Source of the DNA: Myxococcota bacterium
GTDB taxonomy: Bacteria; Myxococcota_A; UBA796; CAJQPC01
Assembly: GCA_036021505.1 (NCBI GenBank)
Contig: JAYXVV010000009.1
Coordinates: forward strand, 5,600-69,599
Direction of reading: 5' to 3'
Length of the DNA stretch: 64,000 nt
This document shows, piece by piece, positions 1-64,000 of the stretch. The position numbers were made by a program, and so were the translations under genes. Under the pieces are notes generated by a model. That model did no database searches. It saw only the letters and a program-made list of their open reading frames with translations, and was not told the origin of the DNA. Within the stretch, counting starts at the first letter, position 1. The number at the start of each line of letters is the position of its first letter.

Positions 1-1
1 A

Positions 2-526
2 ACCAATCCTCTTGGACACGGCCACGACATCGAGCAGTGGGCCACCCACATTCCACTGGTGATCGCCGGCACAGGCAGCATGCACCTCGAATCCAGACGC
101 CTTGAACCGGTGGTTAAGATCTCCGACATTGGCCCAACCTTGCTCTCCCTTGCCGGACTGCCCAGCACCTTAGGGCACGGCCACGACCTCAGCGTTCTTG
201 TCGAAAACCCCGAGGAAACTCTGGGCCCGGTGTTCATGGAAGCCAGCAAACCGAAGCGTTTGGAGACCCCGGACCGATGGAACAACATCGGAAAAAAACA
301 AGGGGTTGTTGATGGCAATTTCCTCATGACTCACAGCCCCTTGCAGCGACCGACAGACCGGCTCTATGCCTTGGACCAGGCGGGGGTCATCGTTCAAAAC
401 CCAGAAGAGTTGGCGCGTCTTAAAGGCCTCCTGGTCGACTGGAACGACCAAGCGCCTCCCTCTCGGGAGGAGGCCTTCAGCGATGAGATGCATCAAGCTT
501 TGCGGGCCCTGGGCTACCTCGAGTGA
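2..526 (+). CDS. sulfatase-family protein, C-terminal fragment (5' end outside window)
   Basis: The frame is open from base 2. LGHGHDIEQWATHIPLVIAG resembles the C-terminal part of sulfatase/alkaline-phosphatase-superfamily enzymes. The stop overlaps the GTG start of the next gene. Confidence 0.55.
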   Translation, partial: TNPLGHGHDIEQWATHIPLVIAGTGSMHLESRRLEPVVKISDIGPTLLSLAGLPSTLGHGHDLSVLVENPEETLGPVFMEASKPKRLETPDRWNNIGKKQGVVDGNFLMTHSPLQRPTDRLYALDQAGVIVQNPEELARLKGLLVDWNDQAPPSREEAFSDEMHQALRALGYLE

Positions 527-1344
527 AAGCCCTGTTGCTCGACGGTCCGCTCGGTACCCAGCTCGGTGCCAAAGGCCACAAGCTCAATGCCCCGCTCTGG
601 AGCGCCAACGCACTGCTTGAGGCCCCCGAGGCCGTGCTGCAGCTTCATCTTGCCTATGCTGAGGCCGGCGCGGACGTCCTCACAGCCAACAGCTTTCGCT
701 GCCAACCTGGACGCCACCCCGAGTGGCGTACTCTTCTTCGACTCTCGGTTGAATTGGCTCTAGAAGCGGCCTCCGACACCGGCCGAGTTGCAGGTTCCAT
801 CGCACCCTTGGAGGATTGCTATCGTCCTGAACTGAGCCCAGAGGATGCCATCACAACCCATCGTGTGATGGCCAAGGCCCTGGTGGAGGCCGGGGCGGAC
901 CTCTTGCTCTGCGAGACCTTTCCTCACCCTCCAGAGGCCCTTCAGGCGGTTGAAGCCGCAGCGGAGACCGGGTGTGAGACCTGGTTGATGCTCACAGCAG
1001 GCCCCTTCGGCACATTGATGGAGCCCGGGGTTCTGCTTCAATGCGCCGAAAAAGCGCTCGAGAAAGGGGCTGCCTTGGTGGGCATCAACTGCACCTCCAT
1101 CCCCTCGCTTGGACCCTTCGTTGAAGCCCTCCAAGCCAGCGGTCTTCCATTTGGTATCTCTGCCAACGCGGGATCCCCTGAGGAAGGATTGGGGTGGGAC
1201 TGCCCCGAAAGAGAAGCCGCTGCTGCCTACAGCCGCCATGCGAGAGACTGGCTTGCGGCAGGCGCCCAGGTCATCGGGAGCTGCTGCGGCACCTCACCTG
1301 AACACACTCGGGCTCTCCGGGCCCTCCTCGACGAGACGCACTAG
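523..1344 (+). CDS. homocysteine S-methyltransferase family protein
   Basis: Hcy-binding domain motifs are present: LLDGPLGTQL, LWSANALL, AGADVLTANSF, GINC, GSCCGTSPEH. The GTG start at 523 overlaps the upstream TGA. Confidence 0.8.
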   Translation: MKALLLDGPLGTQLGAKGHKLNAPLWSANALLEAPEAVLQLHLAYAEAGADVLTANSFRCQPGRHPEWRTLLRLSVELALEAASDTGRVAGSIAPLEDCYRPELSPEDAITTHRVMAKALVEAGADLLLCETFPHPPEALQAVEAAAETGCETWLMLTAGPFGTLMEPGVLLQCAEKALEKGAALVGINCTSIPSLGPFVEALQASGLPFGISANAGSPEEGLGWDCPEREAAAAYSRHARDWLAAGAQVIGSCCGTSPEHTRALRALLDETH

Positions 1345-1541
1345 CCCCCGCCCACTGCGCGCACAATCTCCACGCGATCGCCTTCCGTGAGCCGTAGAAC
1401 AGGCCACTGGTCCCTGGGCACAACTTGACGATTCAAGGCCAAAGCCACCCCAGCCCCTGGTAAGTCAAGCAGCTGGAGCAGAGCAGCGAGTGTGATCTCC
1501 GATTCAACCTCCCTCTGCTCACCGTTGAGAAGGATCTGCAT
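1341..1541 (-). CDS. thiS: ThiS/MoaD-like sulfur-carrier (ubiquitin-fold) protein
   Basis: 66 aa ending in GG (EIVRAVGGG). The ATG lies 5 nt after the pilT stop. The stop shares the palindrome CTAG (1341-1344) with the convergent gene. Confidence 0.7.
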   Translation of the reverse strand: MQILLNGEQREVESEITLAALLQLLDLPGAGVALALNRQVVPRDQWPVLRLTEGDRVEIVRAVGGG

Positions 1542-1546
1542 TCTTC

Positions 1547-2599
1547 TCAGCCCTTTTTGAACAGGTTGGGGTCATTGGCCACTGAGATCGCCTGCTGGCG
1601 AGTCAGGAAGCCCTTTTCCACGGCCTCTCTTGCGGCATCGGCCATGGTGATCATCCCTTCACTCTTTGCTGTTTGGAGCACACTGGGGAGCTGATGGGTC
1701 TTGTTTTCTCGAATGATGTTTCGAACCGCAGGATTGGCCATCATGATCTCAAAAAGCGCCACTCGACCGGGTCGATGCACAGGCTTTACAAGAGCCTGCG
1801 ACACCACGGCCATCAATGAGGTCGACAGCTGGACCCGAATCTGTTGCTGCTGTCCCGCAGGAAAGACATCAATGAGCCGGTCAATGGTCTCTGGGGCTGA
1901 GTTGGTGTGGAGCGTCCCGAACACCAGGTGTCCCGTTTCAGCTGCCGTCAGTGCCAGTGAAATGGTTTCCAAGTCCCGAAGCTCACCCACCAAGATGACA
2001 TCTGGATCTTCTCGAAGAGCCGAGCGAAGGGCGGCTGCGAAACTGTGTGAATGCTGCCCCACCTCCCGCTGATTGATGAGACAGCGCCTCGGCGTATGCA
2101 CGAATTCGACCGGGTCCTCGATGGTGAGCACATGCTGCTGCCGAGTTTGATTGATGTGGTCAATCATTGCAGCGAGGGTGGTGCTCTTTCCGGAACCGGT
2201 GGGTCCGGTGACCAGGACAAGGCCACGGTGAAGATCGGCGATTCGACGAAAAATACGGGGGCCTTTCAAGTCATTCAGAGTCCAGATTTTCTCGGGCACC
2301 AGCCGCAGCACCATGCCGACACCTTTGATGCTGTGGAAGACGTTGACTCGAAACCGACCCAGGCCGGAACGACCGATCGAGAAGTCAATCTCAAGCTGGC
2401 TCTCAAAGGCGGCCTTCTGTTTCTCATTCATGATCGAGTAGGCCATGCGCTTTGCTTCGTCCTGCGAAAGCGCCTCTCCCTCGAGGCGACGAACCTCTCC
2501 CTCAATGCGCAACGCTGGGATTTCCCCAGCGGCAATGTGAAGATCGCTTGCCCCGCTTTTCGCAGCAAAACCCAACAGTTCGTAGATGTGAATCGACAT
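1547..2599 (-). CDS. pilT: type IV pilus twitching-motility ATPase PilT
   Basis: Walker A GPTGSGKST, DPDVILVGELRD, His box TGHLVFGTLHT. At 350 aa it is colinear with PilT. Confidence 0.9.
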   Translation of the reverse strand: MSIHIYELLGFAAKSGASDLHIAAGEIPALRIEGEVRRLEGEALSQDEAKRMAYSIMNEKQKAAFESQLEIDFSIGRSGLGRFRVNVFHSIKGVGMVLRLVPEKIWTLNDLKGPRIFRRIADLHRGLVLVTGPTGSGKSTTLAAMIDHINQTRQQHVLTIEDPVEFVHTPRRCLINQREVGQHSHSFAAALRSALREDPDVILVGELRDLETISLALTAAETGHLVFGTLHTNSAPETIDRLIDVFPAGQQQQIRVQLSTSLMAVVSQALVKPVHRPGRVALFEIMMANPAVRNIIRENKTHQLPSVLQTAKSEGMITMADAAREAVEKGFLTRQQAISVANDPNLFKKG

Positions 2600-2607
2600 G
2601 GTCCCTC

Positions 2608-3255
2608 ATGCTACCAGGGATGAGGCACGATAGGTTTGCTGTGATGCCGACTTCCCTGCGCGAACTCTACCGAGACCCACACCTGCTTGTCGTGGAGAAA
2701 CCCTTCGGACTCGCAAGTCAACCGACTCGAAAGCAAGGAAAGAATCTCTACGATCTCTTGTGCGAAACCGAGGACTATGTGGGTCTTCATCACCGTTTGG
2801 ATACCCCAGCAAGCGGCCTGATCTTGGTGGCCTTGGACCGCTCCATCAACACCCAACTCGCGAGCGACTTTCAGGCTCGGCGCATTGAGAGACGCTACCA
2901 GGCTGTAGTGGTTGGCCAGCCCCCTGAATCAGGAAGCCTCTCACAACCCTTGGACGGAAAACCCGCACGGACTCACTACACCCGCTTGGCCACCCACAAT
3001 GCCCTCAGTGTGCTTGAACTTCGTTTGGAAACGGGTCGCACCCACCAGATTCGAAGGCACACCGCAGAGGCGGGCTTTCCCATTGTTGGTGACCGTCGCT
3101 ATGGAGGCTCTTCGGGCCGACTGTGGAATCGCCTCGCACTCCATGCCACTTCCTTGCGTTTCATCCATCCCGTGTTCAAGGAGCCTCTCCACCTGCACTC
3201 CGAGATTCCGGCGGATTTAGAGGGCCTGTTCCAACCGATCCAAGAGGCCCCATGA
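2608..3255 (+). CDS. RluA-family pseudouridine synthase
   Basis: LLVVEKPFGLASQP and the catalytic HRLDTPASGLILVA motif are present, plus THQIRRH. The internal ATG at 2608 was chosen because the upstream part of the ORF overlaps pilT. Confidence 0.8.
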   Translation: MLPGMRHDRFAVMPTSLRELYRDPHLLVVEKPFGLASQPTRKQGKNLYDLLCETEDYVGLHHRLDTPASGLILVALDRSINTQLASDFQARRIERRYQAVVVGQPPESGSLSQPLDGKPARTHYTRLATHNALSVLELRLETGRTHQIRRHTAEAGFPIVGDRRYGGSSGRLWNRLALHATSLRFIHPVFKEPLHLHSEIPADLEGLFQPIQEAP

Positions 3256-4925
3256 ACACCTCTTCGCGAGCATTTTGGGGCCTCCTGATCGTTACTGTTC
3301 TTCTGTACGCTCCCCTCTGCTTGAGTGGAGAGTTCATCTGGGACGACCCCAAGCTTGTCGAACTCAATTCCTGGACGGGGAGCTTTTCGAACCTGGGCAA
3401 GATGTTTACCCAGGATCTGTGGGCCTCCACGCCCCTCGGTGCGGGAGAATTCTTCTACTACCGACCGGTCATGTTGTTGAGTCTCACCGTCGATCAAGCT
3501 CTGGGCTTGGGTGCTCCCGGCCACCGCATGCACTCGCTCCTCTGGCACCTCGCCTGTGTTGGACTGTTGATGCGACTGACTCGAGAGCTCAAGGCCTCTC
3601 CGATCGCACGCTTTGTGGGCATTTCCCTGTTCGCCATGCACCCGTTCCAGACCGAGGTGCTCGCGCATGTCGCCGCTCGAAATGATGCGATGGCCACCGC
3701 TGGAATACTCGGAGCACTCCTCCTTCTGCTGCCGAGGTCCCCCACGCGCCTTGCACTCTGCGGCGCAGCCAGCCTCATGGCTGTCGCTGTGTTTTCCAAA
3801 GAGAGCGCATACTTGGCCCCATTGCTCCTCTGGGGACTCGATCGACTGCGGTTTTCCAGCGCTGTCAATCCGAGTCGGTATGCAGCTGTCCTGCTGCCGA
3901 CCGGTTTGGCCTTGGGCCTCCGTTTCAGCCTCGGAGGAGGAGGACTTCCTGCACCCGAGAGCTGGCCGGCAGCCGCCAACGGCCTGGTCGACGGCATCGG
4001 TTTCTACCTTCAAAGTTGGGTGTTTCCCTGGGACATCACCCCCACTGTCTCCACCTCGGAGATGCAGATCTTCTGGCCCCTGAGCCTGATCGGGGCCGCA
4101 CTGTTGGTCGGAATTTTCCGTCTTAGCGGCCCCTGGGGGCACTGGGGATTTTTGTTGGCCTTGGTGGGTTTCCTCCCGGCTCTGCCTGGGCTCCTGCTGA
4201 CCGACAACACCGGTTTCCGATACGTCTACCTGCCTTTAGCAGGCCTGTCCGTTGCCCTGATCGCAGTGGTCGACCGCCTTCGCCTTCCTCAGCCAGCCTG
4301 GCTGCTCGCTCTTCCTCTCTTTTGGTTTGGAGCAAGCTCTGCCCAACTGTCCTCTTGGTCGAGTGATCGCGCCCTCTGGAGCCATGCTTACGAAGTCGCC
4401 CCGGGACTGCAAAGCGCCTGTGGACTCTTCAAGAGCATCGAATCCGAGGCCAAGGCGCAGCCTCTGGGAGAACATCGGGATCGACTTTTCGATGAGGCTG
4501 AACCGTGGTTGGCACGCGCATTGGAACCCCCCACACGCCCCTACTGCTGCCTCTCCGCATCGCGATGGATGTGGGAGCGCAACCAAAATGAGTGGATGCT
4601 CACTCGTCCCGAACCGGCCATCCAATGGGGAAGCCTGGCCTTGAAAAACGGCTGCCCAAGAACCGCAGAACTGGTGGTTCCCCTCTCGGTGTCCAATGCA
4701 CTGGCAGGGAATTGGAGTCTTGCTGAGCAACAACTCCAGGGCCTCCGCAGAGACCCTTATGGACTCCGCGACGTGGTCCTTGCCGCCGCATCACTGAAGC
4801 GCGGGGAACGCACTGCTCTTGAAGCGATTGCGGGAGAAAATCTTGCGACTCAGAGAGCCCTGGAGGAGCGCGCTCGCCTGCTGATTAGCGCGAGCGATGG
4901 AAATGCCGGGCTCACAGGAGAGTGA
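3252..4925 (+). CDS. polytopic membrane protein, PMT_2/TMTC-like (GT-C fold) with helical-repeat C-terminus
   Basis: The ATG overlaps the rluA-family stop (ATGA). It has about 10 hydrophobic helices. The FIWDD and FYYRPVMLLS motifs are typical of TMTC/PMT-like glycosyltransferases. The C-terminal 200 aa are soluble and helical. Confidence 0.55.
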   Translation: MNTSSRAFWGLLIVTVLLYAPLCLSGEFIWDDPKLVELNSWTGSFSNLGKMFTQDLWASTPLGAGEFFYYRPVMLLSLTVDQALGLGAPGHRMHSLLWHLACVGLLMRLTRELKASPIARFVGISLFAMHPFQTEVLAHVAARNDAMATAGILGALLLLLPRSPTRLALCGAASLMAVAVFSKESAYLAPLLLWGLDRLRFSSAVNPSRYAAVLLPTGLALGLRFSLGGGGLPAPESWPAAANGLVDGIGFYLQSWVFPWDITPTVSTSEMQIFWPLSLIGAALLVGIFRLSGPWGHWGFLLALVGFLPALPGLLLTDNTGFRYVYLPLAGLSVALIAVVDRLRLPQPAWLLALPLFWFGASSAQLSSWSSDRALWSHAYEVAPGLQSACGLFKSIESEAKAQPLGEHRDRLFDEAEPWLARALEPPTRPYCCLSASRWMWERNQNEWMLTRPEPAIQWGSLALKNGCPRTAELVVPLSVSNALAGNWSLAEQQLQGLRRDPYGLRDVVLAAASLKRGERTALEAIAGENLATQRALEERARLLISASDGNAGLTGE

Positions 4926-6288
4926 AGTAGCCCTTCGCCGCCAGGTCAATTCCCTCTGAGGTCATTTGCAGGGGTTGCCCCATGTACAAGCAACGGTTCT
5001 TGATCTGCAGAAGCAAGTCTCGTGGGTGACAACACCGCATGGCTCGACCGGGCTGCGTGTAGACGGTTCGAATCAGGTAGCTCACCGCGGTTTCATCATC
5101 TTGAAATCCCATGGCGCTGGCTTCCCGACGAAGCAGCTTCCGAAACATCCCAAGACTGGGATCGGGAACCTCCACCTTGTACGGGATTCGCCTGAGAAAG
5201 GCCTCATCCACCAAATCGCTGGGATCCAGATTGGTGGAAAACACCAGGAAGGGATCGAAGGGAACCCGCACCTTTCTGCCATTCGGAAGCTTGAGGAAAT
5301 CCACACGGTTCTCCAAAGGGAGGATCCAGCGGTTGAGGAGGGCAGCAGGATCGATCTGCTGGCGTCCAAAATCGTCGACCACCATCAGTCCGCAATTGGC
5401 CTTCAACTGCAACGGAGCCTCACTGACCCCTGTCTCCTTGTCTTCCTGGAGCTCCAGCGAAGCCAGAGTGAGCTCGCCACCCGCAATCACAGTAGGCCGC
5501 TCGCAGAGGATCCAGCGGCTGTCCAATCGCTCCCGAAAAGGATCCTCGTTGTCCCCATGCCCCTCTACCGCAACATGCACCTGGGGATCGTAGAGTTGAA
5601 TGATCTGACCTTCCATCATGATGGCATGAGGGATGTAGACACGGTGGCGATACGCACCGGACATTCGCATGGCCAACGAGGTCTTCCCATTGCCTGAATT
5701 TCCAAACAGGAACACACCCCGCCCACTGGCCATTGCCGGACCCAAGAGCGACAAAAGCTCGGCGTCCACAACCAGATCCGAGAAGGCCTTCTTCAGATTT
5801 ACCGGACCAATGTTCTCCTCAGAGAGCGACTGCAAAGCAACGCTTGCCTCGTAGGCATCCAAGGTCACTGGCGCCGGTCCGACATAGGGACTCAGCTTTC
5901 GTATGTCCTGGGCGAAGCTCCTCCCCGCCTCTGACAATTCAAAGTGGAAATCCGCACCGGACACCTCTGCGGTCGCATGAACCACCAGCATGCGACGCTT
6001 CAGATTGCTCAACACGGGCAGAACCAAGGAAGGATTGAGGCACAAGGCTTTGGCCACATCTCGTCCACTGGACCCCGGCATGGCCATGATCTGTTTGATG
6101 CAGAGGTGCTCTACGAAGGTCGGAGAAAGCCCCAAGTCAGCAAAAGTTCGCGGCTCTTCTGGGACAAAAAGTGTGCTGACGCGCTCTTTGGACGGACCCG
6201 AACCAATGAGTTTGCCTCCCGAACCCACCAACATGGTCTCCTCCATGAGGCTGATGGTGTCGAGATAGGGATTGGTGTCCTCGCTCAA
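4912..6288 (-). CDS. P-loop (AAA+-like) ATPase with N-terminal winged-helix-like region, function unknown
   Basis: Walker A GNSGNGKTS, Walker B LMVVDDFGRQ, sensor-like VFSTNLDP, FLRRIP. A TTG start at 6288 is preceded by GGAG, 12 nt after the recR stop. An alternative ATG lies at 6246. Confidence 0.6.
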   Translation of the reverse strand: MSEDTNPYLDTISLMEETMLVGSGGKLIGSGPSKERVSTLFVPEEPRTFADLGLSPTFVEHLCIKQIMAMPGSSGRDVAKALCLNPSLVLPVLSNLKRRMLVVHATAEVSGADFHFELSEAGRSFAQDIRKLSPYVGPAPVTLDAYEASVALQSLSEENIGPVNLKKAFSDLVVDAELLSLLGPAMASGRGVFLFGNSGNGKTSLAMRMSGAYRHRVYIPHAIMMEGQIIQLYDPQVHVAVEGHGDNEDPFRERLDSRWILCERPTVIAGGELTLASLELQEDKETGVSEAPLQLKANCGLMVVDDFGRQQIDPAALLNRWILPLENRVDFLKLPNGRKVRVPFDPFLVFSTNLDPSDLVDEAFLRRIPYKVEVPDPSLGMFRKLLRREASAMGFQDDETAVSYLIRTVYTQPGRAMRCCHPRDLLLQIKNRCLYMGQPLQMTSEGIDLAAKGYFTLL

Positions 6289-6300
6289 GAGCCGATCTCC

Positions 6301-6882
6301 TTAGACCTCGCGTCGATTCTCCAGTGCACGCATCAAGGATACCTTGTCCGCGTACTCGATCTCCGTTCCAACCGCGATTCCATGAGCCAGCCTGCTCGTC
6401 TTCACCCCCAAAGGCCCAAGCAATTTGGCAAGATAGAGCGCTGTGGTGTCTCCCTCCACATCCGGGTCGGTGGCCAAAATAATCTCCTCCACGCCTTCGA
6501 GTCGGGCGAGCAAAGACTGGATCCGAAGCTGATCGGGACCCACCCCATCCAGCGGCGAGAGGGCTCCATGGAGTACATGGTACCGGCCTCGAAATTCTCC
6601 AGAACGATCAATGGCGGCAACATCTTGAGGGCGCTCGACCACACAAATGACTCCATCGAGCCGATTCGGGTCGGTGCAGATCGCACAGGGATCCTCCGAA
6701 GAAATCATGCCGCAGCGTTGGCACTCCACAATGCTTCCACGCAGCTCTCCAATCGCTTGGGCCAACTCATCAACAACCTCGGCATCCGCTCGCATCAGCC
6801 ACCAGGTCAGTCTCTGCGCAGTCTTCTCGCCAATTCCTGGGAAACGCGAGAGAGCCAGAACACAACGTCGAATCGGGTCCAT
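6301..6882 (-). CDS. recR: recombination protein RecR
   Basis: HhH motif FPGIGEKTAQRL, Cys4 zinc finger CQRCGMISSEDPCAIC, and a Toprim region. The ATG at 6882 overlaps the dnaX TGA (ATGA). Confidence 0.92.
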   Translation of the reverse strand: MDPIRRCVLALSRFPGIGEKTAQRLTWWLMRADAEVVDELAQAIGELRGSIVECQRCGMISSEDPCAICTDPNRLDGVICVVERPQDVAAIDRSGEFRGRYHVLHGALSPLDGVGPDQLRIQSLLARLEGVEEIILATDPDVEGDTTALYLAKLLGPLGVKTSRLAHGIAVGTEIEYADKVSLMRALENRREV

Positions 6883-8765
6883 CAATCGTCCAGTGCGGTC
6901 ACCGACTCCACCTTGGCATCCAGGCGAGTCTGCAGGTCTTGGATCAGGGGATCGGCTTTTGTCTCGTCCAAGAGCGCTTGATCCCTCTCGCGCCGCATTT
7001 TTTCGACTGTCTCTTTGGCCGTGAGGGCTTCCGCATCATTCGGTCGGAGACTCGCACGGACCCTCTTGAGATCCTGAAAGAAGATCTGAGCAAACTGCAA
7101 GACCTCCACTTCACCACACAGTCCCTGCCCTCGCTTGAGCGTGCGCTCACTCACAAAGCCAAGCTCCAAAATGCCTGCCTCGTAGCCCAGCATCACAGAA
7201 CTCTCCGAAATGGTGCGGTAGCGGACTCCCGCCGCACGAAGATGATCCACAAAGCCTACAAAGCGCTCCTCATTGGTTGCCGAGGGCGAGACGATGGGCA
7301 CGGGTCGAGCGGGTGATTCAGGAGGAGGTTCCGGTTCCCTCGCCGGCTCAGGCACTGGAGGAACAGAAGATGCCTTCAGCGGCGCTGAGGGGGGAGTCGG
7401 TGGAGTCGGCGTGACGGCAGCGGGTGCACTCGGAGGAGGCACAGGAACTGCCGAGGCCACGGGGGTGGCTTCCGGCTCGGGCGGTGGAGCCAACGGTGGG
7501 GCAGGCACCGTCGCTCGGGATGCTGTCGGTGCGGGCGCAGGGACACGGGAAGACGCTGCGGGTTCAGGAGCCGAGCGGCGCCGATGGGCGGGTGCCACCT
7601 GGGGCTGCACTCCAGCGCCACGCAGCCGTTTCTCGATGCCCTCGAGTCGGGAAAGCAGGGCACCCACGGGTTCAATCGCCCTCGTAGAAGCCAGTCGAGC
7701 AACCGCCATCTCCAAGACCAATCGAGGGCGAGCAGACCGAGCAACGCGATCATGGACCTCCATCAGCACATCGAAATACTGGGAAAACACCTCGGCATTG
7801 ACGCCCTTGGAGAGTTCCAGAAGACGATTTCGCTCATCCTCGGTGATGTCCAGGAACGCCTTCGACGATGGGGCCAGGCTCGCCAGCGCTGCGTTTCGAA
7901 TCAACTCCAGAAGCTCCGAGGTGAACTGTGCAGGCTCGTAGCCATGCTCGTGCACCGTCGCGATCGCCTCGAGTGATTTCTCCGGCTCCGACTGGAGCAG
8001 GCCTTCGAGCATCTGAAAGAGAAGGCTGCGGTCGACGAGGCCGAGGATCTGCCCCACCTCCTCATCTTCTGCACTCTCCCCCACAAAGGCAATCACTTGA
8101 TCCAACAGTGACTGCGCATCCCGCATCGAGCCCTCACCGGCCCGAGCAATCATGCGGAGGGCCGAGTCGGAGAGATTCACTCCTTCGGCTTCGCAGATGT
8201 GCCTCAGGCGAGCGGCCACTACGCCCACAGAGATCCGCTTGAAGTCGAATCTCTGCACCCGCGAGAGGACGGTGTCCGGAATACGCTGAGGCTCGGTGGT
8301 CGCAAAGATGAAGACGACATGCGGAGGGGGCTCCTCCAAGGTCTTCAAGAGCGCGTTGAACGCGCCCTTCGACAGCATGTGGACCTCATCGATGATGTAG
8401 ACCCGGTACTGCCCCTTCGAGGGCAGGTACTGGATGGAGTCGCGCAACTCGCGAACGTTGTCTACGGAGTTGTTGGAGGCTCCGTCAATTTCCACCACAT
8501 CGGGTGAGACTCCACTCACGATCTCGGTACACGACGCACACACACCGCAGGGTGTTGGACGGATGCCTTCTGCACAATTCAGGCAGCGAGCGAGTGCCCG
8601 AGCCGCTGTGGTCTTGCCCACGCCTCGAGGACCGGTGAACAAAAAAGCGTGGTGAATCCGACCCTTCTTTAGGGCGTTGGTAAGCGTCCGCGTCACATGG
8701 GACTGTCCGGAGATCTCCTCGAAAGACTGAGGACGCCATTTGCGTGCAATTGCCTGGTAGCTCAT
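6882..8765 (-). CDS. dnaX: DNA polymerase III subunit gamma/tau
   Basis: YRKWRPQSFEE-type N-terminus, Walker A GPRGVGKTT, zinc module CGVCASC, SRVQRF, a Pro/Ala-rich linker and a tau C-terminal domain. Confidence 0.92.
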   Translation of the reverse strand: MSYQAIARKWRPQSFEEISGQSHVTRTLTNALKKGRIHHAFLFTGPRGVGKTTAARALARCLNCAEGIRPTPCGVCASCTEIVSGVSPDVVEIDGASNNSVDNVRELRDSIQYLPSKGQYRVYIIDEVHMLSKGAFNALLKTLEEPPPHVVFIFATTEPQRIPDTVLSRVQRFDFKRISVGVVAARLRHICEAEGVNLSDSALRMIARAGEGSMRDAQSLLDQVIAFVGESAEDEEVGQILGLVDRSLLFQMLEGLLQSEPEKSLEAIATVHEHGYEPAQFTSELLELIRNAALASLAPSSKAFLDITEDERNRLLELSKGVNAEVFSQYFDVLMEVHDRVARSARPRLVLEMAVARLASTRAIEPVGALLSRLEGIEKRLRGAGVQPQVAPAHRRRSAPEPAASSRVPAPAPTASRATVPAPPLAPPPEPEATPVASAVPVPPPSAPAAVTPTPPTPPSAPLKASSVPPVPEPAREPEPPPESPARPVPIVSPSATNEERFVGFVDHLRAAGVRYRTISESSVMLGYEAGILELGFVSERTLKRGQGLCGEVEVLQFAQIFFQDLKRVRASLRPNDAEALTAKETVEKMRRERDQALLDETKADPLIQDLQTRLDAKVESVTALDD

Positions 8766-8797
8766 GCTCTTTTGACTAACTCAAAGACGGAGAAAAT

Positions 8798-8925
<128 letters not shown>

Positions 8926-8931
8926 GCAGTG

Positions 8932-9019
8932 TGGCGGAGAGAGTGGGATTCGAACCCACGGTACGTTGCCGCACACTCGCTTTCCAAGCGAGCACCTTCG
9001 TCCACTCGGTCATCCCTCC
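8932..9019 (-). tRNA. tRNA-Ser (anticodon GGA)
   Basis: The reverse complement GGAGGGATGACCGAGTGG...CTCGC-TTGGAAA-GCGAG...GGTTCGAATCCCAC-TCTCTCC-G-CCA folds as a class II tRNA with a long variable arm. CCA is encoded. Confidence 0.9.
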
Positions 9020-9049
9020 ATTTCACACTGTCGCTCGCTCTCCAAAGGG

Positions 9050-9136
9050 CGGAGAGGGTGGGATTCGAACCCACGGTGGGCGTGAACCCACAGTAGATTT
9101 CGAATCTACCGCCTTCGTCCACTCGGCCACCTCTCC
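9050..9136 (-). tRNA. tRNA-Ser (anticodon CGA)
   Basis: The reverse complement GGAGAGGTGGCCGAGTGG...GTAGA-TTCGAAA-TCTAC...GGTTCGAATCCCAC-CCTCTCC-G has a long variable arm. It is followed by CCC, so CCA is not fully encoded. Confidence 0.9.
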
Positions 9137-9142
9137 TCGTTC

Positions 9143-9646
9143 TTATTGCGGCTTCTTTCTTTTGGCCCGAAAGAAAGCCTTGAGAAGTTCTGAACTTTCC
9201 TCGGCGAGCACACCCGCGACCACCTCAAATCGGTGATTCAGTACGGGGTGCTGACTCAAATCGTCCAGAGTCCCTAAAAATCCACCTCGAGGGTCAGTGG
9301 CGGCGTACACACAACGTTCGATTCGCGAGAGCACCATCGCACCCGCGCACATGGCACAGGGCTCGAGGGTAACGTAGACCGTGCACCCCTCCAGGCGCCA
9401 GCTTCCGAGCTTTTCCGATGCCATTCGCATGGCGATGAGCTCGGCATGGGCCGTCGGGTCTTGGTCCCTCTCTCTCAAGTTGTGTGCTTCCGCAATCACC
9501 TCACCGTTGCGCACCACGATGGCGCCCACCGGCACTTCATCGAGCTCTCCAGCCCGTCGCGCGAGCGACAGAGCCTGCTGCATGAAGTCTTCGTGTGGAT
9601 TGGAAGCGGGCATTTTCGTCCCGTCAAAGAGCAGTTGTGAGGACAT
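9143..9646 (-). CDS. tadA: tRNA adenosine(34) deaminase TadA
   Basis: CDA zinc motifs HAELIAMR and LEPCAMCAGAM. The start may instead be an internal ATG. Confidence 0.88.
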   Translation of the reverse strand: MSSQLLFDGTKMPASNPHEDFMQQALSLARRAGELDEVPVGAIVVRNGEVIAEAHNLRERDQDPTAHAELIAMRMASEKLGSWRLEGCTVYVTLEPCAMCAGAMVLSRIERCVYAATDPRGGFLGTLDDLSQHPVLNHRFEVVAGVLAEESSELLKAFFRAKRKKPQ

Positions 9647-9756
9647 GCGGATCTGCCTGGCCCCAGCCCTGCGGATCTATCCGGTCGCACCTCTCTGTCA
9701 ATGCGCTGTTCGAAGACACCCCCAAAAGAAGCCCAAATCGGATAGGGGACTCCCCG

Positions 9757-10137
9757 ATGAAGCAGCGCATCCGCCAAGTTCTTGCCCCGCAAATCGAAGC
9801 CCAGATGCGGGAACACATCGCCTCTCTCCGCCCTGTTCGTGCAGAGCTCCAGGCGGTTAGAGACCGTGTCGACAAGCTTGGCACTCGCATGCTGGCTCTG
9901 GCGTCGGATGTTGAGCAGCTCCGCATTGAAAGACTGCGTCAGAGAGGCTTCCATGGGAAGATGACGGTCCACGAGGCGTGGGCACTGCATCCAGGGGTTC
10001 GTGAGGTCTTCACTCGCTACCACCTTCCCCACTGCGATCGCTGCCCCGTCGGTGCGGATGAGCGCCTCGAAGAAGCAGCCTTTGGCTATTCCTTGGACCT
10101 CTCCGTTCTTTTGAAGGAACTCAATGACCTTTGTTGA
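9757..10137 (+). CDS. coiled-coil protein with C-terminal DUF1858-like (hybrid-cluster-protein-associated redox disulfide) domain
   Basis: MTVHEAWALHPGVREVFTRYHLPHCDRCPVGADERLEEAAFGYSLDLSVLLKELN matches the DUF1858 pattern as I remember it. The internal ATG at 9757 was chosen. Confidence 0.5.
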   Translation: MKQRIRQVLAPQIEAQMREHIASLRPVRAELQAVRDRVDKLGTRMLALASDVEQLRIERLRQRGFHGKMTVHEAWALHPGVREVFTRYHLPHCDRCPVGADERLEEAAFGYSLDLSVLLKELNDLC

Positions 10138-10206
10138 CGCACTCGGGCTTGCAAGCGGAAGTTTCGGGTGTTGTGGTGTACACACCCCAACGGTGAGGAC
10201 CTCCCC

Positions 10207-10989
10207 ATGAGACTGTCTCCTTTCTGGGCCACCGCCGTGGCCTGCCTGGCTTGGCTTCCAGCGGCCCAAGCCGCCGATGTGAATTTCTCCGCGGCCGACG
10301 GCCAGCGTATCGCTGCCTTCCACAACCCTGTCGGCAGTTCGAAACGTGGGGTTGTCCTCGTTCACGATGACGGCGGCAATGGAAGCGATTGGGAGTTCTT
10401 TGCGAACCGACTCAAGAGAACTGGCTTCCACACGCTCGCTGTCGACTTGAGAGGCCATGGGGCCAGCCGGGTCAATGGGCGCCTGAGCAACGAGGATTAC
10501 ACAGCGATGAAGGCCGATGTCATCGCTGCTGTGAACTGGCTCAGGAGAAAAGGAGTCGAGGAACTGATCCTCATCGGAGCCGGCCTCGGCGCGAATCTCG
10601 CCTTGCAGACTGCTGCCGAAGACACCGAGGTATCCAAACTCGTGCTGCTCTCCCCAAGGCACCGGGTCAAAGGGGTGACCGTGGACGGCTTTCTTGGCCG
10701 TTATGGCGAGAGACCGGTCATGATTGCTGTGAGTGTCGAGGACACCTACGCCTCGAAAACCAGCCTGTTGCTCGACTCCCAAGCTGTAGGGGAGCACAAA
10801 ATGGAAATTCTGAGCAACGCCGGTAGCGGAACGCAAATGCTCGATCGTGAGCCCTCCCTGGCCTCCACCATTCAAGGTTTCCTCAACGACGTCGCAGAGG
10901 AAGGGGAGGCCTTGGACATGTCCATCGACATTCCCCAGACCGATCCCGAGCGTCTGACCACCGAGGGTGAAAAACTGCCGGGATTCTAA
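10207..10989 (+). CDS. secreted alpha/beta hydrolase
   Basis: Signal peptide MRLSPFWATAVACLAWLPAAQA. VVLVHDDGGNGSDW, DLRGHGAS, and a nucleophile-elbow-like LIGAGLGA. Confidence 0.7.
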   Translation: MRLSPFWATAVACLAWLPAAQAADVNFSAADGQRIAAFHNPVGSSKRGVVLVHDDGGNGSDWEFFANRLKRTGFHTLAVDLRGHGASRVNGRLSNEDYTAMKADVIAAVNWLRRKGVEELILIGAGLGANLALQTAAEDTEVSKLVLLSPRHRVKGVTVDGFLGRYGERPVMIAVSVEDTYASKTSLLLDSQAVGEHKMEILSNAGSGTQMLDREPSLASTIQGFLNDVAEEGEALDMSIDIPQTDPERLTTEGEKLPGF

Positions 10990-11012
10990 AAAAAAGAAGC
11001 TTTCGCAAAAAA

Positions 11013-11043
11013 ATCGAAACAGGCGACCTGTCTTCCGATTTTT
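11013..11043 (+). terminator. candidate intrinsic terminator after the hydrolase gene
   Basis: Two-part stem (ATCG..ACAGG / CCTGT..CGAT) with loop CGA, followed by a T-run (TTTTT). Confidence 0.4.
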
Positions 11044-11195
11044 GCATCAACCCCTCCCCCTCAAAACCCCACCCGTCGGTCACTCCAACGACGAGTTTAG
11101 CCATTCATGTTGGGCTCAGGTTTTGGCGATCTCCGGTGCGAGAACCCTCTCGGCCTTCCCGCCAAGCGGTAGGCAAGCCACCCGACAAGTGCATC

Positions 11196-12023
11196 ATGGC
11201 GATCTACATTCACACCAACATGGTCAGCATCAGCTCGACAAGGCATCTCGCCCATGTTGAGCGGGGCCTTGAGTCGACCATGGACAAGCTTTCGTCCGGA
11301 CGACGGGTGAATCAGGCCGCTGACGATGCAGCCGGACTTGCGGTGGCCGAAAACCTCCATGCCAACGTGCTGGGATCCCGACAGGCCATGCGGAACATCG
11401 AGACCGGCATCAGCATGATCCATGTCGCGGAATCCGGTACGGAGACCACTCAAAATCTGGTGAAGCGCATGAGAGAACTCGCGGTGATGGGTTCCTCGGA
11501 CACCCTTCAGTCCACTGAACGCTCTTACCTTCAAGACGAGTTCAACCAGCTCGTCGCTGAAGTGGACGACTTGGCCAACAACACCCTCTTTGGTGGTGTC
11601 CACCTCATCGATGGTCGCAACCCGACCCTTGATGTCCAGGCGGGTGTGAACAACACCAGCAACGACCGGGTCACCATCTCCATGGGAGACATTTCGGTCG
11701 ACACGATCGGACTCAACACGGGCACAGTCAGCCTCTCCACCGCCACGCAAGCCCGCCTGGCGATTGACCAGCTCGACTCCACGCTCAACACCCTCAACCG
11801 CTACCGCGCCCAATACGGTGCGTCAGAACGCTCCCTCTCCCAGGCCCTGGGAAACATGGAGCTCTACTCGGAGAGCCTTCAGGCCTCGCAGTCACAGATC
11901 ATTGATGCAGACTATGCGGCGGAATCCGCCAACTTGTCGCGCCATCAGATTGTGAAGCAAGCAGGACTGTCGATTCTCGCGCAAGGCAACTCCCTTGGAC
12001 AGGGATTGCTCGGTCTGCTTTAG
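11196..12023 (+). CDS. fliC: flagellin (short, D0/D1-only type, 275 aa)
   Basis: N-terminus KLSSGRRVNQAADDAAGLAVAE and MRELAVM. C-terminus LNRYRAQYGASERSL..IIDADYAAESANLSRHQIVKQAGLSILAQGN. Confidence 0.9.
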   Translation: MAIYIHTNMVSISSTRHLAHVERGLESTMDKLSSGRRVNQAADDAAGLAVAENLHANVLGSRQAMRNIETGISMIHVAESGTETTQNLVKRMRELAVMGSSDTLQSTERSYLQDEFNQLVAEVDDLANNTLFGGVHLIDGRNPTLDVQAGVNNTSNDRVTISMGDISVDTIGLNTGTVSLSTATQARLAIDQLDSTLNTLNRYRAQYGASERSLSQALGNMELYSESLQASQSQIIDADYAAESANLSRHQIVKQAGLSILAQGNSLGQGLLGLL

Positions 12024-12032
12024 GCCATTCTC

Positions 12033-12055
12033 GAACGCTGGATGAGCCAGCGTTC
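12033..12055. terminator. hairpin between convergent flagellin and activator genes
   Basis: Perfect 9-bp stem GAACGCTGG / CCAGCGTTC with a 5-nt loop. There is no clear U-tract. Confidence 0.45.
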
Positions 12056-12067
12056 ACACTCCTCTTC

Positions 12068-13786
12068 TCATTTGGAACGCTCTTTTTTGGGAAACCCCAG
12101 GGTTTGGGGAGGGAGCACAGGTCTGGGGATATTCCTGTGCTCCCGCTTTCCCTTCTCGAAACCATCGAAGGACCCGGCCGAAAGGCCGGGTTTTTCACTC
12201 TGAATCAACCCGTAGCTCTTGAGTTTGTAGTGAAGAGTGGTGCGGGGAATCCCAAGTTCTCGAGCCATCGCGGAACGATTGCCTCCGAGTCGTCCAAAAG
12301 CTTCTGAAAGGATCGCCCGCTCCGTATCCTTCAGAACGCCCCGCCTCGACTGCAAGGACTCACGCTGAACCGCGAAGGGTGAAAAACAGATTGTGGATGC
12401 TGAGATTGTTGGACCCCCTAAAACAAAGGCTCGGGTCAGAACATTTCGAAGCTCCCGAACGTTGCCTGGAAAAGGGTGTCGAGCAAGCTTGTGCATGCCC
12501 GAGGGTGCCACATGCACAGGCCCTTTCATTTGACTGCAAATGTCGCTCACCAAGGGTTCAAGATCCTCCATGCGCTCGCGCAATGGTGGGAGCAGGACTC
12601 CCAGTACGGCGAGCCGAAAAAAGAGATCCTCTCGAAACCTGCCGGAGGCAACTTCCTGCTCCAGATCGCGATTGGTTGCCGCCACTACCCGAACCCTCGG
12701 GTAGGTCGGCTTCGCGCCCCCCACCCGACGAACCTCTCCGGTCTCTAAAGCACGCAACAACTTGGCCTGTGCGTGCAGGGGAAGCTCACCTACTTCATCC
12801 AAAAACAAGGTGCCTCCATCGGCGCGCTGAAAGGCTCCATCCCGCCGCTCCTTGGCATCGGTAAAGGCTCCTTTCTCGTGACCGAACAACTCGGACTCGA
12901 AAAGATTGTCCGCAATTCCTCCGCAATTCAATGCGACAAAAGGACCCTTTGAGCGACTGGATTCTATGTGAAGTCCACGTGCGGCAAGCTCTTTTCCGGT
13001 TCCGCTCTCTCCAACCAAAAGCACAGGCGCCGTGTGAGACGCCATGGCCCTTAGAATGCCGAAAAGCTGACGCATGGCTTGACTTGTTCCCTTCATCTCC
13101 CCAAAGCCCTCCGGATTGGACGAAGAGACGACAGCAACCTCACTTTGGATGCGACACCGAGACTGACCGATTTGAAATTCCTCACTGGGATAGAGGGGCA
13201 AGGTCGAGGAGACGAGGAGAGAGTCGACAAAACAGTGGCCCTGCGCGGGACTCAGGAGGGGACGACCTCTGGCAAATCGCAATTCGACATGATCCGGAAG
13301 CAAGCTGCTGTCCGAAATCACCACATCACTTCCCGGGGCCCCAAGAGTTTGGCGTCGGGCAGACAAGGTCCGTCGAGTGCCTTTTGCGGGACCGTCCAAG
13401 ATTTCCAAGGTCCATTGTTCCTGGGCGAGCTGAGTGTCCTGCACCACGACTGGAGGCAGTGTCGATTCCTTTGGGCGGTGGAGACCCGACAGAGTTGGAC
13501 GACTCTCCGTCTTTGGTGAGCCCACAAACTGGATCTCAAAGGGGCCAATTCTCAAGAGATCACCTTCCTCCAGAGAACGCCGCTTCTCCACACGCTCACC
13601 GCCAACAAATGTCCCGTGCCGGCTGCGATCCACCACGGTCCACTTGCCCGACCGACGAGCGAGAATGCAATGGGTGCGACTCACCCGATTTCCAGGGACC
13701 ACAATGTCGCAACTGTCAGAACGCCCCAAGAGCACCCGATCGCTTCGAAGCGGAATTTCACAAAGAGCCACAGCTCCACGTTTCAT
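12068..13786 (-). CDS. sigma-54-dependent transcriptional activator with two N-terminal FHA domains
   Basis: FHA1: LLGRSDSCDIVVPGNRVSRTHC...GTFVGGERV. A second FHA-like segment follows. AAA+ core GESGTGKE, GAFTDA (GAFTGA-type), a DEVGEL-type Walker B, and a C-terminal Fis-type HTH. The ATG at 13786 was chosen over the upstream TTG. Confidence 0.88.
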   Translation of the reverse strand: MKRGAVALCEIPLRSDRVLLGRSDSCDIVVPGNRVSRTHCILARRSGKWTVVDRSRHGTFVGGERVEKRRSLEEGDLLRIGPFEIQFVGSPKTESRPTLSGLHRPKESTLPPVVVQDTQLAQEQWTLEILDGPAKGTRRTLSARRQTLGAPGSDVVISDSSLLPDHVELRFARGRPLLSPAQGHCFVDSLLVSSTLPLYPSEEFQIGQSRCRIQSEVAVVSSSNPEGFGEMKGTSQAMRQLFGILRAMASHTAPVLLVGESGTGKELAARGLHIESSRSKGPFVALNCGGIADNLFESELFGHEKGAFTDAKERRDGAFQRADGGTLFLDEVGELPLHAQAKLLRALETGEVRRVGGAKPTYPRVRVVAATNRDLEQEVASGRFREDLFFRLAVLGVLLPPLRERMEDLEPLVSDICSQMKGPVHVAPSGMHKLARHPFPGNVRELRNVLTRAFVLGGPTISASTICFSPFAVQRESLQSRRGVLKDTERAILSEAFGRLGGNRSAMARELGIPRTTLHYKLKSYGLIQSEKPGLSAGSFDGFEKGKREHRNIPRPVLPPQTLGFPKKERSK

Positions 13787-13943
13787 CACCAAATTGGCCA
13801 CGCAATCCTCCTGCGCGGACCCCAACGAGGGTGCCTCTCCCTGAGCCCACGTCACCAGATTTTGCAAATGACATGCCAACCCCTTTGGGGGTTCTGTGTG
13901 CTGCGAAACGTCGATTTTTCGACACTCTGCTGTCGAGAACTGC

Positions 13944-14987
13944 TCAGGGCTCGAACTGAACCTCCAGTTCGAGCTCCATCATGCCACCGCCGTAGAGCCG
14001 GGTTTCCTCTTGCTCCACAAGACTCATCGCCCCCAAGCCTCTCAAGGCCGCCACAAAGGACTCCATCCGTTGGGGCGACATGCGAAGTTTTAGGTTGGCG
14101 TAATTGCTCTCCGTGGTCATGGAATAGGGCGCCATATTCGTTCCGTTCGCCTTTTGAACCTGTGCCCCAAAGCGCTCTGCGAGCCGCTGGATTTGCCAGA
14201 GAACCTCGGAGCTCTTCGGATAGAGCCGATAGCGAACTGGCCCCATGTTTACCGCAGGCAGCGACGCCTCCATTTCGGACATCGAGGAGACACCACCGGC
14301 TTCCTCATACTGATCCTCCCAATCCACTGCATCCTCCTCAAGGGTCGCATCCGTATTGCCGGAGCTGCCTTGAAGCCTGGGAAGAATCCCCATGCCGGTT
14401 TGGGGATCTTCTGCATCCTTGCTTCTCGATGAAGGGGGAGAGACCCTTCGCCGCACTGCACCCTCTTTCCCTTTCGAGGATTCTTGCACTCCACTGCCTT
14501 CAGCAAGGGGTTCTTCCGCTGCCGAGAGCTCGACCTCATTGCTCTCCAGGTCGATGTTGACCCCCTCCTGCACAGCTTGGGGCTCATCGGGCGGCTGAGG
14601 AGGCGTTGTTTCCTCTTTGGCGAGCGTCTCGGGTGTCTCCGCGTCCGTGGCCGGATCGCGCTGGATCACACTGACCACCAGAATCGCCGCCATCGCGAGA
14701 CCGATGGCCTCAATCGGCAACCTCCGGAGGGGTGCGGGGAGCCACTTCAACCGGGGCTTCGGAGCTCTCTCGAGCGCCAATCTCGCCTCCAGACGCTCCC
14801 GAAACCCTTCCGGAACGGGCAAGGGACCTTGATTGCGCACCAACTCCACTGCGTGAAGCATCCGGTTGTACTCCGATCGAACCGAGGGGTTCTCTCGAAT
14901 GCTCTTCTCCACCTCCGCCATCTCGGCATCAGAGAGCTGCCCATCGATGTAGGCAGAGAGTCGGTTGGTGGCGAAAAACTCTTTCAT
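13944..14987 (-). CDS. anti-sigma factor (single-pass membrane protein)
   Basis: It starts 6 nt downstream of the ECF sigma gene. The N-terminus LSAYIDGQLSDAEMAEVEKSIRENP is typical of a zf-HC2-type anti-sigma factor. It has one TM helix and an acidic periplasmic region. Confidence 0.6.
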   Translation of the reverse strand: MKEFFATNRLSAYIDGQLSDAEMAEVEKSIRENPSVRSEYNRMLHAVELVRNQGPLPVPEGFRERLEARLALERAPKPRLKWLPAPLRRLPIEAIGLAMAAILVVSVIQRDPATDAETPETLAKEETTPPQPPDEPQAVQEGVNIDLESNEVELSAAEEPLAEGSGVQESSKGKEGAVRRRVSPPSSRSKDAEDPQTGMGILPRLQGSSGNTDATLEEDAVDWEDQYEEAGGVSSMSEMEASLPAVNMGPVRYRLYPKSSEVLWQIQRLAERFGAQVQKANGTNMAPYSMTTESNYANLKLRMSPQRMESFVAALRGLGAMSLVEQEETRLYGGGMMELELEVQFEP

Positions 14988-14993
14988 GAATCC

Positions 14994-15632
14994 CTAAATT
15001 ACATCCGCCGCCGTCATCCGAAAAGACAGTTGGCGGGCCAGTTCCGTGCGAGCACGATGCAAGCGCGATTTTACCGTGCCCTTCGGCAAATCCAGCAAGG
15101 ATGAGATTTCCTCGTAGCTCAGGTCCTCGAGATCCCTCAAAAGAATGATCTGTCGGTGCTCTTCGTCGAGTGCAGCGAGACCCGCCTGAAGCACCCGCTC
15201 TGCATCGGTCTGCATCGCTCTCGAATCGGCTCCCCGATCGGTTGAGGGAAGCTGACGCACGGGGGCATCCTCGGGTGCCGAATCGAGTGACTCATGACGG
15301 CCATGGCCTCTTCGTGTGCGATGCATGTGCTGGTTTTTACAGTGGTTCACAGTCACTCTGTAGAGCCAGGTGGAGAATTTCGAATCCCCTCGAAAGCGCT
15401 CGAGCGACCGAAACAAGGAGACAAACACCTCCTGTGCGACCTCCTCGGCAGCCTGTTGGTTCCCTAGCCATCGAAAACAGATGCCATAAACCCGATCCTG
15501 ATGGCGATCCAGCAGCTCTGAAAACGCGCTGCGATCGCCATTCTTGAAGCGCTGGATCAGGACCGCATCGCTTGAATGCGTCACTGCAGCCAAAAGAAGA
15601 GCAATCATGAGGATCCCAGCGTGTTCAATCAT
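14994..15632 (-). CDS. ECF-type RNA polymerase sigma-70 factor
   Basis: Region 2 FSELLDRHQDRVYGICFRWL and WLYRVTVNHC. Region 4 ILLRDLEDLSYEEISSLLDLPKGTVKSRLHRAR. The start is uncertain (15632 or 15608). Confidence 0.85.
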   Translation of the reverse strand: MIEHAGILMIALLLAAVTHSSDAVLIQRFKNGDRSAFSELLDRHQDRVYGICFRWLGNQQAAEEVAQEVFVSLFRSLERFRGDSKFSTWLYRVTVNHCKNQHMHRTRRGHGRHESLDSAPEDAPVRQLPSTDRGADSRAMQTDAERVLQAGLAALDEEHRQIILLRDLEDLSYEEISSLLDLPKGTVKSRLHRARTELARQLSFRMTAADVI

Positions 15633-15669
15633 CAAGAGACACGCTCAATCCTATTCGGTTCCCAAAGGT

Positions 15670-16077
15670 TCAGGAAAGCTTCATCGCCTGGAAGTGGACC
15701 GGCGTGCCGGTCTTCACCGAGTCCATGATGCGCTCTGTACCGCGCGTTCCGTGGGGGAGGATGGCCTTGCGCATCCGAGCACCCTTGAAACTGCACCCCT
15801 CGAGGTTGGCGAGATCCAAGTCGGCTTCATCGAGAATCGCATTCTCGAACACCGCATTGGGCAGCTCCGCGTTCCAAAGCGATGCACCGGTCAAGTCGGC
15901 CTTCTTAAAACTGCAACCGCCCATGTTCGCTTCTGCAAGCTTGGTCCAGCGCAAAGAGACACCATCAAAGATGATCCCCGACAAGTTGGCGCCGCGCAGG
16001 TCGAGAGAGTCGAGCGCTTGTTTTTTACGGAGGAGGTCTTGGACTTGCTTTCGGGTCAGTGGTTTGTCTTGTGACAT
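15670..16077 (-). CDS. pentapeptide-repeat protein
   Basis: Consecutive A(D/N)LXX pentapeptides (ANLSG, ANMGG, ADLTG, ADLDL, ANLEG). Confidence 0.8.
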   Translation of the reverse strand: MSQDKPLTRKQVQDLLRKKQALDSLDLRGANLSGIIFDGVSLRWTKLAEANMGGCSFKKADLTGASLWNAELPNAVFENAILDEADLDLANLEGCSFKGARMRKAILPHGTRGTERIMDSVKTGTPVHFQAMKLS

Positions 16078-17102
16078 GGGCTCTCTGTCGTTTCAAAAGG
16101 GGAGGGCTTGGTTCCCTCCAACTCACTGTTCGAAGACTCCTTATCCTCGGTTGGAGCAAGATGAAAAGCGATTTCTTTTTCTAACGATCGTACGATGTCC
16201 GGACCCAACGCGCGCCCCCCTGTCGCCTCCGCAAAATGAGAGCCCCCGGGATTTAAGACATTCACCTCGATGACCTTGCCTCCGATCACATCCAGACCGG
16301 CAAACCAGACCCCTGTTCGGAGCAAATGAGGGCGTATGGCCCGCTCAATGGCAAAGTCGGATTCCGTGAGTTCACACGCCTCCGGTTTCGCTCCATGCTT
16401 CAGGTTGTGGCGAAATTCTCCGGGGGCGCGCATCCGGCGGTAGCCGCCAAGCAGTTGTCCTCCCACCCAAAGAAGACGCTTCTCTCCCTCTCTGGCCTCC
16501 GGGAGATACGCCTGTGCGACGACATACCCATTCCCGTGCTGACGGACCTGCTCCACGGCACTCTCGACCGTAATCGGGGATTCCGGGGTCACCAAAGCCA
16601 CCCCACGGCCGCCAGAGGCTCGGGCAGGCTTGATCACCACGCCATGGTCGGATGAAGCTAAAAAATGCCGAATGGCACTGAGGGATCGGGTCAGCAAGGT
16701 CTCCGGCTTGGGTACACCTTGAAGAGCGAGCAGGAAGGATTTGTGGGACACTGCCGGCAGATGGAAGGGGTCATTAAGGACACAGACCCCCGCGTGTGCT
16801 GCGAGCTGGGCGAACGCGAGCACCGCTGAATCCAGAGGATTGATTCGAATCACCAGCGCATTGAGTTGGGGCACCTCGACAAAGACCCTTGCGCCTTTGC
16901 GCCGAGCGATGTGTTCGCAGATGGTGGACTTGTCGAGGGCAGTTGCTCGGGCCATGAGGCGACCACGGGGGTCCAATTCGAAATCTCCCCCCTCCACCAC
17001 ACGCACCGAATGGCCCGCTGCCAGAAGCGCGTGAATGAGGTGCGTGGTGGTCCAAGACGGCCCCAATGCACTGGCCCTGGTGATGACAATCCCGATTCGC
17101 AT
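16056..17102 (-). CDS. glutathione-synthetase-like ATP-grasp ligase
   Basis: GEKRLLWVGG, FRHNLKHGAKPE and GLDVIGGKVIEVNVLNPGG resemble prokaryotic GshB. The ATG at 17102 (MRIGIV) was chosen. The 3' end overlaps the pentapeptide gene by 22 nt. Confidence 0.65.
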   Translation of the reverse strand: MRIGIVITRASALGPSWTTTHLIHALLAAGHSVRVVEGGDFELDPRGRLMARATALDKSTICEHIARRKGARVFVEVPQLNALVIRINPLDSAVLAFAQLAAHAGVCVLNDPFHLPAVSHKSFLLALQGVPKPETLLTRSLSAIRHFLASSDHGVVIKPARASGGRGVALVTPESPITVESAVEQVRQHGNGYVVAQAYLPEAREGEKRLLWVGGQLLGGYRRMRAPGEFRHNLKHGAKPEACELTESDFAIERAIRPHLLRTGVWFAGLDVIGGKVIEVNVLNPGGSHFAEATGGRALGPDIVRSLEKEIAFHLAPTEDKESSNSELEGTKPSPFETTESPCHKTNH

Positions 17103-17151
17103 CAATTTCCCGTTCGATTCCCTGCGCTCGGACCTGCTAACCTGTTCCACA

Positions 17152-18642
17152 ATGAAACCTGTTTTACAGAAACTCCAAGAACTCGTGGCAGCACGATTTC
17201 CACTCATCGGACTCCTCACGCACGAAGAAACCCGTGTAGAGCGCGGACTCGATCGACTCTGCAAGGAGAGCGATTTGGTCCTCTACCGTTGGCGCAGCAC
17301 CACGGGTCTCGGGCGGATCCACGAGGACCCCATTCGCGACACTGAGGACCCAAGACAGGCCCTTGACGCCATCCGATCCATCACGAAACCCGCCCTGTTT
17401 GTTTTCCAAGACATCCACCCCCACATTCAGTCTCCTGAGGTCTGGCGGTCGATGCGGGATCAAATCGGGGAGTTGGGAAAGCGCTCTCAAGCGATCGTCC
17501 TGGTTGGCGCTCGTCTCGACGTTCCCTCGGAGATCGAGAAAGATGTCATGATCTTGGATGTACCGCTGCCAGGCCGCGATGAGGTGGGACGTCTTCTCGA
17601 TGTGCTGGCTCGAAGCCAAAAGCTCACGATCGAACCGGAGCTCCGACAGCAGTTTATTCGAACCTCCTTGGGCCTTTGTGAGCGCGAAATCAAGCGAGCC
17701 TACGCTCACATCCTTGCCGTCGGAGGTCGCTTTGAGGAAAAAGACCTCTCGCTGCTTGGGGAGGTGAAGAAACAAGCGATTCGAAAAACTCGCTTTCTGG
17801 AATTTCACCAGGAAGTCCCCCCTATCGAGCAAGTCGGAGGCCTCAGCAATCTCAAGGAGTGGCTCTCACGCCGTTCCAACGCATTCACAGAAGAGGCAAG
17901 GGAATTCGGTCTCCCGGAGCCGAAAGGCCTGTTCCTCCTCGGTGTCCAGGGCTGTGGAAAGTCGATGATGGCCAAGGCCGTTGCGGGTCTCTTTGGAATC
18001 CCGCTTTTGCGTCTGGATGCATCGGAGGTGTTTCAGGCGTCTGCCCGACAAGAAGAGAGCATCCAAGAAGCCATTCGAATCGCGGAATCCATCTCTCCGG
18101 CAGTTCTCTGGATCGACGAGCTCGAGAAAGCATTTCTCGCCGGGGACCAAGGTGGATCTCGAACACTGGGGCACCTGCTCACCTGGATGCAAGAAAAGAC
18201 CAAGCCCGTCTTTGTCGTCGCCACCGCCAACGAGGTGAGGAAGCTTCCACCCGAGCTGCTGAGAAAGGGTCGATTTGATGAAATCTTCTTCGTCGACCTC
18301 CCCGATGTCCATGAACGCCTTGAGATTCTGCAGATCCATCTTGCCCGAAGAGAGCGAAGCTCCGAAAATTTCGACCTCCTGCAGTGCGCTGAAGAGACAG
18401 AAAAGTACTCCGGCGCAGAGCTCGAACAGGTGGTCATCGAGGCTCTCTTTGATGCCTATGCGGATGGTGCGAGAGCGCTCAAAGACCGGGATCTCCTCCG
18501 CGTGATTCGTGAAACCGTTCCCTTGGCCATCACCATGGACGACCAGCTCAAAGAACTTCGAGAATGGGCACAGCCCCGGACAAGACCCGCCACGCTTGAT
18601 AGACGAAGGATTGATTTCTTTGAGGACTTCGTCGGGAGCTGA
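17152..18642 (+). CDS. Ycf46-like AAA+ ATPase
   Basis: N-terminus RFPLIGLLTHEETRV, Walker A GVQGCGKSMMAKA, VLWIDELEKAF, VFVVATANEVRKLPPELLRKGRFDEIFFVDLP. It is colinear with cyanobacterial/plastid Ycf46 as I remember it. Confidence 0.78.
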   Translation: MKPVLQKLQELVAARFPLIGLLTHEETRVERGLDRLCKESDLVLYRWRSTTGLGRIHEDPIRDTEDPRQALDAIRSITKPALFVFQDIHPHIQSPEVWRSMRDQIGELGKRSQAIVLVGARLDVPSEIEKDVMILDVPLPGRDEVGRLLDVLARSQKLTIEPELRQQFIRTSLGLCEREIKRAYAHILAVGGRFEEKDLSLLGEVKKQAIRKTRFLEFHQEVPPIEQVGGLSNLKEWLSRRSNAFTEEAREFGLPEPKGLFLLGVQGCGKSMMAKAVAGLFGIPLLRLDASEVFQASARQEESIQEAIRIAESISPAVLWIDELEKAFLAGDQGGSRTLGHLLTWMQEKTKPVFVVATANEVRKLPPELLRKGRFDEIFFVDLPDVHERLEILQIHLARRERSSENFDLLQCAEETEKYSGAELEQVVIEALFDAYADGARALKDRDLLRVIRETVPLAITMDDQLKELREWAQPRTRPATLDRRRIDFFEDFVGS

Positions 18643-18644
18643 CC

Positions 18645-19646
18645 ATGCGAGTTTGTGTCTTAGGAGGGGGGTCTTGGGGAACAGCCCTTGGACTCCACTC
18701 TGCTCGAGTGGGGCACCGGACCACCATCTGGGAATACGATCCCAGCTTGGCCGCTGCCCATCAAGCAGCAAGAGAGAATTCCCGCTATCTCCCTGGAATT
18801 TCCTTTCCCGACCCGCTGAACATGACCGGCGACTTGGAAGAGGCCCTGTCCGAGGCTGAAATCGTGCTGGCGGTTGTCCCGTCTCAGACCATGCGCAGTA
18901 CCATCGAGAGGGCTGCGGCATTCCTGCCCGAGAAAGCCACGTTGTGCATTGCCTCCAAGGGCGTCGAGCAGAAGAGCTTGATGACCATGGACGAGGTTCT
19001 CTGCGATGTGCTCGATCCCGTCCACCACTCTCGAATCGCCGTACTTTCCGGTCCTTCATTCGCTCTCGAGTTGGCCCAAGAAAAAGCGACAGCGGTTGTG
19101 GTGGCGTCCAAATCGGAGAACCTCGCAGAAGAAACCGCCGAAGCCTTTCATGCTGGCAACTTTCGCGTGTACCACTCCACCGATGTGGTGGGGGTCGAGA
19201 TGGGCGGGGCGATCAAAAACGTCATGGCCATTGCCTGCGGAATCTGCGATGGCGCGGGACTGGGAACCAACTGCCGGGCAGCACTGATCACACGGGGGCT
19301 TGCTGAGATTACACGACTGGCTGTGGCACGAGGAGCCAACCCTTTGACTCTGGCGGGTCTGGCAGGCATGGGCGATCTCGTCCTGACCTGTACAGGAGAC
19401 CTGTCCCGAAACCGACGGGTGGGCCTGGGCTTGGGGCAAGGCAAAACGCTGAGCACCATCTTGGAGGAACTGGGCCAGGTCGCAGAGGGTGTCATGACCG
19501 CTCGTTCCGCCTACAACCTCGGAATCCAAACCCAGGTTGAAATGCCCATCACACGGGAAGTCTACGCGATGCTCTACGAGGACAAACCTGTTCCTGTCGC
19601 TCTGAGTGATCTTCTCGGTCGTCAGAGAAAAGCCGAACTCGACTGA
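18645..19646 (+). CDS. gpsA: NAD(P)H-dependent glycerol-3-phosphate dehydrogenase
   Basis: GGGSWGTALG, GPSFALE, KNVMAIACGI, GDLVLTCTGDLSRNRRVG. It starts 2 nt after the upstream stop. Confidence 0.92.
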   Translation: MRVCVLGGGSWGTALGLHSARVGHRTTIWEYDPSLAAAHQAARENSRYLPGISFPDPLNMTGDLEEALSEAEIVLAVVPSQTMRSTIERAAAFLPEKATLCIASKGVEQKSLMTMDEVLCDVLDPVHHSRIAVLSGPSFALELAQEKATAVVVASKSENLAEETAEAFHAGNFRVYHSTDVVGVEMGGAIKNVMAIACGICDGAGLGTNCRAALITRGLAEITRLAVARGANPLTLAGLAGMGDLVLTCTGDLSRNRRVGLGLGQGKTLSTILEELGQVAEGVMTARSAYNLGIQTQVEMPITREVYAMLYEDKPVPVALSDLLGRQRKAELD

Positions 19647-19664
19647 CTCGGATAAGCCTTTCGC

Positions 19665-20174
19665 ATGGACAAAAACCAACAGATCCAACTCTTGCTGAAG
19701 CATGCCTTCTTCCAAGGCCTCAGCCCCACCGAGATGAAAGCCCTGTTCTCCGCGGGAGACATTCGGGCCTACTCCCAAGGCCAGGTTCTCTTTCATCAAG
19801 ACGAACCCTCCAACGGATTGATCTTCGTGATGTCCGGAATCTTTCATGTCCATTTGGAAGGTCGCGAACTTCCATTGGCCACAGTGAAGGCCGGAGAAGT
19901 CATTGGGGAGGTGGGGCTGTTGGGCCGTTCCAAACGTTCTGCGACGGTGAGTGCCCAGACCGAGGCCTTTGTCTGGCATCTTTCGCTGGAGGTTTTCGAG
20001 GGACTCATCAAACGAGGGGACACCCTCGTCGACGGCCTGCTGAAAGGAATGGGCGACGACCTCTGCCGACGTTTTCGAGAAGGCGTCTACGAGGCCGCCT
20101 CCATCATGGGTGAACTCGCCCCAAAAACGGCAGCTCGTCTCACCGAAGAGGACCTTGAGGAAAAACTGCCATGA
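19665..20174 (+). CDS. cyclic-nucleotide-binding domain protein
   Basis: cNMP-binding fold pattern (FFQGLS..., GEVIGEVGLL, RSATV). Confidence 0.72.
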   Translation: MDKNQQIQLLLKHAFFQGLSPTEMKALFSAGDIRAYSQGQVLFHQDEPSNGLIFVMSGIFHVHLEGRELPLATVKAGEVIGEVGLLGRSKRSATVSAQTEAFVWHLSLEVFEGLIKRGDTLVDGLLKGMGDDLCRRFREGVYEAASIMGELAPKTAARLTEEDLEEKLP

Positions 20175-20638
20175 CGCCAACTGAGTTGATCCAACATGCC
20201 GATGTTCTTGGACTTCTGGAAGAGGAAGACCTCTTGCCGCTCGCGAGCATGCTTGAGCCGCTTACCTTGAACCGAGGCCAGGTCCTCATTCGAGAGGGCA
20301 AGAGGGCTCCGGGAACGTTCTTGATCGTCAACGGCGAGGTCCAGATTGAAAAAATGCTGCCCGGAGACACCCAGCGGGTTTTGATGTCGCCTGTAAAGAC
20401 GGGTGAGTGGATCGGCATCGTTTCGCTTCTGGACGGTCAAGAAGCCACTGCGAGTGTGGTGGCCACAAGCGAGGGTCAGGCACTCGCATTGAATCGCGCC
20501 AACTTCGAGGCTCTGCGAAAAAACAACAACGCCCTCTCACTGCGCTTCGGACGCACCGTCCTGGCTTGCTTGGCCCAGCAGCTTACCCGAGTGAATCAAA
20601 GCGTCTCCGGTCTGCGAAGCGCCCTGGAGCAGCGGTGA
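20171..20638 (+). CDS. cyclic-nucleotide-binding domain protein
   Basis: A second cNMP-binding fold (GEWIGIVSLLDG...ATASVVA). The ATG overlaps the upstream TGA (ATGA). Confidence 0.72.
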   Translation: MTPTELIQHADVLGLLEEEDLLPLASMLEPLTLNRGQVLIREGKRAPGTFLIVNGEVQIEKMLPGDTQRVLMSPVKTGEWIGIVSLLDGQEATASVVATSEGQALALNRANFEALRKNNNALSLRFGRTVLACLAQQLTRVNQSVSGLRSALEQR

Positions 20639-21510
20639 AATCCGAGAGGGACCTCAAGAACGACCTTCTGCGGTTCGCGCATCTCTGCTACGAACGCAAC
20701 CTCTTGGTTGCCATGGACGGAAACCTCTCGGTTCGCTTGGCCGATGGCAACATCCTGTGCACACAGGCAGGATGTCACAAAGGGTTGCTCACTGAGGACC
20801 AGCTCGTCGTCATCGACCCCCGGGGACAAAAAATTCGAGGGCGCGGTGAGCCCACTTCAGAGATGGCCATGCATCTGGCCTGCTACAACGCACGCAAGGA
20901 TGTGAACGCGATCGTTCATGCCCACCCTCCCATTTCGATCGCCTTCACAATCGCCGGTGTCAGCATGGCTCATTGTGTGCTTCCTGAGGTCGTCCTGACT
21001 CTCGGTACGGTTCCCACACTGCCTTATGCAACCACGGGGACCACTGAGCTCGCAGACCTCGTGGGAGAAGCTGCGAAAAACCATGACGCCCTCTTGATGG
21101 ACCGCCACGGTGCTGTCTGCATGGGAACCGACCTCCTCGAGGCATTTTGCCGCCTCGAGACCATGGAACACACGGCTCTCATCACCAAACTGGCGAGGGA
21201 CATGGGCTCGGTAAAAACCCTGCCTTCCGATGAGGCGGTTCGACTCCGACAAATGGGACTCAAACGCTACGGAGGCCCACCTCGAGCTGTGGCCAAAGCC
21301 GATGAGCCCGGAGCGGACCTTCCTGAAGCTTGTTTGACCTGCAGCGGCTGCAGCAACCCCTCTCCGACCGGTGTGGGCCCCGAGGTCAACCTGAGGCTGG
21401 CCCGAGTTCTGGCCTCTTCATCCCCAAGCGAACCACGAGCCTCTGCGAGGCTCAATGAGCTGGTGACCGAGGAACTTATGAAGGCCCTCGGTCGTAAAGA
21501 CCGGGCCTGA
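20635..21510 (+). CDS. class II aldolase/adducin-domain protein with Cys-rich C-terminal extension
   Basis: MDGNLSVRL, PTSEMAMHL, AIVHAHPP, LMDRHGAVCMG. The GTG start overlaps the upstream TGA (GTGA). About 90 extra C-terminal aa contain CLTCSGC. Confidence 0.72.
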   Translation: MKSERDLKNDLLRFAHLCYERNLLVAMDGNLSVRLADGNILCTQAGCHKGLLTEDQLVVIDPRGQKIRGRGEPTSEMAMHLACYNARKDVNAIVHAHPPISIAFTIAGVSMAHCVLPEVVLTLGTVPTLPYATTGTTELADLVGEAAKNHDALLMDRHGAVCMGTDLLEAFCRLETMEHTALITKLARDMGSVKTLPSDEAVRLRQMGLKRYGGPPRAVAKADEPGADLPEACLTCSGCSNPSPTGVGPEVNLRLARVLASSSPSEPRASARLNELVTEELMKALGRKDRA

Positions 21511-22738
21511 GAGACTCTCCCAAAACCTGGGAGACGGCAGGGGGTGTCTCAGCGACCACTTGCCCTCTGCGGAGTACCCAACGCGGCTTTGCCCGCAGCC
21601 GAAAAACTTCCTCCGGTCCGGCCACCGCGTGGACCAACAGATCCGCTACAGCTCCTTCTTGGAGGGTTGGAGCGCCACCAAAAGGCTCATGGTTGTCATC
21701 AACCAAAATCCGATGAACTCGACGGATTTCATTCGGACGGGTCATCTGTGCCACGTGAATCAACATCGACGCTGCATCAATGAGGTGGCCTCGCCCCAAG
21801 GGGTACCAAGGGTCCATGATGCTGTCGTGACCAATCCCTACCTTGGCGCCAGCCTTCAGCAATTCCGGGATGCGGGTGATGCCCCTCCGACGGGGATAGC
21901 CATCTCCTCTGCCTTGAAGAACAATGTTGTCGAGTGGATTCGCCACGACCTGGACCCCTGTTTCAGCGACCGCATTAATGGTTTTTTCTGCGACATTTTC
22001 TGCGTAAGAGTGCATGGCTGTACAGTGCCCAGCCAAGACATGATTCGAGAAATTGCGTGCCCGTTTCTGCTCGCAGACCCACAGGATGTGCTGGGACTCC
22101 GGGTCATCGGTTTCATCGCAGTGGAGATCCACATGAAGCCCATGCCGTTCTGCGAGATCAAATGCCAGAGAGATCGAATCCTTGCCCGCCTGGGTGGTGG
22201 ACTCATGGTGTGGAATCGCCCCAACCGCATCGACACCGTTTGCTGCGGCCCACTCCAGATCCGCCTGCTGTCCAGGAGCATTGAACACCCCCTCCTGCGG
22301 AAAGGCCACCACCTGAAGGTCGATCAAATGCGACACCTCCTCACGGAATTGGCACATCACCTCTACGGCCAACCGAGAACCGCAGTCCACATGGGTCCGT
22401 ATTCGTCCTGTTCCCTGAGCGACACACCATTTCACCGCAACAGTAGCCCTGTGCAGCAGACCTGCTTCGGTCAGACTCGGGCGGTGCCTGGCCCAATTGG
22501 CGATGCCCTCCTCCAAGGTACCGCTCTCGTTTGGCCTACGCTGAGCCAAGAGGACCGCGTCAAGGTGGAGGTGCGGATCTGCATAAGGCGGCGTAAGAAA
22601 CCCCCCGTCGGCCTCCAAGACGGGCCCTCTCAACTCGAGTGTACCCAGTGGAGCGATGCGGTGGATCCTGCCGTCGAGGATTCGAACATCCACCCGCTCT
22701 CCGTCCAAGAGAGCATTTCGGATGCTCAATCCATCCAA
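21476..22738 (-). CDS. codA: cytosine deaminase
   Basis: Colinear with E. coli CodA: PHLHLD, GTLEEGI, RTHVDC, VVAFPQEG, GAIPH, HCDETDD, MHSY, YPRRRGITR, GHDSIMDPWYPLG. A TTG start is implied. Confidence 0.88.
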   Translation of the reverse strand: MDGLSIRNALLDGERVDVRILDGRIHRIAPLGTLELRGPVLEADGGFLTPPYADPHLHLDAVLLAQRRPNESGTLEEGIANWARHRPSLTEAGLLHRATVAVKWCVAQGTGRIRTHVDCGSRLAVEVMCQFREEVSHLIDLQVVAFPQEGVFNAPGQQADLEWAAANGVDAVGAIPHHESTTQAGKDSISLAFDLAERHGLHVDLHCDETDDPESQHILWVCEQKRARNFSNHVLAGHCTAMHSYAENVAEKTINAVAETGVQVVANPLDNIVLQGRGDGYPRRRGITRIPELLKAGAKVGIGHDSIMDPWYPLGRGHLIDAASMLIHVAQMTRPNEIRRVHRILVDDNHEPFGGAPTLQEGAVADLLVHAVAGPEEVFRLRAKPRWVLRRGQVVAETPPAVSQVLGESLRPGLYDRGPS

Positions 22739-22749
22739 GGGAGCCCCAT

Positions 22750-23580
22750 CTATTCGTAGTAGCTCGTGTCGCGAGACACGCGGTTCATGCGCAGCTCGCC
22801 GGAGAGATCCATGAACCCCAGAATCGACTGCTCCCAGTATCCCTCGAGCTCACCGTCCCTGCTGACGCTGCCCTCGTACTCGGTGGGAAGCTGGAAGCCG
22901 TAGATGTCAACAGCGGCTTCACCAAGAAGCCCGTCTTTTCCATTCTCCAGGTCGAAGACATAGGCGAGTTCTGTGGCTTGACCCTGAATGGAAAGAATGC
23001 AGTCCGCTTCTCCTTCTGCGACTTCCCCATACACATCCAGCACCATGATCGCCCCACCGGCACAGCCCACCTGAAACTCACCGAGATCCGCGTCCACGAT
23101 GATGCTTCCGGCATAGGTGCCAGCGACCTCGCTCTGCACCCAGACCCCACCAACGGCGTCAAAGAGTCGCTCCCCGTTGGGCAACTCCGCGTTCACCCTG
23201 AGGGTGTGGACCCCCACATCCAACTCATCGTCCTCGAATGCACCTGCGGTAATCCGCCAGTTTTCATCGATGGTGGAGTTCCAGTTGATGTCCTCGAAAT
23301 CGAGCGGATCTCCATCCTTGCTCCAGAGCACGGCTTCGAAATCGGTTGGCTCTCCATACGGAACAAAACTGTTCGCCGCAGGTGACACGATCTCCAAGGT
23401 CGCTCCCTCGTAGGGATCCACGGGCTCTGCGGTTCCAGGCTCCTCGGTTCCAGGCTGCTCCGAGCCGGGCTCCTCGGTTCCAGGCTCCTCACCCTCGCCC
23501 TCCAAACTCACCACAGCATTGTCCGACCCGCAGGCCCATAGAAGAGGAGCAAAGAGGAATAAGTTCAGCTGAAGACGCAC
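22750..23580 (-). CDS. predicted lipoprotein, acidic PGTEEPG-repeat N-terminus
   Basis: A GTG start gives the signal peptide VRLQLNLFLFAPLLWAC (lipobox LWAC). There is no recognisable domain. Confidence 0.5.
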   Translation of the reverse strand: MRLQLNLFLFAPLLWACGSDNAVVSLEGEGEEPGTEEPGSEQPGTEEPGTAEPVDPYEGATLEIVSPAANSFVPYGEPTDFEAVLWSKDGDPLDFEDINWNSTIDENWRITAGAFEDDELDVGVHTLRVNAELPNGERLFDAVGGVWVQSEVAGTYAGSIIVDADLGEFQVGCAGGAIMVLDVYGEVAEGEADCILSIQGQATELAYVFDLENGKDGLLGEAAVDIYGFQLPTEYEGSVSRDGELEGYWEQSILGFMDLSGELRMNRVSRDTSYYE

Positions 23581-23641
23581 AGGATCACCTCGTAGTGGAA
23601 TTGGGCCCACGGTTATACCACCTCGTTTCTGGGGGTCGGGA

Positions 23642-25219
23642 TCAATTAAGCGCCTGTTCCACCCGATCCCTCAGTTCTGGGCTCTCGAATGGCTTAAAAA
23701 TGACAATCTCCGCGTGCTTCTCCAGAAACTCCTCAGCCTCGGGATTCTTGGCTCCACCCGTGAGAAAGAGAAAACACGAACCCAATTCAGGATGACTTCC
23801 CTTTACCCTTTCAAAGAGCGCACTCCCCGCTTCATCCGGGAGCGACAGATCGCAGAGAATTAGCGCTGGTGGCTGGGATTCGATCTGTTCCAGAGCCTCC
23901 TTGGCCGTGTGCGCTACCGTGATTTCCCCCAAACCCTTGAGCACTCTTCGAATCGCTCGCGTCATCGGGGCCTCGTCGTCCACCAAGAGGATTCGTGGCA
24001 GGTTTTCCTTCACAAGATCCGGCTCTTCATTCTCCTCGATTTCCTGCTGGAACTGCGTGGGCACAGGCAGCTGGACCTCGACACGTGTTCCCTCATTCAC
24101 TGAGGACGTCACCTGTATCTCTCCACCATGCCGCTGAAGAATGTCTCGACAGATGGCCAGCCCCAAACCCGAATGCCCCTGGTGTTCTCTCATGGTGAAA
24201 AACGGATCGAAGATGCGCGACTGCTGTTCTTCTGGAATGCCAGCCCCCCAATCCTGAACAAGGACCCGAACACGACCCGAATCGGTACTCGTTGAGACGG
24301 TCACCACATCGTTCGAACTCGGATTTTTAGCGTAGGCCTGAATTCCATTCAGGAGGATGTTGAGAAAGGCCTGTGCGAGTCGACCTGGGGAAGCGTTCAC
24401 TGGGGGACAATCCTGGAGTGACATCTCAATTTGCACCGCACCCGCCATCTGACTTCGCGCCATCTCGACGGCGGTCTTGAGTGCTTGATTGATGTCCAAG
24501 GGCATCCACTCATCCTCATCCGCGCGTTGAAATCCTTTGAGGTCTCCAACAATGTCCCGGATTCGACGCATGCCCTCCAGGCTTTCCGTAAGCATGTCTT
24601 TCATGTCTTGAAGGTTCTGCGGGTAGTAGGAGGCCTCTGCCTGTGCCTCCAGTTCCTCCACCCGATCGGCGGGCGCATGTTCCCTTGAAAGGGTCAGCGA
24701 CGTTTCAAGAAGGGCCTTGAGTTCCACGACGGAGAGCTGCAGTTCGTTGAGATTGGTCACCACCCAGGCTGCTGGATTGTTGATGGAGTGCGCCATGCCT
24801 GTCGCCAACTGACCCAGGGTTGCCAACTTCTCTCTCTCAATCAGATCCGCATGAAGCAACCAACTGCCCTCATCGCTCAGCAGGGAATCCAGTGGATCGC
24901 CCCCCACGACCTGGTGCGATCGACACACTGTCTCTGCATTTCCTGGGTCCGACAGGTCAGCGACTCCAGCCCGCCACAACGCAAGCAGCTGCTCCGTAGA
25001 CAGCCCTTCTGCACAGACCACCACCGGCAGTCCCGTCATCTGAAGGACAGCCCCCACCTCCAAGACCCCATCATGGAGGACGACGACGTCGATGGCCTCC
25101 TCCACCAAGACCTCCCCCATTCCCAGAAGCCCATCGACCTCAAAAACCTCGACGAACTCCGTCCATGCCACTCGGAGGGACAGAGAAGTTCGTATTTCCA
25201 GAATTTTCAGAGGTGTCAT
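23642..25219 (-). CDS. hybrid sensor histidine kinase/response regulator
   Basis: HisKA H-box LATGMAHSINNP. HATPase N/G boxes (NILLNGIQ, DWGAGI, GHSGLGLAI). C-terminal receiver ILLVDDE...ILCDLSLPD. The N-terminal receiver-like region is degenerate. Confidence 0.85.
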   Translation of the reverse strand: MTPLKILEIRTSLSLRVAWTEFVEVFEVDGLLGMGEVLVEEAIDVVVLHDGVLEVGAVLQMTGLPVVVCAEGLSTEQLLALWRAGVADLSDPGNAETVCRSHQVVGGDPLDSLLSDEGSWLLHADLIEREKLATLGQLATGMAHSINNPAAWVVTNLNELQLSVVELKALLETSLTLSREHAPADRVEELEAQAEASYYPQNLQDMKDMLTESLEGMRRIRDIVGDLKGFQRADEDEWMPLDINQALKTAVEMARSQMAGAVQIEMSLQDCPPVNASPGRLAQAFLNILLNGIQAYAKNPSSNDVVTVSTSTDSGRVRVLVQDWGAGIPEEQQSRIFDPFFTMREHQGHSGLGLAICRDILQRHGGEIQVTSSVNEGTRVEVQLPVPTQFQQEIEENEEPDLVKENLPRILLVDDEAPMTRAIRRVLKGLGEITVAHTAKEALEQIESQPPALILCDLSLPDEAGSALFERVKGSHPELGSCFLFLTGGAKNPEAEEFLEKHAEIVIFKPFESPELRDRVEQALN

Positions 25220-25307
25220 GGATGCCTTGAACCTGAAGTACCTTAGCCTAGCGCATTTTGCGATGCAGTGGGGGCTCAGTTAGCGTCATCTCACGCCCAA
25301 GGAAGTC

Positions 25308-26258
25308 ATGAGCAACGCGATCCAAGTTACCGGCCTCGAGAAGAACTACGGCCCCATTCGCGCGCTGGACGGAATTGATTTCAGCATCTCCGGCGGTGAA
25401 GTCGTCGGTCTCCTCGGACCCAACGGGGCGGGAAAATCCACGGCCATGAAAATCATGACCGGCTTCATTTCGGCTTCTGGCGGCTCGGTTTCTGTTTTTG
25501 GCAAAGACATTCTCTCCCACCCCATCGGCGTCAAGAACCATCTCGGCTATCTTCCAGAGGCCACACCGCTCTACCCCGAGATGACGGTGGGCAATTACCT
25601 GAGGTTCATTGCTCAAGTTCGGCACCTCGGATCGGCTGAGTCCAAGCGGGCGATCGACCGGGTGCTCGACCGATGCGACCTCAAAGACCGCACGCATCAG
25701 AGCATTGGCACACTCTCCAAAGGCCTCAAGCAACGGGTGGGCCTGGCCCAAGCCATGGTTCATGACCCTGACATTCTCATTCTCGACGAACCTACGAGTG
25801 GCTTGGATCCCAACCAGATTCAGGAAATTCGACGGCTGATTCGAGAGGTTGGCGAAACCAAGACTGTGCTTCTGTCCACCCACATCCTCTCGGAGGTTCA
25901 GGCCTCATGCGACCGGGTGATCATCATCAGTGGTGGTCAAATCGTGGCCGATGGACCCACCCAAGAAGTCACTCGCATGGGTCAAAAGGAGGCGCTTCAC
26001 ACCCTGGTCTCTGCAGGGTCCGTTCGCCTGAGCTCAGACGAAATCAAACGCGGCCTGGAGGCCGTCGAAGGGGTGCTCTCCGTAGACACTGGCTTTGGGG
26101 CAGAACTGGGCGAGGATGAACACCTCATGATCATCCGATCCGAGACCGATGTTCGACGTGCCGTTTCGCAGTGGGTTCATCAGCGCGGGCTGCTTCTGCT
26201 GGAACAACGCCGAGAGCAGAAAAATCTTGAAGAAGTCTTTCGAACCCTGACGACCTAA
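25308..26258 (+). CDS. ABC transporter ATP-binding protein (ABC-2/GldA-like)
   Basis: Walker A GPNGAGKST, signature LSKGLKQR, Walker B ILILDEPTSGLD, and a C-terminal regulatory extension. AAGGAAG lies before the ATG. Confidence 0.88.
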   Translation: MSNAIQVTGLEKNYGPIRALDGIDFSISGGEVVGLLGPNGAGKSTAMKIMTGFISASGGSVSVFGKDILSHPIGVKNHLGYLPEATPLYPEMTVGNYLRFIAQVRHLGSAESKRAIDRVLDRCDLKDRTHQSIGTLSKGLKQRVGLAQAMVHDPDILILDEPTSGLDPNQIQEIRRLIREVGETKTVLLSTHILSEVQASCDRVIIISGGQIVADGPTQEVTRMGQKEALHTLVSAGSVRLSSDEIKRGLEAVEGVLSVDTGFGAELGEDEHLMIIRSETDVRRAVSQWVHQRGLLLLEQRREQKNLEEVFRTLTT

Positions 26259-26806
26259 AGAAGCACATAAAGCAACAGTCCGACGAGGGCTATTCCTCCA
26301 ACGATGGGCAGCCATGACGGGGGACCTCCAGACTCTTTCTTCGTGCCCAAGTTCTGGAACTCGCGACTTCGAACCTCCGAGCCATGAACCGCTTGGATTC
26401 CACTTTTTGCCTTCTTCTGAGCTGCCACCTTTTTTGCCGAATCGTCTTTCTGCCATCCTTTTACTTTCTGGCTGGAGAGACGGATTGCAACCATATCCAA
26501 GCCAATCAGTTCAAAAAGCGACTCCAAATCCGGGTGTTCATAGACGGGCACCCACTCCCCGCCAGGAAAGCGCATGAACTCCCTGCCCGTCAGTGCGCCC
26601 TGATACACCTGCTGTTTGAGCTGGTAGATGTCATAGGTCCCAAGGGCCTCCCCAAGCGGTCCCTGGAGCTGTATCTTCATCAGATCTGGAATTCGATCTC
26701 CAGTCTTCGGCTCCAATTCAAAGGAGTGCATGCAAGCCGGGCAGGTCTGCAGGACCCCTTCAATCCCCGGGAAGGTGCTGCTGCATTCAGGACAGACAAT
26801 TTCCAT
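26255..26806 (-). CDS. zinc-ribbon plus GYF-like domain protein, C-terminal membrane anchor
   Basis: CPECSS...CPAC zinc ribbon, a GYF_2-like GREFMRFPGGEWVPVYEHPDL, a Lys-rich linker and a terminal TM helix. Confidence 0.55.
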   Translation of the reverse strand: MEIVCPECSSTFPGIEGVLQTCPACMHSFELEPKTGDRIPDLMKIQLQGPLGEALGTYDIYQLKQQVYQGALTGREFMRFPGGEWVPVYEHPDLESLFELIGLDMVAIRLSSQKVKGWQKDDSAKKVAAQKKAKSGIQAVHGSEVRSREFQNLGTKKESGGPPSWLPIVGGIALVGLLLYVLL

Positions 26807-26870
26807 GGAGCCACTTTAGCGCAGGTGACGCCCCTTGGGATCCCCCAAAGAGGATAAGGGATCTCCAGCT

Positions 26871-28733
26871 ATGTCCACAAAAAGCACCCAACCCCCTGCA
26901 TTCGTAATCGGCACTGCGGGCCACATCGACCACGGTAAAACCTCCCTCGTCCGCTCAATTACCGGAAACGATTTGGACGTCTTGCCGGAAGAGAAAGAGC
27001 GGGGAATCACCATTGCCTTAGGCTTCACTCACAAACTCCTTGGGTCAGGTCGGCGATTCGCTTTTGTGGATGTACCGGGTCACGAACGACTCATACGGAC
27101 AATGGTCTCAGGCGCTTCAGGAATTGATGCGGTCCTATTTTGTGTATCGGCTGCTGAGGGCGTCATGCCGCAGACCCGCGAGCACTTGGACATCCTTCGC
27201 CTGTTGGGAATCACTCACGGGGTTGTCGCGCTAACCCACTGCGATCTGGTGGAAGAGGAGCTCGCTGAACTTGCCGAGGAGGAACTGAGAGAGCTGCTCA
27301 GTGATACTTTTTTAAGCGAGGCCCCCATCATCCGGACCTCGGCAGTCACAGGCGAAGGAATTCAGCTTCTTGAGGCCGCACTCGAAGCTCTTCCCTTGAA
27401 AGACCATGCGCCCGGAGACGACTACAGACTGCCCATTGACCGTGTCTTTGTGAAGAAAGGATTCGGAACGGTCGTCACGGGTACAAGCCTTTCAGGAGGG
27501 GTAAGCGAGGGAGAAGAGCTTGTGCTCCTGCCCGGTCGCGTGCGCGTCCGGGTCCGTGGAATTCAGGTCCATGAGGAATCCCGTAAGGCCGCATGGGCGG
27601 GTGAGCGTACCGCGCTCAATCTCGCTGGAGTGGAGGGACAAGAACTCAAGAGGGGAATGGTCGTGGCCTCTCCGGCCCTCGCCGAAGCGAGCGCTGTCCT
27701 GGATGTCTCTTACCAACACCTGGAGAGCGCCCCAGCGCTTCGTTCCGGTACGCGGGTTCGTCTGCTGATCGGCACCACCGAGGTCCTGGCAGTCACTGAC
27801 ATCATTACGGAAGCCTCGCCCCTGTTGCCCGGACAGCAGGGCTACCTCCAGCTCCGCTGTGAACAGCCCGTTTTGGCCCTCCCCAACGACCGCTTTATCC
27901 TCCGACTGGAATCCCCTCTGATCACTCTGGGGGGCGGGCAAATACTCGATCCATGGGCACCAAGGTTTCGAAGCAAGAACCGAATGCTTGCGCTCGCTGA
28001 GCTGGCGCGACTGGAAGCTGGCGAGCACCAGGTATTTGTGGAGAGAGCGGGCCCCGCTGGACTCCCTGACGATGTCGCAAAAAAGAGACTGGGATCCACT
28101 GCTGAAGGTCTCTGTGCCTTGGGCGATCGCAGGGTCACCCCACACCAACTCGATGCACTCATAGCTCGACTCCTCCGTGATTTGGAGAAGGAGCATCAGT
28201 CGCTGAGGCTGGCCCATGGCGTGCCGCGAAGAAGCCTTCGAAAAAGTGTGTTCTTGGAATTGAGTCCCTCCGCATTTGATCAACTCTTGATGCATGCTGC
28301 CGGACACGGGGGGCTTGTCGAGGAGGGACCAAGGGTGCGCCTCCCCGGTTGGGAGGTTCGCCTGGATGAATCCGAGCAAAAGGCCGCTGCTCAGCTTCTC
28401 GAAAGGCTTTCTGCAGCACAGTGGACCCCACCGCCACCGGAAGAAATCCGTCCTCAATGCTCCGATCCCGACGGGTTGATCGCCTATCTTGCAGCCGAGA
28501 AAAAGCTCTGGAAAATTGCGGGGCTGCTCTACAGCTCGGATGCAATCTCATCGCTCAAATCATCGGTTGTACAGATCCTTGAAGAGGAAGGCTCCCTCTC
28601 TCCAGGCCGCTTCAAAGAACTCACAGGACTGAGTCGAAAATCCGCCATTCCCCTTCTGGAATTTTTGGACAGCCAAGGCGTCACCAAGCGTTCTGGCGAA
28701 ACCCGAATCGCGGCTACATCATGTTCGCTGTGA
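26871..28733 (+). CDS. selB: selenocysteine-specific translation elongation factor
   Basis: G domain [28 protein letters not shown], followed by beta-barrel domains and C-terminal winged-helix repeats. The ATG at 26871 lies after AAGAGGA. Confidence 0.88.
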
Positions 28734-30249
28734 CCTCGTCCTCGTCGGTGTACGTCAACAGCATGACCGTCACATTGTCTCGGCCACCTCCCAAATGGGC
28801 CGCCTTGACCAGCTCCTGTACGCAGAGCTTCGGATCGTCATAGTGGTTGATGATGGCCTCCATGTCGGGATCGTCTACCTCTCCCCAGAGTCCATCTGAA
28901 CACATCATGATTTGGTCGCCTTGCTGGAGATCGACCCGGAAGATGTCGATCTCCACGTCCCGTTCGGTACCTACGGTCCGCAAAAGGATGTGGGAGTGGG
29001 GATGATTTTTCGCCTCTTCCTGACCGATTCGACCTTGTTCCACCAAGCGAGCCACCAGCGAGTGGTCTTTGGAAACCTGGTGAAGCTGTCCATCTCGAAT
29101 CAGGTAGGCTCGGGAATCACCCACATTCGCAACCAAGCCAATCCCGTTGTGGATCAAGCAAGACACCAGCGTGGTGCCCATGTCTGAGCCACGACGCTCC
29201 CCCTCGTCCTTGATGGCGTTGTTGGCCCTCTGAAAGGACTCATCGAAGAGATTTTCGAGCGACTCTGCTGTTGTTTTTTTGAGGCTCACAAAACGCTGTC
29301 GGGCTTGAGCACAGATGGTCTTGATGGCCATCTCGCTTGCCACCTCACCGGCCTCATGCCCGCCCATTCCGTCGGCAACCGCATACAGCCGAGAATTCTC
29401 GCCGAGCTCCACCCAGCCCCAGTTGTCCTCATTCAGAGTTCTTGCAAGACCCACATCCGACATCGCAGACATCCCCGACGGGGCCATCTTGTCTTCCAGC
29501 TCATTGAAGAGACGCTCAACAGCCCGACCGTAGCTTCTTGGACTGTCGTAGCCACCGTCTTCTGCTTTCTGGAGAAAGTCTCGCAGGGGGTTGTGGTTGA
29601 CCGGTGTGAACATTCGAAGCATCGAGGAGAGGTCACCGAGTTCTCTCGAGCGGCTGTCCTCTGGAACCGGAGTTTCCAGGAGGTGAGCGACCGTCGGATC
29701 AAAGAGCAAAAAGCGATCTTCAGAGCGGCGATAAACGAAGGAATGCCGTCCCATTCCCTCCAGACTCACACCGTGACGATGGAGGAAGGCCAGCATTCCT
29801 GCAAATCGCTGGGAGAGGTGGAGAACTCGACCCAGCTCAAACGGAGCCGGGAGAGTCACCATCAAGGACTCTCCCCGATACTGAACCACACTGCACAACT
29901 GGCCAGAGGCTTCAAAGACAACGTCAGGACGGAGGAGAGCAGGATGCTCCAGACCCCTCTCGTGGAAGGCGATGTGGCGGTCAAAGTTGGCCTGGTCCCA
30001 ACGAACGGACATCATGTACTGGCGCTTGGCGGGAATCGGCTCGCCACATGAGACGCATCGCAATTCGTCTCTTGGCGTGGCGTCGGAGCCGCACATCCAA
30101 CAATGTCGAGTCGACTTGTCCGAACGCTGATCATGAACCACATAGATCATCCGTCCCTCGCAGAGCCGCCTCAACGAGTCCACCACGAAATGCTCCCCAA
30201 TCGGGGTTCCGGGTGGAAACGGTGCCGGGCGGCCTTTCGCGCTACCCAT
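28714..30249 (-). CDS. pseudokinase-like domain with inserted zinc ribbon fused to PP2C Ser/Thr phosphatase
   Basis: C-terminal PP2C: AVADGMGGHEAGEVAS, DMGTT, GDSRAY, MCSDGLW, GGRDNVT. The N-terminal 250 aa are kinase-fold-like but lack HRD/DFG. CWMC...CVSC lies at aa 50-68. Confidence 0.8.
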   Translation of the reverse strand: MGSAKGRPAPFPPGTPIGEHFVVDSLRRLCEGRMIYVVHDQRSDKSTRHCWMCGSDATPRDELRCVSCGEPIPAKRQYMMSVRWDQANFDRHIAFHERGLEHPALLRPDVVFEASGQLCSVVQYRGESLMVTLPAPFELGRVLHLSQRFAGMLAFLHRHGVSLEGMGRHSFVYRRSEDRFLLFDPTVAHLLETPVPEDSRSRELGDLSSMLRMFTPVNHNPLRDFLQKAEDGGYDSPRSYGRAVERLFNELEDKMAPSGMSAMSDVGLARTLNEDNWGWVELGENSRLYAVADGMGGHEAGEVASEMAIKTICAQARQRFVSLKKTTAESLENLFDESFQRANNAIKDEGERRGSDMGTTLVSCLIHNGIGLVANVGDSRAYLIRDGQLHQVSKDHSLVARLVEQGRIGQEEAKNHPHSHILLRTVGTERDVEIDIFRVDLQQGDQIMMCSDGLWGEVDDPDMEAIINHYDDPKLCVQELVKAAHLGGGRDNVTVMLLTYTDEDEVTANMM

Positions 30250-30320
30250 TCGACAACTCCTTGAGCGTGCAGACGAGGGAGAGACAGGATTCTACACCAT
30301 CCCAACCGCTGTGCTGCGGA

Positions 30321-31973
<1,653 letters not shown>

Positions 31974-32010
31974 AGCCGGGCTTGGAATCGCCTACCCGCT
32001 CCAATTGCCA

Positions 32011-32037
32011 ACGCCCCCGCTGTGAGGGCGAGGGCGT
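32011..32037. terminator. GC-rich hairpin between convergent tgt and repeat-lipoprotein genes
   Basis: ACGCCCCCGC / GCGAGGGCGT 10-bp stem (1 mismatch) with a 7-nt loop. There is no U-tract. Confidence 0.35.
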
Positions 32038-32067
32038 CGAAATCTGTCATCACAGGATGCTGGGTCG

Positions 32068-32883
<816 letters not shown>

Positions 32884-33007
32884 ACCAATCTCCTCGGAAT
32901 CCCTCGGATTCCTTCATCCCCCACAAGGTACGTCAAGCTCTCTCCGCTTTCAACCCCATGGAGCATTTCCAGACAGGATTCTGGACCAAAACTTGGACCC
33001 TCTCCCC

Positions 33008-33598
33008 TTATTCACCCAAAAAAATCCGATATTCTGGATCGGATTCTGGCTCAAAGAGCGGCTCTTCCGGAGCCGGCCAGTCATCGAGACGTACGCTGTC
33101 TAGGAAGCGTCCCCACTGTTCGAGCACTCCTGTGGACAGGGGATCGAGCCCCTGCAAAGTCAGGATGACGAGATACTCCGAGGCTCGCAGGTGCACCGAG
33201 GTTCCCATTCTCGAATGTGGGCCATGAAGCATTCGATACGTCGTGGCGACCGCGCGCCGATCCGCCACCGCGATTTCTTGACTCTCGAGGAGCTCCACAC
33301 GAAGACCCAAATCACGACCCCGAGACAAAGTGAGGGTATCCGCGACGACATCCAGCGGCATCTGACGAGCATCACCCCCCTCTGGGACCACCTCCAACCG
33401 GAGAAAACAACAGTCGTCTTGCGCTTCATAAACCACAAGGCGGTTCTTCAGGTAGCGCCGATTCTTGACCAAGTTCCAGCCTACAGGCTGTTCGAAACCC
33501 ACGGGAGAGACCGCCAACTGCTGCTCAAAATGCACCGCAGGTCCACAGCTTGAAAGAAGTGTACCCAGTCCGAAAATGAGCCCTGTCTGGAATTTCAC
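33008..33598 (-). CDS. predicted lipoprotein
   Basis: The GTG start overlaps the upstream TGA (GTGA). Signal/lipobox KFQTGLIFGLGTLLSSC. Confidence 0.55.
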   Translation of the reverse strand: MKFQTGLIFGLGTLLSSCGPAVHFEQQLAVSPVGFEQPVGWNLVKNRRYLKNRLVVYEAQDDCCFLRLEVVPEGGDARQMPLDVVADTLTLSRGRDLGLRVELLESQEIAVADRRAVATTYRMLHGPHSRMGTSVHLRASEYLVILTLQGLDPLSTGVLEQWGRFLDSVRLDDWPAPEEPLFEPESDPEYRIFLGE

Positions 33599-34476
33599 GA
33601 ATTCGAAATCCTCTGAAGCAAGGCCTCAGCAAGTTGTTCCGCTGCGGTTGCCGAGTGGCGAAAGAACAACGAAGGCTCCACGAGTTCAAGCTCGGTGAGA
33701 ACAAGCTGCCCTGAATCATCCGTCAACCAGTCCACACGCGCATAGAGCAGCTCACCCGATGGAGAGAACTCCGATGCGGCTCGAACCGCTCGATCCGAGA
33801 GTTCCCGCTGTTGAGCGGTGAGTTCTACGGGAAAATCCCTGGCCCCAAAATCATCCTGCACCCGGTAGTCACCCGGCTGCGGCACCTTTTGCACCGCGTG
33901 CGAAAAGCATCCCCCCATGTACAGGGCCGACAACTCTCCAACCTCTTCCACTGCAGACAGGTAAGGCTGAAGCATCATGCCCTCTTGGGCCAGCATTCGG
34001 TCGAGGTGACGCTGAGCTTGCTCAAGTTCATTCAAACCAAAGCGCAGAGTCTCCCGTGCCGTCGCCCCAACGGTTGGCTTCAAAAACCCCCTCTCCCAAC
34101 CCTGGGCTTGCATGCTCTCCGGAAGATCCACGGTGGACCCTGCCGCCAAAAAGAGTGTCGGCGCAATCGGAATGCCCCGCTCTTGGAGATCTTTGAGGTA
34201 GGTCTTCTCGGTGTTCCACCGAATGATTTTTGGAGGGTTGAAGAAGGGAATCTTTCGAGCCACCGATTCAGCCCACGCAACATAGGCCTCTCTGCGCTCC
34301 ATGTAGTCCCAAGTGGTCCGGATGAGGCAGGCATCAAAGTCCTCCCAGTCGACCTCGGGGTCGTCCCAACTCGGATGCGAGAGCACGGCTCCACGAGCCT
34401 CTAAACTGGCATGAAAGGGGGCATCATCCACCTCCCAGCCCGGTAGATTGGAACAACTGGCCAACGCAATTCTCAT
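33595..34476 (-). CDS. ATP-grasp domain protein (RimK/glutathione-synthetase-like)
   Basis: MRIALASC..., KTYLKDLQERGIPIAPT, FLKPTVGATAR, MLQPYL, ARVDWL..LVLTELELVEP. The ATG at 34476 was chosen. Confidence 0.62.
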   Translation of the reverse strand: MRIALASCSNLPGWEVDDAPFHASLEARGAVLSHPSWDDPEVDWEDFDACLIRTTWDYMERREAYVAWAESVARKIPFFNPPKIIRWNTEKTYLKDLQERGIPIAPTLFLAAGSTVDLPESMQAQGWERGFLKPTVGATARETLRFGLNELEQAQRHLDRMLAQEGMMLQPYLSAVEEVGELSALYMGGCFSHAVQKVPQPGDYRVQDDFGARDFPVELTAQQRELSDRAVRAASEFSPSGELLYARVDWLTDDSGQLVLTELELVEPSLFFRHSATAAEQLAEALLQRISNS

Positions 34477-34574
34477 GGAGGAAGCCCTAATCCTCGCTGC
34501 AGAGAAACACAAAGAAATGACGCACAACCGACGCACGGCTCAACTACAATTCCTGTGAACCGAGGAGACCCATC

Positions 34575-35069
34575 ATGCTGAGCGTCCTGCTTGCCCTGAC
34601 AGCCTGTTCCCCTTCCGGCGCGATTGAAACCGAATCGCCAGAAAGCGATACCTCCGAACAGGTCAACTCCCAGGCGGAACCGGTTGCGGACCTGAGTCTG
34701 TGGATTGGTCAGCGCACCTTCATCACAGACGATTGTTCGGAGCCCGCAACGGAAACAGGGCACGAACTCACCGCCGATAACTGGAACGACTACGAGGCGA
34801 CAAAAGACACCTGCCCCAACTGCGATCACATCTACTACGTGAGCGTCTCGCCGGACTCACTTTGTGGAGTTCCAGTGACCCAGGAGCGGTATCGCGGGGT
34901 GGATTTCATGGAAGACGGTCAAGCCATTGTCTATGACTTTGGGGGATGGTCCGGGGCGGAAATTCTTGATCCGAATGCCCAGTTTGACGGCTGGACCCTC
35001 ACTTACTCCTACGACTACAACTCTTGGTTGAGCATGGAAGGGGTTGTGGAATACCCCGAGGCCGAATGA
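34575..35069 (+). CDS. predicted lipoprotein
   Basis: GAGGAG lies before the ATG. Signal/lipobox MLSVLLALTAC. The mature protein is acidic. Confidence 0.55.
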   Translation: MLSVLLALTACSPSGAIETESPESDTSEQVNSQAEPVADLSLWIGQRTFITDDCSEPATETGHELTADNWNDYEATKDTCPNCDHIYYVSVSPDSLCGVPVTQERYRGVDFMEDGQAIVYDFGGWSGAEILDPNAQFDGWTLTYSYDYNSWLSMEGVVEYPEAE

Positions 35070-35881
35070 ATCTGGAGCTCTGGGGATCGGCCCTGTTCGC
35101 AGGGCTTGTCGCCATCGGCGTGACCCTTGCGATTGAGAAATTCGGAGGCCGAACCGGTGGCCTGATCGGCACCATGCCCTCTACCATAGTTCCAGCGAGC
35201 ATCGGCTTTCACCTCTCTTCTGCTCCTGAGGCTGCACGCGAGGCGCTGCTCGCGGTTCCATTTGGAATGGCGGTCAATGTGCTGTTTCTCTGGAGTTGGT
35301 CTGTACTGCCTTCACGGACCGTGGGTCCCCTGCGACTCGCCAAAGTGCTGGGGGGTGCACTCGGAATCTGGGCTGTTGCTGCAGCCGGATGCACGCTCAT
35401 GTTGGGGAGGCTGCCTTTTGACTTGGCGGGCCCCGCTGTCGTGATGACTGTTCTCATGATTCTTGTCGGGGCCTGGGCTTGTCGTGGTGCTCCTCCCTCT
35501 CCTGCAGGACACCGAAAGGTAGGCCTCATGAGCCTCCTCTCGCGAGGCTGGATGGCCGCAACTGCGATCGCCCTCGCTGTTTGGCTCTCCGATCAGAGTC
35601 CATTGTTGGCAGGGATGGCCTCGGTCTTTCCAGCAATCTTCATGACCACCATGGTGTCGCTCTGGATAGCTCAAGGAGAAAGCGTTCAAGCTGGCGCAGT
35701 CGGTCCGATGATGCTGGGCTCGACAGCTGTCTCCGTGTATGCACTACTTGCAACGCTAAGCCTGCCCCACCTGGGTCTTCTCTGGGGAAGTGTTGTCGCT
35801 TGGAAAGGCTCCCTGATCTTTGCCACCCTCCCCGCTTGGTGGTGGGTGCAACGCCACCCCGCAGAATCGCCCGCGGGTTAG
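35066..35881 (+). CDS. integral membrane protein (about 8 TM helices)
   Basis: The ATG overlaps the upstream TGA (ATGA). The protein is hydrophobic throughout, and I cannot name a family. Confidence 0.6.
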   Translation: MNLELWGSALFAGLVAIGVTLAIEKFGGRTGGLIGTMPSTIVPASIGFHLSSAPEAAREALLAVPFGMAVNVLFLWSWSVLPSRTVGPLRLAKVLGGALGIWAVAAAGCTLMLGRLPFDLAGPAVVMTVLMILVGAWACRGAPPSPAGHRKVGLMSLLSRGWMAATAIALAVWLSDQSPLLAGMASVFPAIFMTTMVSLWIAQGESVQAGAVGPMMLGSTAVSVYALLATLSLPHLGLLWGSVVAWKGSLIFATLPAWWWVQRHPAESPAG

Positions 35882-35891
35882 AGAAGCGCAT

Positions 35892-36848
35892 ATGTTTCCC
35901 TACCTCTACCAGGCCCCTGAGGGCGGTGTTTCCATCCCGACCTACGGCATGTTGATGATGCTTGCGTTTGTGGCCGCAACGGCGCTGGCTTTCTTTCGGA
36001 TGCGGCGTGTGGGTATCCATCCCGATCTCCTTCCTGGCATTGTGGTCATCGCCATTCTCTTGGGAATCTTTGGAGCGCGGCTGCTTCATTTTCTCGGTGC
36101 AGATCCTGGAGCTCTGACCAATCCCCTGGTTCTCTTCAAGCTCAATGAAGGGGGTATGGCCGTCTACGGAGGGGTTCTTGCCGCGGGCATCGGCTGCTTT
36201 GCCTACGCCAGAAGACGAGGCGTCAATCCCTGGAAGCTCTGCGATGCCCTGCTCCCCTGTTTCTTTTTGGCGCTGGCCATTGGTCGATTGGGGTGCATCG
36301 CCGCAGGATGCTGCCATGGCGCCGCCATTGGCGGCCTCACCGACTCCTCAGGTGCAGGAATGTTGGCGGGAGAAGCTCCCAAAGTGATTGCCAACCTCAC
36401 GGGCACCAGCCTAAGCGGCGGCTCCTTCGTCCAACTGGAAGGCGCTCCGTGGCTGGCAGCCGTCTACAACCCTGGGGTGGGTGTCGGAAGAATCTTTGAG
36501 GTGCCCTGCTACCCGACCCAGCTTTGGGAGATCCTTGCCGCACTGACGCTGTTCGGACTCCTTTCCTGGACCTGGGCTAAAAAAAGGACGTTCGACGGAC
36601 AAATCCTCGCCTTAGGAATGCTTTTTTATCCGTTTATTCGAAGCAACATTGAGCGGTTTCGAGGCGACGATTTGCGTGGGGTGGATCACTTTTCAATCCT
36701 CTCCACAAGTCAGGTGGTCTCCATCGCTGTTGCCATGACGGCTGTGATCATCTGGCGTGTTCGGTCCCCACTGGGTCTGTCGGAGGAAGTGGCGCTCGTG
36801 GCTGAAGAAGTCGAGGTGGACGAGGAGTTGTTCCAGGATTTGGACTGA
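35892..36848 (+). CDS. lgt: prolipoprotein diacylglyceryl transferase
   Basis: IPTYGMLMMLAF, GARLLHF, GGMAVYGG, IGRLGCIAAGCCHG, PTQLWE. Confidence 0.88.
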   Translation: MFPYLYQAPEGGVSIPTYGMLMMLAFVAATALAFFRMRRVGIHPDLLPGIVVIAILLGIFGARLLHFLGADPGALTNPLVLFKLNEGGMAVYGGVLAAGIGCFAYARRRGVNPWKLCDALLPCFFLALAIGRLGCIAAGCCHGAAIGGLTDSSGAGMLAGEAPKVIANLTGTSLSGGSFVQLEGAPWLAAVYNPGVGVGRIFEVPCYPTQLWEILAALTLFGLLSWTWAKKRTFDGQILALGMLFYPFIRSNIERFRGDDLRGVDHFSILSTSQVVSIAVAMTAVIIWRVRSPLGLSEEVALVAEEVEVDEELFQDLD

Positions 36849-36967
36849 CGAGGATTCGACAGTCTTCCGACCAAAATTCCACCACGGATGAAGGTTCCAT
36901 GTCGAGCCGATGCCGTTCCGTCTCTTGCTTTTCGAGCTTGGCACACGCCTTGCCTGACTTCTCAGGC

Positions 36968-37828
36968 ATGTCTACCTACCTCCAATTTCGAACGTCCAAT
37001 GCGCCCCTCCTTCTTTCCGACACCCAGAACTGTGTACGGCTCTGGAACCTGCTTCGACGACGTTTTCCAAAGGCTTATGCGGCGGTGGTGCTTCCAGACG
37101 GTGGCCACCTGTTGGTGCCCGACGACCACAAAGAAATTGCTCAGTATCGCCTTCAACTCCTGCTGCGTTTTCTCTTTCCCTCCGTCACCTGGATGAGCCC
37201 TCTTCCCCCGCTGTCGCGCATTGGCTCTGCGCGTACTCTCTCCACACTGAGGCACATTCTCCACCAACCCGTAGTGACTGGACGTTGTGCAGATCCCTGC
37301 AGCTGGACCTGGAGCAGCAGCCTCGATCTGATCGGAGCCATTGGCTCGCCATGGATGACTCCCCAATCCATCGAGTCCGACCTCGGCTCTCCAAGACCCC
37401 AGTTCCGAGACCAACTCTTCAACTACCTCAAGGTAAGTGACAAGGACGCTTTCGAGCCTCTGACTCGGCTTTCTTCGGCTCAACGGTCCCAAAAATTTCT
37501 CGCAGAGGACGTACTCGCAGCCATGGCGCTGTCAGCCCGAAAGACTCCGTTTCAAATTTTGAAAGAAGACCCAAAAGCCAAAGCGCTTCAGGTCTGGCCC
37601 CACAGCGGTGTAGGGCCAACTGAACTGCAGCACCGTGCCCTCCTGACTCCAAGTGAAAAACGCTGTCTGCTTACCCCCGCACTTCGACGCATCAGTCCTT
37701 TTGCCGCGGCTTACTCAGCACTTTCGAGCGACACTGGAAACTCCGGCCGGACACTCCGAAGCCACGCCTCAACCACCGCTGGAGTGGCCTCATCAAAGAG
37801 GGGATGGACAATGGATAGGGTGGTCTGA
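36968..37828 (+). CDS. hypothetical protein; possible degenerate IS200/RayT-like (Y1/HUH) transposase relic
   Basis: AYAAVVLPDGGHLLV resembles the hAYvLMpNHvHLLv HUH strand, but the first His is lost. LRHILHQPVVTGRCADPCSWTWSS resembles yrYIhlNPVRAGlv..P.dYpWSS, but the Tyr is lost. The 3' 118 nt overlap a convergent ORF. Confidence 0.3.
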   Translation: MSTYLQFRTSNAPLLLSDTQNCVRLWNLLRRRFPKAYAAVVLPDGGHLLVPDDHKEIAQYRLQLLLRFLFPSVTWMSPLPPLSRIGSARTLSTLRHILHQPVVTGRCADPCSWTWSSSLDLIGAIGSPWMTPQSIESDLGSPRPQFRDQLFNYLKVSDKDAFEPLTRLSSAQRSQKFLAEDVLAAMALSARKTPFQILKEDPKAKALQVWPHSGVGPTELQHRALLTPSEKRCLLTPALRRISPFAAAYSALSSDTGNSGRTLRSHASTTAGVASSKRGWTMDRVV

Positions 37829-38046
37829 CGACCGGTTCCGGACATGCTGCACAGCACCCCAAACAAGCCTGCAATCCCACGAGGGTCCCCGCTCTTGAGG
37901 ACGATTCGCACAGGACCCTCCGCGGGGAGTTCCCGTCCACTCCAAGCACTGGCGGTGCCATCCGGGCACCCATGAAGAACCCAGCCATCTTTCTCCAGCT
38001 GAGCATAGGCCTCTTGACCCAACTGAACGACCACACCGAGCTTCAT
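37711..38046 (-). CDS. small hypothetical protein
   Basis: It lies in line with the two upstream hydrolase genes. GAGAGGAAG sits 7-8 nt before the ATG at 38046 (MKLGVVVQ...). No family was recognised. Confidence 0.4.
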   Translation of the reverse strand: MKLGVVVQLGQEAYAQLEKDGWVLHGCPDGTASAWSGRELPAEGPVRIVLKSGDPRGIAGLFGVLCSMSGTGRQTTLSIVHPLFDEATPAVVEAWLRSVRPEFPVSLESAE

Positions 38047-38100
38047 TTTCGACTTCCTCTCTGCACTCATCGTGCCACTGAATGCACCAAAAGGGGAGGC

Positions 38101-39105
38101 CTATTCCGACGCTTCCCCTCGAAGCCAATCCACAATCAACGGGAAAATCTCCTGCTCAGCATGGGCTCCAAGCGGCAGGTCCAAATGCCCGTAATCTACT
38201 GAAAAACCAGTTGCTCTCCCTGCGATTACAAAGCGCTTTTCTTCACTCGAGATTTCCGTGAAGAACCCCGCGACACGATCGGGGGGAGCAATGCGGTCGC
38301 CCCGGCCGGCCACCACCAGGGTCGGCTGCTGGATGCCTCTGAGGCCCACGAGGTAGTTGTCTTTTCCGTCTGCACTCACAAACATCCCCTCGCGACCAAC
38401 AGCTTCCAACTGACGGAGCTCTCGAGCGTAGAGCGGAGAAACAATCTGCTCGTAGAGCTGCTCGCGAACAGGAGACTGAATGTCCACAAACAGCCATTCA
38501 TCGACGGGAAGAGGCGTACGAAAACGCCCATGGACCGAGGCAGCGAGGGGAGCGGGGAGATAGCCCGCCAAGGCACTTGACCACCGACCCAGACTCATGA
38601 GCGGCCCTGTCACCCGATCCGGATCCGAAAAATCCATGGGGGTGCCCACCACCACGAGGCGGTCCAAAGCAAGCTCCGGTTCATGGTGAAGAGCCACCGC
38701 CATGACCATTCCCCCCATCGAATGGCCGACGTAGTGAACCTTATCGAAGCCCGTCTTCTTCTGGATGAATGCCACCGCAGCCGGCACATCGTACTGCCCA
38801 TAGTCATCGACAGACCCGCCTCGCCGTTGCCGCTGCCCATCCGCTGAAAACTCAGCGAGCCCATGGCCTCGGAGATCCAACAGCCAGGGGTCGAATCCCG
38901 ACGCATGAAGTGCTGCTGCTAAGGATGGACCTCCCTCCAAATCCCAACAACGATGATTGGAGGAAATTCCATGTACGACCAAAACCGGCGGTCCCTCCCC
39001 GGGTCGGTGGCTCAAGGAGATGGTGGCCTTGTCCTGGGTTTGAACAGAATGCACCTCGGCCTCCGGAACACCCGCCCACAGCAACGCAGTCAACCACCAG
39101 CTCAT
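38101..39105 (-). CDS. alpha/beta hydrolase
   Basis: VLVVHGISSNHRCW, DLRGHG, and the nucleophile elbow GHSMGG. The ATG overlaps the upstream TGA (ATGA). Confidence 0.75.
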   Translation of the reverse strand: MSWWLTALLWAGVPEAEVHSVQTQDKATISLSHRPGEGPPVLVVHGISSNHRCWDLEGGPSLAAALHASGFDPWLLDLRGHGLAEFSADGQRQRRGGSVDDYGQYDVPAAVAFIQKKTGFDKVHYVGHSMGGMVMAVALHHEPELALDRLVVVGTPMDFSDPDRVTGPLMSLGRWSSALAGYLPAPLAASVHGRFRTPLPVDEWLFVDIQSPVREQLYEQIVSPLYARELRQLEAVGREGMFVSADGKDNYLVGLRGIQQPTLVVAGRGDRIAPPDRVAGFFTEISSEEKRFVIAGRATGFSVDYGHLDLPLGAHAEQEIFPLIVDWLRGEASE

Positions 39106-39845
39106 CACTGCTCCAAATACCTCTGGATCTCTCGGAAAACCGCCTTGTTGTGCAGAAGATCACCATGCTGAAGAGGATGCACGGTGAAGGCATCTGCTCT
39201 CCAGAAGCGCCGATCACTCCAGGTTTTCGACGGCAATCGAACACATTCCACCGGCGCCACGACATCCCCTCCGGAAGCAACCAAGAACACTTCCGCATCC
39301 GGGTCCCGTGCGGCCTCTCGTTGCGCCATCTCCAGATACGCATGCGCCAGTTCAGCAGAAACCGCCTCCATGGGAAGGCTTCCGAGCAGCTCCGTTGGCC
39401 ACGGCAGCCCCTCCACCACAGGCCCTGAGCGCGGAACCTTGGAGACAGTTGGTGTCATTTGAGGCCCGAGAGGAGCCCCCACCAAGACCATCTTGCGCGC
39501 CTTGGGATTCGCATCGACCACCAGTCTTCCCGCGTAGCCATGAGCCAAAAGGTCGTAGCTGCCGGGTGGCCAGATCTCATCAATGTGCTCGATCGAGTCA
39601 CGCACGGCTTGTTCAGAATCCGCCTCCGAGGGAGCAGAAAGAAGCCATACGTCGAATCCCGACTGCTCCAGCTGATGCTCCCAGTACACCGTCGCCGACC
39701 TGTCCACCCCCGGCGTGCTGACAATCACCACCCTCGGAAGGCCCTCAAAACTCCATCCGACATCCTCAAGAGCAGAGCGATCCTGTGCGAGAGCGGACCC
39801 TCCCCAAAGACCCATCACTGTGCCGATATGCCTCAACTTCATCAT
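39105..39845 (-). CDS. secreted alpha/beta-hydrolase-fold-like protein
   Basis: Signal peptide MMKLRHIGTVMGLWGGSALA. LLAHGYAG stands in place of the nucleophile elbow. AGGAA lies 7 nt before ATGATG. Confidence 0.5.
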   Translation of the reverse strand: MMKLRHIGTVMGLWGGSALAQDRSALEDVGWSFEGLPRVVIVSTPGVDRSATVYWEHQLEQSGFDVWLLSAPSEADSEQAVRDSIEHIDEIWPPGSYDLLAHGYAGRLVVDANPKARKMVLVGAPLGPQMTPTVSKVPRSGPVVEGLPWPTELLGSLPMEAVSAELAHAYLEMAQREAARDPDAEVFLVASGGDVVAPVECVRLPSKTWSDRRFWRADAFTVHPLQHGDLLHNKAVFREIQRYLEQ

Positions 39846-39913
39846 CCAATTTCCTAACCTAAAAAGAAGGAAGCTCTCCGCAAACACAGCGGAAATTGCG
39901 GTATTCTTCCGCT

Positions 39914-40840
39914 ATGGCTGGGCACACACTTCTCACAGGCGGAGCCGGTTTTATTGGATCAAACCTTGCTCGACATCTTGTGGAGCAGGGGCACCAAGTG
40001 AGGGTACTCGACAAGCTGACCTACGCCGGAGACCTGAAAAACATTGAAGGGCTGGACCTGGATTTTGTCCAAGGCGATGTGTGCAATGAGGACCTGGTGG
40101 CCTCCGCCATGAGAGGAGCTCGCCTGGTGATTCATGCCGCAGCGGAGTCCCACGTGACACGCTCTTTGGCAGATGCCGCTCCCTTCATCCGGAGCAACGT
40201 GGAGGGAACCCGAGTCGTCGTTCAGAACGCCGCGGACGCCGGAGTGGAACACTGCATCCACTTCTCCACGGATGAGGTCTTCGGCAGTACCCCACTCGGT
40301 CAACGATTTGGAACCGAAGCCCCCCACCGCCCCTCCAATGCCTACGCGGCCTCCAAAGCCAGTGCCGAGGCGTTTATTCAGGCGATTTCACAACGCTCAG
40401 GGTATCCCTGCACCATCTTGAGAATGACCAACAACTACGGTCCTCGTCAGCACCAAGAAAAAGCCATACCGTCCTGGATTGCCCATGCGCTCGCTGGCCA
40501 ACCCATCCCCATTGATGGCCAGGGCACCGCCGAGAGAGACTGGCTGCATGTCGACGACTTCTGTCGAGGAGTCCTCCGAGTCATCGAGAGAGGCACTCCC
40601 GGCGGGGTCTACCACTTCGCAGGACGAAACTCGCGCTCCAATCGATCCGTCGCAGAGTTCATCGCGTCACTGCACGGTCATCTACCGATTCAGGAGGGCC
40701 CTGAGCGACCCGGTCAAGATGCACGGTATTGGATCGACGACAGCCCAACACGAGACCACTTGGACTGGACCCCGCAGATTGCCTTTGAAGACGGCCTGCG
40801 TTCACTGATTCAGTGGACGGCCGAGCAGATCGCTGCATGA
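39914..40840 (+). CDS. rfbB: dTDP-glucose 4,6-dehydratase-like NAD-dependent sugar dehydratase
   Basis: TGGAGFIGSN, DKLTYAGD, HAAAESHVTRS, STDEVFG, YAASKA, NNYGPRQHQEKAIP. Confidence 0.82.
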   Translation: MAGHTLLTGGAGFIGSNLARHLVEQGHQVRVLDKLTYAGDLKNIEGLDLDFVQGDVCNEDLVASAMRGARLVIHAAAESHVTRSLADAAPFIRSNVEGTRVVVQNAADAGVEHCIHFSTDEVFGSTPLGQRFGTEAPHRPSNAYAASKASAEAFIQAISQRSGYPCTILRMTNNYGPRQHQEKAIPSWIAHALAGQPIPIDGQGTAERDWLHVDDFCRGVLRVIERGTPGGVYHFAGRNSRSNRSVAEFIASLHGHLPIQEGPERPGQDARYWIDDSPTRDHLDWTPQIAFEDGLRSLIQWTAEQIAA

Positions 40841-41685
40841 GATCGGACCTGCCCGATTTGCTTCGCTGGGCGGAAGAACACTGCGGTGTACGACCTCCCC
40901 CCGGGGTGCCCGATCCCCCGGACTACCGAGTCAGTGTCATTATCCCCACCCATCGAAGAGTCCCGATCGGTCTCGAATCCTTCCGAGAGCAAGATTGTGT
41001 CTCCGAGGTCCTCGTGCTCGCGAACGGTGAATTCGACCTCCAAGGAGCCCATGTTCTCCAAGTGCCCTGGCGGGGTCACGGAAAAACACGCCAGGAGGCT
41101 GTGGCCAAGGCAACTGGTGAATTTGTGTTGTTCTCGGTCGACGACGCCCTGCCCATCGGTCAGGGATGCGTCCTGGAGATGGTGAATGCCCTGGTTTCAG
41201 GGGGCTACGATGCGGTCATGGGGAGGCAGATTCCCTGGCCAGACAGCGACAAAATCACCCAGGAACGACTCCACAGCTGGACGCCTCCGGGTGACCGCCA
41301 CCGAATCTGGACGCAGATCGACCATGTTTTCGCCCTCTACCGACGGAGGACGCTCCTTGAGCACCCCCTGCCCGATGTGCCCATCGGCGAGGATCTTCAT
41401 TGGTCCCAAAATCACCGAGTGGGCTACGTCCCAACAGCCCCGATTCTCCATGCCCACAAACGAAGCGCTAGAGCCCTCTATGCGCGCACCAAAGCACTCC
41501 ACACCGAGCACTGCCGCGTGGGTCATCCCCCCCAGGTTCCCAGCTTGAGGGCACTGCTTCACTCCCTCCCGAGTGTTCTGCGAGCGGGTCTGACCTATGG
41601 TCCGCAGGAAATCCCCAACCAAATGGCTGAACTCTTGGGACAGTGGCGCGGTGCCGTGCATGCTCAGAGGCAACTCAGCCCCTGA
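40837..41685 (+). CDS. family 2 glycosyltransferase
   Basis: The ATG overlaps the rfbB TGA (ATGA). VSVIIPTHRR and FSVDDALP motifs are present. Confidence 0.68.
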   Translation: MRSDLPDLLRWAEEHCGVRPPPGVPDPPDYRVSVIIPTHRRVPIGLESFREQDCVSEVLVLANGEFDLQGAHVLQVPWRGHGKTRQEAVAKATGEFVLFSVDDALPIGQGCVLEMVNALVSGGYDAVMGRQIPWPDSDKITQERLHSWTPPGDRHRIWTQIDHVFALYRRRTLLEHPLPDVPIGEDLHWSQNHRVGYVPTAPILHAHKRSARALYARTKALHTEHCRVGHPPQVPSLRALLHSLPSVLRAGLTYGPQEIPNQMAELLGQWRGAVHAQRQLSP

Positions 41686-42343
41686 GGATTGTCCGCACGC
41701 AACCCAGCCCGTAGCGAATCGAGTCAGGCAGAGAGATGGACTGAACCTCCTCGTCGTACCGCGTTCGCTGCGGCCGCTCAGCGAAGACCAATCCCTGAAG
41801 TGCGGAGTGCACAAGGACCTGCTGGTCGAACACGTAGTCGTCGGAGAAATCCGAGAGACTGAGGGCCTGCAGAGCCGAGGCTCGAAAGGCCCGGGCTCCT
41901 GTATGCATGTCGGTCAAGGCAATCCCCAGCCGACGGTTGGCCAGGCCTGTGAGTCCCCGATTGGCCCAGCGTCTCCACCAGGGAATCACCGCCCCACCAT
42001 CGGGCATCAAAAATCGAGACCCGAGCGCCAGATCCGCCTCATCGAGGGCATCCAGAAGTCCGATGCAATCCTCTACCGAGTACTGGTCGTCTCCATGCAC
42101 CAAGACCACCCTTTCTGCACCACGAGCCAAGGCCTCTGTGTAGCCTGTCTTCTGGGCCGCCCCATAGCCTCGATTGTCCGCATGCCGAATCACCACCACC
42201 GACTCAGGAACACCCTCGATCCCTCCGTCTGTACTCCCATCGTCCACCACAATGACCAACAAGGACTCGGGGAGTTTTTGGAGAACTGAGGGCAAGGTTT
42301 GGGCCACGTTGTAGCCCACAACGACGGCGGCATTGAGACTCAT
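41675..42343 (-). CDS. family 2 glycosyltransferase (Dpm1-like)
   Basis: VVDDGSTDG, NRGYGAAQKTG, VHGDDQY. The ATG overlaps the upstream TGA (ATGA at 42340-42343). Confidence 0.75.
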   Translation of the reverse strand: MSLNAAVVVGYNVAQTLPSVLQKLPESLLVIVVDDGSTDGGIEGVPESVVVIRHADNRGYGAAQKTGYTEALARGAERVVLVHGDDQYSVEDCIGLLDALDEADLALGSRFLMPDGGAVIPWWRRWANRGLTGLANRRLGIALTDMHTGARAFRASALQALSLSDFSDDYVFDQQVLVHSALQGLVFAERPQRTRYDEEVQSISLPDSIRYGLGCVRTILRG

Positions 42344-43329
42344 CGAAGGACATCTCCGACACGAATTCGGTTGCGGAGAAGTATGGACCACATCTGGCCC
42401 TCCGATACCTTCCAGCCCTGAGCGTCTTCCCTGCGCTTTCGGAGGGCATCCGGCAGACAGGCTATTCCTGCGAGGAGCCCACCAGCCGTCGCCAGAGCAG
42501 CCCGCTTTCCGACTCCCGAGGCGTAGCCGCGGTTGTTCACCGAAGCCAAAGACAGGCCTGCCAATCGCAGACTGGTCCAGAGCGGCATCGTCATCAAGGC
42601 CGAGGCGGGGAGCGAGCGAACCGCTGCTCGAAACCGATTGCGTTCGACGAGGAACAATTTCTTTGGCGCATAGCGGCCATAGGAAGCGCCAAGGTGGTGC
42701 TGGATCCGCGCTTCAGGAACACTTCGAATGGGAAAACCAGCACGGCGTGCCCGAAGACTGAGATCCACATCCTCTCCGAAGGCCTCCAAATCGCCGTCAA
42801 AAGAACCAACCGTCGACAGAACCTCTCGAGAGACCAGCATGGCTGCACCTGAGCAGGCTCCAATGTCTTGAGCCTGGCTGTAGCGCTCGGAGTCCGGGGC
42901 ACGGCGACCTCGGGCCCAATTGGAACCGTCAGGAAAGAGCCCATGACCGATGTTGTCGAGCCTCCCGCTTCCATCCGCCAACAGGATTTTCGGCTGATAG
43001 AGCCCCGGCTCCACGGCTGCCTCTCGAAGCGCATCCAGAAACCCTGGCTCAGCTAACGTGTCATCATTGAGGAGAAGAATCCATGGATGGATGGAGCGAA
43101 AAAAACCGACGTTGGCGGCCTTGGCGAAACCCACATTTCGTCCCAGGTGGACCACTTCCAGATCGAGACCCTGCAGCGAGGCTTCCCCCACTTCTGCTGA
43201 GATCAGGACTTCCAGCTCGTCTCCCTCGCGAAGCTGCGGGCGAAGACTTTCCACACAGCGGGCAAGCAGGTCGCCCCCGAGATGGCTGATCACCACGATG
43301 GAGAGAGAGTCGGTGGACATCCCGACCAC
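42340..43329 (-). CDS. family 2 glycosyltransferase (rhamnosyltransferase-like)
   Basis: LSIVVISHLGG, NVGFAKAAN, LLLNDDTL. The start is GTG at 43329 or ATG at 43320, 13-22 nt after the dam stop. Confidence 0.75.
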   Translation of the reverse strand: MVGMSTDSLSIVVISHLGGDLLARCVESLRPQLREGDELEVLISAEVGEASLQGLDLEVVHLGRNVGFAKAANVGFFRSIHPWILLLNDDTLAEPGFLDALREAAVEPGLYQPKILLADGSGRLDNIGHGLFPDGSNWARGRRAPDSERYSQAQDIGACSGAAMLVSREVLSTVGSFDGDLEAFGEDVDLSLRARRAGFPIRSVPEARIQHHLGASYGRYAPKKLFLVERNRFRAAVRSLPASALMTMPLWTSLRLAGLSLASVNNRGYASGVGKRAALATAGGLLAGIACLPDALRKRREDAQGWKVSEGQMWSILLRNRIRVGDVLR

Positions 43330-43342
43330 TATATCGGATGAG

Positions 43343-44167
43343 TCAGCGGATCAGCACTTCCGCGACCTTGCCGCGAGCCGAGGCTTTGGAATTGATGGCT
43401 CGCGTCGCATACACCTCTTCAATCTCGAAGTTCTCGTACAAATCGAAAACAGCACCTGCCGATGAATTGGACAGCAGCACGTCCACTTCGCGCGCCTTCA
43501 GGTTCTCCGCAATGTTCCGAAGCTGACGCTGCTCTGAGATCCCAAATCCGTCTTTGGTGTAGGAGGTGAACGAGGAGGTCTCCGAGAGCGGCACATAGGG
43601 GGGATCAAAGTAGACGAAATCCCCAGGCTTTGCGAGCTTGGTGACCTCGGAGAAGCTGGCATGGAGAATCTCGGCTCGCTGCAGGGCCTCAGAGGCCAGC
43701 AACAGTCGGTCCGGGTCGCAGATTCTGGGGTTTTTGTAGCGCCCAAACGGGACATTGAACCCGCCCGATTTGTTCACCCGGTAGAGTCCGTTGAATCCGG
43801 TTTTGTTCAAGTAGATCATCCAAGCGGCCACCTGGGTGTCATCCAGAGCGTCCACATCGATCCGCCGCAACTCTTCAAAGAAGACCCGATCGTGGGGATA
43901 GGTGGCCAACTCAGCGATGAGTTCATCCACGTTGTCCCGGACCGCCCGATACGTTCGAACAAGACGTTCGTTGGTATCGGAAAGGACGGCTTTCTCGGGC
44001 AGAAGCGAGAAAAAGAGCGCTCCTCCCCCCAAGAAGGGCTCGAAATACGTATCAAAGCCACGCGGCACTCTCGCGAGGAGCTCCGGCAAGAGTTGTCGTT
44101 TACCGCCCACCCACTTCAAAAAGGGTTTGGGCTGTTCATTCAGTTTTTCAGCAAGTACAGCAGACAT
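43343..44167 (-). CDS. dam: Dam-family DNA adenine (N6) methyltransferase
   Basis: Colinear with E. coli Dam: FLKWVGGKRQLLPEL, EPFLGGGALFF, LNKTGFNGLYRVN..FNVPFGRY, and catalytic DPPY (FDPPYVPLS). Confidence 0.9.
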   Translation of the reverse strand: MSAVLAEKLNEQPKPFLKWVGGKRQLLPELLARVPRGFDTYFEPFLGGGALFFSLLPEKAVLSDTNERLVRTYRAVRDNVDELIAELATYPHDRVFFEELRRIDVDALDDTQVAAWMIYLNKTGFNGLYRVNKSGGFNVPFGRYKNPRICDPDRLLLASEALQRAEILHASFSEVTKLAKPGDFVYFDPPYVPLSETSSFTSYTKDGFGISEQRQLRNIAENLKAREVDVLLSNSSAGAVFDLYENFEIEEVYATRAINSKASARGKVAEVLIR

Positions 44168-44201
44168 CAAGATCTCAACAAAAACAGCTATCTTGATAGT
44201 A

Positions 44202-46700
44202 CTACCTCGGATCTAGCCAGACCACCCCTCTTGTGCCGTCAACAGTAATTTTTTGCCCTTCATCGAGTTTTTCGAAGACTGCCGGGACATTCACAACCGC
44301 CGGAATTCCATACTCTCGGGCAAGTACAGCACCGTGGGAAAGCAGGGAACCAAGCTCCAAAACCACCGCACCCGCCAAGAGAAACAACGGCGTCCAACCG
44401 GGGTCCGTCGCCACTGCGACCAAGACATCACCTGCTTGAAAGTCACCGGCTTCCTCCGGGGACTTGAGGATTCGAACACGGCCTGTATGCGTCCCTGGTG
44501 AAATGCCCAAGCCTCGGAGACGAGGGTCGCTCGGACCTCGCTCAAAAATCTTCTCCGAATTCAAAAAAACCGGAGGGATCGGCGCGCACGACCATTCCCT
44601 CCACTCCTCTGACCGTTTCCGCGCACGCTCCAGGAGCGTCTCTGAACTCCATCCTTTGTGGAGCTCTTCCTCCCAGAGGTAGGCGACAAGATGACGACTT
44701 TCCTCCCCCCACAATTGCTCCCCGTGACGAAGCAAAATTCCTTTCATCGCAAAGAGCAGGCGATCGAAGGCATAGCGTTGATCCTCCCGCAACTGCAGAT
44801 ACTGCCGAGTCAGCGAGACCAGACCGACCACCAGGCGACCGACCGGTGTGCGAGAGCGACGCCTCAGTTCGGTCATCGCCGAGATGCTGCGTTGCTCTTG
44901 CTCACGAGCGAGTGCGGTGGGATCTGCGAGTGCATTCTCCCGATAAGGTCGCATCAACCGGTGAACAGCCTCTGGATGCTCTGCCCATCGCGGACTGAAA
45001 ACCTCCCAGGACGATGACGAGGCTCGATGTCCATGGCGGCTGAGGAACTCCTCCACATCATCGGTCTGTGCTGCATGGAACAGATCCCGGTTGACTTCCT
45101 GGGTGCGGTTTTCGACAGGACACCGCAGCAGGTCCGATCGCAAATCTGGCTCCAGAGTACTCTCCGCGAGTTGATAAAAAATGTTGGCGTAGAGCAGGGA
45201 GCAAATGTGGATTTTGATGTAGTCGCGCAGCAGTTCATTGGCCTGTTCAAGCTGCTCAAGCGGATCCCCGAGCGGATCTTCAAGCACCGCGAGCTGGTCA
45301 TCGAGTTTGTTCTCAAATTCGATCCATGCTCTCGGGTTGGACAGGGGATTCCAACGAAAGCGTTGCCACCTTTTCTGACGAACCGTCTCCCAGAGAATGG
45401 ATCGGTACACCTTGAAGCTCGGGGAGGCTGCTCGACGCCTCAACCACCGACGCTCCTCTGCGGGAGGCAAAAACTCGAGCAGGAAGCGCGGCGGTGGCGC
45501 TCCGGGAAACTTGAAGAGCAGGTGACGAAACACCGTCACATTGAAATACGGTCGACCCCGGTGGAGCTTGGTGGGTGGTGCCCCACCCAGGTAGGCTTCC
45601 GAGGTGCTTTTGTACTCAATAAACTCGTGCAGAGCCCGCTGAACAAGACTCCAGCCCATGGGTGTTGCCGGCTCCGTCCAACGCTCACCAAAAAAACGAC
45701 GGGTCCAGAGAACTTCTTCTCCTCGCTCCGGACTTTTTGCGGTGATGGGTCTGGACTGGAGGACAAAAACCTCTCCCCGGTTGTCCATGGCCCATTCGAT
45801 GTCTTGTGGCTGCTGAGCCAGTGCTTCCGCTCTCAACCCCATGCGGCCAATTTTTCGGGCATCCTCCTCTCTCAGAGCCGCCTCTTCCGATTGCTCCAAG
45901 TCTCTCCACTCCAAGCCCCCTGTAGGACTGGTGTACAAGGCCCGTGACTGGCCGCCCGGCTGGTACTCCAAGGCCTCCACCTGAACCCGCGCAAGCACCC
46001 TCTGCACCGGTCGAGGCGTTTTTCTGGGACGCCTCAGCAGAAAGCGATCGGGTCTTACCCGGCCCGAGACCAAGGCCTCTCCTTGCCCCCAACAGGACTC
46101 CAGCACCATTTCTCGCCAACTGCCCGTCATCGGATTGATGGTGAACAGTACACCCGCACTTCTGGCAAAGATCTGCTTCTGGATCACCACCGCCATTCCA
46201 GCAGCCAGCATCGCCTCCTTCCCCCGATAAGACCGTGCATCTTCCGAGTACCAGCTCACCCAACACGCCCGGATCGCCTCAAAAAGCTCTGTAGGGGTTC
46301 GAACGTTGAGGCGAGATTCGTATTGCCCTGCAAAAGAGAGTGCCTCTCCATCCTCGTCGATGGCCGAGGAGCGCACAGCGATGGCCTGACCCGGAGCCCC
46401 CAGTCCGATCCGCTGAGCCTCTGCGCTCACCAAAGTGCGCAGGCGCTCCGGAATTTCACCCGAGAGCACACCGTCTCGAAAATGCTGGATTCCTGCTGAG
46501 TTGTCTGGCTCAATCGTTTGGTCAGGACTCGTGAGGAGACGATTGTGTGAAAGAAACAGCCGCATTGCCTCAACAGTGACCACGACGGCCTCGGGAACAG
46601 GCATGCCCGCCGCATGCATTCTTGCCAGCGAAGAGGCCTTGCAGCCCACCTCGGAGAGAGGCGGTCTCAGATCCGCATCAATGGGGTAGACCAAGCTCAC
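44202..46700 (-). CDS. PEP-utilising enzyme (PEP synthase / rifampicin-phosphotransferase-like architecture)
   Basis: The N-terminus is a PPDK_N-type ATP-grasp (VGCKASSLARM..GMPVPEAVVV). The C-terminus is a swivel His domain (ATDPGWTPLF..GSLLSHGAVLAREYGIPAVV). GTG start. Confidence 0.78.
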   Translation of the reverse strand: MSLVYPIDADLRPPLSEVGCKASSLARMHAAGMPVPEAVVVTVEAMRLFLSHNRLLTSPDQTIEPDNSAGIQHFRDGVLSGEIPERLRTLVSAEAQRIGLGAPGQAIAVRSSAIDEDGEALSFAGQYESRLNVRTPTELFEAIRACWVSWYSEDARSYRGKEAMLAAGMAVVIQKQIFARSAGVLFTINPMTGSWREMVLESCWGQGEALVSGRVRPDRFLLRRPRKTPRPVQRVLARVQVEALEYQPGGQSRALYTSPTGGLEWRDLEQSEEAALREEDARKIGRMGLRAEALAQQPQDIEWAMDNRGEVFVLQSRPITAKSPERGEEVLWTRRFFGERWTEPATPMGWSLVQRALHEFIEYKSTSEAYLGGAPPTKLHRGRPYFNVTVFRHLLFKFPGAPPPRFLLEFLPPAEERRWLRRRAASPSFKVYRSILWETVRQKRWQRFRWNPLSNPRAWIEFENKLDDQLAVLEDPLGDPLEQLEQANELLRDYIKIHICSLLYANIFYQLAESTLEPDLRSDLLRCPVENRTQEVNRDLFHAAQTDDVEEFLSRHGHRASSSSWEVFSPRWAEHPEAVHRLMRPYRENALADPTALAREQEQRSISAMTELRRRSRTPVGRLVVGLVSLTRQYLQLREDQRYAFDRLLFAMKGILLRHGEQLWGEESRHLVAYLWEEELHKGWSSETLLERARKRSEEWREWSCAPIPPVFLNSEKIFERGPSDPRLRGLGISPGTHTGRVRILKSPEEAGDFQAGDVLVAVATDPGWTPLFLLAGAVVLELGSLLSHGAVLAREYGIPAVVNVPAVFEKLDEGQKITVDGTRGVVWLDPR

Positions 46701-46783
46701 ATGGGTCTCTAACCACAGGACAAGCCCTTCCGTCCATGGTTAAAGACTACACCGATAGATCCCCTTCAACCCCCGGAGTGCTC

Positions 46784-48409
46784 ATGTCAACAGCGGACGG
46801 TATCTTTTCTCCTCCAATCCCCGTCAACGAGCCAGTGCGCGGGTATGCACCCGGGAGCGTTGAACGCGCAAGCATCCAAGCTCGACTCGAGAGCATGGGC
46901 AACGAAAAATGGGATCTGCCCAATGTGATTGGTGGAGAGCATCGCAGGAGCAACAACACCATCGACGTGGTCGAGCCCCACCAACACAGCAACGTGATTG
47001 GTCACCTGCACCTCGCCTCCGAGGTCGACATTCAGGACGCCTTCAACGCTGCCGCCGCCGCAAAAGAAGACTGGGCCAACGCGTCATGGGAGGACCGCGC
47101 CGCAGTGTTCCTCAAGGCGGCCGAATTGCTCCAAGGCCCGTGGCGAGACGAAATGAATGCCTCGACAATGCTGGGGCAATCCAAGACCGTCCATCAAGCT
47201 GAAATCGATGCCGCCTGCGAATTGATCGATTTCTGGCGCTACAACGTCGCCTTCGCGCGTCAGATCATTGCGGAGCAACCCCAATCCACGTCGCAGATTT
47301 GGAATCGCTCAGACCATCGTCCCCTTGAGGGCGTTGTGGCAGCGATAAGCCCTTTCAACTTCACCTCGATCGCAGCCAACCTGCCCACCGCTCCTGCTCT
47401 TATGGGCAATACCGTCGTCTGGAAGCCCTCGAATACCCAAGCGCACTCTGCCAACGTCATCATCCGGCTTTTGGAGACCGCAGGGCTTCCCAAAGGCGTC
47501 ATCAACCTTGTCCACGAAAACGGTCCCCAGTTCGGTGAGGCGATGCTCAACCGCAGGGACCTCGCCGGTGTCCACTTTACAGGCTCTACAGAAACCTTCC
47601 AGAGCATCTGGAAAGGCATCGCTGGACGACTCGAGACCTACCGCTCCTACCCAAGACTGGTTGGGGAAACCGGTGGAAAAGACTTTATTTTGGCCCATCC
47701 TTCCGCCGATCCCGAGAGTCTCGCGGTCGCAATCTGTCGCGGGGGATTTGAGTTCCAAGGGCAGAAGTGCTCGGCAGCGAGCCGGATCTATCTTCCCTCC
47801 AACTTGGCCAACACGGTGATCGAACGATGCCAAGGCATCATCTCCGAGATGAACATGGGAGACGTTCGAGACTTCTCCAATTTTCTCTCCGCAGTCATCG
47901 ATCGGAAAAGCTTCGATAAAATCAGCCGCTATGTGGATCTTGCGAAGTCCACAGCGCAGGTGCTGACGGGCGGCAATTGCGAAGACTCTCAGGGATTCTT
48001 CATCGAACCCACACTCGTGCAGGTTGACGACCCCAAGCATCGTCTGATGGAAGAAGAAATCTTTGGACCCCTCGTGAGCGTCTACGTCTACAACGAGACT
48101 GATTTTGAGGCGGCCTGCAAGCTGGTGGACACCACCAGCCCCTATGCTCTGACGGGGGCCGTCTTTGCGCAAGATCGCCACGTTCTGTCGAAAGCCAGCG
48201 ATGCTCTTCGCTATTCTGCTGGGAATTTCTACCTCAACGACAAACCCACGGGAGCGGTGGTCGGAATGCAGCCTTTTGGCGGGGGTCGTACCTCTGGAAC
48301 CAATGACAAAGCAGGCAGTGTACTCAACCTCCTTCGCTGGGTGAGTCCTCGATCGATCAAGGAAAATCTCGTCCCACCAGTCGATTGGAAGTACCCGTTT
48401 CTCGGGTGA
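46784..48409 (+). CDS. pruA: L-glutamate gamma-semialdehyde (1-pyrroline-5-carboxylate) dehydrogenase
   Basis: ALDH fold: WKPS, ETGGKDF, catalytic FEFQGQKCSA. The N-terminus NEPVRGYAPGS is typical of P5CDH. Confidence 0.86.
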   Translation: MSTADGIFSPPIPVNEPVRGYAPGSVERASIQARLESMGNEKWDLPNVIGGEHRRSNNTIDVVEPHQHSNVIGHLHLASEVDIQDAFNAAAAAKEDWANASWEDRAAVFLKAAELLQGPWRDEMNASTMLGQSKTVHQAEIDAACELIDFWRYNVAFARQIIAEQPQSTSQIWNRSDHRPLEGVVAAISPFNFTSIAANLPTAPALMGNTVVWKPSNTQAHSANVIIRLLETAGLPKGVINLVHENGPQFGEAMLNRRDLAGVHFTGSTETFQSIWKGIAGRLETYRSYPRLVGETGGKDFILAHPSADPESLAVAICRGGFEFQGQKCSAASRIYLPSNLANTVIERCQGIISEMNMGDVRDFSNFLSAVIDRKSFDKISRYVDLAKSTAQVLTGGNCEDSQGFFIEPTLVQVDDPKHRLMEEEIFGPLVSVYVYNETDFEAACKLVDTTSPYALTGAVFAQDRHVLSKASDALRYSAGNFYLNDKPTGAVVGMQPFGGGRTSGTNDKAGSVLNLLRWVSPRSIKENLVPPVDWKYPFLG

Positions 48410-48737
48410 TTCCCGATCTTTATCCCCAAGAAAGGGTCCTGAACCCTTGACACGAGGATTCTGACGGCTACATTCTCGCTACGGCACGCTTCGTGGTTGC
48501 ACCGAGCGGGTCGTTTTCAGCGCGGGTTGGTGAGCAAACCTTCCCCCTTGGTTGCCTTCTCCTCGCGTCTCGTTCCACGTGTCTTTACCTGGACACATGT
48601 CTACTTCCCCTTCGGAGCCTCTCCAAGGAGTGCCTTGAGCCCAACCGCTCAATCGGCAGCTGGTCCCCAGACAGACCTCCCCGTGCCCGTCGGCCGTGTC
48701 TCAGCCAAACCACAAGTCGACTCGACACACCACCATC

Positions 48738-50423
48738 ATGCAAGTCCGACCCGACAATCCGGTCATCGTTCAAGGTGACGGCAAAGTTCTCCTGGAAACC
48801 ACCCACTCGAGGTACGAGGAAGCGCGCGACTTTCTCGCACGCTTTGCCGAGCTGGAGGCGAGTCCTGAGCTCCTCCACACCTACCGAATCACTCCACTCT
48901 CTCTCTGGAATGCCGCCTGCTCCGGGATGACCAAAGACGATATTGTGGATCGCTTGCGTAGCCTCACCAAGTTCGACATCCCCCCAGACGTCCTCCAGAA
49001 CGTCTCGGATACGATCGAGCGCTATGGGCTGGTAAAACTCAAACCCCATCCCAATGATCCAGAGACCACCATTCGTCTGGAGTTCCACAACGCCTACGTT
49101 GCAAAACTCGTGAGCCAGGAGCCTTCGGTTCAGGAATTCCTGATGGAGGACGGGCGACGCAACTGGGCCATCCATGCAGGTCACCGTGGCATTTTCAAGC
49201 AGCGGATGCTCGCAGCGAACTGGCCTGTTGAAGACCTCGTAGGCTTCCTGCCCGGAGAGCATCTCGAAGTGAAACTTCGAGACACCATGCGAGGATCAGG
49301 CGGTCCTTTTGCGGTCCGACCCTACCAAGCGGAAGCGGGAGCACGATGGCACCTGATGGGTCTCCCCGCAGGCGGCCATGGCGTGGTTGTTCTTCCCTGC
49401 GGTGCAGGCAAGACAATCGTCGCTATGGAATCGATGCGACTGTGTCAGACCCACACCCTCATTCTGGCCACCAACGAAGCCGCAGTGAACCAGTGGGTTC
49501 GCGAGCTCATCGACAAAACCCACCTGACTGAAGACCAAGTCGGCGCCTACATGGGGACCAAAAAGGAAATCAAACCGGTCACCGTGGCGACCTATCAGAT
49601 CTTGACTTGGCGGCGCTCCAAGGACGCGGATTTCGAACATCTTCATCTCTTCGAAGACCACAACTGGGGACTCCTCATCTACGACGAGGTCCACCTTCTT
49701 CCGGCCCCTGTCTTTGGTGCAACAGCCACCTTGCAGGGTCGACGCCGGCTGGGCCTAACGGCCACCTTGGTTCGTGAGGACGGTCGTGAAGCCGACGTGT
49801 TCGCTCTCGTGGGTCCCAAACGCTACGATCTTCCTTGGCAAATGCTGGAGAGGGGCGGATTTATCGCCGAGGCCAACTGCCACGAGGTCCGGGTTCCTTT
49901 CCTGAATGGAGGCTACGAAAAATACGAGGCCTCGAATGAGCAAACCAAGTTCCGCTTTGCCTCGACCAACCCGAATAAAATGCCCGCGATCAAGACGCTG
50001 GTCGATCGACACCGAGGCGACAACATTCTCATCATCGGCACCTATCTTGAACAACTCGAGGCCATCGCTCGAAAGTTCCGTGCCCCACTGATCACAGGAA
50101 AGACCCCTCATCGCGAGCGAGATGTCTTGTTCAAAGACTTCCGAGAAGGGCGGTCCAAACTCTTGGTCGTGTCCAAGGTGGCCAACTTTTCCATCGATCT
50201 TCCAGATGCCAACGTGGCCATTCAAGTGTCTGGAACCTTTGGTTCTCGACAAGAAGAAGCCCAGCGTCTCGGCCGCATCCTTCGTCCCAAGAAGAAGGGC
50301 ACCAAAGCCCACTTCTACACCATTGTGACCTCTGAAACCAAAGAGCAGGAATTCGCACTCAAGCGCCAGCTCTTCTTGACTGAGCAGGGCTATCGATACT
50401 CCATCGAGACGCCCAACTCCTGA
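48738..50423 (+). CDS. XPB/Ssl2-type SF2 DNA repair helicase
   Basis: The N-terminus is a damage-recognition-like domain. Motif I LPCGAGKT, motif II DEVH, and the XPB-specific RED motif (TLVREDGRE). C-terminus FYTIVTSETKEQEF. Confidence 0.9.
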   Translation: MQVRPDNPVIVQGDGKVLLETTHSRYEEARDFLARFAELEASPELLHTYRITPLSLWNAACSGMTKDDIVDRLRSLTKFDIPPDVLQNVSDTIERYGLVKLKPHPNDPETTIRLEFHNAYVAKLVSQEPSVQEFLMEDGRRNWAIHAGHRGIFKQRMLAANWPVEDLVGFLPGEHLEVKLRDTMRGSGGPFAVRPYQAEAGARWHLMGLPAGGHGVVVLPCGAGKTIVAMESMRLCQTHTLILATNEAAVNQWVRELIDKTHLTEDQVGAYMGTKKEIKPVTVATYQILTWRRSKDADFEHLHLFEDHNWGLLIYDEVHLLPAPVFGATATLQGRRRLGLTATLVREDGREADVFALVGPKRYDLPWQMLERGGFIAEANCHEVRVPFLNGGYEKYEASNEQTKFRFASTNPNKMPAIKTLVDRHRGDNILIIGTYLEQLEAIARKFRAPLITGKTPHRERDVLFKDFREGRSKLLVVSKVANFSIDLPDANVAIQVSGTFGSRQEEAQRLGRILRPKKKGTKAHFYTIVTSETKEQEFALKRQLFLTEQGYRYSIETPNS

Positions 50424-50431
50424 AAACGCCC

Positions 50432-52660
50432 ATGTCCGAAGAAGTACAAGCACCAGCTCCCTCCTCCGATTCCTCTCCAAACCCACGCAGAAAACGCCGA
50501 CGGCGCCGACGCCGAGGGGGAGGAGAAGACAACGAGTCCGCCTCCACAGAGACCAACTCGCCTCGTCGAGGACGCCGAAGCCGACGTGGAACGCAGTCTG
50601 CTGATCCCAACACGACCCCAAGCATGCCATCGAGCGGGAAGAACCGTCGTCGACGTCGCTCTCGCCGTCGACGAGGAGCCCCTGTCTCAGGAATCGCCCG
50701 CCGTCGGGCGCTGAGCCGGTCGCAAGTTGAGGAACTTGAAGCCTACTTCACCCGACTCGATGATTCCCTTCTGGAGCTCATCTACAAAGGGATGGGAGGC
50801 CAACCCGGTCGCATCGACAAAAAAGAGCGCGTCGTGCAGCTCACCGTTCGAGCAATCGCCCAAGGCAGCCGCGTGGCCTCGATGCTCCGGGCTTGCCATG
50901 AGCGGGAGCGTACCGCGCTGGCCATCCTCATCCAGTGCGGCGGGCTCGCTCACAATGGTGGCTTTCTGCGAGAGCTGGTGCTCTCCTTAGGTGGACAGGA
51001 TCGCGAATGGGAAAAAGTGATGACCTCACTGGCCAACAAAGGCCTGGTTTTCTCTTCTGCCGCCCAAGATGACCATTTCTTCTACATGGTCCCCGAGCCG
51101 CTGGTGGAATTCCTTCTGCCGCACCTGACTGCTGAACTCAAGGTGCCGACGTTCCAGCACGAGGACATTCAGGTCCGAGAGCAGCGGCCCTTCTCTCCTC
51201 CACTGGACTTCTCGATCACCACGCTGTGTACCTACATCGATCAGAAGCCGCCGCGTCTTACCCAGCAACACGAGATCTACAAGACGCACAAAGAAGAAAT
51301 GGATGGATTCTTCAGCCAGCTCTGGGAAGCCGGGAGCGACCTTTTCCACTTTCACATCGACTTCTTGATGCAGCACGGTCTTGTCGAGCTTCGAGGCGAC
51401 AGCATCTCGGTGAACCGCCAGGTGGTGGAAGAATGGCTCAACATTGACCGGCAGGATCAGCGGGACCTGATTTTCCGAGCCTTGGACAAGAGCTTTCCCT
51501 ATGCCGAGTGGGCACTTTGGGCCGTTCATTCCGGACAAGGAGAGTGGGTCCCGGAGCAGCCTCTCTCCGCTCTCTACCGGCGATGGAAACGCGGTGAGGA
51601 ATGGCGCAAGAGGCTTCATGAGGGTGTTTTTGTTCCCCCGCGAAGCTCCGAGCGAGAGAGCTGGAGCTTTGCCCCGCTTGTTCGCTGCGGAATGCTCGAG
51701 TTGGGCGAATGGGGACAGGAGAAGTTCTATCGGTTGACGCCCCGAGCCCTCGCCATGCTCGAGCCTGCTGAGGACGATGGCTTTACTGCATTCTACCTCA
51801 CACCAAGCTTTGAAATCATGGCCCCCGCAGGATTGGCCCCGCAGCTGCTGTTCCGAATCGGTGAGCTCGGTGAGCTGACCGGTTGTGACCGGGCGAATAC
51901 CTACAGGATCAATGAGATCAACATTGAGTCCGCTCTGAGCAAGGGATGGCGCAGAGACGACATCCTGGACTTCCTGAGGGAGAACTCCCAGATCGGACTC
52001 CCTGAGAACGTTGAGCAGACCCTCCGAGGTTGGATGGGCTACCAGGGAGACGTGGAGTTCCACCAGGCCGTACTTCTCAGTGTGCACAACAGCCGAATTC
52101 GGAAACTTGAATCCAATCCGGCCCTGAAACCCTTCCTCCTGCACCGGTTTGTCCCCGGACTCTATGCGGTCGATCCAAGCAAAATGGAGGAAATCACCCA
52201 GATTCTCAACGAGACGGGCTTCCACCCCAGCCGCGAACTCAAACACTACCCCGGAAGCCCCACACAAGTGGCCTCTCGCGATCGCCTGCTCCAAATGGTG
52301 GCTGAGGCTCGAGCGACTTCGGAAGATCCCCTGGCCCGTGCTCAGGCTGCCGACACCCAACCCGAGGATCTGCATTGTGTTCCTGGAACAGGCAGGAAAC
52401 GCCCCAAACGCAAGAGTTCCAAGGCCCCTCGTGTGTCTCCGAGAGAGGCACGGCTTATCGCCAACCAGGCCATCACTACGGGCGCCGATCTCGAACTGCT
52501 CTACCTTGGACGGGATGGCAGTCGTGTCGCGAGTACAGTCAAACCCCAACGTCTGGCTGTAGCTCCAGACGGGAATGAGGTCATGGTTGGCCGAGACCTC
52601 AAGAAAGATGAACTGCGCACCTATCGCTTGACCAACATTGAGCGAATGCGTGCCCTGTAG
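50432..52660 (+). CDS. XPB-associated protein: Arg-rich N-terminus, XPB-N-terminal-like domain, WYL-like C-terminus
   Basis: It starts 8 nt after the XPB stop. aa 17-92 carry runs of R. aa 489-545, [44 protein letters not shown], parallel XPB YRITPLSLWNAACSGMTKDDIVDRLRSLTKFDIPPDVLQNVSDT. The C-terminus [16 protein letters not shown]...[13 protein letters not shown] is WYL-like. Confidence 0.7.
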
Positions 52661-52668
52661 GAGGCCCT

Positions 52669-52893
52669 ATGCCTGAGTCTGAGTCACGCTCTTTTGAACA
52701 AGCACTGGAGGCCCTCGAGAACCGCGTTCGAAAACTGGAGGGGGGCGACATGCCTCTCGAGGAAGCCCTCTCGCTCTTTGAGGAGGGAATCGAACTCACC
52801 CGAGAGTGCCACGAAAAACTGGATGCGGCCGACCAGAAAATTGTGGAACTCACTCGCGGTATGGACGAGGAGATTCTGGAGAGCGAGCGCTAA
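52669..52893 (+). CDS. xseB: exodeoxyribonuclease VII small subunit
   Basis: [45 protein letters not shown] lies before the ATG. It starts 8 nt after the upstream stop. Confidence 0.85.
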
Positions 52894-55800
52894 TCCTCCC
52901 GAGGATTGACGTGACCCGGTAACTCGGCACCCAAGTCCAAAACATCCACGTTTCTTCCACTGGAATCGAGAAAGAATCGAGAGCGACTGACTTGGTGCTC
53001 TGCGATGAACTGAGCCTGAGGAAAGTTCAACACCACTCTCGGAAACAGGTTTTGCTTGACGGTGACCATGACTGTTGGCTCGGCTTCCCACTGGGCCAGA
53101 TGCAAGGCCAGTTTCTGTTCGAGCGCCACAACCTCAGCCCGCAACTCCGCTCGCTGAGCGCAAAGTGTCTCGACGCGAGGGCGCTCCTCTGGAAGGCACT
53201 CCGCGAGGGCCTCGTGGTCAGGGAGTCCCCCGAGAAGATCGTGGAACTTGATCCGCTGTCTCCGGCGCGCCCCGAGTTCTTTCTGGAGGAACTCCACTTG
53301 CTCTGGCAAACCACCGACCCGCAGAACTGTGGGCGTCCACTGTGCGGAGCCGAGCTGACACACCACCGCTCCTGCTCGAGCACGAATCTGTCCCCCTGAG
53401 ACGACGCCAGGCTTTCGATCCGCAAGCAGGCGCTCCTCGGTAATGACCTCACAGTGAAGGAGCTCCTTCTGGACGAGCACAGAACCCTTGGCCTCCAGAG
53501 TGGCATTCCTCGCTAGACCCACCGTGATTTCTCCCCCGGCACGGACAATGCTTCCGGAATCCACACCGGAAACAACACCACCCCGAACCACCACATTTCC
53601 CCCTGCCTCGATGGTAGCGCCCTCAACCACCTCACCGACCTCTACATCATCCGGGCAAGACACCTCAAAACCGGGGAGAACCGACCCTGAAATCTTTACA
53701 GAGCCCTGCGCTACGCGGACATGACCCGTGCGGTAGTCCACGTCCCCGTCAATCACGAGAAGCTCGACCACATCCATGAAGGCACCTCGGACCGTCAGAA
53801 CACCGTCCCGAGCGGCATAGGCCTCGGATTCCCGAACCACGACCCCAGCTCCAAACTCGACAGCCCCGTCTGCGCCGTCTCTGGCCTCGATCACCTCGCC
53901 GGTAACCGTCCTGCCCGCGACCCCCCGGGTGGGATCCATGATGTGAGCGAGCAGTTCCCCTTCTTTGACCTCCAAAAAGCTGTTCTGCTCTCGAAAATCA
54001 ATCCGTCCAAAAGCCCCTCTTTCTCCCGCTTGAACCGCAGATTCCAGTTCCACCTTGAGGCGACCGTCTCGGCCGTGTTTGGGAAGCGTACCTCTTGCCA
54101 CGCGGAGGTTCTCCTGAGGAGACCACTGGCGAGCTGCTGCCCGGCGACCCGACTGCACTGCCCGCTCCAAAAGCGCCTCTTTCTCCACCCCATGTGACTC
54201 CAAGACAGCCACCAAATCTGCCGATTCAACCGCTTCTCCGCCCAAGCGTTGAGGGTAAATGTCCATGTAGGCGGAGAGCCGACTGTCGTTGAACCGAATG
54301 CCTTTTTCCACCCAAAGTTCCAGGCTTTCTGTTCGAGCGATTCCAAACCCCCCCTGTTCCGTCACCCTGCCCCGAGCCACCTCGATTCGTCCGTAGACCT
54401 CCACGACAATCTCTCCGGCGTCCTCATCCCACCTCAGACCGTCTTTGAGCTGGAATTGGAATGCATGCACCCCTCGTTCTGGAGGAATCGTCTTTCCAAG
54501 CACATTGAGCCCCATCTCGGGGAGCACTGGAGGGACAATCCGACCGAAACGATCCCCAGCGAAGACACAGGTGTTCAGCCGATCTTCAAGAAGCTCGTAT
54601 GCCCCATCCGCTCCCTCCTGAGCTTTCCGACTTTGGGCCACGACAACATCGCGACACACCCTCGTTTGGTCCGTTGCCTCACGGAGTCCCTCGGCTAAGG
54701 CGTTGTCATCCACAACCGATGGATCCACGCCATGCCGAAGCAACTGCTCCCGAAGATCGGACAACGCCGTCGCTTCGCCATCCATTCGATATGGCCAAAT
54801 GTCCATCCGAACCTCATGACCATCCTCAGAGATCCGAACGCCTGGGAGAACACTGGCCCCTTCTTCCCCAAGAATTGGCTCACCATAAACTTCCGCTTGC
54901 GCCCACAATCCATCCGGAGAGCCCCTCGATCCCGAGCCCACTCGGATTCGCGTCTCCTCTACCGTGGTCTGAGGGCGGATCAGTCGCCCGTCCACCGTCT
55001 TGCCCGGTATTCCCTCCACATGCGGCACAAATCGAGCGAAAATCTCTCCCGGAAAAACCCCACATTCACCGTGCCAATCTTTGACGGGATGGCCATTTCT
55101 TCCCTCGATGGGAGGCACCCCCACACCCACCTCAAAATCCCAATGAATTCCGCCCCGGTTCTCGACGTCATCCAAGGCAGCCTGCAGCTTTTCTCTGGGA
55201 ATGAGTGACTCGTCGAAACCTTGGTTCACGAGAGCTGAACAAAGCTCATCTGCGTTGATCCGTTCCCCAGAGCTGTGCCTCGCGACGATGTCCATTGAAA
55301 GCCGCATGCCATCAGCGGATACATAGATTCCTGGCTGAACCATGACTCTCGATCCATCCACAAATGGGCGACCGTATACCGTCGCAACCACAAGGTCCTC
55401 CCCCACCCTCTCGCAGCCCGACTCCACATTCACCTTGGCGGCCTTCACGGGCTGTCCGCCCGGTATTTCAGCCCCGAACACCGAGCGACCCGATACCGGT
55501 TGACGCTCCGGTACAATGCGCACGACTGGATCCCCAGGGAAAACAATCGCCCCCTCACTCGGCTGGAGAGCTTCCAACACCCCGTCTTTTCCATCGACGG
55601 GCTCTCGACCACAAGCCACCTCGACATGCCACTGGGGAGACTCACTCTCCCATGCAAGTCGGAGGGCTTCAGAAAGTCTTTCCTCCTGCAGAAACTCCTC
55701 TTGGACACCCAGCGCAAGCACCTGCTCTACCAACTCTTTGTGCGCAATTCTTCGCCCATCGGCTCGAGCAGGAAACACATCCATCATGAGTCGAAAATCC

Positions 55801-58457
55801 GAGGGACTCAATCGGAACCCTGGAACAACTCGAACCTCGAGACCGTTGACTTCTGCCCGACCGTACACGCTTGAATGCACTGCCCTACCATCCTCGGAAA
55901 GTTGGCAATGCTGCTTGGCTTGCAAAGCCATGCCCACCTCTTGCAAGTCCGGGAGAAGCGCTCGCCCCTCCAAATCGAAGCCCGGTTCTGGCGGAATCCT
56001 GGCATTGACCTCCGCAATGCAATCACCAGGAAACACAACGGTCGGTCCCGGGGAAACATGACGTGTCACCTCCCAATCCTCTCCGGGAGAGGGCTGCCGC
56101 CCATAGGCCACCAAGACCCCCTTCAAAATGTTTCCTCGAGAGGTGGCAAGCGCATGGGCGATGGCTTCACGGTCCACACAAGCTTCAATGATCCCGGAAT
56201 TTCGGAGCACAGAAACCAGTTGCTCCACCCCCGTGAATGCCCCCGATGAACTTTCTGGAAAGATGTCCATTCGACACGACTGCCGCGACTCGTCCACGGA
56301 AAGAGCGGACTCCACCTCCATCCGTATGCGCAGATCCCCAGGCGGACCTTGCTCGCTCACAACACGGGCCATGCCATAGGCTTGGGAAACAAGGCTCTGC
56401 CCCTGATCCGGCGACATGCAAAAGTCCCCAGCCATCAGCGAGATTTTCCGGGGTGAATACGGACTCACAATCGGCTCTCCTCGCAGAGTCCTCCCTGGCT
56501 TTCCCGGCTCTCCAGGGTGAATGTGCGCGATGCGGTCTCCTGGAAATACTGGAAACCCCGTTGAGAGCCCAGCCATCTCCAAGGTTGCATCCGTCGGATT
56601 CTCCGGTTGCCTCGCCTGACCCACCACAACATCGACTGTTGACTTCTGGCGCAGGGCTTGAGCAATTCGTTTTTTGTTGAGGCACTCCTCAACAAACCCC
56701 TCCTCGAGCAGAACCCCCAGAAGAGCCTCCAGGGAGACAGGTTGGCCACCAATCCGCTTCTGAAACACCCGAAGACGCAGGGTCTGCTCTTGTTCGTCCT
56801 CGGACCACCCCTGCTCGACGGAAACCCCCTTTTTGTTGATCCGAACCTGCCCGTAGGTGGTTGCGATCACCCTCCCATCTTTCTCGACACAGCCCTTGCC
56901 CACACGAAACCGTTCGCCAGCACTCGAGGACGCATCCGCAAGGATGCGCTCTCCGAGCACACTCATTCCCGGCTCGGCAGGCTCAGCCTGGTCGACTTGA
57001 GCGAGTTCATCTCCCGGAAAAGCGGCGGTCACTCCAGTGACCGGGACAGGTCGAAACTCGGCATCCCAAGCCTCGACAGGCGGCCGCCCGACGGCCACCA
57101 GGCAATTCTCAAGCAACGTACCGCTGCGAATTGCTGCCGCCATTCCACGACGGAGCCCCCCTTCATCGATGAACTCGGCGACAATTCCATGATCCTCGAG
57201 CCAGCCTAAAACCTCTTCTTCCTGAAGTGCCTCACCGTCCGACCCCATGGGCGGGAGATCGACAAACGCCGAGAGTCCGTCGGCGGAGATTCGAACCGCA
57301 GGCTCCAAAAAAAACGAGTCTCCTTTACGCCGCAGAGAACCCGCCCCTGTGGCCACGACACGAACCTTGTCGCGGCTCAGGCTGAGCCCATCTCCAAAAG
57401 CGAGCTCAGCCGACTCCACACGTTCACGCGCCGCCACCACCTCGCCAAAAAGTCCCATTCCATCTCGTGCAGCCTGCGCTGGCCTCTGCATGAGGACTTC
57501 CTCCCCCGCGTGCACAAAGCTTCCCACTTCTCGAGCAAGTGCAAGGCGCTGTGGGGTCCCGTGAAGCGGTGGAAGAGATCGTGCTACGACCACGTTTTCG
57601 ACCACGTCATTGTCACTCCAGGCCTGTTTCACAGCCGCTCGAATGTTCTCCAGATTCACGCAGGGTTCGGCGATCTGGAGACCTGCCAAGATGTCTCGAA
57701 TTTGCACCACGGTGACCGGCCCACGACCCGAAACAGTCGGCCAGATGTTCATTCGAACCTCTCCCCGGTCCGCATCCAGGTTGAGGCCTGAAACCACCTC
57801 GACCTCTCCGACCGGCGTCTGACGCACGCGTCCGTATCGGGTGGCATAAATCCTGCCGTCCTCCAGGCGGCAGCCAGGCCCCGGCTGCGCCTCCTGTGAG
57901 GCTTCATCCACATCGCCGTCGATGGGATTTCCGAAGACATCGCGACCGGGCCGAGCCTCCGAACGAGGCTCCCACTCCCCGATCAAACTTCCCGCCACCA
58001 CGGCCACCGATTCCGTTTCCTCGACCAGCCGGACACCGCCCACAATTGCTTGCGTTGGCTCTTCTGCAAGAGCAACAGGAGTCTGCCGGTCCATCTCCCC
58101 TTCTGCGAAACCCTCCAACACCCCTGCAATGGCCTCCCGGTTCACGCCCACCACAACACCGGCGAGAGAAAGCTGACGCGTAACCGTTCCCACGGAGGGC
58201 TTTTGAGCCTCTTTGGGGCAGTCAATCTCTTGGATGACAACAACCCGGTGGTCCTCGCTGAGAGCAAAGGTCAAGCGGGCCTCCACAAACCGGAGGCCCA
58301 CATGAAACTGCCCCTTCCTCGACCGCAGCACCTCCAGTTCGTCCACCTCTCGATAGAGGAGCTCTGCAGCGCCCTCGAGGGCCTCACTCTCGTTCTTCGC
58401 ACGCACCCAACACTTGCGCGGCTTTCGTTCGGGTTCTAGCGCTTTAAAACCGTCCAC
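52890..58457 (-). CDS. giant DUF342/FapA-like protein (1855 aa) with nine tandem FapA-N-type modules
   Basis: The C-terminal about 300 aa have the DUF342 core: a Gly/Val-rich beta-helix ([21 protein letters not shown]...[13 protein letters not shown]...[27 protein letters not shown]) followed by a coiled coil. Upstream lie nine modules of about 165 aa. GTG start after GGTGAGG. Confidence 0.8.
53778..58325 (-). repeat. protein-level tandem array: nine diverged modules of about 165 aa
   Basis: The anchor strand xRMDIxP starts at aa 52(degenerate), 233, 395, 559, 727, 888, 1051, 1215 and 1394 (nt 58304, 57761, 57275, 56783, 56279, 55796, 55307, 54815, 54278). Each is followed by a helical segment, a vFPGD-type motif, G..G..v.G..I and a..vYGr. 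Confidence 0.75.
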
Positions 58458-58508
58458 TCCACCTCACCGGTAGACCCGCGAAAAAAGGCTTTTGAGGCAG
58501 CCTTCGGA

Positions 58509-58931
58509 TCAGACCCCCTCCATTACTTTACCCCAGACCGCATTCGCCGACATCACGCCGATGATCGCGGAGATGATTCCAAGCTGGAGAATGGCTCCAA
58601 GAACCAACCGATTGCCCTCCGTCGCAGCGGTCTCTTCCAGCGCCGGCCGAATCATCCGTTTCCCAACAATCTCCATGGGCGCCCAGAGCAACAGGGACAA
58701 CCCAAGCCACCAGGTTGTCAGGGGATACTGCATGGCGTGCCACAGGTACAGACCCGCGAGCAAAATGACGGGTCCCACAATCCGAATCGATACGGTCTGG
58801 AGAATGTCCAGAACTCTTCTTGAACCTTCTTTTTTACCACCGCCTGCAACAGCGAGGACCAACTGCAGAAACAGGAGCCCAAAGATCAGGTATCCTAAGT
58901 GTTTATGGAGGTGATGCATTCCTTCTAACAT
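58509..58931 (-). CDS. small integral membrane protein (4 TM)
   Basis: Four hydrophobic helices. It lies directly upstream of, and co-oriented with, the giant gene (51-nt gap). No family was recognised. Confidence 0.55.
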   Translation of the reverse strand: MLEGMHHLHKHLGYLIFGLLFLQLVLAVAGGGKKEGSRRVLDILQTVSIRIVGPVILLAGLYLWHAMQYPLTTWWLGLSLLLWAPMEIVGKRMIRPALEETAATEGNRLVLGAILQLGIISAIIGVMSANAVWGKVMEGV

Positions 58932-59065
58932 TTGAAAAACCCCTGGACCTTCTGTGAAGCTTCTTGCAACTCTACAGCAATGGATCTACCCATTGTGCGT
59001 TTTAGAGCTTATTATGCCGCCCCGACTGTGCACCACGACCCCTCAAAACCTGACCGATTCCACGC

Positions 59066-59818
59066 ATGTTTGAAACTGTTGGCAAAAATCAGAAGATAAA
59101 CCGCCGTAGACAGGCAGGTTCTCTGGCCCTCGCTTTGTTGATGTTGGTGTCCTCAGGCGCATTCATGATCATTGGGGGCAGCCAGCTGGTTGAGGAGCTG
59201 GAGTTCGAGGAGCCTGTTGAGGTTGTCTTGTTCGAAGACCTTGCTCCCCCTCCACCTCCTCCCCCACCACCTCCTGCCTCAACCTCCCAACAACAAGAGG
59301 AGGAGGAAGAAGAGGAAGAAGAGGAAGAAGAGGAAGAGGAAGAAGAAGAAGAAGAGGAGCTCGAGGAAGAAGAGGTCGAAGAGCTTGAAGAAGAAGTTCC
59401 TGAAGAGATTGTCGAGGAAGAAAAGGTTGTCGGCGTCGAGGGCGGCGTCGAGGGCGGCGTCGAAGGTGGCGTTGTTGGTGGCGTCATTGGTGGTGTCGAG
59501 GGTGGCGTGATTGGTGGTCAACTCGGCGGAACAGGTGTCCGTGCCGTGCACTGGTCTGAGGTGCGCGTAAAGCGGCGACCCGAGGTGCGTTACCCCCGAA
59601 ATGCCCAGAGCATGAATTTGGGCCCTGTAGATTGTCGCGTTCGCATCTTCATCGACGCTCGTGGTCGACCTTATGAAGTGAAGATGGAAAGCTGCCCCAA
59701 CATCTTCCGAGAGTCTGCTGAGCAGGCCGCTATGAAGTACCGTTTTTACCCCATGAAAGTTGCCGGAGAGGCCGTGCCTTGTCAGTTCGTTCTCTCCATT
59801 AAGTACCGGCTGCGATAG
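59066..59818 (+). CDS. tonB: TonB-family energy transducer
   Basis: N-terminal TM anchor, a Pro10 run, a Glu-rich spacer and a C-terminal TonB domain (YPRNAQSMNLGPVDCRVRIFIDARGRPYEV...AMKYRFYP). Confidence 0.8.
   Translation: MFETVGKNQKINRRRQAGSLALALLMLVSSGAFMIIGGSQLVEELEFEEPVEVVLFEDLAPPPPPPPPPPASTSQQQEEEEEEEEEEEEEEEEEEEEELEEEEVEELEEEVPEEIVEEEKVVGVEGGVEGGVEGGVVGGVIGGVEGGVIGGQLGGTGVRAVHWSEVRVKRRPEVRYPRNAQSMNLGPVDCRVRIFIDARGRPYEVKMESCPNIFRESAEQAAMKYRFYPMKVAGEAVPCQFVLSIKYRLR
59246..59530 (+). repeat. low-complexity coding repeats in tonB (CCN)10, (GAR)21+, (GTC/GGC-GAG-GGY-GGC)n
   Basis: It encodes PPPPPPPPPP, 21 consecutive Glu followed by further E-rich sequence, then V/I-E/V/I-G-G tetrapeptide repeats. 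Confidence 0.85.
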
Positions 59819-59842
59819 CCAGCCCCACTGTCCGAGGAATCC

Positions 59843-60526
59843 ATGTCTCTCCCCCTCTCTACCCTCATCGGTGCAGGCCTCAGTGTTACTGAAGTCTGGG
59901 CAAAAGCCAGCTTTATCGTCAAGTTCATCGTCCTTGTCATGTTGTTCATGGGCCTCGCGTCAATCTACGTGAGCATTGAACGCTGGGTCACCTTCCGCAA
60001 GGCAAGGAATGCATCCCAACAGCTCGGCTCCGAGCTCTCCGAAGCGTTTTCCAAGGATGACCTCTCCGCAGCCCTCTCGGCCTGCGAGAAAGAGGAGTAC
60101 AAGCAGTCCTACCTGGGCAATGTGCTCCGCCCCGGCCTCCAAGAAGTTCAAGGAGACTTGGACACCAACAGCCATGCTGCCGCGATGCGCGCCATGGAGC
60201 GCCAGTCCATCCAAGAAGAGGCCAGCCTCAAGAGAGGAATGGCCATTCTCGCGACCACGGGCTCTACCGCTCCGTTCGTTGGACTGGTCGGTACCGTTTT
60301 CGGCATCATCCACACCTTCGAAGCCTTCGGAGACGGGGGTGCTGAGCTGCTGGGAATCATTGCTGAGATTGGTGAGGCCCTCTATGCAACCGCAGTCGGG
60401 ATCGCGGTCGCGATTGTGGGTGTGTGGCTCTACAACTTCTTCAACTCGAAAATCGACGCCATCAGCCGAGACATCAGCATTTCCGTTCAGGAATTCAACG
60501 ACTGGTGTGAAAAGAAGCTGGCTTAG
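59843..60526 (+). CDS. exbB: MotA/TolQ/ExbB proton-channel protein
   Basis: LATTGSTAPFVGLVGTVFGII and EALYATAVGIAVAI motifs. Three TM helices. Confidence 0.88.
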   Translation: MSLPLSTLIGAGLSVTEVWAKASFIVKFIVLVMLFMGLASIYVSIERWVTFRKARNASQQLGSELSEAFSKDDLSAALSACEKEEYKQSYLGNVLRPGLQEVQGDLDTNSHAAAMRAMERQSIQEEASLKRGMAILATTGSTAPFVGLVGTVFGIIHTFEAFGDGGAELLGIIAEIGEALYATAVGIAVAIVGVWLYNFFNSKIDAISRDISISVQEFNDWCEKKLA

Positions 60527-60557
60527 CTTCCGAAACGATTCAGGCAAGGAGTAGTCC

Positions 60558-60989
60558 ATGGGCGCCAAGGTTGGTGAAGACAAAGGCGGAGCCATTTCCG
60601 AGATCAACGTGACACCGCTTGTGGATGTCATGCTGGTGCTCTTGGTTGTCTTTATGATTGCCAGCTTTGCCATCACGACAGGGATTTCAATGCCACTTCC
60701 CGAGTCCTCCACGTCCTACGAGAAACAGGACAAGGGCGACCATGTGGTGGTCAGCATTGATGCCGAGGGCAAGGTGTTCGTCGGCAAAGATGCCACGGTT
60801 CTTGAACGGCTCATCGACGACGTGAATGCTGCATTCAACAAAAATCCTGGAGGAGCCTTGCTGATCAAGGGGGACAAAAACCTCCACTACGGGCAGGTTC
60901 GTGAGGTCATGGATCTGCTTGCTGAGAACGGGATGACCACACTGCTTTTGGCCACTGATGAGGCCTCTGGAACCGGGGGGGGCAGCTAA
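60558..60989 (+). CDS. exbD: ExbD/TolR biopolymer transport protein
   Basis: EINVTPLVDVMLVLLVVFMI, then a periplasmic domain with ...LIKGDKNLHYGQVREVMDLL. Confidence 0.85.
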   Translation: MGAKVGEDKGGAISEINVTPLVDVMLVLLVVFMIASFAITTGISMPLPESSTSYEKQDKGDHVVVSIDAEGKVFVGKDATVLERLIDDVNAAFNKNPGGALLIKGDKNLHYGQVREVMDLLAENGMTTLLLATDEASGTGGGS

Positions 60990-61480
60990 TGGGCTTCAAA
61001 CTCGGTGGAGAAAAGAGCAATGCGCCCAACTCGGAGATCAATGTCACTCCGTTGATCGACATCATGCTTGTGCTCTTGATCATCTTCATGATCGCGATGC
61101 CTCGAATGGTGAATGAGATGGCCATGAACCTGCCATCCAAGACCGAGACCAAGAAGAAAGAGAACGACAGCAAACCCAAGCAGCTGATGGTCGCCATCTA
61201 CGAGGATGAGCGCCTCGCGCTCAATCGAGAATACATGACCAAACAGGAGCTTGCTGAGCGCTTGACGGCTGAAATGAAGGGGCGAGAGTCCAAGGTCATC
61301 TTCGTCGATGCCCACCCGGACCTCAACTACAACTACGTCGTTGAGATCTTCGACTTGGTTCGGGATGCCGGACCGGAAAAGGTCGGCCTCGCTCGGGTCA
61401 AGGATCAAGGACCTGCCAAGCCCTCTGAAGAGGGGAGTGCAGCTCCGGAGGGAGCTGCCGCGGACCCAGGTGCCGGGTGA
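60989..61480 (+). CDS. exbD: ExbD/TolR biopolymer transport protein (second copy)
   Basis: EINVTPLIDIMLVLLIIFMI, ...VDAHPDLNYNYVVEIFDLV. The ATG overlaps the upstream TAA (TAATG). Confidence 0.85.
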   Translation: MGFKLGGEKSNAPNSEINVTPLIDIMLVLLIIFMIAMPRMVNEMAMNLPSKTETKKKENDSKPKQLMVAIYEDERLALNREYMTKQELAERLTAEMKGRESKVIFVDAHPDLNYNYVVEIFDLVRDAGPEKVGLARVKDQGPAKPSEEGSAAPEGAAADPGAG

Positions 61481-62337
61481 CTCCCTCGCTCGCAAACTGG
61501 GTCTCGCAAACCAAACCTGCACTCGAAGGGTTCTTTGAGAACCTGTTTCAGGATGCATGGCCGGAGTCCTTTGGCTCCATGTGCCGCTATCCGTTGCAGA
61601 GCGGTGGCAAACGGATGCGCCCTCTTTGGGTGTGTGCCGCCTACCAAGCGATTCGCGGCGATCGGAGTGTTCCTGAGGGTCTGCTGCATGCCGCAGCGGC
61701 CATGGAGTTGATTCACACCTACTCACTCGTTCACGATGATCTCCCTTGCATGGATGACGACGCCTTGCGTCGAGGCCGTCCTACCGTGCACATCGAATAC
61801 GGTGAAGGACCTGCGGTTTTGGTCGGCGACGCCCTGCTGACTGAGGCCTTTGGGTTGGCCCTTCGGGCTCCAGGACTGAGTGATGCTCAGCGGGTCCAAA
61901 TCGCGCAAGAATTGGCTCATGTCTCCGGCTATTTGGGGATGATTGGGGGACAAGCCGCTGACGTTGGCCTGGGTGGCTCCATTGAAGACGTGGAGACCTT
62001 GACCCGACTTCACCAGGGCAAAACGGGTGCACTGATTCGAGGTTCATGCCGACTGGGTGCCTTTGTCGCAGGTGCAAACGAAGACGAGCTTCAGGCACTC
62101 ACTGCTCACGGTGAAGCCATTGGTCTTGCCTTCCAGCTCGCCGACGATGTCCTCGATGCCGAGGAAGATGCGGGCGATGACGGTCCACCCTCCTACGTCA
62201 AGCTCATGGGATTGGAGCCGTGCAAAGCCAAGGCAGACAGCCTTTTCCAAGAAAGTCTGCAAGCCCTGGGGCGGTTTGGAGAGCAAGCCGCGATTCTCCG
62301 GGAGCTTGCGGCGTACACCATCCAGCGCGAGATCTGA
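61477..62337 (+). CDS. ispA: polyprenyl (farnesyl/geranylgeranyl) diphosphate synthase
   Basis: First DDxxD HDDLPCMDDDALRRGRPT, KTGAL, second DDxxD QLADDVLD. The GTG start overlaps the exbD TGA (GTGA). Confidence 0.9.
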   Translation: MTPSLANWVSQTKPALEGFFENLFQDAWPESFGSMCRYPLQSGGKRMRPLWVCAAYQAIRGDRSVPEGLLHAAAAMELIHTYSLVHDDLPCMDDDALRRGRPTVHIEYGEGPAVLVGDALLTEAFGLALRAPGLSDAQRVQIAQELAHVSGYLGMIGGQAADVGLGGSIEDVETLTRLHQGKTGALIRGSCRLGAFVAGANEDELQALTAHGEAIGLAFQLADDVLDAEEDAGDDGPPSYVKLMGLEPCKAKADSLFQESLQALGRFGEQAAILRELAAYTIQREI

Positions 62338-63068
62338 TGAAAAAGCGACTCGACGTCTTGCTTGTCGAGCGGGGTCTAGCACCCAGTCGCCAACGGGCTC
62401 AAGCCTACATCCTCGCGGGCAAGGTCTTAGTCGACGATCGGCCATCGACCAAGGCCGGCACACGCTTCAAGGACGATGTGGAGATCCGCGTGAAGAGCCC
62501 CGACCATGAGTTTGTCTCCCGCGGTGGCCTCAAACTCCTCGGGGCGATTGAGGCCTTCAAGGTGTCCATCTCAGGGCGAATTGCCGCCGACCTCGGCGCA
62601 TCCACCGGGGGGTTCACCGACTGTCTGCTGCAGCACGATGCCGCAAAAGTCTTTGCCATCGATGTCGGATACGGCCAGTTGGCCTGGAAAATCCGTCAAG
62701 ATGAGAGAGTTGTGGTCATGGAGCGGACCAATGCCCGCCACCTGCAGTCCCTCGAGGAGCCGGTCGATCTGGTTGTGGGAGACTTGAGCTTCATCTCCTT
62801 GCGCCTGATCCTTCCCGCAATCGCTCGCATTGCAGCGCCCCGCTCCGACTGCCTTCTTCTCGTCAAACCCCAGTTCGAGGTCGGCCGAGAAGCCATTGCA
62901 AAGGGTGGCGTCGTGAGCGAGGCCAGCGAGCGCGAGGCGGCTGTTCAGCAGGTGCTGGACGATGCTGAGGCCCTTGGCTTTGAGGCTCTTGGGCACATGG
63001 AGTCCCCCATCCAGGGCGCTAAATCAGGGAACATCGAGTACCTGGTTCATCTTCGCACCTCAGCCTGA
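62337..63068 (+). CDS. tlyA: TlyA-family rRNA (cytidine-2'-O)-methyltransferase
   Basis: S4 domain KKRLDVLLVERGL..SRQRAQAYI. FVSRGGLKL, DLGASTGGFTD, DLSFISL, LVKPQFE. The ATG overlaps the ispA TGA by 1 nt. Confidence 0.88.
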   Translation: MKKRLDVLLVERGLAPSRQRAQAYILAGKVLVDDRPSTKAGTRFKDDVEIRVKSPDHEFVSRGGLKLLGAIEAFKVSISGRIAADLGASTGGFTDCLLQHDAAKVFAIDVGYGQLAWKIRQDERVVVMERTNARHLQSLEEPVDLVVGDLSFISLRLILPAIARIAAPRSDCLLLVKPQFEVGREAIAKGGVVSEASEREAAVQQVLDDAEALGFEALGHMESPIQGAKSGNIEYLVHLRTSA

Positions 63069-63112
63069 AGCCATGCTATCGTCGAGCTTCGTCACCGACC
63101 GCGGAGTCTTTC

Positions 63113-64000
63113 GTGAAAGTCCTTCTCTCTGCCTTCTTTCTTCTTCCCGCTTGCAACTGGGTCAGCCAGGCTGACATCGACGACAGGCTCACCCAACTCG
63201 ACGATGATGGAGACGGCTTCACGCGAGATGGAGGCGGTGATCCTGCCCTTGTGGATTGCGACGATACCGATCGCGACATCTACCCCGGAGCCGAGGAAAT
63301 CTGGTACGACGGCGTCGACTCCAACTGTCTGGGCGACGACGACTACGATCAAGATGGAGACGGCTTTGCCTCTGCTGTCGAGAGTGCCGACGGCACCGAC
63401 TGCGATGACCTTGAGGCGAGCACCAACCCCGACGCCACCGAGACCTGGTACGATGGGGTCGACTCCGACTGCTTGGGCGACGACGACTACGACCAAGATG
63501 GCGACGGATTCGCATCCGCTGCGGAGAGTGCCGACGGCACCGACTGCGACGATCTCGAGGCGAACACCAACCCCGCGGCCACCGAGACCTGGTACGACGG
63601 AGTCGACTCCGACTGCCTGGGCGACGACGACTACGACCAAGATGGTGACGGGTTCCTGGCCGCCGATGAAGCCCCAGGGGGTACAGACTGCGACGATCTC
63701 GAGGCGAGCACCAACCCCGCGGCCACCGAGACCTGGTACGACGGAGTCGACTCCGACTGCTTGGGCGACGACGACTACGACCAGGATGGCGACGGTTTTG
63801 CCTCCGCTGCCGAGACCACCGACGGCACCGACTGCTATGACATCGACGCGGAGGCCTACCCGGGGGCCATGGAGGATCTGAGCGAGTCCCTCATCGATCA
63901 CGACTGCGATGGCTCAGCCAGCAGCGTTGGGCTCTATTGGGACAGCTCTCTCCAGTGGAACGGTGTGGGTTCGATACGCTTGGGGGAGACCAGCGACCGC
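63113..64000 (+). CDS. lipoprotein with MopE-like 'putative metal-binding motif' repeats (3' end outside window)
   Basis: This ORF is not in the track because it has a GTG start and no stop in the window. My own translation is VKVLLSAFFLLPAC..., then repeated DCDD..NP.A.E.WYDGVDSDCLGDDDYDQDGDGF units. The frame is open to base 64000. Confidence 0.7.
   Translation, partial: MKVLLSAFFLLPACNWVSQADIDDRLTQLDDDGDGFTRDGGGDPALVDCDDTDRDIYPGAEEIWYDGVDSNCLGDDDYDQDGDGFASAVESADGTDCDDLEASTNPDATETWYDGVDSDCLGDDDYDQDGDGFASAAESADGTDCDDLEANTNPAATETWYDGVDSDCLGDDDYDQDGDGFLAADEAPGGTDCDDLEASTNPAATETWYDGVDSDCLGDDDYDQDGDGFASAAETTDGTDCYDIDAEAYPGAMEDLSESLIDHDCDGSASSVGLYWDSSLQWNGVGSIRLGETSDR
63254..63829 (+). repeat. 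four tandem 144-nt (48-aa) coding repeats, plus a partial fifth
   Basis: Units begin at aa 48, 96, 144 and 192 of the ORF (DCDD...DGT). The copies are highly similar at the nucleotide level. Confidence 0.85.

Follow-up and report, generated by a model that had tools for sequence, protein, structure and literature searches.

The window, which is the whole 64,000-nucleotide stretch of DNA that was analysed, encodes an intact, cytoplasmic member of the DUF342/FapA family of about 200 kDa that carries nine FapA_N modules. Ahead of the normal family unit (a single FapA_N module followed by a beta-solenoid, a helical hairpin, and a small beta domain at the C-terminus), this giant protein has a conserved N-terminal head of 63 residues and eight extra FapA_N modules. 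The single 1855-aa ORF, which had been proposed in an earlier note made from the sequence without database searches, was found intact and specifies an acidic protein (about 200.7 kDa, pI about 5.0), for which no TM segment or signal peptide was predicted. Its GTG start codon is supported by the retention of residues 2–17 in orthologues, and by the same GTG-start N-terminus at the orthologous locus L028. The features of the gene and its protein are as follows.

52890..58457, minus strand: whole gene of the DUF342/FapA-family protein, 1855 aa; single intact ORF, stop codon at 52890–52892
58269..58457, minus strand: N-terminal leader, aa 1–63, a conserved head outside the module profile matches (profile, orthologue identity)
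57783..58268, minus strand: FapA_N module 1, aa 64–225, extension type (profile)
57297..57782, minus strand: FapA_N module 2, aa 226–387, extension type, the most divergent (profile, orthologue identity)
56805..57296, minus strand: FapA_N module 3, aa 388–551, extension type (profile)
56301..56804, minus strand: FapA_N module 4, aa 552–719, extension type, with a short insertion before the last strand (profile, AlphaFold2)
55818..56300, minus strand: FapA_N module 5, aa 720–880, extension type (profile, AlphaFold2)
55329..55817, minus strand: FapA_N module 6, aa 881–1043, extension type (profile, AlphaFold2)
54837..55328, minus strand: FapA_N module 7, aa 1044–1207, extension type (profile)
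54345..54836, minus strand: FapA_N module 8, aa 1208–1371, extension type (profile, AlphaFold2 model of aa 1208–1855)
54300..54344, minus strand: 15-aa insert between modules 8 and 9, aa 1372–1386 (orthologue gap, AlphaFold2)
53769..54299, minus strand: FapA_N module 9, aa 1387–1563, canonical solenoid-adjacent type (Pfam, invariant columns 1476–1490)
53304..53768, minus strand: beta-solenoid, FapA/DUF342 core, aa 1564–1718 (PF03961, AlphaFold2 beta-helix)
53085..53303, minus strand: helical hairpin or coiled coil, aa 1719–1791 (AlphaFold2 helices)
52893..53084, minus strand: small C-terminal beta domain, aa 1792–1855 (AlphaFold2 strands; PF03961 reaches aa 1830)
58509..58931, minus strand: upstream membrane-protein gene, 140 aa, 3–4 predicted TM helices (hydropathy)

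Membership in the DUF342/FapA family is given by both Pfam profiles, each of which was matched above its gathering score. FapA_N (PF20250) matched in 10 stretches N-terminal to the solenoid (E = 4.6e-129, 427.2 bits versus a cut-off of 27), the best of which, aa 1388–1557, covers positions 4–176 of the 178 in the profile, and the FapA beta-solenoid (PF03961) matched aa 1566–1830 (E = 1.4e-45, 156.5 bits versus a cut-off of 31). Our own module profile resolved nine complete copies between aa 64 and 1563. The scores of these copies are in part circular, as the modules themselves went into building the profile, but the Pfam result is independent of it. These matches bear out the view of the earlier note that the internal modules are related to FapA_N and to each other, and that nine of them accompany one DUF342 core. 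The motifs quoted there each lie at exactly the residue given. One of them, HVGLRFVEA at aa 52, had been read as a degenerate strand of module 1 and is instead part of the separate conserved 63-aa leader; the first strand of module 1 is RVVVIQEID.

The C-terminal layout that had been proposed from the sequence was reproduced by the AlphaFold2 model of aa 1208–1855 (mean pLDDT 85.8), which contains a beta-helix at about aa 1552–1714, a helical hairpin at aa 1719–1791 (helices at model residues 512–534, 540–546, and 552–584), and a small C-terminal beta domain (strands at model residues 590–634). A second model, of modules 4–6, had a mean pLDDT of 89.6, and each module in the two models was folded with confidence. 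With a pTM of only 0.49–0.51, the models leave the orientation between modules, as a rigid rod or as beads on a string, unfixed.

Within the array, neighbouring modules abut with a gap of 0–1 residue, the sole exception being the insert between modules 8 and 9. This insert, together with the end of module 8, is predicted to form a beta-hairpin (GRVTE..G.G...TE; strands at AlphaFold2 model residues 149–182), and a gap of 14–15 aa occurs at the same place in the window protein and in the relatives P0003, P0030, and P0031. The loop QAGE.GAFGR.DF.E (columns 1476–1490) is invariant in module 9 and absent from modules 1–8, and a 15-residue stretch was likewise found, among the nine modules, in module 9 only. 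Across the family, the corresponding GxxDFRE loop was present in 86 of 179 solenoid-adjacent modules versus 1 of 387 other modules, and the median module length was 181 aa for the solenoid-adjacent modules versus 165 aa for the others. These results show that the FapA_N module exists in two subtypes across the family, an extension type and a solenoid-adjacent type. The giant protein conforms to the multi-module pattern, having at least two linkerless FapA_N modules of which only the last carries the GxxDFRE loop.

This ORF is extremely unlikely to be decaying or artefactual, whether as a chimera, as a frameshift-split gene, or through duplication in the assembly. The single observation in favour of such an origin comes from the long-read contig L024, in which the locus was called as five genes. 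Over 5573 nt, however, this locus keeps both colinearity and length, with frame switches at four points, and the XPB, PPDK-like, and IspA genes of the contig, which are neighbouring housekeeping genes, are likewise split or truncated, a pattern typical of uncorrected long-read indels. An intact ORF of 1855–1863 aa was found in independent assemblies from several samples, which also answers the concern of the earlier note that long reads might reveal frameshifts. Its statement that the repeats are not an assembly duplication holds as well: DNA repeats of module length are absent, and the modules are only 17–35% identical to each other at the protein level in pairwise comparisons. The conservation pattern is also consistent with the fold.

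The nine full-length orthologues all have a length of 1855–1863 aa, and seven orthologues that are 44–78% identical share only 8 gap columns. In comparison with the orthologues L022 and L023, the giant protein showed 0.4% gap columns at 46% identity, whereas ExbD1 showed 11.8% gap columns at the same 46% identity to L022. The gene is nevertheless among the fastest-diverging in its syntenic block, its 46% identity comparing with 63–93% for most of the neighbours. The divergence is unevenly distributed along the protein. The solenoid is the best-conserved part (73–96% identity to the closer orthologues and 57% to P0031), and module 9 is 50–85% identical to its orthologues. The leader (aa 1–63) is 62–94% identical to orthologues that are 44–78% identical overall, and its 48% identity to P0031 is above that of any of modules 1–8. 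In contrast, relative to orthologues that are 44–47% identical overall, modules 1–8 are 23–53% identical, with module 2 at 23–30%. Position-by-position correspondence of the modules extends to P0003 (46% identical) and to P0031 (about 30% identical), indicating that the array predates their divergence. The nine-module array is ancient, and is fixed within a small environmental clade. Each module holds its own invariant residues across the orthologues, a pattern equally compatible with position-specific binding sites and with a pure spacer.

The DUF342/FapA family is widespread in bacteria; mentions of it in the literature are confined to a handful of papers. An exhaustive profile search matched 7309 representative clusters, and architectures were counted in the best 150 of these 7309. 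The two- to five-module forms accounted for 131 of the 150: N2S (54; about 620–700 aa), N3S (50; about 770–880 aa), N4S (13; about 940–1070 aa), and N5S (14; about 1080–1300 aa). The same 150 included one N7S protein (1481 aa), three N9S proteins, a single fragment in which at least 11 modules were found, and whole-unit concatemers, (N+S)x3–7, of up to 3620 aa. The premise of the earlier note, a single N-terminal module per DUF342 protein, does not hold; the search instead revealed a continuum of two, three, four, and five modules. The architecture is rare, as that note had supposed, with three N9S proteins in the best 150 of 7309, but it is not unique. Multi-module forms are not exceptional, which in part goes against the earlier note by its own standard; no description of multi-module DUF342 proteins was found in the literature searched. 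Relatives of this kind already exist as database sequences, among which nine modules represent the rare long end of a 2- to 11-module series.

All of these relatives share the plan of a linkerless stack of extension-type FapA_N modules before one canonical module and the solenoid. The giant protein differs from the other multi-module members in being near the top of the range in the best 150 of 7309, and in being length-invariant in its clade. Its array is also old, with at most 35% identity between modules, whereas recent amplifications reach up to 93% (P0045) and up to 70% (P0033). Stacking of the extension subtype has recurred independently, yielding arrays of 2 to at least 11 copies. With respect to single-module DUF342 proteins (PF20250 plus PF03961, about 450–580 aa), the C-terminal 470 residues of the giant protein form a complete canonical unit that is 25–31% identical to them. 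Compared with these proteins and with Vibrio vulnificus FapA, the giant protein has eight extension modules and the 63-aa head in addition, and is about four times longer. The two subtypes, the repeated stacking, and the constant-length array provide a testable handle on the role of the N-terminal module, which may lie in distance-setting or in multivalent binding.

The 140-aa TM-protein gene lies 33–51 nt upstream of the giant gene, in the same orientation, in 8 of 8 orthologous loci, and was absent from every other DUF342 locus examined. Its product, which matched no Pfam family, also diverges fast (38–84% identity in the clade). This gene is a candidate operon partner or membrane anchor, although the adjacency is weak evidence for a partnership because synteny in the clade extends over the entire 25-kb region.

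Tentatively, the giant protein may be a cytoplasmic strut or scaffold of fixed length. The near-absence of indels is consistent with the scaffold or ruler idea raised in the earlier note, and it could also simply reflect compact domains with short loops. The C-terminal DUF342 unit, common to all DUF342 proteins, would be the working or self-associating end, and the conserved N-terminal head would make a second specific contact. The chief role of modules 1–8 would be to keep the two ends a set distance apart; their surfaces drift fast, but insertions and deletions would not be tolerated. The upstream 4-TM protein would be the most likely membrane partner. The elaborated form of this proposal, an intracellular strut or ruler in which an eight-module rod links a membrane anchor to the self-associating beta-helix end and spaces an envelope-associated or polar structure, is doubtful. 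Its anchor would be the 4-TM protein, presumed to be co-transcribed, or a partner of the N-terminal head. If correct, it would make the DUF342 family, with 1 to at least 11 modules, a natural length-tuning series of stackable modules, and this series one of the few cases among bacteria of a cytoplasmic length standard built from modules; otherwise, the protein is an ordinary large repeat-domain scaffold. The only likeness to ruler proteins (FliK, YscP, and phage tape-measure proteins) is that length is kept while sequence drifts. Those proteins are secreted, extended, and helical, whereas the giant protein is cytoplasmic, consists of globular modules, and has no sequence or domain relationship to them in Pfam or NCBIfam, neither of which gave a match to a T3S4, FliK, or YscP-type domain.

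The number of sites, rather than the length, would matter if the array were a multivalent docking platform, in which every module binds one client, either a single kind nine times over or nine distinct kinds, and the protein concentrates signalling or assembly factors. This is somewhat unlikely. The positional orthology and the module-specific invariant residues, retained down to about 30% identity, would suit such a platform, as would the PilZ, response-regulator, GAF-HisKA, EAL-HDOD, and MCP genes that neighbour the closest one- and two-module relatives. In addition, the beta-rich half of each FapA_N module can be superposed on bL27 (TM by Foldseek up to 0.72, target-normalised, probability 1.0; weak by E of about 0.03 and identity of 11–21%), and Pfam ECR1_N gave a sub-threshold match at aa 187–213. 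The fold is like that of bL27 and of the N-terminal domain of the exosome cap proteins (Rrp4, Rrp40, and Csl4), where it acts as a contact domain within the respective complexes. The giant protein lacks RNA-binding features; the likeness is one of fold and not of family membership. However, modules 1–8 evolve faster than any other part of the protein, in contrast to its conserved ends, the GxxDFRE loop conserved in solenoid-adjacent modules is missing from them, and no candidate clients were found to be encoded near the giant gene in the window or the orthologous loci.

The protein matches Pfam families named after FapA. It could be a larger version of the Vibrio orthologue, which is drawn to the flagellated pole and without which flagella do not form. 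Functional FapA as defined in Vibrio also binds dephospho-EIIA(Glc). In many bacteria, fapA belongs to the sigma-28 sub-module within flagellar operons (PMC11607428). As cited in PMC8789113, FapA of Vibrio vulnificus is recruited by HubP (Park et al. 2019), and the known function of the canonical protein is limited to localisation at the pole and a need for it in flagellation in Vibrio. Nevertheless, a flagellar role is improbable here. None of the approximately 45 annotated ORFs of the 64-kb window was a flagellar, FlhF/FlhG, sigma-28, chemotaxis, or MinD/ParA gene, and none of this set was found in the 20–25 kb around four orthologues (L022, L023, L024, and L030). The flagellar or polar link suggested in the earlier note therefore gained no support from gene context. 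Moreover, the closest single-module relatives are only 25–31% identical and occur in non-flagellar signalling contexts.

No solved structure for DUF342/FapA was detectable by sequence or fold search. Bactofilin (DUF583) was not among the Pfam families at E ≤ 1 for the whole protein, and neither the giant protein nor the upstream TM protein matched an anti-phage defence model in PADLOC. The solenoid has a weak likeness, below significance, to the MinC C-terminal domain and to other right-handed beta-helix proteins (FwdC and CAP/CARP), with sub-threshold values for the MinC beta-helix throughout (NCBIfam, E = 0.059; PDB profile, E = 0.025; Foldseek, E = 6.5). Homology to MinC is not established by these values; the MinC N-terminal domain is absent from the giant protein, and a MinD/ParA-type gene was not found near its gene in the window. 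The helical hairpin gave weak structural matches to the arm of seryl-tRNA synthetase.

The giant protein (gene at window 52890..58457, minus strand) is a true DUF342/FapA-family member, arranged as a head, eight extension FapA_N modules, one canonical FapA_N module, a solenoid, a hairpin and a beta domain, and it is intact, old and length-constrained. The gene consists of one ORF of 1855 codons, and its GTG start follows the purine-rich GGTGAGGTGGA. Residues 2-17 are kept in orthologues and the same GTG-encoded N-terminus occurs at an independent orthologous locus, indicating that the long start is right and that the database call for P0001 (1838 aa) is too short. Pfam matched the product to FapA_N (PF20250) in 10 stretches at E=4.6e-129, and to FapA (PF03961) in a single beta-solenoid covering aa 1566-1830 at E=1.4e-45.

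FapA_N modules of the giant protein, placed with a profile built from the modules
Modules 1-3: aa 64-225, 226-387, 388-551
Modules 4-6: aa 552-719, 720-880, 881-1043
Modules 7-9: aa 1044-1207, 1208-1371, 1387-1563

The ORF call, the Pfam matches to both families and the module profile bear out the single nine-module ORF described in an earlier note, whose quoted landmark strings all lie at exactly the residues it gave; HVGLRFVEA at about residue 52, which it took for the module 1 strand, sits instead in a separate 63-residue leader. Pairwise identity among the nine full-length modules is 17-35%, and self-BLASTP detected no internal repeats, the modules being so diverged that profile methods are needed to detect them. 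Together with the absence of DNA-level repeats of module size in the gene, this divergence agrees with the earlier view that the array is no assembly duplication. Neighbouring modules are separated by 0-1 residue, except at the 8/9 junction, where a conserved 15-residue insert forms part of a predicted beta-hairpin. An origin by doubling, with modules 1-4 matching modules 5-8, left no trace in the module identity matrix.

Eight further full-length orthologues of 1855-1863 aa were found in independent metagenome assemblies. At one orthologous locus, L024 (1.47-Mb long-read contig, 5400-10972), the giant gene is called as five genes, but the locus stays colinear with the giant gene for 5573 nt, switching frame four times, and genes for the XPB helicase, a PPDK-like protein and IspA are likewise split or truncated there. 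The frame switches are therefore attributed to sequencing indels rather than to real frameshifts, so that the ORF withstands the long-read comparison envisaged in the earlier note, and an artefactual giant ORF is excluded for practical purposes. Frameshifts are frequent in this polished long-read assembly, making its gene calls unreliable for length. A scan of genome contigs returned distant relatives with one to few modules only and no close orthologues, and a metagenome search contributed only two more loci.

The nine-module array is ancient and fixed. In the related protein P0003 (46% identical overall), 8 of 9 modules best matched the same ordinal position in the giant protein, as did 7 of 9 in P0031 (about 30% identical); the correspondence was partial in P0030. 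Seven orthologues with 44-78% identity have only 8 gap columns in common over 1855 residues. Compared with the orthologous loci L022 and L023, the giant protein showed 46% identity and 0.4% gap columns, whereas ExbD1, also 46% identical to its L022 counterpart, showed 11.8% gap columns; most other genes of the syntenic block were 63-93% identical to those of L022/L023. These comparisons show that the giant protein evolves fast although its length is almost invariant. Its conservation is concentrated at both ends: among orthologues 44-78% identical overall, identity was 62-94% in the leader, 73-96% in the solenoid and 50-85% in module 9, and among those 44-47% identical overall, modules 1-8 were only 23-53% identical.

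An invariant loop, QAGE.GAFGR.DF.E, is present in module 9 and missing from modules 1-8. Family-wide, the motif GxxD[FY][RK]E was present in 86 of 179 solenoid-adjacent modules versus 1 of 387 other modules, and the median module length was 181 aa versus 165 aa, respectively, indicating two FapA_N subtypes, canonical and extension.

The profile of the nine modules, searched against 1.84 billion representative proteins, gave 7309 matches at E<=0.001, the best 150 of which were classified using module (N) and solenoid (S) profiles of our own.

Architecture classes among the best 150 of 7309 matches
N2S: 54
N3S: 50
N4S: 13
N5S: 14
Six or more modules (P0045): 1
N7S: 1
N9S: 3
11-module fragment without ends (P0028): 1
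At least two solenoids, mainly whole-unit (N+S) concatemers, at most 3620 aa: 5
Other solenoid-less fragments: 8

The N2S to N5S forms among the best 150 of 7309 contradict the premise that a DUF342 protein has one N-terminal module. Nine modules are indeed rare, as the claim of an unusual architecture held, but they mark the sparsely populated upper extreme of a continuous range of module numbers, in a modular series that is common although it has gone undescribed; searches of the literature on DUF342, the FapA/flagellar-assembly name and the Pfam/InterPro accessions yielded no account of proteins with several modules. Identity between modules of one protein reaches 93% in P0045 and 70% in P0033 and is at most 35% in the giant protein, showing that the expansions in the family are independent and differ in age. 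P0045 (2204 aa) and P0033 (1481 aa) represent recent FapA_N amplifications in unrelated lineages, which indicates that module stacking is still ongoing in the family. Concatenation of whole units is a route of enlargement distinct from stacking the N module alone. P0038 (3620 aa), P0034, P0065, P0069 and P0051 contain two to seven solenoids each, mostly as tandem FapA_N plus solenoid units with a small domain between units.

AlphaFold2 models had a mean pLDDT of 85.8 and pTM of 0.49 for aa 1208-1855, and 89.6 and 0.51 for modules 4-6, the moderate pTM leaving the mutual orientation of the modules open. A paralogue-enriched alignment for structure prediction was built from non-overlapping three-module frames. 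In the models, each module begins with a beta-alpha-alpha-beta subdomain and ends with a beta-rich one, and the module 9 loop is the sole low-confidence segment. The predicted core, consisting of a beta-helix (~aa 1552-1714), a helical hairpin (aa 1719-1791) and a small beta domain, matches the one read from the sequence earlier. A PDB sequence search found no related solved structure, and Foldseek against the PDB gave no significant match to the models; the weak matches that recurred were to bL27 and the N-terminal fold of exosome Rrp4/Csl4 in the case of the module's beta-rich half (TM up to 0.72 on target), and to FwdC and MinC in that of the solenoid. The protein (200.7 kDa) is acidic, with a pI of about 5.0, and contains no hydrophobic segment, and is therefore cytoplasmic.

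Features annotated in the window
1547-2599, minus: PilT-like T2SSE ATPase
8812-9136, minus: bacterial small SRP RNA and two tRNA genes, adjoining dnaX (6882-8765)
12068-13879, minus: FHA + sigma-54 activator
23642-25219, minus: hybrid histidine kinase
26835-28733, plus: SelB selenocysteine-specific elongation factor
28714-30249, minus: PP2C phosphatase
48696-52660, plus: XPB/ERCC3-like helicase (575 aa), then 742-aa Helicase_C_3 + WYL protein
52663-52893, plus: xseB (exonuclease VII small subunit), 76 codons, converging on the giant gene
58458-58508, minus: 7-bp hairpin then UUUUUU, between the TM-protein gene and the giant gene
59066-59818, plus: TonB-like protein, TonB_C at aa 173-249, with ExbB and two ExbD genes next
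About 63200-64000, plus: tandem Asp/Cys-rich repeats of about 47 aa, continuing past the window end

In 8 of 8 clade loci, a gene for a TM protein (133-148 aa, 3-4 predicted TM helices, no Pfam family) lies 33-51 nt upstream of the giant gene on the same strand; it was not found at the other DUF342 loci fetched. A TonB, ExbB, two-ExbD, IspA and TlyA cluster is divergent from this pair, and xseB, the Helicase_C_3/WYL protein and the XPB-like helicase converge from downstream. Since the whole block is syntenic, even around P0031, adjacency of the TM gene alone proves little.

The tentatively favoured role of the giant protein is that of a fixed-length strut or scaffold, which best fits the conserved ends, the fast-drifting, indel-free, linkerless modules and the stripped subtype; the invariance of length also lends indirect support to the ruler/scaffold idea of the earlier note. 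In such a strut, the end that works or self-associates, common to DUF342 proteins, would be formed by the C-terminal unit, the N-terminal head would provide a second contact, and the upstream TM protein is a candidate membrane anchor. Position-specific invariant residues in the modules would instead suit the main rival, a multivalent docking platform with each module a binding site, as would the signalling gene contexts of relatives, the closest one- and two-module members having PilZ, response-regulator, GAF-HisKA, EAL-HDOD and MCP genes as neighbours. However, modules 1-8 drift fast and candidate client genes were not found nearby, and we consider a docking platform somewhat less likely than the strut.

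A genuine flagellar role is improbable. The evidence for it comprises the family name and published associations in other bacteria, where FapA has been linked with flagella (PMC11607428; Park et al., 2019, as cited in PMC8789113), but no flagellar, chemotaxis or MinD/ParA gene was found among the roughly 45 annotated ORFs of the 64-kb window, leaving the flagellar link drawn previously unsupported.

The stop codons of xseB (52891-52893, plus) and the giant gene (52890-52892, minus) overlap, so that there is no terminator space between them, and the arrangement is equally tight in L022, L023 and L030. A second hairpin within 58458-58508 (minus) overlaps a Shine-Dalgarno-like sequence. As a structured element, the hairpin and U-run of this interval was rejected, its folding energy being no better than shuffles (z=-0.71), and a promoter/terminator scan found no promoter and nothing relevant. 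The XPB-like and Helicase_C_3/WYL pair is 87-93% identical at orthologous loci; the helicase shows partial similarity to PADLOC PbeA models, and PADLOC gave no match for the giant protein. The Asp/Cys-rich repeats (consensus TDCDD..A..NP.A.E.WYDGVDSDCLGDDDYDQDGDGF) correspond to a Cu-binding_MopE protein of about 640 aa at orthologous loci, and the long ORFs that overlap this gene, whether in other frames or on the opposite strand, are spurious. The TonB-like protein contains a 12-proline run, an uninterrupted stretch of about 30 glutamates and a repeat reading GGVEGGVEGGV. The SelB gene indicates that the organism probably makes selenoproteins. The FHA + sigma-54 activator, the PilT-like ATPase, the MopE-type repeats and a GC content of 58% would suit Myxococcota or Bradymonadia-like bacteria, and the hybrid histidine kinase and PP2C phosphatase may likewise point to a Myxococcota-like gene content. 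Gly, Val and Glu account for 33% of the giant protein residues, and plus-strand GC skew over 54001-58000 is strongly negative, at -0.18 to -0.24 against roughly -0.05 to -0.12 in the vicinity, because the coding strand of the giant gene is G-rich.
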